27,788 bases of DNA from Candidatus Thorarchaeota archaeon (GTDB taxonomy: Archaea > Asgardarchaeota > Thorarchaeia > Thorarchaeales > Thorarchaeaceae), in the NCBI GenBank assembly GCA_046758445.1, contig JBHIAE010000036.1, forward strand, positions 1-27,788, written 5' to 3'. How positions within the stretch are numbered: the stretch's first letter is position 1; each line of letters starts with the position of its first letter. The notes under the pieces are model-generated. The model saw only the letters and a list, made by a program, of their open reading frames with translations, was not told where the DNA came from and did not search any database. Position numbers and translations under genes: made by a program. This document shows, piece by piece, positions 1 to 27,788 of this stretch.

Positions 1-2
1 TC

Positions 3-2915
3 AGGCATGACTCACCCCGCAGGACCCACCTCGACGAGATCATCTATAACATCCCAACGACGCCTTGGAGATTTGGATGGTTGACTCCACAGGAGGAAGA
101 TGTCCGAGTCATCGTGCAGGACACTCCTACCAAGGCAGACCCCTGGAGTGTCGCAATCCACGTGCCCCAGCTGATGGGTTTTGCAGAGAAGTTCAGGGGA
201 CTTGCCAGGCGGGATAGAATCGTTGCTCCTGAAACAATGGTAGCGTACACCAAAGACATTCAGTCCATGCATGGAAGAGGAGTGACTCTCTCCGAGATCT
301 ATGCATCTACTGGTAGACTCTCGAACGAGTCATTCTCTGAGGTCCTGGAGGATGCATTGACTCTGGTACCAAGTGTCCTAAGATGTAGAGTTCCTGCGTC
401 TTCTGAAAAGGAGGTGGCGAAAGAACTGCCCTCAGAAGAACCTCCTTGGCGGTCAGTCATCCAGACCGTGAGTACCGGAGGTGGGCTGGCAATGACTGAG
501 AGAATGGCCCTCGATGTCACGAGACCTCCTCCAACGCCGCGAAGAGGTGAGAGGAGATACACTGATGTTCTCACTGACTCTGAGGACGGCATTACCAGAC
601 GTTGGTTCTATGAACGGACACCAAAGCAAATTCATGAGGATGAACGCACTGTGTCTACCCATCCCCCAGTCGTGGAGGACATGGGGGCAGGAGAGATTGA
701 TACAAGCGAAACCCGTGAACAAGAACTCAGGCGACTCTATTATTCGACACGGTATCTGAAGGACCAGAGTTACCTTACAAAGAGGCTGAGGGACTGCTGT
801 AAGAGGATAGAACGGTACTGTGCAAAGCAGTTCACCCTCATCCAGGAAGACCCCTCATTGAAGACTCCAGTGTTCTTCCTTGATGCACTCAGGAAGATTC
901 AGAAGGTCATCCTTGAGGACCCCAAGAGATTAGAAGTCTGGAAGGACCTCCTTCCGCTCAGGCAGGGGATTCTCGACCTCTTGAACTCCAAGAACAGAAT
1001 GGCCATGGAGGATGTCATGGAGATGACACCTGATGTCCTCCTCCTGTATGGCAACAACCTGTTTCTCGCTGTCTTGGCCGCCCTTGAGGACAGGAGTCCA
1101 TCCATTGCTGAACATCTCTGGCCCTCTGTAGCTGAGTGGACCCTCTACCAGCTCGGGATGAACATGGAGGATGGCGAATCAAGGTCGGTCTATAGCTACC
1201 AGGCAATCCTATCCAACCTCAGGACACGTGCCATGACGCTTGCACAGCTCAATCTCCCCGAGAGGACCATTCAACAGGAACAGGTCGGTGCGGTCGTCTG
1301 GAGAGAGTCCGAGTTCGGACTCGATGCTCTGCTCCTCATACCCCATGAGGATGGATTTCTCACAGGCCTCATCAAGGGCCTCGGAGATAGATGGATCCCA
1401 CCAAAGTGGCATCCCTGCGTGACGGCCCCTCAGGATATGAAGAGATTCGCAGAAGAGACTCTATTGTCCACCGACACAACTCCTCTTGTCATGACAACGG
1501 TCCTGAAAACAAAGGTCCTCTGGGTACCAGTTTTGACCGAGTATGACGACGACCTCCAATGGGTCTCATTCTCTCTGGTGCATGGCAAACCCAGTGGACG
1601 ATGGAACAGAGTTTCCTGGGTCAAACTAGAAACAACAGTCCCTCTTGCTTCCCCTGGCAGTGTGCCCGTAATTCCAGACTCTGTCACGGAGGTGCTCGGT
1701 AGGCTCGCACGAGTCAAGCACAGTACGATACCCATGGAGCTGATGGTCAGTGTCAACAATGACCTGAAGGTCTTCGAGGTCGAGCTTCATGGAAACTCTA
1801 TCAAAGAACGACTTGAGTTCTCAAGGACGGGAGAACTTGTACGGTTCCTCAGGTCGCCAGTCCGATTAGGAGGGGGACATCGTTCACAGGGGAACACACT
1901 CACCTGGGATCACAAGAGGGACATCGACTATGGCGGCGGCTCGCTCTCCTTCCTTAGACCCCTGGTCCATCGAAGTCGGTTCTATCCTGATGAGTTTCAT
2001 TATCCAAGGACATGCAAGGAGCTACTTGCTTCAACTACCGGGAATGAGATTACACTGGCCATCCGACAGGAACATGGCTACCATAGGATTGAGGTAGAGG
2101 ACCTGCCAGAGGACTCTTCCCTGAGAGGACTGGAGGAGATAGGATTCGATGCCCATGCTCTTGGACTGTTGGCCGATTGTGGGAAGCTCTTCGACCCTGA
2201 TAGTAGAATGTGGCATCCGGTCAATCTCAATGTCAATGCCATCATGGACATGAGGTTCTCCAGACTCCACGAGTACCCACGGCTTGAAGAAGCAATCCGG
2301 GAAGCCGATGCAAGTGAGTTCGATTGGTCAAGGGATACTTGGCGTCTATCTACCAGGATCATAGGCAACGAGTTGTTCTGGTCCATCATCTCGGGGACCA
2401 CAGGCAGACCCTGGAGGAATAGGACATTCACGTTCACACTGACGCCGGGCACCCCACCTGACAAAGAGTTAGAGGTGTTCCGTCAGGAGGTCAAGGCGAT
2501 TGCTCCTCTCTCTCATCTTAGCAATCTGGATGACGAATTGAGAATCCACAGAGAAACTCTCCATGAGAGATATGAGGAGTTCAAGTCGTCCTTGGATCAG
2601 GTCACTCCGTTGTACGATGAGAGGCACGTCTTCAGGTATAAAGGACTTGAGGTCAGGAGGGAGCGATCTCATACGGTGGTCGTAGTGTTTCTCGAGTCAG
2701 ATGACGGGGATAGTCCGCATGTATACGTGGTGAACGATGTCAATAGATGTCTGAATGACTCTCAGTTTGCTGGGGCCATCGACTCAGAACGTGTTGATAC
2801 TGAGGTGAATGCTAGTCTCGCATCCTATGGCATTGATGAAGATGTACTCAGTGTGATAAGAGAGGAGGTCAAAAAGGTCCTGAAGGAGAAGGGTGTCAGG
2901 TTCTATGAGCAGTAA
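3..2915 (+). CDS. Very large hypothetical protein, 5'-truncated by the window (>970 aa)
   Basis: The 944-aa ORF (81..2915) stays open back to the window start (RHDSPRRTHLDEIIYNIPTTPWRFGWLTPQEE...), so the TTG at 81 is probably not the true start. No recognisable motif; no clear TM helix. Confidence 0.8.
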   Translation, partial: RHDSPRRTHLDEIIYNIPTTPWRFGWLTPQEEDVRVIVQDTPTKADPWSVAIHVPQLMGFAEKFRGLARRDRIVAPETMVAYTKDIQSMHGRGVTLSEIYASTGRLSNESFSEVLEDALTLVPSVLRCRVPASSEKEVAKELPSEEPPWRSVIQTVSTGGGLAMTERMALDVTRPPPTPRRGERRYTDVLTDSEDGITRRWFYERTPKQIHEDERTVSTHPPVVEDMGAGEIDTSETREQELRRLYYSTRYLKDQSYLTKRLRDCCKRIERYCAKQFTLIQEDPSLKTPVFFLDALRKIQKVILEDPKRLEVWKDLLPLRQGILDLLNSKNRMAMEDVMEMTPDVLLLYGNNLFLAVLAALEDRSPSIAEHLWPSVAEWTLYQLGMNMEDGESRSVYSYQAILSNLRTRAMTLAQLNLPERTIQQEQVGAVVWRESEFGLDALLLIPHEDGFLTGLIKGLGDRWIPPKWHPCVTAPQDMKRFAEETLLSTDTTPLVMTTVLKTKVLWVPVLTEYDDDLQWVSFSLVHGKPSGRWNRVSWVKLETTVPLASPGSVPVIPDSVTEVLGRLARVKHSTIPMELMVSVNNDLKVFEVELHGNSIKERLEFSRTGELVRFLRSPVRLGGGHRSQGNTLTWDHKRDIDYGGGSLSFLRPLVHRSRFYPDEFHYPRTCKELLASTTGNEITLAIRQEHGYHRIEVEDLPEDSSLRGLEEIGFDAHALGLLADCGKLFDPDSRMWHPVNLNVNAIMDMRFSRLHEYPRLEEAIREADASEFDWSRDTWRLSTRIIGNELFWSIISGTTGRPWRNRTFTFTLTPGTPPDKELEVFRQEVKAIAPLSHLSNLDDELRIHRETLHERYEEFKSSLDQVTPLYDERHVFRYKGLEVRRERSHTVVVVFLESDDGDSPHVYVVNDVNRCLNDSQFAGAIDSERVDTEVNASLASYGIDEDVLSVIREEVKKVLKEKGVRFYEQ

Positions 2916-3168
2916 CTTCTTTGACTGGTATGCAGGTAGACCGCAGGTTCTCCCTGAGAAGGAGGCAATGACTGCCATCATGTCAGTCACAAGTTCTTCC
3001 TGAGAACTATGCTGGTCAGGTTCTCGGCGTGCATCAAGGCGGAACCATAGTCCTCAAGCATGCGCTGCACGAGTTCTTAACCAAAACGTGCAATCCTGTC
3101 CCTGTGAGTGATGAAAGGGGTATGAATGGGCCCTCTTTGACCATCCTGAGGAGTCGTATGAGTCCTCG
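2913..3168 (-). pseudogene. tnpA: Decayed IS607-family transposase (serine recombinase TnpA), C-terminal half
   Basis: Manual minus-strand translation across frames gives RGLIRLLRMVKEG / FITHRDRIARFG*ELVQRMLEDYG / SSQEELVTDMMAVIASFSGRTCGLPAYQSKK. This matches the IS607 TnpA pattern R-x-G-L-x-x-L-L...D-R-L-x-R-F-G...E-L-V-x-D-x-x-x-I-x-x-x-F-S-x-R-x-Y-G. In-frame TAA at 3077-3079 and two frameshifts. Confidence 0.85.
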
Positions 3169-3472
3169 TTCTTAAGGGACAGACAAGGCATTTCGTGAAA
3201 TCTTACACATTTCTTTCACTTTTACAGCCAAGATTATCTAGAATTCTGTAAGAAATGACTGTATCCAGAATCCAGTCAACTGAAGAGCGAATGCAACCAG
3301 TGAACAAATCAAGTATCCTTGTCCGATTCCTGTATTGACGAATGTTCTTTCATAGTATGAACGTAGCATCCTCTGTCTCTCTTCTCAGACAACCGTTTCA
3401 AGAGATAAGTCTGGTCTCTGAATCAGTAGATATATCTCGGACGCATTTCGATTCCAAGGTCACAATCAGGAA

Positions 3473-4072
3473 ATGATGCTGATAGAATTGATGACACAGG
3501 AGACCCTTGAAAGCAGAAAGAAGCTCTTCGTCCTGATGATGCTTCTGGTTCTCCTGGTTATGCCTCTGGCGGCGAATGCCAAAAGGGTCCACCAATCCCA
3601 AGAGATTGGACCTTCTGATACACATGAGATATTGGTGGATGCCGTTTCTTGGAAGACCTTTACTCTATATTGCGAAGCCGGCGAAATACTCTGGGGGAGC
3701 TTTGAAGTGGTCAAGGATGGTGACCTATTCATAGGTGACCTGAAGAATTATGACTACTGGCTCCTGGAGGGCATTGATTTCTTCATTTGCAGCGAAGCAG
3801 ACTTCGAGTCTTGGGAGGACGGTGGCGACCTGAGTGCCCTCTTCGAACTGAGCAATGTGGCAAAACTGACCTGGAGTGTTGAGATTCCATCCACGGGAAC
3901 TTGGTACATTGTCTATTGGAACGACACCGTTTACATGAAGACAGTTAAGGGATCGTTCTTCAGAGAGTCTGATGCCGTACTCCCTCTTGTTTACGGAATT
4001 CTCATGGTGGGGTCCGCTGGGCTGCTGATTGTGTTAGGCATCATTATTCGTAGCATCAGATCTGGATCATAG
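3473..4072 (+). CDS. Exported, C-terminally anchored beta-sandwich protein (GOLD/emp24-like candidate)
   Basis: Signal peptide (RKKLFVLMMLLVLLVMPLAANA), then an aromatic-rich beta domain (GSFEV, GIDFFI, PSTGTWYIVYWN), a C-terminal TM helix and a short basic tail (RSIRSGS). Start could be a later Met (3491). Confidence 0.7.
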   Translation: MMLIELMTQETLESRKKLFVLMMLLVLLVMPLAANAKRVHQSQEIGPSDTHEILVDAVSWKTFTLYCEAGEILWGSFEVVKDGDLFIGDLKNYDYWLLEGIDFFICSEADFESWEDGGDLSALFELSNVAKLTWSVEIPSTGTWYIVYWNDTVYMKTVKGSFFRESDAVLPLVYGILMVGSAGLLIVLGIIIRSIRSGS

Positions 4073-4097
4073 TGATGCCATCAGTCTGGGATTGTTC

Positions 4098-4146
4098 CAT
4101 GAGGATGGATGCTGTGAACCGCTAGACCACAGCATCGTTCCTCATG
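4098..4146. terminator. Long inverted repeat between convergent genes (bidirectional terminator or 3' stabilising hairpin)
   Basis: CATGAGGA-TG-GATGCTGTG [11-nt loop] CACAGCATC-GT-TCCTCATG: 8+9 bp perfect stems between the stops at 4072 and 4151. Confidence 0.6.
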
Positions 4147-4150
4147 CTGC

Positions 4151-4600
4151 CTACTCGCTTGCCGCGACTTCACCTTCGCCCTCGATTTGCTTCTCTTGAC
4201 TGGCTTCTCTACTCGGAAGAAACTCGTCAATCAACTCGTAGAGGGCTCGCCCGAGCATGCCACCAAAACCGCCAAGGAGAGCTCCGAACAGTAAGCTGAT
4301 GACTATCACTAGGACTCCAAGTCCCGAAAGACCAAGGAGACCGATGAAGAAGTTGGCGACATCCACAGCTTGGGCTGTCGCTACGAGGAAGGCGAACAGC
4401 AGACTCCATGCGATACCCACGCCAAGGAACCCTAGCAGAAAGGCGCGTCTGATTCTTCTCACGAAAAGGGCACCTACCGCACCAGCGACTAGCATCGTCA
4501 TCCATACTCCACTCAGTTCCAGAGCCATGCTGATGACGATCACAACTATGAGCGCCGGGAAGAAGTCCAACTCAGGCATAATCTCGTCGATTTTCGTCAC
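4151..4600 (-). CDS. Small Gly-rich integral membrane protein, unknown function
   Basis: About 4 hydrophobic helices with GxxxG repeats (LFGALLGGFGGMLG) and an acidic tail. GTG start 11 nt after the acylase stop, so probably co-transcribed. Confidence 0.75.
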   Translation of the reverse strand: MTKIDEIMPELDFFPALIVVIVISMALELSGVWMTMLVAGAVGALFVRRIRRAFLLGFLGVGIAWSLLFAFLVATAQAVDVANFFIGLLGLSGLGVLVIVISLLFGALLGGFGGMLGRALYELIDEFLPSREASQEKQIEGEGEVAASE

Positions 4601-4611
4601 TTTTTCGCCCC

Positions 4612-7191
4612 CTATGATGTGAAGATGATAGTTCTCTCTATCATCGAGCCATCTGTGTCAGCTGCCCGGAAAGCATCCGCAGTCGCATAATAGTACAACA
4701 GATGGTAGCCGTATTGCTCTGTTACTGGATCAAAAGCGTACCATATGTCAAAGAGGTCATCCCAATGGGGACTGAACATGTTGCCGCTTTGTCCTCCTGG
4801 ATATGCCATATATGACATCTGGATGCTGCTGAAGTCGGCAATCAGCCTCGTCGATGGTCCACCTCTATTTAGCCAGCCTCCCGCGTTATTGAGGGTATTC
4901 TGACCACGATGAGGACCACCGCCAATAAACGTCATGCCTGCCATGTGTTCAACATAGACAATGTGTCGATTTCCGTACTTCCAGTCGGGTTCGTCTGCCC
5001 AAGCCTCAGTGAGGTCGTTTATGGCACGGTGAAGCGCCCTCACTAGGATCTCGTCTCGTGTTTCAACAGTAGCGCTAGTCGTTTGGTCGTCGAAGTAGGG
5101 TCCAGTGTTGTTCTCCAAGAGATGCTCGAGGACCGGAACTCGCGAGAGTGGCAACGCAGTGTCAATGGTGCGAAGCTCGTCAAAGGTTTCGTAAGTGATT
5201 GCACTCAGCAGATACATCCATACTGTTGGTGCCTCCTCATTTGGATCCATCTCGTGGTCCCAGTTTCTCAGCCAGTCAACTACCCCGTCCAAGGTCGTGT
5301 TGCCATCTCCCAAGGCATCCCACGCATCGACAACATAGGGCACAATCTCTTGAGCTCTGACCTCAACAGAATCGGCTTGATACTTCTTCATGTCATCGAC
5401 TGTTACAACAGGATCATTGGAGAGCAAGTCATAGATTCGTCGACCTCTGTAGCCATCACTGAAGGGACCAAGAATCTCGAACCCATAGTTGCTGGGAAGA
5501 GTTCCTCTTTGATTTGCAGACGACACGAATCCACGCGACGGATTGATCTCACGAGGATTGAATGCGTAGGGGACGTTACTGACCATGCCGATCGAGTCGT
5601 TCAACGCCGTTACAGGGAAATTGCCATTGTATCCATTCCTTATGGGAAAGCGTCCTACAACGAGCATGGCAATGTTTCCGTCATCGTCACCATAGACGCA
5701 GTTCTGTGGGGGTGAGTCCCACCAATACATTGCATCGAGAAACTCGTCTAGATTGGTGGCCTTCATGAACAGAGCCGAAGCGAGTATCGGATGAGTCACT
5801 CCAGAGCCAGTCCAGTTCATTGCCAAGTTGGGATTTGATTCGCTGTCAAGTCCGTACGTGTTGGTTGCTGAGTCGATTAATGGACCGTGTACGGACGTCT
5901 TGACGGTAAATGGAATGACAATTCCTTCCTTAGTGTGGATGGCTTCATCTATCTCCTCGAAGGCTCGATATTCTCCATCATACATGTATTCGCTAGAGTT
6001 GGCAGGATTCAGTTGCTCCACAAAGATGTCACATACATCTGCTCCAACATTCGTAAATCCGTAAGCAACATGTCCATTGTGACCGATAAGAACCGCAGGT
6101 AGACCTGGGAAGGTTGTTCCCGTTATATCAAGTACCCCTGGTACAACAATGTGAGCTTCATACCAGACTGATGGTGCTTGATAGCCCAGGTGTGGATCAC
6201 TAGCGACGATGGGGTCTCCAGTCGAAGACTTGGACCCATTGACCGCCCAGTTGTTGCTACCAACAATGTTCTCATCACCTAGAAACAGAGGAGAGCTATC
6301 TGCTAGCTTGATGATGGCTTCAAGCTTCTCCTGGGAGATCTCTGCCTCTTCAGCCATCGCTAGGCTCACCAGACTGCCTGGGTCGTCGGTTGCGGGAAAT
6401 CCTCCCGGAGCATTCGGATACTCAACGTAGCTCAGGTTCACGTGTTCTTGGACTATTGGGACGATGTTCGGCAAGACATCCGGAAATAGCTCATAGAACA
6501 TCGTGTCGTTGTTAATGGTCTCTCTCACCCAGAGATTCCGCATGTCTTCAATCCCTCCAGACAGACCCCATGCGATTGTATTCGCAGCAGTGAAGCAGTC
6601 TACTGGCTTCCAAAGCTCAGGAGTGTAGCCAAGAATCTTGAATTCTATCGGGGTAGTGGCAGGAGTCAAGGTACGAATGAATGCGTTTATTCCATCAGTC
6701 AGGCCATAGACACCATCCAGCGCCAATGCAACATCTGCATTTGTCGCCGCGTTGTCCTCAAACCACTCCAAGGTTTCCTGCGCAGCTCTCTCAAGTCCTA
6801 TACTCCTATAGTACTTGTCAGAGCTGTTCGCGTAGGCTCCCACTATCTCGCTGATTCTGCCGGCTGCGAAGTGTTTCTGCATGATTATCTGGAATAGTCT
6901 GTCCTTGGCATGCATATAGCCCAATGCCATCATTGCATCCTTGGTTGATTCACCATAGATATGCGGGATTCCCCATTCGTCGATTAGCACCTCAACATCT
7001 GCAACAAGTCCCGGAAGTGCAATCCTCTGCATCTCCGGTTCGTTGATGACGCCTCCATTGTCGAAGATGCCTCCAAATGGTTGAATGATCCCAAGGCCAC
7101 CAGTCAGAGGACCAATTGGCATAGTCAATATGATTACCAAGGCGACAGGTCCAATGAGTGAGAGGCCAAAGTTCAGAACCTTCCTTCTCAT
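4612..7191 (-). CDS. Penicillin acylase family (peptidase S45) Ser-Ntn hydrolase, N-terminally membrane-anchored
   Basis: DEWGIPHIYG, ALGYMHAKDRLFQ, catalytic GSNNWAV, SDPHLG...WYEAH, GHNGHVAYGFTN, SANQR, PGGQSGN. N-terminal TM helix. ATG at 7191 preceded by GGAGAG. Confidence 0.93.
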   Translation of the reverse strand: MRRKVLNFGLSLIGPVALVIILTMPIGPLTGGLGIIQPFGGIFDNGGVINEPEMQRIALPGLVADVEVLIDEWGIPHIYGESTKDAMMALGYMHAKDRLFQIIMQKHFAAGRISEIVGAYANSSDKYYRSIGLERAAQETLEWFEDNAATNADVALALDGVYGLTDGINAFIRTLTPATTPIEFKILGYTPELWKPVDCFTAANTIAWGLSGGIEDMRNLWVRETINNDTMFYELFPDVLPNIVPIVQEHVNLSYVEYPNAPGGFPATDDPGSLVSLAMAEEAEISQEKLEAIIKLADSSPLFLGDENIVGSNNWAVNGSKSSTGDPIVASDPHLGYQAPSVWYEAHIVVPGVLDITGTTFPGLPAVLIGHNGHVAYGFTNVGADVCDIFVEQLNPANSSEYMYDGEYRAFEEIDEAIHTKEGIVIPFTVKTSVHGPLIDSATNTYGLDSESNPNLAMNWTGSGVTHPILASALFMKATNLDEFLDAMYWWDSPPQNCVYGDDDGNIAMLVVGRFPIRNGYNGNFPVTALNDSIGMVSNVPYAFNPREINPSRGFVSSANQRGTLPSNYGFEILGPFSDGYRGRRIYDLLSNDPVVTVDDMKKYQADSVEVRAQEIVPYVVDAWDALGDGNTTLDGVVDWLRNWDHEMDPNEEAPTVWMYLLSAITYETFDELRTIDTALPLSRVPVLEHLLENNTGPYFDDQTTSATVETRDEILVRALHRAINDLTEAWADEPDWKYGNRHIVYVEHMAGMTFIGGGPHRGQNTLNNAGGWLNRGGPSTRLIADFSSIQMSYMAYPGGQSGNMFSPHWDDLFDIWYAFDPVTEQYGYHLLYYYATADAFRAADTDGSMIERTIIFTS

Positions 7192-7329
7192 TATTCTCTC
7201 CAACCTTTGTGAAACATAGTCCCTTATCGATGAACATGGCGATTCTTAAGGGTTAGGAGCAAACGAAGCCTATCTATTGGGGAAGCTTTTTCTGCGAGTA
7301 CCTTCCAGCACAATGACTTGTGAGCCACA

Positions 7330-8376
7330 ATGGTAAAGACAGAGACATTTCGTGGTAGAGACTTCATCACGCTTCTCGACTACACAAAGGAAGAGATAGA
7401 GACCATCCTTGATGTTTCTCTGGACCTCAAGCGCAAGTTCGCCATGGGAGAGCCCCATAAGCTCCTTGACGCGAAGACGCTCTTCATGATCTTCTACAAT
7501 CAAAGCCTGAGGACCAGAAACTCGTTCGAGGCCGGTATGACGCAACTGGGAGGCCACGCTCACTTTCTGGACCCAAGCAAGATCTACGCTCCAGCATTAG
7601 AAGGAGATGAGGAGGCCTATACCACCGAGCGAGTTTCAGACGTAGCTCGTGTGTTAGCTCGAATGGGTGATGCCATTGCTATCAGATGTTACGGAGATCC
7701 GGTGGGTTGGATATACGGCAAGGCGAATGAGGTACTCAACAACTTCGCATACTGGAGTCACATTCCAATCATAAACATGGAGGATGACATCTACCATCCA
7801 TGTCAAGGCCTTGCCGATGTTATGACCGTGAAGGAGAAGTTTGGAACCTTCAAGGGAATCAAATTTGTCATGAGCTGGGCGTACTCTCCTTCAGTGCACA
7901 AACCACTTGCTGTACCCCAGAGTGCAATCATTGCTGCCACCAAGATGGGGTGCGATACCGTTCTCGCTCATCCAAGAGGGATGGAGCTGGATGATAAGAT
8001 TCTGGACCAATGCAGGGTGATGGCAGAGGAGAATGAGTCCAGTTTCGACATTGTCTACGACATGGATGAGGCATTCGAGGGTGCACATGTTGTCTATCCA
8101 AAGGCATGGACATGTAAGGAGTTCATTCCGCCTTTCAATGATAAACCTGAGCTGGAGAAGTCGCAGGCGCTCTTCGACAAGAACAAGCACTGGATCTGTG
8201 ATGATGACAAGATGAAGATTGCGGGACCAAAGTCGATGTATATGCACTGTCTGCCTTGTGATCGAGGCTTTGAGGTCACGAACTCTGTGATTGACGGTCC
8301 CCAGTCCATTGCGTTTGACCAGGCCGAGAACCGACTTCACGCGCAGAAGGCTGTCATGGCACTTACAATGCGCTGA
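7330..8376 (+). CDS. Carbamoyltransferase 1, knotted YgeW/N-acetylornithine carbamoyltransferase-like (ATCase/OTCase superfamily)
   Basis: FYNQSLRTRNSFE (SxRT carbamoyl-phosphate motif), HPCQGLAD, MSWAYSPSVHKPLAVPQS (YgeW-like loop), VYPKAW, YMHCLP, DQAENRLHAQKA. Lacks the OTCase DxxxSMG motif. Confidence 0.9.
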   Translation: MVKTETFRGRDFITLLDYTKEEIETILDVSLDLKRKFAMGEPHKLLDAKTLFMIFYNQSLRTRNSFEAGMTQLGGHAHFLDPSKIYAPALEGDEEAYTTERVSDVARVLARMGDAIAIRCYGDPVGWIYGKANEVLNNFAYWSHIPIINMEDDIYHPCQGLADVMTVKEKFGTFKGIKFVMSWAYSPSVHKPLAVPQSAIIAATKMGCDTVLAHPRGMELDDKILDQCRVMAEENESSFDIVYDMDEAFEGAHVVYPKAWTCKEFIPPFNDKPELEKSQALFDKNKHWICDDDKMKIAGPKSMYMHCLPCDRGFEVTNSVIDGPQSIAFDQAENRLHAQKAVMALTMR

Positions 8377-8482
8377 TAGCACTTTCGCCGTGAAAGACTG
8401 CTGGGTCCTGATTCCAATCCTCTATGCTTTCCCAACCACTGATATGTGTCAAGGTTCTCCACTAACTTCCGGAGGTCCAATA

Positions 8483-9082
8483 ATGGAGGATCAGCTAGAG
8501 CTGATGGTCAAGTACCTCGTACACCTTCAGTTCTATTCTGAAGAGGAGGACGTTATCTTCAGCAGGGACAAGAAGGTCCGCATCCATGTTCCTGAAGCAG
8601 GACCCGTCGTGCTTGCTTTTGAAGTGTATCTAAAGCAGTTCATCTACCTAATCCGAGAAAAACGGTATGTAGAGTATCTGGAGAAAGTGGCCGAGATACT
8701 TCCCATCAAGACTACCGAGGTCGAATGGGAGTTCCAAAAGAACATCCGAGAGATAGGGGAGGAAGATATCTCAGATATGCTTGTGGTGAATTTCCTCATC
8801 GGTCCTATCAGATCCACGATTCAGACAAGAGAGTTCGATGTACTCATGGAACGCATCAAGCGTGAAGCAAGACGTAGACTCGTGGAACCTCTGATCGACA
8901 CAACGATAGACCGGCGGTTGGCTCATCTCTATTCTTCCAACGACCCAACAGTGGCCCTTCTGTACAACCTGACACTTCTCCGTCTACTTGCTTCGGTCTT
9001 CGGCAACCCTGAATCTCGTCAAGTTGTAGACGACCTCGTCCAGTCATATTCTGAACAACTGATAGCAAAACTGATAGCGTGA
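8483..9082 (+). CDS. Hypothetical alpha-helical protein (199 aa)
   Basis: ATG at 8483 with a strong GGAGG SD at 8471-8475. The ORF-track extension to 8291 overlaps the upstream gene and is probably non-coding. Confidence 0.75.
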   Translation: MEDQLELMVKYLVHLQFYSEEEDVIFSRDKKVRIHVPEAGPVVLAFEVYLKQFIYLIREKRYVEYLEKVAEILPIKTTEVEWEFQKNIREIGEEDISDMLVVNFLIGPIRSTIQTREFDVLMERIKREARRRLVEPLIDTTIDRRLAHLYSSNDPTVALLYNLTLLRLLASVFGNPESRQVVDDLVQSYSEQLIAKLIA

Positions 9083-9153
9083 ACCCAAGGATCTCTGGAT
9101 GACTGGTCTGCCATGGTGACTCATAATACAGGGACATTCGCCAACATACGTCG

Positions 9154-10029
9154 CTACTCATATGGGAGGTCTTCAGTTGTTTCAAAGGCTCTTATAATGA
9201 AATACATCGAAACAGACATGACCGCAAGGATTCCGACAATCGATAGGAGGAACCCTCTGCCACTCAACTCGTTGAAGAAGAACAACCAGCCGTAACGTTC
9301 ACTCCATGAGGTCAAGCCAGTGAATACTCCTATCACCTCAATGACCCATCCCATGGCAACGGCAACTAGAAGCCCGAGTGTGATGTAGACTCCTCTCTTG
9401 ACCCATGTGCTCTTCTGAACAGATGTCTTGACTACCTTCTTCCTAGCGGGTGCTTCCAGTTTCGGCGCGTCTGCTGTAGCTGTTCTAATCAACCTTGCAT
9501 CTTGGATATTGCTAAGCCTCACCGTGAAGTAACTCTTGATACTCCTCCGCGTGATGTCAACCCGTCGAGTCAGAAGTTTGTCCATCACAACAAAGGTGCT
9601 TGTGAACGTAAAGAGGCCCGTCCACAAGGGTGGATAGATGGTAAGCACAAAGGGTATGTAGAAGTAGGTTGTGTTGTACACAGCCAGCCCAAGCCTGAGG
9701 GCTAGGATGAGGGAGAGCCAAAGTGTGTTTGGGCCCTGAAGATTGTTTCTGGTGTGAAGATAGTAGGATCCCGCCAACATACAAAAGAGTGAGAATCCAA
9801 CGATGTTCATGAGCGACCATACCAACCATAGATTATTCGCCAACAAGAATCGTGTGATTGGATTGAACTCGATCGCCACACCATACAGTTCAGTTGCAAG
9901 CAGAGTGTAACATACGTCGATGATCCCTATTGGGATGAGTGCGAGCACAATCACACGAATCCAGGCTTTGCTCCACCAAGTAGTGCAGAGTTCTCTGATA
10001 CTGATATCACCCATGTACTTCATGTTCAT
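9154..10029 (-). CDS. Integral membrane protein with N-terminal DUF5658-like domain
   Basis: IIDVCYT...YGVAIEFNPITR matches the D-x3-T...G-x3-E-x-N-P pattern. About 4 TM, a basic linker, then 2 TM. Confidence 0.7.
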   Translation of the reverse strand: MNMKYMGDISIRELCTTWWSKAWIRVIVLALIPIGIIDVCYTLLATELYGVAIEFNPITRFLLANNLWLVWSLMNIVGFSLFCMLAGSYYLHTRNNLQGPNTLWLSLILALRLGLAVYNTTYFYIPFVLTIYPPLWTGLFTFTSTFVVMDKLLTRRVDITRRSIKSYFTVRLSNIQDARLIRTATADAPKLEAPARKKVVKTSVQKSTWVKRGVYITLGLLVAVAMGWVIEVIGVFTGLTSWSERYGWLFFFNELSGRGFLLSIVGILAVMSVSMYFIIRAFETTEDLPYE

Positions 10030-10063
10030 TCTCCGCTTTCAGACACGAGCCTATTCAGGCGGG

Positions 10064-10070
10064 TATAAAA
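10064..10070 (-). promoter_or_regulatory. Candidate archaeal TATA box
   Basis: TTTTATA on the minus strand about 35 nt upstream of the ATG at 10029. Confidence 0.4.
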
Positions 10071-10166
10071 CCGTTGTTCTCTACGTAATACTGAATCGCA
10101 GCTTCTTTGCGCGCCAGCTAGAGGTCATACTAGCATTCTCATCACTCACGACGGCGGACAATGCTT

Positions 10167-10205
10167 CAAAAAGAAATGGGGGTGCAGAGGGTCGAAACCC
10201 CCTGC
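10167..10205 (-). terminator. Hairpin plus U-tract downstream of dppA
   Basis: Minus strand GCAGGGGGT-TTCG-ACCCTCTGC (9 bp including one G-U, UUCG loop) followed by ATTTCTTTTTG, about 30 nt after the dppA stop. Confidence 0.7.
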
Positions 10206-10236
10206 GTTTGTGCTAAGCTAGATTCTACTGGAAGTA

Positions 10237-12120
10237 CTACGTTGCGTAGTCCTTGTAGAGATGGAACCAGTACCAACCGCTCAGCATCGGATTGTATACG
10301 AGACCACTGCCCTTCATCCAAGCCTTGTAGACCGTGAACTCCTTGGGCTGGTACATGTAGATGCTTGGCTGGTCGTAGGCCACCTGTGCCTGGATCTTGC
10401 CGTAGAGGTCGAGCCTCTCAGATGGGACGATTGACTTCGAGGCGTTGACGATCCATGAATCAACAGTGGCATTCTTGTAGCCGGAAGCAATCATGAATGT
10501 ACCAGTTGAGGCCACGAATGGGAAGGCATAGTTGTGTGGGTCTGCGTAGTCTGGTGCCCAGCCAATGAGCCAGATAGGCAACTCACCATTGTCCATCTTT
10601 TCCAGGTAATTGGCCCACTCTAGAGCGTTGACTCTCACCTCTGGGACTGTAGTTATGCCAGTCAAGTTGGTGGCTGAATCTGCCATGACTGCTGCAAAGC
10701 CGTCCTTCATGAGCAGACAACCCTGCTCACGGATGACGTTGCCTGAGTTGTAGTAGAGGTCAATGAAGCCTTCCATAGCATTGATGTCCCTGGTGAAGTT
10801 CTCCAAGTTCATTGCCTGGTTCCACCAAGCAACAGCTTGCGCGATGTCGTACGTTTCCTTCCAATAGGACGAGTCTTGACCGAACATGCCTTGTGGAATG
10901 AAGCCCTTCGCCTGGAAGCCCCAACCTCTGACTATGGCACTGATTGCAGCGTCGTAGTTGAACGCGTATGCGAATGTCTTTCTGAGTTCCCTGTACGCGA
11001 ATGGACTCTCCACCTCTTTTTCAATTCCACCCCTACTGATGTTGATTGGATTGAAGTTGAAGGTGAACGCCATTAGCGTGTAGCTGAAGCCTCCGGTACG
11101 TACAGTGATGCTTGGGTCCCTTGAACCCAGTGTGACGTTGTCCCAGATCTCGTCAGCGTTTGTTGTTGGCCAGTAGACATTGTCGGCAAGACCAGTTCTG
11201 AGGTTCAGCAGTCTGCCAGTCGTGTCCTCGTTGGTCTTGATGTAGACCTCCTTGATTGAGCCTGCGTAGGTTGGAGGCTTAATTGCTGCCTCAGTCGCGG
11301 TGGCTCTCCAGTAGCCATCATAGATGACCATGTGGACGAACTCATTGGGTCTCCACTCCTCAAGTATATACGGACCAGTGCCGCTGGTGTGGGTCTCCAT
11401 CCAAGTGTGAACCTCACCGTACTCAACACCCCAGTGAGAGTCCATCGGACCCGTGTCGTTGTTAGGATTGCTGAGCACATAGGTTGGGCTCATCTGTGCA
11501 CCGACCTCGTAGGTCATTGCCGGAATGAATGGTGCAAATGGGTATTCCAGGTTGAACTGGATGGTGTATGTGTCCAGAACAACGAGTGCACCCGAGTTTG
11601 CCTGCCAGTCATCGAAGGCGGCAATGAACTCTGGTGAGGTTGTACCGTTCACAAAGGCCTCTAACTCTACGACTTCGCCTCCCTTGATTGGTTCAGCGAT
11701 CATCCACACAGGACCGTGAGTGTTGAACTGTTTCATAGCTCTCTCAAAGTTCCACTTGACAACGCTAGCATTGAAGGGCGTTCCGTCATGGAATGTTATG
11801 CCCTGGCGCAGTGAAATGTTGTACTGCTTGCCGTCTGCCGAAATGACCGGCGCAGCTGATGCCAGGAGTGGAACCGTAGGCTCAGTGTTGTCCGAACCCC
11901 ACAGGTATGTATACAACGTTTCGTAGATATTGAAATGTAGTCCCGATCCAAAGCTCTCGTAGTTGGCGTGCGGGTCCATGCTCCTAGGGTTGCCTATTGT
12001 CTCCGCGATGTATTGATCCTCAGGAGTGATCCTGGGTTGTGTTAGGAAGACAAAAGCAACACCAGCACCCGCAACCACAATCACGATAACTATGATCGCG
12101 TATATCTGGTTTCTTTCCAT
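10237..12120 (-). CDS. dppA: ABC transporter substrate-binding protein, family 5 (DppA/OppA-like)
   Basis: PRSMDPHANYE, NIYETLY, LRQGITFHDGTPFNA, SGTGPYILEEW, GWAPDYADPHN. N-terminal TM anchor. ATG at 12120 with AGGAGG SD. Confidence 0.93.
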   Translation of the reverse strand: MERNQIYAIIVIVIVVAGAGVAFVFLTQPRITPEDQYIAETIGNPRSMDPHANYESFGSGLHFNIYETLYTYLWGSDNTEPTVPLLASAAPVISADGKQYNISLRQGITFHDGTPFNASVVKWNFERAMKQFNTHGPVWMIAEPIKGGEVVELEAFVNGTTSPEFIAAFDDWQANSGALVVLDTYTIQFNLEYPFAPFIPAMTYEVGAQMSPTYVLSNPNNDTGPMDSHWGVEYGEVHTWMETHTSGTGPYILEEWRPNEFVHMVIYDGYWRATATEAAIKPPTYAGSIKEVYIKTNEDTTGRLLNLRTGLADNVYWPTTNADEIWDNVTLGSRDPSITVRTGGFSYTLMAFTFNFNPINISRGGIEKEVESPFAYRELRKTFAYAFNYDAAISAIVRGWGFQAKGFIPQGMFGQDSSYWKETYDIAQAVAWWNQAMNLENFTRDINAMEGFIDLYYNSGNVIREQGCLLMKDGFAAVMADSATNLTGITTVPEVRVNALEWANYLEKMDNGELPIWLIGWAPDYADPHNYAFPFVASTGTFMIASGYKNATVDSWIVNASKSIVPSERLDLYGKIQAQVAYDQPSIYMYQPKEFTVYKAWMKGSGLVYNPMLSGWYWFHLYKDYAT

Positions 12121-12399
12121 TGGAAATGTATTCCTCCTTCTTGCAAGAAGTGAGAAGACATCTTCTTGCCTGGGGCTCACCGAAGTGTGCCCACATTGGA
12201 GCCCTATTGGAGAGATATTGTCTAATATAGCTTGTGGGTAATGTTAGAGGTGTGAGCAGGTACACAACAAACTAGAAATACTGTCCTGTGCCGCGCAGCG
12301 GCTTCGAGTTCTCTGCAAGTTCATTGTAGTTCTTATTGCCGAGCGTCAAGTGTATGGCGGACCATCATGCGTCAGGCAAATGTGCGGCAGAATCTAAGA

Positions 12400-12446
12400 C
12401 CGTACGACGGTCGACAGGCACGTATCGCCACGAACCGTCGTACAGG
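12400..12446. promoter_or_regulatory. Inverted repeat in the dppA/dppB divergent intergenic region
   Basis: GTACGACGGT (12402-12411) / ACCGTCGTAC (12434-12443) form perfect 10-bp arms, with inner GGC/GCC pairing, followed by ATTATTTCTTT. Confidence 0.5.
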
Positions 12447-12557
12447 ATTATTTCTTTGAACCAAAGTCTTAAATGTCCCTCTATTGGATGCGCCTTTTGA
12501 TATCAGGTTGGCATAATCTACCATATCGTAAAGTCTGTGCATGTGAAGTGGTCCATA

Positions 12558-13583
12558 ATGAGACTGAGAGACTATGTATTGAGAAGGGTCCTCTTATCCA
12601 TTCCTGTCATCATAGGCGTCTTGGCCATCACCTTCGTCTTGGCCTATGTTGTTGGGAACCCTGTAGCTATGTACATTACAGAAAGAACCCATCCCGACGC
12701 CATCGCAGGAATCATAAAGGATCATGGACTTGATCAGCCGCTCTACATTCAGTTCTTCTACTATCTGAGGGACCTGTTCGCTGGCGACTGGGGATACTCG
12801 TACACGGCGAGGGCGCCCGTTATGACTACTATCCAGAGATACTTCCCTGCGACCATCGAGTTGTCAATCGTTGCCATGATAATCGCAGTGACAATTGGAA
12901 TCCCACTCGGGATCATTTCAGCAACAAAGAAGGACAGACTCACGGATCATGTTACTCGAGTTATTGCTCTAGCAGGGGTCTCTATGCCCATATTCTGGTT
13001 TGCTCTCATGCTGAAATACCTCCTTTACTTCCAGTTCTTCATGTGGGGCCTGCCTTACCTTCCAGAAGGAGGTAGATACTCGTTCACTGTCATAGATCAC
13101 ACCCCGATTACGAACTTTGTGTTGCTAGATGCAGTATTGACTGGCAACGTGGTGTTGTTCTTTGATGCTCTCATTCACCTCGTGATGCCCGCTATGTGTC
13201 TTGGATACATCTTTCTTGCTGTCATCACGAGGATGATGCGGTCCAGCATGTTAGAGGTTTTGAAGGAAGATTACATAACAATGGCACGCTCAAAGGGGCT
13301 GAGGGAGCGAGTTGTGATTTACCGGCATGCTCTGAGGAACGCGATGATACCTACTGTCACTATTATTGGTCTTGCATTTGGCGGACTCATAACTGGAGCC
13401 GTCCTTACTGAAACAATCTTCAGTTGGCCAGGTCTTGGCCGTTGGGCCGTCGCAGCCATCCTTACGTCCGATATTCCAAGCATCAATGCGTTCACGCTAC
13501 TTGTCGCAATCATATTCGTCACAGCCAATCTGATTGTTGATCTCGTGTATGCTGCCCTCGATCCGCGCATACGATATGGTTAG
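12558..13583 (+). CDS. dppB: Peptide ABC transporter permease DppB/OppB
   Basis: GLDQPLYIQFFYYL, GDWGYS, FPATIEL, EAA loop DYITMARSKGL...HALRNA, TETIFSWPGLG. ATG at 12558. Confidence 0.93.
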   Translation: MRLRDYVLRRVLLSIPVIIGVLAITFVLAYVVGNPVAMYITERTHPDAIAGIIKDHGLDQPLYIQFFYYLRDLFAGDWGYSYTARAPVMTTIQRYFPATIELSIVAMIIAVTIGIPLGIISATKKDRLTDHVTRVIALAGVSMPIFWFALMLKYLLYFQFFMWGLPYLPEGGRYSFTVIDHTPITNFVLLDAVLTGNVVLFFDALIHLVMPAMCLGYIFLAVITRMMRSSMLEVLKEDYITMARSKGLRERVVIYRHALRNAMIPTVTIIGLAFGGLITGAVLTETIFSWPGLGRWAVAAILTSDIPSINAFTLLVAIIFVTANLIVDLVYAALDPRIRYG

Positions 13584-13595
13584 AGGTGATGAGAA

Positions 13596-14888
13596 ATGGG
13601 AGAAATACGACCTCAAGCTTTGGTGGCTGAAGACGAACTTGTAGAGAAACGATTTCCAATGGTGAGAATCCTCGGTCTCTATCAGGCAATAGCTGGCCTA
13701 ATAGGTGCCGTGGCCGGGCTGATCGTCCTCGCTCCTATGATTGTAGGTTACATCGCGCTCGAAATCGGAATCGCTTTTGTTTTAGGTACATTAGTGCTTA
13801 ACACTCTGCCGCTGATTCTGCTTGGCCTATGGCTGTATTCAATTGGAAGATCGATTCTGAAATTGGATACTGGGGCATTTTCATCGGTAATGTACGGCAA
13901 CCTCATCTACATGGGGCTCCTCTTGTTAGTAGGAGGCTGGTTACCATTCATGATCCCTATCTATGTGGTAGCGATTCTCATACTGATGATCCCAAGCGCA
14001 AGGGCTTACTGGTGGCAGCTTTTCAGGGAGGACTTGGGTCCGAGGATGAAGGAGCTTAGGTACAGTCTGTATCTCATCCGAAGAAGTCCCCTTGTGATCG
14101 CTGGTCTGATTATCATCGCTGGCTACATCATCATCGCTCTTACGGTGCAATTCTGGGCCCCCTACGGCCCTACCGAGAGAATCTGGACTGAAACCTTGCA
14201 GCCACCTAGTCCCGATCATATTTGGGGGACTAATCAAAGTGGCGGTGACATATTCAGTATGGTCATGTGGGCGACTCAAATAGACTTGAGAATCGCTGTC
14301 ACGGTCGTTTCAGTTGCGCTGATAATCGGCACACTGATTGGAGCCGCAGCAGGCTACTTTGGCGGCGCTGTTGATGAGATAGTCATGCGAATCACGGATG
14401 TGTTCTTTGCATTCCCAGGTCTCATCCTTGCCATGGCGATAGTGGCTGCTCTCGGTGAGAGAAACCTTGACAACATTGCAATCGCTATGATGGTTGTATG
14501 GTGGCCCACTTATGCCCGTCTGGTGAGAGGCCAGGTGTTGATTGAGCGTGAGAGGCTGTACGTGGAAGCTGCACGTTCTGTAGGTGCATCGGACTTCAGG
14601 ATTCTGATAAGTCACATTCTCCCAAACACAGTACAGCCGGTCATCGTGCAGTCCACGCTTGACCTTGGCGGTGTCCTGCTGACAGCAGCCGGCCTCAGCT
14701 TCATCGGCTTCGGTGCAGAAGCGGGTACAGCGGAATGGGGCCTCATGATTGCCATCGGGCAGGACCACTTTACATTGTACTGGTTGATCTTCTATCCAGG
14801 GATGGCGATCCTGCTCTGTGCACTTGCCTTCAACCTGGTGGGCGACGGAGTTAGAGACATCTTGGATCCAAAACTTAGAAGACGATGA
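13596..14888 (+). CDS. dppC: Peptide ABC transporter permease DppC/OppC with extra N-terminal membrane domain
   Basis: PPSPDHIWGT, DEIVMRITDVFFAFP, YVEAARSVGAS...HILPN, AAGLSFIGFG, AFNLVGDGVRDILDP. GAGGTG SD. Confidence 0.92.
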   Translation: MGEIRPQALVAEDELVEKRFPMVRILGLYQAIAGLIGAVAGLIVLAPMIVGYIALEIGIAFVLGTLVLNTLPLILLGLWLYSIGRSILKLDTGAFSSVMYGNLIYMGLLLLVGGWLPFMIPIYVVAILILMIPSARAYWWQLFREDLGPRMKELRYSLYLIRRSPLVIAGLIIIAGYIIIALTVQFWAPYGPTERIWTETLQPPSPDHIWGTNQSGGDIFSMVMWATQIDLRIAVTVVSVALIIGTLIGAAAGYFGGAVDEIVMRITDVFFAFPGLILAMAIVAALGERNLDNIAIAMMVVWWPTYARLVRGQVLIERERLYVEAARSVGASDFRILISHILPNTVQPVIVQSTLDLGGVLLTAAGLSFIGFGAEAGTAEWGLMIAIGQDHFTLYWLIFYPGMAILLCALAFNLVGDGVRDILDPKLRRR

Positions 14889-14907
14889 TAACAAGAGATG
14901 AAAGACA

Positions 14908-16125
14908 GTGGTACCATCAAACAATATAACTCAGGAAAGCACCGATGAAATGCTCACACTAGAAGAGGGTGTGATCCTTGACGTCAAGGGGGTCAAGACC
15001 TCATTCTATACCTATGAGGGCGTTGTGAAGGCTCTAGATGGCATAACAGTTCAACTTAGGAAGGGTGACACCCTGGCATTTGTCGGGGAAACAGGCTGTG
15101 GGAAATCCGTGACTGCGAAGTCAATCTTGCGTCTCGTGGACGCCCCAGGACGGATAGAGGAGGGCGAGATAGTCTTCCGAGACCGTGCACTGGACGGCAG
15201 CGAGATTGTAATGGATCTTCTGAAGTTGTCAGAGGATGAGATGCGTCAGATTAGAGGCAATCGAATATCAATAGTATTCCAAGACCCCGCAACGTATCCC
15301 AACCCCGTCTTCCGAATTGGCGATCAGATTGCTGAGGTAATTTCTCTACATCAGGATCTTGCTTTGGACGCTCTGAAAATGAAGATTGAGCGCCTTGAGG
15401 CCACCCTGGCAGAGAATCCGGACGCCCCAAATCTCGCTGAGATACAGGACAAGATTTCCGTGTACAGAAGTCAGCTCGAAGATCCACCTGCGCCAACTGA
15501 GGACGACAAGAAGCAGGTGTCCAAGAAGAAGGCTGTACATATGCTCGAGATGGTGCGGATGCCCTCACCCGAAGAGGTCGCCAATCAGTATCCCCATGAG
15601 CTATCCGGAGGTATGAGACAGAGAGCACTCATCGCGATGTCTCTGTCATGCAACCCTCAGATCCTGATATGTGACGAGGCCACAACAGCACTCGATGTCA
15701 CTGTTCAGGCTCAGGTCCTCAAGCTATTGAACGAGCTCAAGTCAGAGTTTGATTCTTCAATCATCATCATCACTCACGACCTGGGAGTTGTTGCGGAGAC
15801 CTGCACGCAAGTTGCTGTGATGTACGCCGGGGTTGTTGTTGAGTACGCGTCAACTGAAGAACTGTTCTCGGATCCGATACACCCCTACACGACAGGTTTG
15901 CTCCGGGCGATTCCGAAGCTTACTGAGAAGTCTGATCGGCTTCTGCAGATCAGGGGGACTGTACCGAACTTGATCACTCCACCAACTGGATGTAGATTCC
16001 ATCCGCGATGTGAGTTCATGACTAAGATCTGCAAGGAACAGAGGCCTCCAAGAGAAGAGATGAAGCCCGGCCACTGGGTGGAGTGCTTCCATCCACAGGG
16101 CTCCATGAAGGGAAAGAAGAGGTGA
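14908..16125 (+). CDS. dppD: Peptide ABC transporter ATPase DppD/OppD
   Basis: Walker A GETGCGKS, LSGGMRQR signature, ILICDE, ITHD, C-terminal GCRFHPRC...C...C cluster motif. Start may be ATG at 14950. Confidence 0.93.
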   Translation: MVPSNNITQESTDEMLTLEEGVILDVKGVKTSFYTYEGVVKALDGITVQLRKGDTLAFVGETGCGKSVTAKSILRLVDAPGRIEEGEIVFRDRALDGSEIVMDLLKLSEDEMRQIRGNRISIVFQDPATYPNPVFRIGDQIAEVISLHQDLALDALKMKIERLEATLAENPDAPNLAEIQDKISVYRSQLEDPPAPTEDDKKQVSKKKAVHMLEMVRMPSPEEVANQYPHELSGGMRQRALIAMSLSCNPQILICDEATTALDVTVQAQVLKLLNELKSEFDSSIIIITHDLGVVAETCTQVAVMYAGVVVEYASTEELFSDPIHPYTTGLLRAIPKLTEKSDRLLQIRGTVPNLITPPTGCRFHPRCEFMTKICKEQRPPREEMKPGHWVECFHPQGSMKGKKR

Positions 16126-16131
16126 TCAAGG

Positions 16132-17163
16132 ATGCCAGACGGAGAACCTTTGGTGCAAGTAAAGAACTTGAAAAAGTACTTCCCATTGACTGGCGGAGTG
16201 TTCCGCAAGGTACTAGGGTATGTTAGAGCAGTTGACGACATCACGTTCGACATCTACAAGGGAGAAACCCTTGGGCTTGTCGGAGAAAGTGGATGTGGGA
16301 AGACCACAACAGGGAGAACGATACTTAGACTAATCCCTCAAACTGCAGGCGAAATATCCTTCGATGGTGTAGACATCGCTGAGCTGAACCAGAGGGAAAT
16401 GCAGCAGTTTCGTCGCAACATGGGAATCGTGTTCCAAGACCCGATGGCTTCGCTTGATCCCAGACTGACAATCAAGAATGCGGTGGGCGAGCCGCTCTTG
16501 GTGAATGGGGTCGCACGTGGCTACAGGCTTCGACAGAAGGTATTGGAGCTGCTTCAGAAGGTCGGTCTTACTGAGGATCACCTCAACAGGTTCCCGCACG
16601 AGTTTAGCGGAGGTCAGAGGCAGAGAATCTGTATCGCCCGTGCACTGGCTCTGAACCCGAAGTTTGTCGTGATGGACGAGCCCACATCAAGCACTGATGT
16701 ATCAGTTCAGGCGCAGACTCTGAACCTGATGAAGGACCTACAGTCGGAGTTTGACCTAACGTATCTGTTCATCTCACACAACTTGAGTGTTGTCAAGCAC
16801 ATGAGCGACAGAGTCGCCGTCATGTACCTTGGGAAGATACTAGAGATGACGCCTCGGGACATATTCGATGAGGCCCTACATCCCTACTCGGCTGCATTGG
16901 TATCGGCTGTTCCTATTCCAAACCCGGAACATGCTGGCCGCGCTGTGATCTTGGCCGGGGAGGTACCGAGTCCAATCAACCCGCCAACTGGTTGCGTATT
17001 CCATCCTCGATGCAGGTTCATGCAAGACATCTGCAGAGAGGAGATTCCAGAGCTTCGTGACATGGGCGATGGACACCTCGTTGCATGTCACTTCGCAGGA
17101 GAGTTGGACCTAGACTACAAGGAAGCGGTGGAGGCCCAAGAGGCCGCTATCGCCAGTGGATAG
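16132..17163 (+). CDS. dppF: Peptide ABC transporter ATPase DppF/OppF
   Basis: GESGCGKT, FSGGQRQR, VVMDEP, ISHN, GCVFHPRC...C...C. GAGGTG SD overlaps the dppD stop. Confidence 0.93.
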   Translation: MPDGEPLVQVKNLKKYFPLTGGVFRKVLGYVRAVDDITFDIYKGETLGLVGESGCGKTTTGRTILRLIPQTAGEISFDGVDIAELNQREMQQFRRNMGIVFQDPMASLDPRLTIKNAVGEPLLVNGVARGYRLRQKVLELLQKVGLTEDHLNRFPHEFSGGQRQRICIARALALNPKFVVMDEPTSSTDVSVQAQTLNLMKDLQSEFDLTYLFISHNLSVVKHMSDRVAVMYLGKILEMTPRDIFDEALHPYSAALVSAVPIPNPEHAGRAVILAGEVPSPINPPTGCVFHPRCRFMQDICREEIPELRDMGDGHLVACHFAGELDLDYKEAVEAQEAAIASG

Positions 17164-17230
17164 TCCATTGCCAAATGTAATATGTTCGCGGACCGAACTA
17201 CTGCAACGACGAGAAACGGAGGTACAGTGA

Positions 17231-17434
17231 ATGGATGATGAAGAATCACTAGAGCCACGGGAAGAAGCTGACTGGTCGCAATATGGAGATCATGAGGTCA
17301 GCAAGCATCCTCCTCTTGACGGGACGGACTATGTTGCGCTCTTCATCGCATCTCTTCAATCCATCTTCCTTCCCCTTGTCTTGCTGGCAATTGTGCTGGC
17401 CGCGATAGGATTCATGTTCATGTTGTTGCCATAG
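17231..17434 (+). CDS. Small membrane protein (67 aa), acidic N-terminus plus hydrophobic C-terminal hairpin
   Basis: GGAGG SD just upstream; clear amphipathic architecture. Confidence 0.6.
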   Translation: MDDEESLEPREEADWSQYGDHEVSKHPPLDGTDYVALFIASLQSIFLPLVLLAIVLAAIGFMFMLLP

Positions 17435-17449
17435 GCGGAGTGAAGGCAC

Positions 17450-17788
17450 GTGTGGAAGCCTGCAGTACAGCGTGGCCTCCTCATAGCAACTCTGCTAATG
17501 TCACTGATAGTAGTAGTAAGCCTGACGGCATCAGTGATAGCCCAGGTATCTCTCTTCGGCTACCTAGTTGGTGTATTTAGCTTCCTAGGGACCGGACTAC
17601 TACTCATTCTTGGAGGCTGCCTATATGCTCGCCAGCCTCTTGAAGATGAGAAGAGACATAAAGCGGACGGCAGCCCTGCTCCGTCTTGGCGGAGAGCACA
17701 GCTTGGCCTTAGACTAATGATTGCCAGTCTCTTCCTCTTTCTTTACGGCTTGCTCTTCACTTTCATCGGTATCACCTTGGGTGTCTAG
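17450..17788 (+). CDS. Small 3-TM membrane protein, unknown function
   Basis: Three hydrophobic helices, GTG start with GGAG SD. Its 3' end overlaps the convergent gene by 75 nt. Confidence 0.6.
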   Translation: MWKPAVQRGLLIATLLMSLIVVVSLTASVIAQVSLFGYLVGVFSFLGTGLLLILGGCLYARQPLEDEKRHKADGSPAPSWRRAQLGLRLMIASLFLFLYGLLFTFIGITLGV

Positions 17789-18556
17789 CGAGAAGATGTC
17801 ATCGCCTCTCTTGATGAGCTTGTATGCCGCTCCTGGCGCAATCATCATCAGAACAGCGACAGCTACTACCATTGAAACAAACACCACATAGGCCACACCT
17901 GGATTCGCGGCGGCCAACGGGATGAACACATGGGTGAAGAGGAAACCAATGAGTGAAGACACTCCATAGATGCCTGCTTCCACCATTGCATCACCCATGG
18001 GTGCCAATATGAAGGAAATGACCCCGGCGGCCAAAAGGATCTTGACCCACCTGCTAAGAGCATTCGTCGAAACAAGCGTGTAAGCGAAATCGCCCTCTCT
18101 GTACCGAAGCAGATCCTGTTGAGTCAACCATGTGAGCAGTCCATAAGACAAGGATACATCAAGAGGAGCCTGCACAAAAAGGAATGCTGCAAGTGCCACA
18201 AAGAATGCTCCACCTACTGCCGCAAACCCCCCAAATATCAGAAACACAGCAATCATGGGTAGAATTCCCAAGAAAGAACCTAGGGCAAGTGAGCCTTCAA
18301 GGGTTTTGTCTGTCAATAGTTCTTGGATGGCTGCCTTTGTCCTTGAATGGCGTCCCCGAATGACGTTCTTCATGACCCAGCCATAGGACAGACAGTTTGA
18401 ATAGTGTCTTCTTCCTGACAAATCGATGACACTAGGATCGAATCTAGCTTTCATGTATAGCAAGAGCTCTGCGAACTGTGCCGAGCGTCTGCGCCAAGTA
18501 ACCGCTAGGGCAAACGTGACAATCCCAAGCAGTGCTAATGCCAAGGTCATAAACAT
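17714..18556 (-). CDS. Unknown ~6-TM membrane protein, paralog B
   Basis: Shares ordered motifs with 18758..19537 (FDPSVIDLSG..YSNCLSYGWVMKNVIRG; PLDVSLSYGLL..LTQQD..GDFAY; APMGD; VFIPLA). Confidence 0.8.
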   Translation of the reverse strand: MFMTLALALLGIVTFALAVTWRRRSAQFAELLLYMKARFDPSVIDLSGRRHYSNCLSYGWVMKNVIRGRHSRTKAAIQELLTDKTLEGSLALGSFLGILPMIAVFLIFGGFAAVGGAFFVALAAFLFVQAPLDVSLSYGLLTWLTQQDLLRYREGDFAYTLVSTNALSRWVKILLAAGVISFILAPMGDAMVEAGIYGVSSLIGFLFTHVFIPLAAANPGVAYVVFVSMVVAVAVLMMIAPGAAYKLIKRGDDIFSLDTQGDTDESEEQAVKKEEETGNH

Positions 18557-18757
18557 GATCTATTCCCTACACGCCGTTTCTGATATGTGTGCACTAATGC
18601 CGATACTGTGGTCCACCAGAATCATCAAGATTTCTCGTCAAACTAATCCCGTTCGGTTTGCTTCTTGAATCTACCCTTCAACGCGTGATTCCGGTGTAGA
18701 TTCTGGGCTAAGTAGCTTGGTGACAGACTTCAGTTCATTCAACGGTAGCTGTAGGAA

Positions 18758-19537
18758 TCATGCCTCGACGATGAAACCATCTCTCCTGATCTTGGCTCGC
18801 CTGCGAAGAGATCTAACTACAGCATAAGCGATGATTGGGACAAGAGGCACTCCAAAGATGAACAGAAGCAGTGCAAGGGCAAATGAGAAGTCAGCCAATG
18901 GAATAAATACTCCCACCAGGAACAAGTTGAAGAAGCCTGCAATAGCCATTGCCATGGCATCAGGAATGAGCTCACCCCATGGAGCGACAATGATTGATGC
19001 TACACCAATGATTATCAGATTCCTTATCCAGACCTTGATTTGATTGGAGGATATCCTAGCATAGGCAAGGTCTCCCTTCATGAGTTCGGTTTGGTCCTGT
19101 TCGGTGAGGTACTTCAAAAGGTTATAGGACGCTCCTACATCTTCTGGGCTTCGCACAATGAAAACTGCCGCAAAAACGGCCACAAGTGCCGCACCCACAA
19201 GCACGAAGCTTTGGAAGAGAAGGTAGACAGCAAGTACTGGAAGCGAGCCCAGCACCAGACCGACTATCATCGTTCCGGCAAACGTGTTCTGTCCGACAAA
19301 GTCACCCAGTGTCGTTTCAGAATTCGTATAGTCACCATGAATCATGTTCTTCATGACCCATCTATGGGACAAGCACCTCGTATACTTCTGCTGACCGCTG
19401 ATGTCAACCTCATCTGGATTGAACCTAGTGGTGAAGAATGAGAAGAGGCTCTCAAACCCATCGAGTTTTCTTCGCCAATATAGTGCTGTAGCAAATGAGA
19501 GAACTCCCAAGAGAATCAAAGCGATGATCATATACAT
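18758..19537 (-). CDS. Unknown ~6-TM membrane protein, paralog A
   Basis: FNPDEVDISG..YTRCLSHRWVMKNMIHG; PEDVGASYNLL..LTEQD..GDLAY; APWGE; VFIPLA. ATG 1 nt after the upstream stop. Confidence 0.8.
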   Translation of the reverse strand: MYMIIALILLGVLSFATALYWRRKLDGFESLFSFFTTRFNPDEVDISGQQKYTRCLSHRWVMKNMIHGDYTNSETTLGDFVGQNTFAGTMIVGLVLGSLPVLAVYLLFQSFVLVGAALVAVFAAVFIVRSPEDVGASYNLLKYLTEQDQTELMKGDLAYARISSNQIKVWIRNLIIIGVASIIVAPWGELIPDAMAMAIAGFFNLFLVGVFIPLADFSFALALLLFIFGVPLVPIIAYAVVRSLRRRAKIRRDGFIVEA

Positions 19538-19538
19538 T

Positions 19539-20381
19539 CTAGCCCTCAGCCTCCATCAACCTATGAAATGCCCAGAACCACACGTCTGCCAATAGAGTCA
19601 ACAACGATTTCTCCTCGGAACCCTCATGTTTTCCCACTAAGAGATGCACGACACCCCTCAGCTTGGAAGGTTTTCCATCTTCTATCGTAAGTGAAACATC
19701 ATCTCCGGGGATCTCTAGCTGAATTCCGTGATCATGAAAGACTCGCGCCGACTCTGAGTAATCATAGTCGAATTCATCGGTTGGCTCTGGATGTATCCGT
19801 ACCTTTGCCTTGCCAAGTCTTGCCATGATTCCAATCTGTTTGAAGACGTAGTTGGGTATTTGTTTGTTGTTCATCTCTGGCATGCCAAACTTTCTCATTG
19901 TCAACATGCTCCGCTCAATGAACCCGCTGAAGTCGCCGCCATCGCCCTCTATGCTAAGGGTAAGAGGCTTGCCCTTGAACGCGATACGATTCGAACCAAG
20001 GTCCCACCTCTTGACTGCCTTCGGATTAGACGCATACTCTTCGTTATGGTCCCAGAAGCAGTATGGCATGGTTGTCATTGCCAACATCTTATCCTTGTCC
20101 CAAGGCTTTCGCTCCATGAGCGCCCATGTAGCATCGTTAATCACATAGAGAGACATGCAGACCGGTGCGACGAGTTTTGCATTGGTCTCAAGAAAAGGTC
20201 CCAGTCCTTCTTGCATGGATACCTGCTCTGTCAACTTATCAAGTTGAGATGCCGACAGGACGACAGGTTTGCCCTCATCAAATTGACTCTCCTGTTCTGC
20301 GGAGAAGTGAAATTGGACATTAAATCTCTCCGCAAACTCCTGAAAAGTGCCTCGGGGCTGACCAACCTTCATCTCAAACAA
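19539..20381 (-). CDS. Hypothetical soluble protein (280 aa)
   Basis: Long ORF with protein-like composition, TTG start preceded by GAAGG, translationally coupled to the 19537 gene. Confidence 0.75.
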   Translation of the reverse strand: MFEMKVGQPRGTFQEFAERFNVQFHFSAEQESQFDEGKPVVLSASQLDKLTEQVSMQEGLGPFLETNAKLVAPVCMSLYVINDATWALMERKPWDKDKMLAMTTMPYCFWDHNEEYASNPKAVKRWDLGSNRIAFKGKPLTLSIEGDGGDFSGFIERSMLTMRKFGMPEMNNKQIPNYVFKQIGIMARLGKAKVRIHPEPTDEFDYDYSESARVFHDHGIQLEIPGDDVSLTIEDGKPSKLRGVVHLLVGKHEGSEEKSLLTLLADVWFWAFHRLMEAEG

Positions 20382-20503
20382 GCTTTCTGCCTTCGAGTTT
20401 CTTACAAAACGCTTTCGCTGCTGGCATAATCTCTAGCGACTGATGTCTGACCTCTCCCGACAGACCTAAAACCCAGTTGATAGGATGCATCTGTGTGATT
20501 ACA

Positions 20504-21535
20504 ATGATAGATCTGTATGGCCGTGACCTGCTTTGTACGCAAGACTGGAGTGTCGAAGAGATTGAGAAGACCCTCGAACTTGCATTTGAGATGAAGGACC
20601 GAAGGTACGACCATCCTCTGAGCAATTGCCTAGACAGACGGACCTTCTTTATGTTCTTCTATAACCCTTCTGTTCGCACCAGACAGTCTTTCGAGGCTGC
20701 GGCATCAGAGCTCGGAGGTCATGCCCAATTTCTTGAGCCGAAGTCGATGAGACTCAAGACCTCGAAATCAGCTGGTGAAACAGTTCAAGACGCCGCTGAA
20801 GTCATGAGCAGATACGGCATTGGCATAGGAATCAGAGTGCTAGAAACCGCACTGGAGTACTACGGCCAAGGACATGAACTTCTTCAGGAATATGCCCGGC
20901 ACGCCAGCATTCCCATTGTGAGTATGGCACATGATCGGTTCCACCCGTGTCAGGGTCTTGCCGATGTGATGGGGTATCGGATGCATGGTGGTAAGGATCT
21001 TAAGGGTAAGAAGTTTCTTCAGGTCTGGGGTAAGGGAGCACTTGTCCGGTCTTGGTGTTCAGTTCAGGAGAGCATTCTCATAAATACCAGACTCGGCATG
21101 GACGTAACACTGGCACATCCTAAGGGGTACGACTTGGACCCTGAGGTCATCAAATGGTGTGAGGAGAACGCGAACAAAGCTGACAGCCGTTTTGAGATTG
21201 TACACGATTTGGAAGATGGTTACAAGAACGCGGACTTTGTGTACTCTCGTAACTGGATGACAGCATCCTTCTATGATGACATGGTCAAAGGAAGTGTTGA
21301 CGCCGCAAAGAAGAAGGAGATAGAGATTGCATCCAAATATGACGAGTGGATCACCACCAAGGATTGGATGGCAAAGACCAACGAGGCATTCTTTACACAC
21401 TGTGGTCCTGTTGACAGAAACGCTGAGGTGACAGACGAAGTTTGTGACGGACCAAAGTCGATCGTCTATGATGTGGCTGAAAACAGGCTCCATGTCCAAA
21501 AAGCAATAATGGCGCTTACAATGGGAAAGAGATGA
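20504..21535 (+). CDS. Carbamoyltransferase 2, divergent ATCase/OTCase-superfamily member
   Basis: FYNPSVRTRQSFE, GGHAQFL, HPCQGLADVM, VYSRNW, FTHCGP (canonical HCLP), DVAENRLHVQKA. ATG at 20504. Confidence 0.9.
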   Translation: MIDLYGRDLLCTQDWSVEEIEKTLELAFEMKDRRYDHPLSNCLDRRTFFMFFYNPSVRTRQSFEAAASELGGHAQFLEPKSMRLKTSKSAGETVQDAAEVMSRYGIGIGIRVLETALEYYGQGHELLQEYARHASIPIVSMAHDRFHPCQGLADVMGYRMHGGKDLKGKKFLQVWGKGALVRSWCSVQESILINTRLGMDVTLAHPKGYDLDPEVIKWCEENANKADSRFEIVHDLEDGYKNADFVYSRNWMTASFYDDMVKGSVDAAKKKEIEIASKYDEWITTKDWMAKTNEAFFTHCGPVDRNAEVTDEVCDGPKSIVYDVAENRLHVQKAIMALTMGKR

Positions 21536-21547
21536 GAAGGAGGAGTT

Positions 21548-21617
21548 GGAGGTCCCGGTTCGGGACCCCCGTGATTGTCGTGGAGGAATGCTCCGCAATC
21601 AAACTTGCGGATTTCCT
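21548..21617. terminator. Two tandem hairpins after carbamoyltransferase 2
   Basis: GGTCCCG-GTT-CGGGACC (21551-21567) and TCCGCAA-TCAAAC-TTGCGGA (21592-21611, extendable by AGGAA/TTCCT). Confidence 0.45.
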
Positions 21618-21740
21618 GATGTACGCAAACACCTACTGCATGTATTGATTGGTTCCTATTGTTATAAGCAGTCGATTCTCAGCAAATGTCGACGCGCAGA
21701 CACACTTGGGTAGTTTCAAAAGGCGGTCTAAAAGAGATAG

Positions 21741-22640
21741 ATGAGAGAGGAATTGACGAGGACTACTTTGGCAACTCTCTCCGAGAATCAAGTGCATGAC
21801 TGGGTGAGAGTATACAACGAAGGGCGACGCAATTTGCCTGGGTTTGTGCCTCTTACAGCGCAGGACTTGGAGTTGTTAATCAAAGCTGGTCTGTGTAGGC
21901 GCGAGAGCATGTACATCGCATTTGAGGGCAAGCGACCAACTGCAGTTGCACGTTTCTTGGAGTCAGATACGGAGGGAGCTTCCTTCGTGACTGACCTGAG
22001 CTCTCTATCCAGAAGAACGTCTGGTGCTCCTGCTCTTATTGAGAACTTCATGGACAAAGCAAGGGTGACAGCTGCAACTTCTCTCATTTCGTGGTCATTC
22101 ATGGCTCAAGTAAGAATCGGTGATATCCTCAGTAAGTTCACCTTCGAGCCCAAACGCGTTCGGCAAGCGATGGAGCTCCAGCTTGATTCAAAGAAAGAAC
22201 AAGTCCATTCAGACGATGCTCGTGTGAAGACTTGGGAAAACAAAGATGGACATAGAGGACTCCCAGACTGGTCTAGGAGATTGCATGGTCGACCCATGGA
22301 TTTGTTCGAGTTGAGGGACCATAGATCACTGGATTGGCGACCACGTTTCGTAGGTTTGAGCCAAGACCTCTCGACACCTTTCCTGATTGCTTCTCGCTCC
22401 CGACACAATAGGAAGCGAGGACGGATAGACTTGGTGTCGTTCTTTGGGGCCAGCAGCGTCAAGGAAGGAGAGTTGTCAGGTGTGATCCATGAACTGATTA
22501 AAGGTCTGTCAGATGAAGGTGTCACCTCTGTCAACACAGAGATAGATGCTGAGATTGGCCTAAGAAGAGCTTTCACTGAGTGCGGATTCGAAGTCAAACG
22601 AACTCTCTTTCAGATGGAACTTGATATTCTGCAGGACTAG
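21741..22640 (+). CDS. Degenerate tandem GNAT-fold acetyltransferase-like protein
   Basis: Two repeated halves ending in GNAT motif-B-like segments (ILSKFTFEPKRVRQAM; LSDEGVTSV...AFTECGFEVKRTLFQMEL). No clear R/QxxGxG/A acetyl-CoA motif. Confidence 0.55.
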   Translation: MREELTRTTLATLSENQVHDWVRVYNEGRRNLPGFVPLTAQDLELLIKAGLCRRESMYIAFEGKRPTAVARFLESDTEGASFVTDLSSLSRRTSGAPALIENFMDKARVTAATSLISWSFMAQVRIGDILSKFTFEPKRVRQAMELQLDSKKEQVHSDDARVKTWENKDGHRGLPDWSRRLHGRPMDLFELRDHRSLDWRPRFVGLSQDLSTPFLIASRSRHNRKRGRIDLVSFFGASSVKEGELSGVIHELIKGLSDEGVTSVNTEIDAEIGLRRAFTECGFEVKRTLFQMELDILQD

Positions 22641-22776
22641 CCGGTTAGCGTCCTCGTTTGGCGCCATAGATATTCCGCGGTCAGTTTCGAGGGAAGCGAT
22701 ATATACTAACTCGAAAAGGTCGTTTCGTCTTGCGCCTTTGCCGGGAGGACGGACAACAGGACAAGAAGACATCAGA

Positions 22777-22846
22777 CTGGGGCAACAGTTCATTGCCCAG
22801 ACTTGGTGGAACATATGTTCTTAGTGAGCGCCGCCCCGGCGCTCAC
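22777..22846. promoter_or_regulatory. Cluster of three dyad elements upstream of the DUF362 gene
   Basis: CTG(G)GGCAA..TTGCCCAG hairpin, perfect palindrome GAACATATGTTC (22809-22820), perfect 10-bp stem GTGAGCGCCG-CCC-CGGCGCTCAC (22824-22846). Confidence 0.5.
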
Positions 22847-22941
22847 GCCCTTCTTGCTGTACTATTCTCAGTCATAATCTCTCGCTATTCATCGGTAAGT
22901 GTTAATACCGCGTTTCCAAGACATCTCGAGAGGTCCACGTT

Positions 22942-24138
22942 ATGTCAAAATCGAAAGTCTTCTTCACCGATAGAGATGCTAAGACTCACTACAACATGAT
23001 TGACAAGCTTGAACACGTATTCAATGAGCTTGGATTGGACAAGGAGATCAAGCCTGGCGAGAAGGTCATGGTCAAGACGCACTATGGCCAGTGGGGGAAC
23101 ACCAACTACCTGCGTCCAGCTTATGCACGTAAAATCGTGGATCTGGTGAGAGCGGCCGGAGGTCATCCCTTTATAGCGGAAACCACCGGGCTAGGGTATG
23201 GAGAGGGTGGAGCGTATGGTGGTAGAACAACTGCTCCTGAGTACCTTGGAATGGCTGTACTTCATGGTTATACATCAGCTTCTGTTGGCGCACCTCTTAT
23301 TATGGCTGATGGATATTGGGGAACAGATGTCATTGACATAGAGGTGGACGGCGACCACACCAAGAGTGTCGATGTTGCTTCTGCCTTATTCGATTGTGAC
23401 AAGGTGATTGTCCTTACACACGCGAAGGGCCATGGACTCGGAGGTCTTGGAGGCACAATCAAGAACCTTGGAATTGGGCTTGTGGGAAAGAGAGGAAAGG
23501 CTGTAATGCACTTCATGTGCGACATTAAGATTGACCCAGAGAAGTGTCTAGGACCGGAGTGCTCGAAATGTCTGAAGGTGTGCCCGGTCAGATGTATAAC
23601 AATGAATGAGAAGGCAGAGTTGGACGCGAGCAGGTGCATCTTTTGTCATCATTGTGTGAGTGTTTGCTCTAAGGTTGAGGCAAAGGCGGCTACAATGACT
23701 TGGAGGCCGAATCATACTCAGGGACCAATATTTGTTGAGAATGCAGTAGGCGTTGTGAATTCGATCGGTTCTGAGAAGTTCTACTACATCAATCTCGCCA
23801 TAGACATCAGCGACAAGTGTGACTGTTGGAACTATGGCGCTGCCCTCCTTGTTCATGATATTGGCATCTTTGGCTCAAGAGATCCGCTTGCCATCGACCA
23901 GGCCACGCTTGAGGCCATCAAGAATGCTCCCGCCAATCCTGACTCGATGGTCGGCGGAATCGAGTGCGGGGAGTGTAAGTTCGCAATGGCTCATGCCTGC
24001 AAAGACCCCGATTCAGGAGAGATACTTGAACTCGCCGAGCTACAGTTGGCGCATGCTGAGAAGATGGGCCTAGGGTCTAGAGAATTCGAACTTGTCACAC
24101 TTACAAGAGAGCCGCCTAAGAAGCCTGAATCAGAATAA
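22942..24138 (+). CDS. DUF362-family Fe-S protein with inserted 2x[4Fe-4S] ferredoxin domain
   Basis: KTHYGQWGN..YLRP, THAKGH..GLGGTIKNLGIG..GK..H, CxxxxCxxCxxxCP / CxxCxxCxxxC, DISDKCDC, DIGIFGSRDPLAIDQA. GAGG SD. Confidence 0.88.
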   Translation: MSKSKVFFTDRDAKTHYNMIDKLEHVFNELGLDKEIKPGEKVMVKTHYGQWGNTNYLRPAYARKIVDLVRAAGGHPFIAETTGLGYGEGGAYGGRTTAPEYLGMAVLHGYTSASVGAPLIMADGYWGTDVIDIEVDGDHTKSVDVASALFDCDKVIVLTHAKGHGLGGLGGTIKNLGIGLVGKRGKAVMHFMCDIKIDPEKCLGPECSKCLKVCPVRCITMNEKAELDASRCIFCHHCVSVCSKVEAKAATMTWRPNHTQGPIFVENAVGVVNSIGSEKFYYINLAIDISDKCDCWNYGAALLVHDIGIFGSRDPLAIDQATLEAIKNAPANPDSMVGGIECGECKFAMAHACKDPDSGEILELAELQLAHAEKMGLGSREFELVTLTREPPKKPESE

Positions 24139-24148
24139 GCGGAGGTGA

Positions 24149-24685
24149 ATGAAACTGGTTCCTGATTGGTTCAGAGAAATGGTCATTGAAACGCATCTCA
24201 ATCAACGCCGCCATATGGATCGTGTGCTGGCAGGGCTTTCTGAGGAACACATGACGCAGAAGGTCGCGTCAGAAGAGAACTTTGAAGACATTCTGAGTAT
24301 TCTACGGCACATAGGTAGTGCTCAGACTTATTGGCACTTCAAGGCAGGCCACTCCATTGGGCCGCCAGTAAAGGAGGAAACTGTTGAGGAAGTCCTGGCC
24401 CGGTTGTCTGAGAACAGCGAGAAGATCATAGAGCAAATCCAGAACTGTCCCGAGGAGCAACTACAAATCGTCCCTCCACGCGAAGGTGGGCCCTCAATCG
24501 CCTGGGCCGTCATGAGAACAGCACAGCACGGGATCTATCATTCGGGACAAATAGCAAAGCTTCGCAGAGTCATCGGTGCTCCCGATCTTCTCCCTGACGA
24601 TTCGGACAGATGGGGGAAGGCCGTGGACTCATTGATTATGATCGTTCGCCGGTTCTTGGAGGAACGATCGGTCAGACGGCAGTAG
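24149..24685 (+). CDS. DinB/YfiT-like four-helix-bundle metalloprotein
   Basis: SILRHI..AQTYW and QHGIYHSGQI supply the three-His metal site. GGAGGTG SD 10 nt after the DUF362 stop. Confidence 0.82.
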   Translation: MKLVPDWFREMVIETHLNQRRHMDRVLAGLSEEHMTQKVASEENFEDILSILRHIGSAQTYWHFKAGHSIGPPVKEETVEEVLARLSENSEKIIEQIQNCPEEQLQIVPPREGGPSIAWAVMRTAQHGIYHSGQIAKLRRVIGAPDLLPDDSDRWGKAVDSLIMIVRRFLEERSVRRQ

Positions 24686-24791
24686 ACTAGAGGCATTCCT
24701 GCAGGGGTCATCTTTCCATCTAAGCTTTACTAAAAAGGCCCTCAATCGTTCTAGTGGGAAAGCCTGACATTGAGGTGCTACCCCACCGCCA

Positions 24792-25835
24792 CTGTTTCCA
24801 CCGGGTGATCCGATAAGAGACCTGATTCTGATACTGGACAGTGCAGTCATCTTCTATTCGGCGATGCTCGGTGCAGTTCTGTTTGGCCAGTGGTATAGGA
24901 ACAAGTCAAGGAACCTCATGGACGTCAGGTTTGCCTGGAGTGTCTTCTTCTTCGGAATGATCCTCAACACCTCGTCATTTATATTCGCTGACTTCTACTA
25001 CACCGAAGAACTGCTCAACACCATCCTGACCAAGACAGGCTATGTGAGCCTGATTCTAGATCTGGCAGCCTTCTTCTTCACAATAGAACGAATTGTGCCG
25101 TACAGAACACGGAATGTCTTCTCATTCAGCGGCGTGGCAATTGCGATACTGACCGTCTTCTTCCCTCGTTCACTCATAGAGGTCCTAGCCCTCACTATCG
25201 CATTGGTAACTCTGGTAGGCATCATGATGTTCCTGATCTACACCATGCGAAACACCACAGGCGAGATTAGGCGGGGCATCGAGCAACTAGTGACAGGATT
25301 CCTGATTGGATTTGTTGGCTTCTTGGGGCGTAGCGATTTCGTCTACTACAACCTCGGCGAGTCTTTCTACTTGCTCGGGGAAGGAATGCTGGTCACTGGA
25401 TTCATAGTCTTTGGTCACTCGATTATTGACACCCCCGCGCTAGACGAACTGGATTGGAGGCGCCAGCTGGTAGAGTTGTATCTCATACAGGCTGGGGGCA
25501 TTCTTGTCTATCACCATCAGTTTGCCGAGAGTGCTGACATAGATCAGGTCCTTACTGCCGCTGGGATTTCGGGAATGCAGTCACTGTTTCCAGAGATAAC
25601 TAGGAGCGAGAGTGGATTGAATGTGGTGTCGATTAGGGACTATGCGATTCTCTTTGCTCATGGTGGGAGCTTCACTTCTGTGCTCATAGCCAAAGCCGCA
25701 TACCAAGTGCTTCTTGGAAAAGTCAAGGAGTTCACAGGGAAGTTCGACGTCATCTTCAGTCCAATTGTCCAGAACTTCGAGGGCAGTCTTCGTGAGTTCA
25801 GTTCTGTCCAAGAGCTCGTCGCATCCTACTTCTAG
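24792..25835 (+). CDS. 7TM membrane protein fused to C-terminal Asgard-type longin domain
   Basis: Seven hydrophobic helices, then ELYLIQAGGILVYHHQF...DQVLTAAGISGMQSLF...FTSVLIA...VKEFTGKF...FEGSLREF..VQELVASYF (longin bb-a-bbb-aa pattern). The frame is open from 24774; the first ATG (24864) lies inside TM1, so the start shown is tentative. Confidence 0.75.
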   Translation: MFPPGDPIRDLILILDSAVIFYSAMLGAVLFGQWYRNKSRNLMDVRFAWSVFFFGMILNTSSFIFADFYYTEELLNTILTKTGYVSLILDLAAFFFTIERIVPYRTRNVFSFSGVAIAILTVFFPRSLIEVLALTIALVTLVGIMMFLIYTMRNTTGEIRRGIEQLVTGFLIGFVGFLGRSDFVYYNLGESFYLLGEGMLVTGFIVFGHSIIDTPALDELDWRRQLVELYLIQAGGILVYHHQFAESADIDQVLTAAGISGMQSLFPEITRSESGLNVVSIRDYAILFAHGGSFTSVLIAKAAYQVLLGKVKEFTGKFDVIFSPIVQNFEGSLREFSSVQELVASYF

Positions 25836-25958
25836 GGTTCCGAAGACATCGAGATGGAACATCGTACATTCAATTGCGCTGGTAGACAGATTATCCTGTC
25901 CATAAGCATTAATACTAGATTCAAAAGACCTGCTGGGCAACTCAGGAGCAAATAACCG

Positions 25959-27170
25959 ATGGCCCTAGGGGACAGAGCAACTCTTGCCGTCTACATCGTC
26001 TATGGACTGCAAGCAACTGCACTGGCGATTAGCTGGCAGTTTGTTACGCTCTTTGTTAAGCATGAACTGGGTGCTCCTGACTTCCTTACTCTTACTGTAG
26101 TCTACGCTGCTCCTGCCTTCATCAACATAGGAGCAGTGAACTTCTGGGGATCATTATCAGATCGAGCCAAGGCCCGGAAACCGTTTATGATGGTTGGCTT
26201 CTTTGGGTACGCTCTAACGTTCGCACTATACTCCTTCATACAGACGTCCTTTCAGTTCCTTGTGATAGCGCTACTTGGAGCGCTATTGTCGTCCGCATCA
26301 CTTCCTGTAGGCCAAGCGCATCTCACGACCAGTACTGACAAGAAGGGTGAACGCCTAGGATTCTTTATCGCAGTCCAGTCTGCCGGATGGTTCTTCGGGG
26401 CGTTATCAAGCGGCCTGCTCTACGATGTCATTGGCATGTTTACACTCTATAGGATCGCGGCTATCGTCTGCATAATTGCTACCGGACTCGCAGCGGCCTT
26501 TGTCCACGACCTGCCGATTGAAGACACTCCAAGCGTTGAGAGAATTGGATTCCGAACACTCCTTAGAAAGCCTGGCATGTCAAGACTCACCCTAATTGTG
26601 GCACTGAACCAGATTGGAATGAATGCTATAGCTTTCATGTTCGCCATCATAATCGTTGACGAACTGGGGGGTCTGCCCGTGTTTGTAGGCCTGTCGAACT
26701 CAACTGCCACGTTGATAGCTGTCGTGATTACAGGTTACATTGGAAGAGTGGTCGACAGACGTGGCCCAGTGAAGATCCTGATTCTGGCCTCAATCTCGTA
26801 CGTTGTCTTTGCATTTGCATTTGCGATTGTCAATGACCCAATTGCCGCTACGGTAATGTGGGCACTTCCGATATACCCTCTATCGTCAACTGCAGCATAC
26901 GCCCTTGCCTCAATGATTTCTGGAGAGGAGGAGCGAGGACGTGCAATGTCTCTTATTAGTGGGGCTCAGAACACTGGGTCTGCTACAGGTCCGATTGTTG
27001 GAGGTCTCTTTGCGCAATTCGTCTTTGGACGTGTGCAGCCAGTTTCATGGATCAATATGCTATTCAATCTAGGTGCGTTATTGCTGGCCATTTCTCTTCT
27101 TGGTGTGGTGGGGTCGATGGCCAGAGGCGAGAGTCCTCAGGATGAATCAGTACCAGTCATAGAGCATTGA
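25959..27170 (+). CDS. Major facilitator superfamily transporter
   Basis: About 12 TM. Motif A variants WGSLSDRAKARKP and IGRVVDRRGPVK; EERGRAMSL; GPIVGG. Confidence 0.92.
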   Translation: MALGDRATLAVYIVYGLQATALAISWQFVTLFVKHELGAPDFLTLTVVYAAPAFINIGAVNFWGSLSDRAKARKPFMMVGFFGYALTFALYSFIQTSFQFLVIALLGALLSSASLPVGQAHLTTSTDKKGERLGFFIAVQSAGWFFGALSSGLLYDVIGMFTLYRIAAIVCIIATGLAAAFVHDLPIEDTPSVERIGFRTLLRKPGMSRLTLIVALNQIGMNAIAFMFAIIIVDELGGLPVFVGLSNSTATLIAVVITGYIGRVVDRRGPVKILILASISYVVFAFAFAIVNDPIAATVMWALPIYPLSSTAAYALASMISGEEERGRAMSLISGAQNTGSATGPIVGGLFAQFVFGRVQPVSWINMLFNLGALLLAISLLGVVGSMARGESPQDESVPVIEH

Positions 27171-27220
27171 ATCTCGGAAGTACCAGCAGTCTGAAATAGC
27201 GGAAGGCTAATTGTACGCTT

Positions 27221-27788
27221 ATGACTGGTGGTTGCACGTTGGCGGCGAAGATTGTTGGCGCTCGCTATTTCCTCTTGAAGAACAGAGATCTAGTCTTCAA
27301 AGGCTTTCTTGACGGTGTTGTGTTCGACGATGATATCTTCGGTGTGACCGGTATAATAATCGGGACTGGAGAGCCCGCCGGAGTATCGATTGGGTTCAAC
27401 AGATGGGGTCTTGCCGCTTGCAACTCTACGGTGCTAGCCACTTCCGATACGGCCTACGATATCTTGATGGAGCATGTGCTTCGAGAGAGCCGGACAGTCG
27501 ATGAGGCACATGAACGAGTGACCGAGGAGCTACGTGCTGGAGCACGTTTTCAGTGGGGCAACTTCCTGCTTGCAACGCCTAAAGAAGTGGCGGCAATCGA
27601 GATAGGTGACGGAGTCAGCGAGTTCGAGCGTGATTCTGTCATGATTGCTCGAGCAAATCATCACCTACGCCTACCTACCAATGAGCTCTTGAAGAGAGCC
27701 AAAGCCGAAGAACGAGAGGCCGCAGGCCCGATTCATACAAGTCAGAAACGTCGTCAGCTGGCCGCAAAGATGCTTGAAAGCGCCACAT
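27221..27788 (+). CDS. Cys-nucleophile Ntn hydrolase (C45/isopenicillin-N acyltransferase-like), 3'-truncated; absent from ORF track
   Basis: Manual translation: MTGGCTLAAKIVGARYFLLKNRD...SIGFNRWGLAACNS...LRESRTVDEA...GNFLLA...AAIEI...ARANH...TSQKRR. Open to the window end. Confidence 0.82.
   Translation, partial: MTGGCTLAAKIVGARYFLLKNRDLVFKGFLDGVVFDDDIFGVTGIIIGTGEPAGVSIGFNRWGLAACNSTVLATSDTAYDILMEHVLRESRTVDEAHERVTEELRAGARFQWGNFLLATPKEVAAIEIGDGVSEFERDSVMIARANHHLRLPTNELLKRAKAEEREAAGPIHTSQKRRQLAAKMLESAT

Follow-up and report, generated by a model that had tools for sequence, protein, structure and literature searches.

The window analysed here, a stretch of 27,788 nucleotides from a Thorarchaeota genome, encodes two carbamoyltransferases, CT1 and CT2. 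Judged by sequence comparison, these are separately conserved, old lineages of the knotted AOTCase/SOTCase/YgeW group that lie outside the characterised clades. With moderate confidence, we propose that the pair is catabolic, that it phosphorolyses both ureido groups of 2,3-diureidopropionate-type compounds and that it feeds carbamate kinase, with a substrate that is possibly scavenged in this archaeon. The features of the window are the following.

4612..7203, minus strand: penicillin-amidase-family Ntn hydrolase with an N-terminal hydrophobic anchor, divergent from CT1; best solved relative D-succinylase
7330..8376, plus strand: CT1, knotted-type carbamoyltransferase, 348 aa; SLRT, HPCQ and HCLP; YgeW-like Pro-rich loop WAYSPSVHKPLAVPQ; VYPKAW
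8483..9082, plus strand: protein of no known family after CT1, about 200 aa; start inferred as the first ATG past CT1 that fits the homologue length
9154..10029, minus strand: multi-pass membrane protein, family not known; adjoins the binding protein and CT2 in Thorarchaeota, including CT2-only genomes
10237..12180, minus strand: membrane-anchored family-5 solute-binding protein (DppA-like) of the neighbouring ABC importer
12537..17163, plus strand: Opp/Dpp-type ABC importer, kept beside CT2 in Thorarchaeota
12537-13583 and 13596-14888, plus strand: importer permeases 1 and 2
14908-16125 and 16132-17163, plus strand: importer ATPases 1 and 2
20504..21535, plus strand: CT2, second-lineage carbamoyltransferase, 343 aa (ORF open from 20477); SVRT, HPCQ and HCGP in place of HxLP; loop WGKGALVRSWCSVQ; VYSRNW

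The initial annotation had described two non-canonical carbamoyltransferases that share several strings and differ in their acceptor loops, and this description was borne out in intact ORFs. The CT1 ORF (7330-8376, plus strand) is uninterrupted and encodes 348 aa. The CT2 ORF (20477-21535, plus strand) is also uninterrupted and encodes 352 aa; the database form (P0123) begins at the ATG at 20504 and has 343 aa. The quoted strings were found in both translations: FYNQSLRTRNSFE, LGGHAHFL, HPCQGLADVM and AENRLHAQKAVMALTM in CT1, and FYNPSVRTRQSFE, LGGHAQFL, HPCQGLADVM and AENRLHVQKAIMALTM in CT2. The acceptor loop is SWAYSPSVHKPLAVPQS in CT1 and VWGKGALVRSWCSVQES in CT2. Both proteins contain OTCace_N (PF02729) and OTCace (PF00185), with E values of 1e-33 to 1e-39, and they share 39% identity along their whole length (BLASTP, E 6e-80). 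These motifs are not due to chance since they are invariant across 120 CT1 and 115 CT2 homologues, and each acceptor pocket is invariant within its own family, as the claim of different pockets would have it. The absence of the DxxxSMG (OTCase) and RxQxER (ATCase) motifs from both translations was confirmed as well, the matching stretch being occupied by VYPKAW in CT1 and VYSRNW in CT2. No arg or pyr genes were found among the window's ORFs; the same genome has a canonical OTCase (SMG, HCLP) on contig C3 and a canonical ATCase (RIQKER, HPLP) on contig C2.

The superfamily binds carbamoyl phosphate through SxRT, HPxQ, HxLP and conserved Arg residues, and the knotted transcarbamylases (AOTCase/SOTCase/YTCase) are marked by a proline-rich loop and an extended 120s loop (PMC4581275). 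CT1 has SxRT, HPxQ, HxLP and the conserved Arg residues, which is the full motif set, together with the Pro-rich loop SPSVHKPLAVP and an extended 120s loop (CYGDPVGWIYGKANE). In CT2, SVRT, HPCQ and both Arg residues are invariant across the 115 homologues, the 120s loop is long, and the equivalent of the Pro-rich loop, GKGALVRSWCSV, contains no proline. The CT2 family always lacks the Leu of HxLP and has HCGP (n=53, including the window's CT2) or HPMP (n=62). With this one exception, all carbamoyl-phosphate-binding residues are kept in both families.

Trees were built with FastTree on all 127 rows and with IQ-TREE on 45 rows, with no SOTCase reference among the rows. In both, a clade that contains CT1, CT2, the Xanthomonas AOTCase and E. 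coli YgeW had 99% support, and the AOTCase/SOTCase clade, with 100% support, excluded CT1 and CT2. The expectation that neither protein would fall in a characterised clade therefore held. Their status as sisters is less clear, as CT1 groups weakly with YgeW in the free tree and a CT1+CT2 clade is not rejected by the AU test (p = 0.69). The pair had also been called a duplication. It is not a local one, but consists of two old lineages that are normally adjacent and are split here. Because CT1 and CT2 are adjacent in other Thorarchaeota, we read the 12-kb gap between them, from gene order, as a rearrangement.

YgeW, the E. coli YTCase that works with YqeA in the 2,8-dioxopurine (reductive urate) pathway, is in the same knotted group. 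Its proposed second-substrate residues are Q160, D124, S200, K203, K270, L331, D334 and E344 (PMC4581275). S200, K203, K270, L331, D334 and E344 are invariant in the 120 CT1 homologues, Q160 is replaced by E, and D124 has no aligned CT1 residue. CT2 keeps only D334 and E344. CT1 also resembles YgeW in its Pro-rich loop (WAYSPSxxKPLxVPQ), in VYPKxW and in HCLP. However, identity between CT1 and YgeW is only about 30%, and CT1 is shorter (348 versus 396 aa), without the extra terminal helices and the long insert in the 240s. CT1 carries SLRT where YgeW has STRT, its 80s loop is long, and it has a second transferase as its partner. On the YgeW/YTCase profile (TIGR03316, cut-off 500 bits), CT1 scored 147.6 bits and CT2 126.4 bits. 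On the AOTCase profile (NF003384, cut-off 288 bits), CT1 was marginally above the cut-off at 291.4 bits and CT2 was below it at 247.7 bits. The best sequence and fold matches are AOTCase (Xanthomonas ArgF', PDB 3kzc) and SOTCase. The CT2 structure model matched 3kzk with a TM score of 0.89-0.91, and its best fold matches were 3kz* (AOTCase) and 2yfk.

The gene neighbourhoods of the bacterial orthologues point to purine degradation. Of 35 bacterial loci, 32 have CT2 at most 8 kb downstream of CT1 and 20 have the two genes directly adjacent; carbamate kinase follows in 22/30. One Asgard family also has carbamate kinase near the pair. Of 24 CT1-bearing genomes, 23 also have a CT2 orthologue, and all 24 genomes of the pair survey have a single carbamate kinase. 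The kinase beside the bacterial orthologues is YqeA-like (about 50% identical). The suggestion in the initial annotation of a catabolic role that feeds ATP formation fits this CT1-CT2-carbamate kinase operon. This operon is embedded in 2,8-dioxopurine (reductive urate) clusters that also encode Xdh subunits, a UacX-like reductase, SsnA and a xanthine permease, a link to anaerobic purine degradation that goes beyond that annotation. Locus L067 has the order XdhABC, UacX-like, SsnA, CT1, CT2, carbamate kinase and ThrC-like. Locus L068 has PreT-like, UacX-like, SsnA, CysK-like, CT1, CT2 and carbamate kinase, followed by ThrC-like, the Xdh 2Fe-2S subunit, a xanthine/uracil permease, MocA-like and the Xdh FAD subunit. 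PreT-like and PydA-like reductase genes occur in L067 and L068, and an XdhB-like gene and adenine deaminase are further members of loci from Eisenbacteria and other bacterial MAGs. SsnA exceeds its curated cut-off in 15 of 16 bacterial genomes, and a Mo-hydroxylase domain is present in 15/16. None of the 24 genomes has a YgeW match above the 500-bit cut-off or a YgeX, and of the 16 bacterial genomes only four (G010, G013, G020 and G022) carry YgeY, alongside CT2. Since the bacterial genomes with these clusters are without YgeW and YgeX and usually without YgeY, the likely substrates of CT1 and CT2 are those of the diureidopropionate pathway.

Beside the observed linkage, co-occurrence, pocket residues and clade placement, we infer the direction of the reaction, the substrates and the order of the steps. 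CT1 and CT2 would be two autonomous transferases, predicted to be catalytically competent, that work in the catabolic direction. Each would convert a ureido (N-carbamoyl) amino-acid-type compound and phosphate to the free amine and carbamoyl phosphate, from which carbamate kinase would then make ATP. The logic that we propose is that of catabolic OTCase and PTCase with carbamate kinase in the arginine and agmatine deiminase pathways, although those enzymes are unknotted, have SMG or 230s loops, act on other substrates and serve one to a pathway rather than two. The YgeW-like pocket makes (R)-2,3-diureidopropionate the likely substrate of CT1. CT2 would act on the leftover mono-ureido-diaminopropionate in place of the hydrolytic YgeY step, and each purine would yield two carbamoyl phosphates rather than one. 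The YgeW reaction and its ATP coupling with YqeA have been published (bioRxiv 10.1101/2025.04.24.650524, 10.1101/2025.05.19.654654). The two studies differ over the ureido group that YgeW takes off, so any division of labour between CT1 and CT2 is tentative. More tentatively, the pair could represent a variant of the 2,8-dioxopurine pathway in which CT1 stands in for YgeW and CT2, a new transcarbamylase family (HCGP/HPMP), for YgeY. Both cleavages would then be phosphorolytic, substrate-level ATP would be doubled, and the module would have passed between bacteria and Asgard archaea and been rewired in the latter to an importer for scavenged ureido acids.

In Thorarchaeota, the surroundings of the pair are different. 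The amidase gene is kept upstream of CT1 in 27 Asgard loci, mostly from Thorarchaeota, and the closest solved relative of its product is D-succinylase, an N-succinyl-D-amino-acid hydrolase. The protein at 8483..9082 trails CT1 in a Thorarchaeota subclade in which CT2 is non-adjacent, filling the usual place of CT2. In Thorarchaeota, the genes beside CT2 are always those of the membrane protein, the Opp permeases and the DppA-like binding protein, and this holds for CT2-only genomes too. The importer and the exported amidase beside the pair suggest that the ureido substrate, or its precursor, is scavenged from outside, and the thorarchaeal pair would be coupled to both. The single carbamate kinase of this genome is outside the window on contig C21, followed by RidA, and the kinase gene lies away from CT1 and CT2 in Thorarchaeota. 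Among 151 Asgard genomes, carbamate kinase was found in 112, comprising 39 of 44 with CT1 and 73 of 107 without it. This co-occurrence, proposed earlier as a check, is uninformative since the kinase is widespread in Asgard genomes with or without CT1.

This archaeon has no established upstream purine enzymes. A Mo hydroxylase is absent from this genome and from seven other Thorarchaeota, and a tblastn search with the E. coli protein gave no match to YgfK in this genome. An SsnA-like gene is present in 7 of 8 Thorarchaeota at about 340-366 bits, below the family cut-off of 455. It was dropped as a pathway marker, as it occurs in relatives without CT1 and its closest solved relative is an MTA/SAH deaminase. 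A hydantoinase and a DHO_dh-type reductase on contig C4 were likewise dropped as purine enzymes; their genes belong, along with those of a CN_hydrolase and an aminotransferase, to an ordinary cluster for reductive pyrimidine breakdown. As possible feeders of its carbamate kinase, this genome has no match to agmatine deiminase and no convincing arginine deiminase, with only weak ADI-family matches. The ureidoglycine carbamoyltransferase Rxyl_2847 was also dropped as a relative, as it belongs to the ATCase branch and is unrelated to CT1 and CT2.

Another possible explanation is that the purine link is bacterial only and that the Thorarchaeota pair acts on imported ureido or N-carbamoyl (D-)amino acids or on small peptides. 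The constant CT2 neighbourhood, the pairing of CT1 with an exported D-succinylase-like amidase, the absence of Xdh from Thorarchaeota and the failure of the SsnA-like gene to co-vary with CT1 all fit this explanation. We nevertheless consider it unlikely: CT1 is 70-75% identical between Thorarchaeota and bacteria with every pocket residue invariant, which argues for one substrate in both domains. It would also overlap with our preferred reading if the imported compound were a purine-derived ureido acid. It is improbable that the pair is instead a beta-alanine transcarbamylase, which would phosphorolyse the pyrimidine-derived N-carbamoyl-beta-alanine and N-carbamoyl-beta-aminoisobutyrate. It has been speculated that such an enzyme exists (PMC4581275), the reductase genes in L067 and L068 would suit it, and this genome has the Pyd pathway. 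However, the Pyd cluster already includes a CN_hydrolase (beta-ureidopropionase family), the bacterial clusters bear the purine markers SsnA, Xdh subunits, xanthine permease and adenine deaminase, and the CT1 pocket matches that of YgeW.

The loss of the HxLP Leu from CT2 raises the question of whether CT2 is a non-catalytic or specificity-modifying subunit in mixed trimers with CT1. Active sites in this family are formed jointly by neighbouring subunits (PMC4581275), and the two genes are tightly adjacent and co-occur. Against this, the carbamoyl-phosphate-binding residues and a distinct acceptor pocket are invariant in the 115 CT2 sequences, which makes such a role very improbable. The heterotrimer raised in the initial annotation is disfavoured in its obligate form because CT2 occurs without CT1 in four near-complete Thorarchaeota genomes and CT1 without CT2 in one complete chromosome. 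Finally, the public annotation would make CT1 a true N-acetyl-/N-succinyl-ornithine carbamoyltransferase of arginine biosynthesis and CT2 its variant. CT1 does score marginally above the NF003384 cut-off, and its best solved relative by sequence is the Xanthomonas AOTCase. Both proteins share the S-(M/L/V)-R-T motif and the extended 120s loop with AOTCase and SOTCase, and CT1, but not CT2, carries E at AOTCase position 144 and K at 252. None of the AOTCase specificity residues W77, E92, N185 and K302 (PMC4581275) is kept in either protein, however. Position 77 has no aligned Trp; position 92 varies, with V/K/R/I among the CT1 homologues and A/S in CT2; at 185, CT1 has K and CT2 has S; and both have E at 302. 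Together with the tree placement, the canonical OTCase elsewhere in the genome and a catabolic gene context (carbamate kinase and purine genes in related loci) in place of an arginine one, this leaves an arginine-biosynthetic role very improbable.

The proposed catabolic role for CT1 and CT2 names concrete candidate substrates and would indicate two unassigned transcarbamylase specificities. Public databases label both proteins as ornithine or N-acetylornithine carbamoyltransferase, and Asgard metabolic reconstructions that read them as arginine biosynthesis would need correction. What YgeW does was established as recently as 2025, and current descriptions of the pathway give it one phosphorolytic and one hydrolytic ureido cleavage. 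Our literature searches found the tandem CT1-CT2 pair in no paper. The paired arrangement suggests a version of the pathway that conserves more energy. It is found in Thorarchaeota and in several bacterial phyla without cultured members; it was seen in Chloroflexota, Eisenbacteria, Caldisericota, Gemmatimonadota, Humimicrobiia and Thorarchaeota. In a sample of 201 Chloroflexota genomes, all five with CT1 fall among the 40 with an SsnA match.

CT1 and CT2, the two carbamoyltransferases in the window, are most fittingly described as conserved, paired knotted transcarbamylases of unassigned specificity that, at least in bacteria, belong to a variant anaerobic purine pathway. Both genes are intact, and their positions and surroundings are as follows:

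3-2915, plus strand: 970-aa ORF without any Pfam match, open at the window's 5' edge
4612-7203: penicillin-amidase-family hydrolase
7330-8376, plus strand: CT1, carbamoyltransferase, 348 aa
10237-12180: DppA-like family-5 binding protein
17714-20381, minus strand: tandem pair of paralogous multi-pass membrane proteins plus a soluble protein of 280 aa, divergent from CT2; none matches Pfam, and none was found in the related loci examined
20477-21535, plus strand: CT2, carbamoyltransferase; the database form starts from the ATG at 20504 and has 343 aa

Full-length identity between the two proteins is 39%, and both contain the OTCace_N and OTCace domains. Every motif string quoted in the initial annotation was found in their translations, and both lack the OTCase DxxxSMG and ATCase RxQxER motifs, as it had claimed. 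Pfam scans of the window's other ORFs likewise turned up no arg or pyr gene. The archaeon's own genome (3.25 Mb, 113 contigs, 93% complete) encodes a canonical OTCase on contig C3 and an ATCase on contig C2. A degenerate carbamoyltransferase homologue that has lost all carbamoyl-phosphate motifs lies on contig C1 (1283-2347, minus strand).

The best NCBIfam model for both proteins was N-acetylornithine carbamoyltransferase, on which CT1 scored 291.4 bits, barely above the cut-off of 288, and CT2 scored 247.7, under it. The closest solved sequences were Xanthomonas AOTCase and Pyrococcus OTCase. The AlphaFold model of CT2 (pLDDT 95.6) matched AOTCase best (TM 0.89-0.91), followed by an Enterococcus YgeW-type structure. 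Database searches show that CT1 and CT2 belong to two distinct families, both strongly conserved. Identity for CT1 is 82-95% inside Thorarchaeota and still 70-75% against proteins from Anaerolineae, Eisenbacteria, Caldisericota, Gemmatimonadota and others; the values for CT2 are 75-87% inside Thorarchaeota and 53-68% against bacterial proteins.

The phylogeny that had been proposed as a check was calculated with FastTree (127 rows) and IQ-TREE LG+C20 (45 rows). References were E. coli YgeW, ArgI and PyrB, Xanthomonas AOTCase, and the OTCase and ATCase of the archaeon itself, along with 108 representatives from an exhaustive profile search. CT1 and CT2 fell inside the knotted clade (99% support), each in a clade of its own (98% and 99% support), and both were left out of the AOTCase/SOTCase clade (100% support). 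The public label of ornithine or N-acetylornithine carbamoyltransferase is very probably wrong. The idea that the two are sister paralogues was neither supported nor rejected, since CT1 grouped weakly with YgeW (84% support) and a CT1+CT2 clade was not rejected by the AU test (p = 0.69). Any duplication is older than the dispersal of the pair among bacterial phyla.

Residues were compared across 120 CT1 and 115 CT2 homologues, with roles taken from Shi et al. (PMC4581275). The carbamoyl-phosphate-binding residues are invariant in both families (Ser, Arg and Thr of SxRT, the strand-4 Arg, His and Gln of HPxQ, and the C-terminal Arg). W77, E92, N185 and K302, the specificity residues of AOTCase, are not kept in CT1. 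By contrast, the proposed second-substrate residues of YgeW (S200, K203, K270, L331, D334 and E344) are invariant in all 120 CT1 homologues. They are located within two segments, the Pro-rich loop WAYSPSxxKPLxVPQ and the stretch VYPKxW, both almost identical in E. coli YgeW, and the sole difference among the pocket residues compared is Q160 of YgeW, which is Glu in CT1. The CT2 pocket is equally invariant but differs from that of YgeW and CT1: YgeW positions 160, 200, 203 and 270 are Ala, Leu, Ser and Arg, followed by Trp and Cys. The Leu of HxLP never occurs in CT2, where the motif reads HCGP in 53 and HPMP in 62 of the 115 homologues.

We examined 80 loci with CT1 orthologues. A CT2 orthologue lies within 8 kb downstream of CT1 in 32 of 35 bacterial loci, and in 20 of the 35 the two are immediate same-strand neighbors with a gap of 300 bp or less. 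A carbamate kinase then follows in 22/30 bacterial loci and a threonine-synthase-like PLP enzyme in 10/30. The operon kinase shares about 50% identity with E. coli YqeA and exceeds the curated cut-offs for both NF009007 and TIGR00746. CT1 and CT2 are spaced by 100-140 bp in several Thorarchaeota (loci L023, L026, L027, L033, L037 and L038), and by this comparison their 12-kb separation in the window is a rearrangement.

The bacterial neighbors belong to the anaerobic 2,8-dioxopurine/reductive urate pathway, itself described only recently, as in these three loci:

L068 (Gemmatimonadota): PreT-like, DHO_dh+Fer4 (UacX-like), SsnA, CysK-like, CT1, CT2, carbamate kinase, ThrC-like, Xdh 2Fe-2S subunit, xanthine/uracil permease, MocA-like, Xdh FAD subunit
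L067: XdhA, XdhB, XdhC, UacX-like, SsnA, CT1, CT2, kinase, ThrC-like
L073: XdhC-like gene and xanthine permease at the end of the locus

Eisenbacteria and several bacterial MAG loci have an XdhB-like gene upstream and an adenine deaminase downstream, with an MFS transporter next in several. Among the 16 bacterial CT1 genomes searched whole, SsnA above its curated cut-off was found in 15 (and in one of 14 control genomes, E. coli), a Mo-hydroxylase domain in 15, and a single carbamate kinase match in all 16. True YgeW and YgeX were found in none and YgeY in four. CT1 occurs in five of 201 evenly sampled Chloroflexota genomes, and these five all belong to the 40 that match SsnA at E 1e-120 or better. 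Because related genomes are not independent, the co-occurrence figures lend support but do not amount to statistical proof.

In the pathway of E. coli and Clostridium sporogenes, (R)-2,3-diureidopropionate loses one ureido group to phosphorolysis by YgeW, and YqeA turns the resulting carbamoyl phosphate into ATP; the second ureido group is then removed hydrolytically by YgeY, and diaminopropionate is deaminated by YgeX (bioRxiv 10.1101/2025.04.24.650524; 10.1101/2025.05.19.654654). The two papers disagree on which ureido group goes first. On the simplest reading of the CT1-CT2-kinase operon, CT1 would perform the YgeW step and CT2 a second phosphorolysis in place of YgeY. The earlier suggestion of a catabolic pair with two substrates was broadly right; the substrates and reaction order given here are inferred. 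Diaminopropionate ammonia-lyase is absent from the bacterial CT1/CT2 clusters, and their ThrC-like PLP enzymes, joined in some clusters by a CysK-like one, are candidates for the missing last step (L068:4987-6033, L046:14902-15942, L073:3112-4350). Literature searches found no paper on the CT1-CT2 pair.

The initial annotation also raised a CT1-CT2 heterotrimer. CT2 orthologues were present in 23 of 24 CT1-bearing genomes searched whole. Four near-complete genomes from the archaeon's own family carry CT2 with the Opp-type importer but lack CT1, and one complete chromosome has CT1 without CT2; these argue against an obligate heterotrimer and favor autonomous enzymes. In three Thorarchaeota-family genomes that are 97-98% complete and without CT1 (G293, G276 and G288; loci L174, L175 and L176), CT2 is beside the membrane protein that adjoins it in other Thorarchaeota, and L174 and L175 also carry the binding protein and Opp importer. 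No amidase homologue was found in the stretches examined at these loci.

In Caldisericota and Chloroflexia genomes (G011:C45:1000-7000 and G016:C8:39000-51000), a third carbamoyltransferase paralogue, about 340 aa long, has a second SsnA-like gene and an Xdh-type Mo subunit as neighbors, which suggests more purine-like catabolic clusters with their own transferase.

Among Asgard genomes CT1 is patchy (44/151, including 26/32 in the archaeon's own family), and in one other family it adjoins a carbamate kinase, as in bacteria. Transfer between bacteria and archaea would fit the very high identity of CT1 across the two domains. The neighbors conserved in Thorarchaeota differ from the bacterial ones: they are the anchored penicillin-amidase-family hydrolase divergent from CT1 (best solved relative D-succinylase, E 1e-62) and, beside CT2, a membrane protein, the DppA-like binding protein and an Opp-type importer. 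Neither Mo hydroxylase, YgeX, nor YgeY above its cut-off was found in the eight Thorarchaeota genomes searched, and tblastn did not find YgfK in the archaeon's own genome. Its SsnA-like gene on contig C23 scored 356 bits against a cut-off of 455, has an MTA/SAH deaminase as nearest solved relative, and is also found in relatives without CT1. On contig C21 (16712-18136) the genome's one carbamate kinase is directly followed by RidA (enamine/imine deaminase); genes for an enoyl-CoA hydratase and a class-V aminotransferase come before it. The arginine deiminase family gave only weak, partial matches in this genome and agmatine deiminase none, so no other obvious catabolic donor of carbamoyl phosphate is visible there.

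The region of contig C1 around the degenerate homologue (1-25000) also holds a second SsnA-like amidohydrolase, a DHO_dh-like gene, a second hydantoinase-like gene, and two genes for tungsten-type aldehyde:ferredoxin oxidoreductases, both accompanied by a partner of 163 aa; this could be a further nucleobase-type catabolic cluster in a genome without Mo hydroxylases. The hydantoinase and DHO_dh-type reductase on contig C4 were considered as upstream purine enzymes and rejected, since both belong to a standard cluster for reductive pyrimidine breakdown that also encodes a CN_hydrolase and a class-III aminotransferase. That pathway looks complete (C4:90500-100600: PydA-like DHO_dh+Fer4, class-III aminotransferase, CN_hydrolase, dihydropyrimidinase), and a TnpB/Cas12f-like gene is inserted between its CN_hydrolase and dihydropyrimidinase genes.

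Follow-up and report, generated by a model that had tools for sequence, protein, structure and literature searches.

A seven-helix membrane protein with a C-terminal longin domain in Thorarchaeota, a putative membrane-anchored platform for small GTPases

Asgard archaea encode dozens of Ras-superfamily GTPases together with many longin and roadblock proteins. Such genes rarely sit in operons, and the GTPases are not known to carry the lipid anchors of their eukaryotic counterparts; a longin partner embedded in the membrane would supply the address that they need there. One gene in a 27,788-nucleotide stretch of DNA from a Candidatus Thorarchaeota archaeon (contig JBHIAE010000036.1, here called the window) raises the question of whether such a partner exists, for it encodes seven transmembrane (TM) helices followed by a 137-aa cytoplasmic domain (residues ~217–353) with the longin fold. 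The gene and its parts are as follows.

24774–25835, + strand: 7TM-longin gene, full open frame (frame scan, homologs, dN/dS)
24810–25430, + strand: seven-helix membrane domain, residues 13–219 (AlphaFold2 model, VIA-align, charge bias, conservation)
25431–25466, + strand: short helical lead-in with the hallmark P-x-L-(D/E)-E-L-x-W (family alignment)
25467–25832, + strand: longin core, residues 232–353, in the order b1 b2 a1 b3 b4 b5 a2 a3 (domain-only AlphaFold2 model, Foldseek, VIA-align)

The open frame comprises 353 codons and a stop (25833–25835) and begins right after a TGA at 24771–24773. It is not a chance frame, since it has 139 close homologs with a typical length of 348–349 aa and a whole-gene dN/dS of 0.08 against the nearest complete genome. 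In databases the window gene and its close orthologs are called with lengths of 305 to 385 aa, and a homolog search found the nearest relatives among Thorarchaeota MAGs. The gene encodes a polytopic membrane protein, occurs as a single copy and belongs to a large Asgard-specific family, which forms 462 clusters at 50% identity and has matches in 115 of 201 Asgard genomes. Searches of Pfam, NCBIfam and PDB sequences returned nothing at threshold for the whole protein or for either half, and the family has no Pfam or NCBIfam name. In the literature that we searched, fusions of a longin to a 7TM or MFS domain are not described, though the family may figure as an unnamed cluster in supplementary tables of the Asgard COG paper.

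A hydropathy scan detected seven hydrophobic segments within residues 13–219 of the 353-aa frame. The same number of helices (13–42, 51–75, 81–107, 115–129, 132–160, 164–194 and 196–219) appeared in a full-length AlphaFold2 model built on an alignment with 76 relatives (pLDDT 80.9, pTM 0.75). The orientation follows from the loop charges: the family means of Lys plus Arg are 2.4, 1.4 and 1.8 in loops 1, 3 and 5, which lie inside, versus 0, 0, 0 and 0.6 in the N-terminus and loops 2, 4 and 6, which lie outside. This bias puts the N-terminus out and the C-terminal domain in the cytoplasm. In the membrane domain, D73 (outer end of TM2), E105 (cytoplasmic end of TM3) and glycines of TM6 and TM7 are conserved. 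The best VIA-align match was the 7TM domain of the adhesion GPCR ADGRL3 (Z 15.2 over 201 residues, rmsd 3.5), and all of the top 50 structural matches were seven-helix bundles, albeit at 4–12% identity and with Z values of a size that also arises between unrelated helical bundles. An earlier note on this DNA had described a 7TM receptor-like domain; model, structural alignment and charge bias agree on a seven-helix bundle that is N-out/C-in, a GPCR-like topology.

Two kinds of seven-helix protein were considered and rejected. A microbial rhodopsin does not fit, as TM7 (196–219) lacks a Lys in the window protein and no Lys occurs among the invariant columns of the family. Nor does a PAQR or alkaline ceramidase (CREST) hydrolase, as the membrane domain contains no invariant His or conserved His/Asp metal site; moreover, the topology of PAQR proteins is opposite to that of the N-out window protein. 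The only resemblance to CREST hydrolases was a VIA-align match to the alkaline ceramidase ACER3 (Z 12.6). Pfam matched no transporter family with the membrane domain of the window protein or those of its family.

With GPCRs the protein shares seven N-out/C-in helices and a cytoplasmic output domain after TM7, but no Pfam 7tm family matched the window or 97 family membrane domains, and the output is a longin domain with no heterotrimeric G protein. The prokaryotic receptors 7TMR-DISM and HisKA_7TM likewise combine seven N-out/C-in helices with a cytoplasmic output domain behind TM7, that output being, however, a kinase or cyclase rather than a longin domain. Weak matches to PF07695 (7TMR-DISM_7TM) occurred in 6 of the 97 family membrane domains (best E 5e-4) and not in the window's, and the profile was not found above threshold in 121 Asgard genomes. 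An Atlas feature search scored a cluster with 10% HisKA_7TM (PF16927) at 0.82, below reliability; all leads from such searches stayed below 0.9.

The longin superfold consists of a five-stranded sheet, one face of which carries a single helix and the opposite face a pair. Both the C-terminal domain modeled alone (pLDDT 85.6) and residues 232–352 of the full-length model display the longin order of secondary structures, which DSSP on two AlphaFold2 models placed as strands 16–23 and 28–33, helix 42–60, strands 68–71, 74–80 and 84–90, and helices 95–116 and 125–136. VIA-align gave Z 11.3, 11.2 and 10.6 with the longins of CPLANE, Trs23 and Mon1-Ccz1 over residues 15–137. Matches with Z 9.5–11.3 comprised CPLANE, Trs23, AP sigma, BLOC-3, Mon1-Ccz1, VAMP7, Sec22, sedlin and a Lokiarchaeota longin. 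All top matches were longin, roadblock or profilin folds; the longin matches span both C-terminal helices, and the roadblock matches end near residue 117. Foldseek with the full-length model reached only E ~0.01, and clear matches came after the domain had been folded alone, the best being TRAPPC1 (7b6d_C, E 1e-4), next to Ccz1, Mon1 and Trs23. On these models the C-terminal domain is a longin, as had been proposed. Longin domains also work in SNAREs, coat adaptors and the SRP receptor, and a shared fold is no proof of a shared function.

Within this superfold the domain is a distinct subtype, in which the core is preceded by a short lead-in helix with E-x-x-W and closed by a terminal Phe. Conservation is high in the a1 segment 'LTAAGISG.QSLF.EIT' and at the C-terminal Phe, and reaches 97% for W228 of the lead-in. 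Because the E-x-x-W part also occurs in MFS-, Ras- and TPR-fused copies, the lead-in belongs to the longin module. For the window's own domain Pfam returned no longin family with E ≤ 1, and the family profile reached TRAPPC1 and Trs23 among PDB sequences with E 0.008–0.011. Among 145 family domains, weak Pfam matches pointed to Sybindin in 27 (best E 7.5e-5), Fuz_longin_1 in 13 and Intu_longin_1 in 12, with Clat_adaptor_s in 5 and Longin in 3. A homodimer prediction with two copies of the domain and a 145-row alignment scored 0.13 and 0.02, versus a mark of 0.42, values that weigh on neither side of the question of a dimer through the sheet edge. Profile, Pfam, Foldseek and VIA-align results thus converge on the GTPase-platform longins of TRAPP Bet5/Trs23, Mon1-Ccz1 and Fuzzy/Intu as the nearest relatives, in line with the expectation of the earlier note.

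GTPase platforms built from longin or roadblock dimers are conserved from MglB to TRAPP and Ragulator, and fusions of GTPases to longins have already been described in Asgard archaea (PMC10933270; PMC3747258). A close likeness is to the TRAPP subunits Bet5/TRAPPC1 and Trs23/TRAPPC4 (Sybindin, PF04099), which share fold and secondary-structure order with the window domain (Z 11.2, 3cue_A) and provided the best sequence-profile (E 0.008–0.011) and Foldseek (7b6d_C) matches. These TRAPP core longins are in direct contact with the Rab Ypt1 and hold it while its nucleotide is exchanged. They are, however, small soluble subunits of a multi-protein complex, whereas the window domain, with an E-x-x-W lead-in and a terminal Phe of its own, is joined to a seven-helix protein. 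The tri-longin Rab GEFs Mon1-Ccz1, BLOC-3 and CPLANE (Fuzzy/Inturned) resemble it through their first longin domain (Z 10.4–11.3), through the weak Fuz_longin_1 and Intu_longin_1 matches in 13 and 12 of 145 family members, and in the proposed logic, a longin platform that serves a Rab at the membrane. Unlike the window protein, which has one longin and an integral anchor, they are peripheral membrane proteins that combine three longins and form heterodimers. Asgard roadblock, longin and GTPase-longin proteins (Tran et al. 2024, PMC10933270; PDB 8yqg, 9jue, 7f8m, 9m28) share lineage and superfold (Z 9–11), but those described are soluble. Their fusion to GTPases is documented (PMC10933270), and we observed it for the window's subtype too. 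In Hodarchaeota P0265 and P0276 this subtype forms the C-terminus of Ras-family GTPases; its other fusion partners are MFS transporters and LRR, TPR and nitrilase modules.

Does the genome offer a GTPase to such a platform? The window genome has 28 Ras-like GTPase matches, a GTPase-longin fusion (contig C28) among 13 domain-profile matches, and a TRAPPC3/Bet3-like gene (contig C6, 44.5 bits) that is unlinked to the 7TM-longin gene. A true RagA-like gene was not found in this genome, where the search met only Ras-like cross-hits and phmmer with a Loki-type Rag protein returned nothing. Neither the window's contig nor the conserved synteny of the orthologs, which runs DUF362, DinB, 7TM-longin, MFS, AAT-like, includes a GTPase gene. 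Two of these neighbors flank the gene in the window.

24149–24685, + strand: DinB/MST-family gene (Pfam), directly upstream of the orthologs in L014, L015/L016 and the P0075 locus
25959–27170, + strand: MFS transporter (Pfam), downstream, a recurrent neighbor in orthologous loci

The conserved neighborhood with peptide-transport and amidase genes is all that hints at nutrient sensing. More distant members of the family have other company. We sampled 578 kb of sequence around distant 7TM- or MFS-longin genes, in 44 loci, and took the background for GTPase adjacency from a within-locus comparison of near versus far. Once same-genus repeats were removed, five of the 11 Ras-superfamily genes lay at most 600 bp from the longin-fusion gene, versus ~10–15% expected (binomial P 0.0035 by base fraction, ~0.016 by gene slots), an enrichment that is post hoc, comes from a small sample and concerns distant paralogs rather than the window's ortholog group. 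In two Loki-type genomes a Gtr1/RagA-family GTPase gene (84.5 bits) is directly upstream of the 7TM-longin gene on the same strand, and in one further distant-relative genome a Ras-like GTPase gene follows 130 nt downstream, again on the same strand. The proposed link to small GTPases therefore comes out as plausible, with the Ras fusions of Hodarchaeota and the adjacent RagA- and Ras-like genes of distant relatives on its side and no such gene beside the window's orthologs.

As the best reading, to which we give an even chance, the protein is a putative membrane-anchored longin platform for a small GTPase. Its last TM helix leads straight into the cytoplasmic longin domain. Most likely this domain would act as a membrane-fixed docking site for a Rab- or Rag-like GTPase of the Ras superfamily, which it would recruit to the cell membrane or regulate there, with the seven-helix part serving as a sensory input or merely as an anchor. 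Toward its GTPase the longin would act as a GEF, a GAP or a tether, and the helices may respond to a ligand. A membrane-embedded longin partner of this kind could give Asgard GTPases their membrane address. The family, which unites a GTPase-platform fold with a receptor- or transporter-like membrane domain and is widespread, offers a testable entry to Asgard GTPase signaling, to which it assigns a place at the membrane and a possible input; the RagA-like gene directly upstream of a family member in the two Loki-type genomes makes a natural pair. The family may thereby couple a membrane sensor to GTPase signaling, and if GTPase binding holds, such coupling would predate eukaryotes.

The strongest rival, which we regard as possible but doubtful, takes the longin-like domain for a general module of regulation or oligomerization in the cytoplasm, not specific to GTPases, that controls or assembles its fusion partner. 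The domain would then gate the 7TM part, itself a transporter, channel or membrane enzyme. CBS, ACT or USP domains gate carriers in a parallel manner. The variety of fusion partners fits such a general adaptor or regulatory role equally well, as the domain sits on MFS transporters, nitrilase-type hydrolases, TPR and LRR proteins besides GTPases, and the window's orthologs keep company with transport and amide-hydrolase genes instead of GTPases. The membrane domain moreover resembles ACER3, but it has no conserved PAQR- or ceramidase-type His/Asp metal site and no TM7 Lys, and it matches no transporter family. Against a general module also speak the nearest fold relatives, which are GTPase-platform longins, as well as the fusion to a GTPase and the adjacency of GTPase genes above chance in our sample. 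Were GTPase binding to prove false, the domain would constitute a new general adaptor module of Asgard membrane proteins.

A bolder form of the GTPase-platform reading, which we consider unlikely, is a one-chain archaeal receptor in which the 7TM sensor (in paralogs, the MFS sensor) would hold a Rag- or Rab-like GTPase via longin/roadblock pairing and switch it upon an external or membrane signal. SLC38A9-Ragulator and GPR155/LYCHOS-GATOR1 are lysosomal nutrient sensors that act on Rag GTPases. They too couple a polytopic transporter- or GPCR-like sensor to roadblock/longin proteins controlling a Rag GTPase, a likeness in logic only and not a homology of the membrane parts; it is echoed by the RagA-like gene that precedes a family member in two Loki-type genomes and by the existence of MFS-longin fusions. 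In contrast to the single chain in the cell membrane considered here, SLC38A9 and LYCHOS and their partners are separate proteins on an internal organelle. If true, the one-chain receptor would anticipate in a prokaryote the logic of GPCR-to-G-protein coupling as well as that of SLC38A9/LYCHOS-Ragulator-Rag nutrient sensing, and it would explain how Asgard small GTPases find a membrane.

Very improbable, in our view, is a trafficking or sorting element whose longin would bind machinery of the coat, SNARE or ESCRT kind, in the manner of AP sigma/mu, Sec22 or the SRP receptor alpha, rather than a signaling GTPase. The longins of AP sigma/mu, zeta-COP, Sec22, VAMP7 and SRX do match with Z 9–10.9, about equal to TRAPP and Mon1, but the sequence signal goes to Sybindin, Fuz and Intu (27, 13 and 12) versus Clat_adaptor_s and Longin (5 and 3), and no traffic between internal membranes has been seen in Asgard cultures (PMC10933270). 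A longin SNARE in particular was rejected, as no SNARE or coiled-coil segment follows the longin and the order of domains is reversed.

The seven-helix reading also has to accommodate an eroded start codon. The elements around the 5' end of the gene are listed here.

24722–24738, + strand: conserved upstream element AAGCTTTACTAAAAAGG, nearly invariant in 7 aligned orthologous upstream regions with diverged flanks
24772–24777, + strand: Shine-Dalgarno-like GAGGTG (putative), 8 nt before the ancestral start position
24786–24794, + strand: start-codon region (alignment of relatives)
24864–24866, + strand: first canonical ATG (residue 31), mid-TM1, Leu in relatives

Relatives start with 'MPxFPPGD', which aligns to the window from 24786 onward. 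The ancestral start position is ATG in G176, G087, G200 and SMTZ-45, CTG in L014 and G167, and CCG (24786–24788) in the window, where the CTG at 24792–24794 is the nearest near-cognate candidate. No ATG, GTG or TTG occurs at 24774–24863, the stretch that holds the start of TM1. The ATG at 24864 is the sole canonical start in the frame; it would halve TM1 and leave six helices, and the alignment makes it unlikely as the ancestral start. Codons 10–30, upstream of this ATG, differ from the nearest complete genome by seven synonymous changes and one non-synonymous change (dN/dS 0.034). Since this stretch is still under purifying selection, the window gene probably uses a non-canonical start. The seven-helix reading is thus well supported, given the ancestral start upstream, the Leu in relatives at the ATG and the selection on codons 10–30, albeit expression of the full seven-helix form in the window genome is not certain with its start codon eroded. 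That the gene is in decay, or that its sole product is a six-helix protein shortened at the N-terminus, is the least likely of the alternatives: the CCG at the ancestral position, the in-frame TGAs at 24765 and 24771 that shut the frame upstream and the lack of ATG, GTG or TTG before 24864 speak for a lost start, but the 353-codon frame is intact with dN/dS 0.08, the changes upstream of the ATG are seven to one synonymous, near-cognate initiation seems to be tolerated in the family, to judge from the relatives that start at CTG and from Loki-type members that offer nothing but ATT or ATA ahead of TM1, and the assembly may also contain a single-base error.

Further upstream, AAGCTTTACTAAAAAGG lies ~50–65 nt 5' of the ancestral start position and, judged from its conservation, is probably the gene's own promoter (a TATA-like box). 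The G-rich block between them, GGGGTG or GAGGTG, is kept at equal spacing in most aligned relatives.

The 7TM-longin gene lies on the plus strand of the window, in a frame that opens at 24774, right after a TGA (24771-24773), and ends with the stop at 25833-25835. A hydropathy scan of its 353-residue translation revealed seven hydrophobic segments within residues 13-219, and the full-length AlphaFold2 model, based on 76 relatives (pLDDT 80.9, pTM 0.75), displayed seven long helices followed by a compact domain. Family means for Lys plus Arg were 2.4, 1.4, and 1.8 in loops 1, 3, and 5, as against 0 at the N-terminus and 0, 0, and 0.6 in loops 2, 4, and 6, placing the N-terminus outside and the C-terminal domain in the cytoplasm. 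Together with codon conservation in TM1, these data uphold the proposal of the earlier note that seven transmembrane helices precede a cytoplasmic domain.

That this domain is a longin, as the same note had claimed, was confirmed by its predicted structure. Modeled by itself on an alignment of 145 diverse family domains (pLDDT 85.6), it adopted the order strand-strand-helix-strand-strand-strand-helix-helix, as in the full-length model. When the model was compared with 48,161 PDB representatives using VIA-align, the top 50 matches were exclusively longin, roadblock, and profilin folds, including CPLANE 7q3d_C (Z 11.3), Trs23 3cue_A and MglB (both 11.2), AP-4 (10.9), BLOC-3 (10.8), Mon1-Ccz1 (10.6), and a Lokiarchaeota longin (9.6). 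Longins aligned over residues 15-137 of the domain model, both C-terminal helices included, whereas roadblocks stopped near residue 117. Foldseek ranked TRAPPC1, Ccz1, Mon1A, and Trs23 best (E ~1e-4), and the family profile matched the PDB sequences of TRAPPC1 (E 0.008) and Trs23 (E 0.011). We thus regard the longin fold as established. Pfam matched Sybindin, Fuz_longin_1, and Intu_longin_1 weakly in 27, 13, and 12 of the 145 domains, none of them the window's own copy; neither Pfam nor profile comparison established membership of any named longin sequence family.

For the membrane domain, the top structural match was the seven-helix domain of the adhesion GPCR ADGRL3 (Z 15.2, 201 residues, rmsd 3.5, 4% identity), and the top 50 comprised exclusively GPCRs, rhodopsins or the ceramidase ACER3. 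Because Z-scores of such size are also found between unrelated helical bundles, the matches demonstrate a GPCR-like arrangement and not homology. Six of 97 relatives match 7TMR-DISM_7TM weakly, and an Atlas lead points to HisKA_7TM; both are no more than hints. A rhodopsin identity fails since TM7 has no Lys, and a PAQR identity fails on the missing conserved His set and an opposite topology.

The sole ATG, GTG or TTG of the frame ahead of TM2 is the ATG at 24864, in the middle of TM1, and relatives encode Leu at this codon. The relatives' N-terminus, MPxFPPGD, aligns with the window from 24786 on. In the DNA alignment, four relatives have ATG at the ancestral start position and two have CTG, among them a complete genome; the window reads CCG. 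Upstream of this position, at fixed spacing, stand a block of conserved sequence, AAGCTTTACTAAAAAGG, and a second block, GGGGTG/GAGGTG. Compared with the nearest complete genome, the window shows seven synonymous differences and one non-synonymous in codons 10-30 (dN/dS 0.034; 0.08 for the whole gene). From the codon conservation, the Leu, and the start-region alignment it follows that TM1 has been translated in the window's lineage, and the seven-helix reading holds. Initiation in the window's genome may use CTG 24792 or another near-cognate codon, unless a base error is to blame. Two Loki-type members likewise lack a canonical start before TM1, ATT and ATA being the only candidates downstream of a GGAGAGG block. 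The stretches concerned, in the window and in three loci of relatives, are:

window 24774-24866
L014:5937-6030
L039:8990-9061 (-)
L042:1097-1170

Judging from these sequences, near-cognate initiation may be a trait of the family and, if real, would account for inconsistent database gene models; the same start-codon problem underlies the range of 305-385 aa in gene calls of close orthologs.

A word-indexed search recovered 139 close homologs, nearly all from Thorarchaeota-type MAGs, typically of 348-349 aa and none annotated. When 1.84 billion cluster representatives were searched exhaustively, 462 clusters matched with E no higher than 1e-3; most are 340-400 aa long and align over their full length at 20-30% identity. 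With a cut-off of E 1e-10, 115 of 201 sampled genomes of the phylum matched, among them 29 of the 43 from the family to which the window belongs; these matches include proteins of other architectures that share just the C-terminal domain. In 87 distant seven-helix members, conservation was highest at D73 (outer end of TM2), E105 (cytoplasmic end of TM3), glycines of TM6 and TM7, P221, E225, W228 (97%), G242, and the C-terminal Phe (95%). The cytoplasmic domain was somewhat more conserved than the membrane domain, in distant (25% versus 19% identity) as in close members (62% versus 47%). Some sampled genomes carry tandem copies. Tandem arrays comprise three consecutive 7TM-longin genes in one genome and MFS-longin pairs in several others, which points to local duplication with diversification of the membrane part:

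L044:7901-11299 (-)
L067:1317-4837 (+)
L068:6864-10381 (+)
L019:5974-9339 (+)

Longin and roadblock dimers are conserved platforms that hold small GTPases, as in bacterial MglB, TRAPP, Mon1-Ccz1, and Ragulator (PMC3747258, PMC10933270). The simplest reading, in which we place moderate confidence, is that the protein would fix such a platform permanently on the cytoplasmic face of the cell membrane, where its role would be to recruit or switch a Rab- or Rag-like GTPase as a putative GEF, GAP, or tether, the seven-helix bundle serving as sensor or anchor. That it acts as a ligand-gated switch we consider unlikely.

The main rival, which we consider possible though weaker, is that the longin serves any fusion partner as a generic adaptor or regulator. 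The same subtype, mostly with its E-x-x-W lead-in, a short helix before the longin core, ends twelve-helix MFS transporters, nitrilase-type hydrolases, TPR proteins of ~1,130 aa, one LRR protein, and two Ras-family GTPases of Hodarchaeota (P0265 and P0276). All of these fusions except those to GTPases fit a generic module, as does the transport-rich synteny of orthologs. Among the hydrolases, P0279 and P0280 (Hodarchaeota/Promethearchaeota records) join a carbon-nitrogen hydrolase (nitrilase) domain to the longin; we know of no eukaryotic parallel for such an enzyme fusion.

The window's genome (3.25 Mb, 93% complete) has a single 7TM-longin gene; the domain profile matches at twelve further places, and 28 matches to Ras-like GTPases were counted, none of the 28 on the window's contig. 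Elsewhere in this genome we noted:

C28:5583-7544 (+), Ras-like GTPase and longin fused within one 654-codon frame
C15:9336-9954 (-), longin match and partial Ras match next to each other in separate frames, perhaps a fusion that has been split or frameshifted
C6:53561-53998 (-) and C6:56562-56939 (-), two TRAPPC3/Bet3-like genes 3 kb apart, one exceeding the Pfam cut-off (44.5 bits)

The other half of a TRAPP-like core is thus encoded in the genome, unlinked to the window.

Distant members occupy varied gene contexts. A Ras profile from the window's genome, run against 44 loci (578 kb) of distant 7TM- or MFS-longin genes, detected 16 GTPase frames in 14 loci. With same-genus repeats removed, 5 of 11 GTPase genes lay within 600 bp of the longin-fusion gene (~10% expected by base fraction, P 0.0035; 15% by gene slots, P ~0.016), and density was 0.10 per kb near versus 0.014 far from it. 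This excess, a post hoc result from a small sample of paralogs of the window's gene, is suggestive. The neighbors are:

Gtr1/RagA-family GTPase (314 aa, 84.5 bits), directly upstream, same strand, in two genomes of one genus
Ras-like GTPase, 130 nt downstream, same strand
Ras-like GTPase, 249 nt off, divergent
HEAT-Ras protein, divergent
Ras-LRR-TIR protein, adjoining an MFS-longin pair

In the first case, from a Loki-type genus, the GTPase gene (L039:9057-10001 (-); L042:117-1082 (+)) overlaps the 7TM-longin frame (L039:7943-9061 (-); L042:1097-2200 (+)) or ends within 15 nt of it on the same strand. The two look like an operon and would be the natural pair of choice for testing binding.

Longins, roadblocks, and fusions of GTPases to longins are already well known from Asgard archaea, and structures of soluble members exist. 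A 2020 Asgard survey lists 130 clusters for the superfamily (10.1101/2020.10.19.343400), and passages of a 2026 preprint mention Asgard "7TM proteins" and GPCR-like clusters with no link to longins (10.64898/2026.10.28.762692). Full-text searches of the literature yielded no description of a seven-helix- or MFS-longin fusion, which may figure as an unnamed entry in the 2020 cluster tables; the 7TM-longin family has no Pfam or NCBIfam model.

Orthologs at 51-76% identity share the window's gene surroundings, with Opp-type ABC ATPases, a DUF362 Fe-S protein, and a DinB-family gene just upstream and an MFS transporter, an AAT-like hydrolase, and DHDPS downstream; no GTPase gene was found in this conserved neighborhood. 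Part of the window looks like an island for peptide or amide uptake and breakdown:

4612-7203 (-), penicillin-amidase-family gene
7330-8376 (+) and 20477-21535 (+), two aspartate/ornithine carbamoyltransferase-like paralogs within one 28-kb window
10237-17163, complete Opp-type peptide ABC transporter
27221 onward, AAT-like hydrolase

Five sizeable frames of the window are without a Pfam match:

81-2915 (+), 944 aa
17714-18556 (-), 280 aa
18758-19537 (-), 259 aa
19539-20381 (-), 280 aa
21741-22640 (+), 299 aa

In orthologous loci from other Thorarchaeota, two frames on the minus strand (~258 and ~284 aa) are found again.
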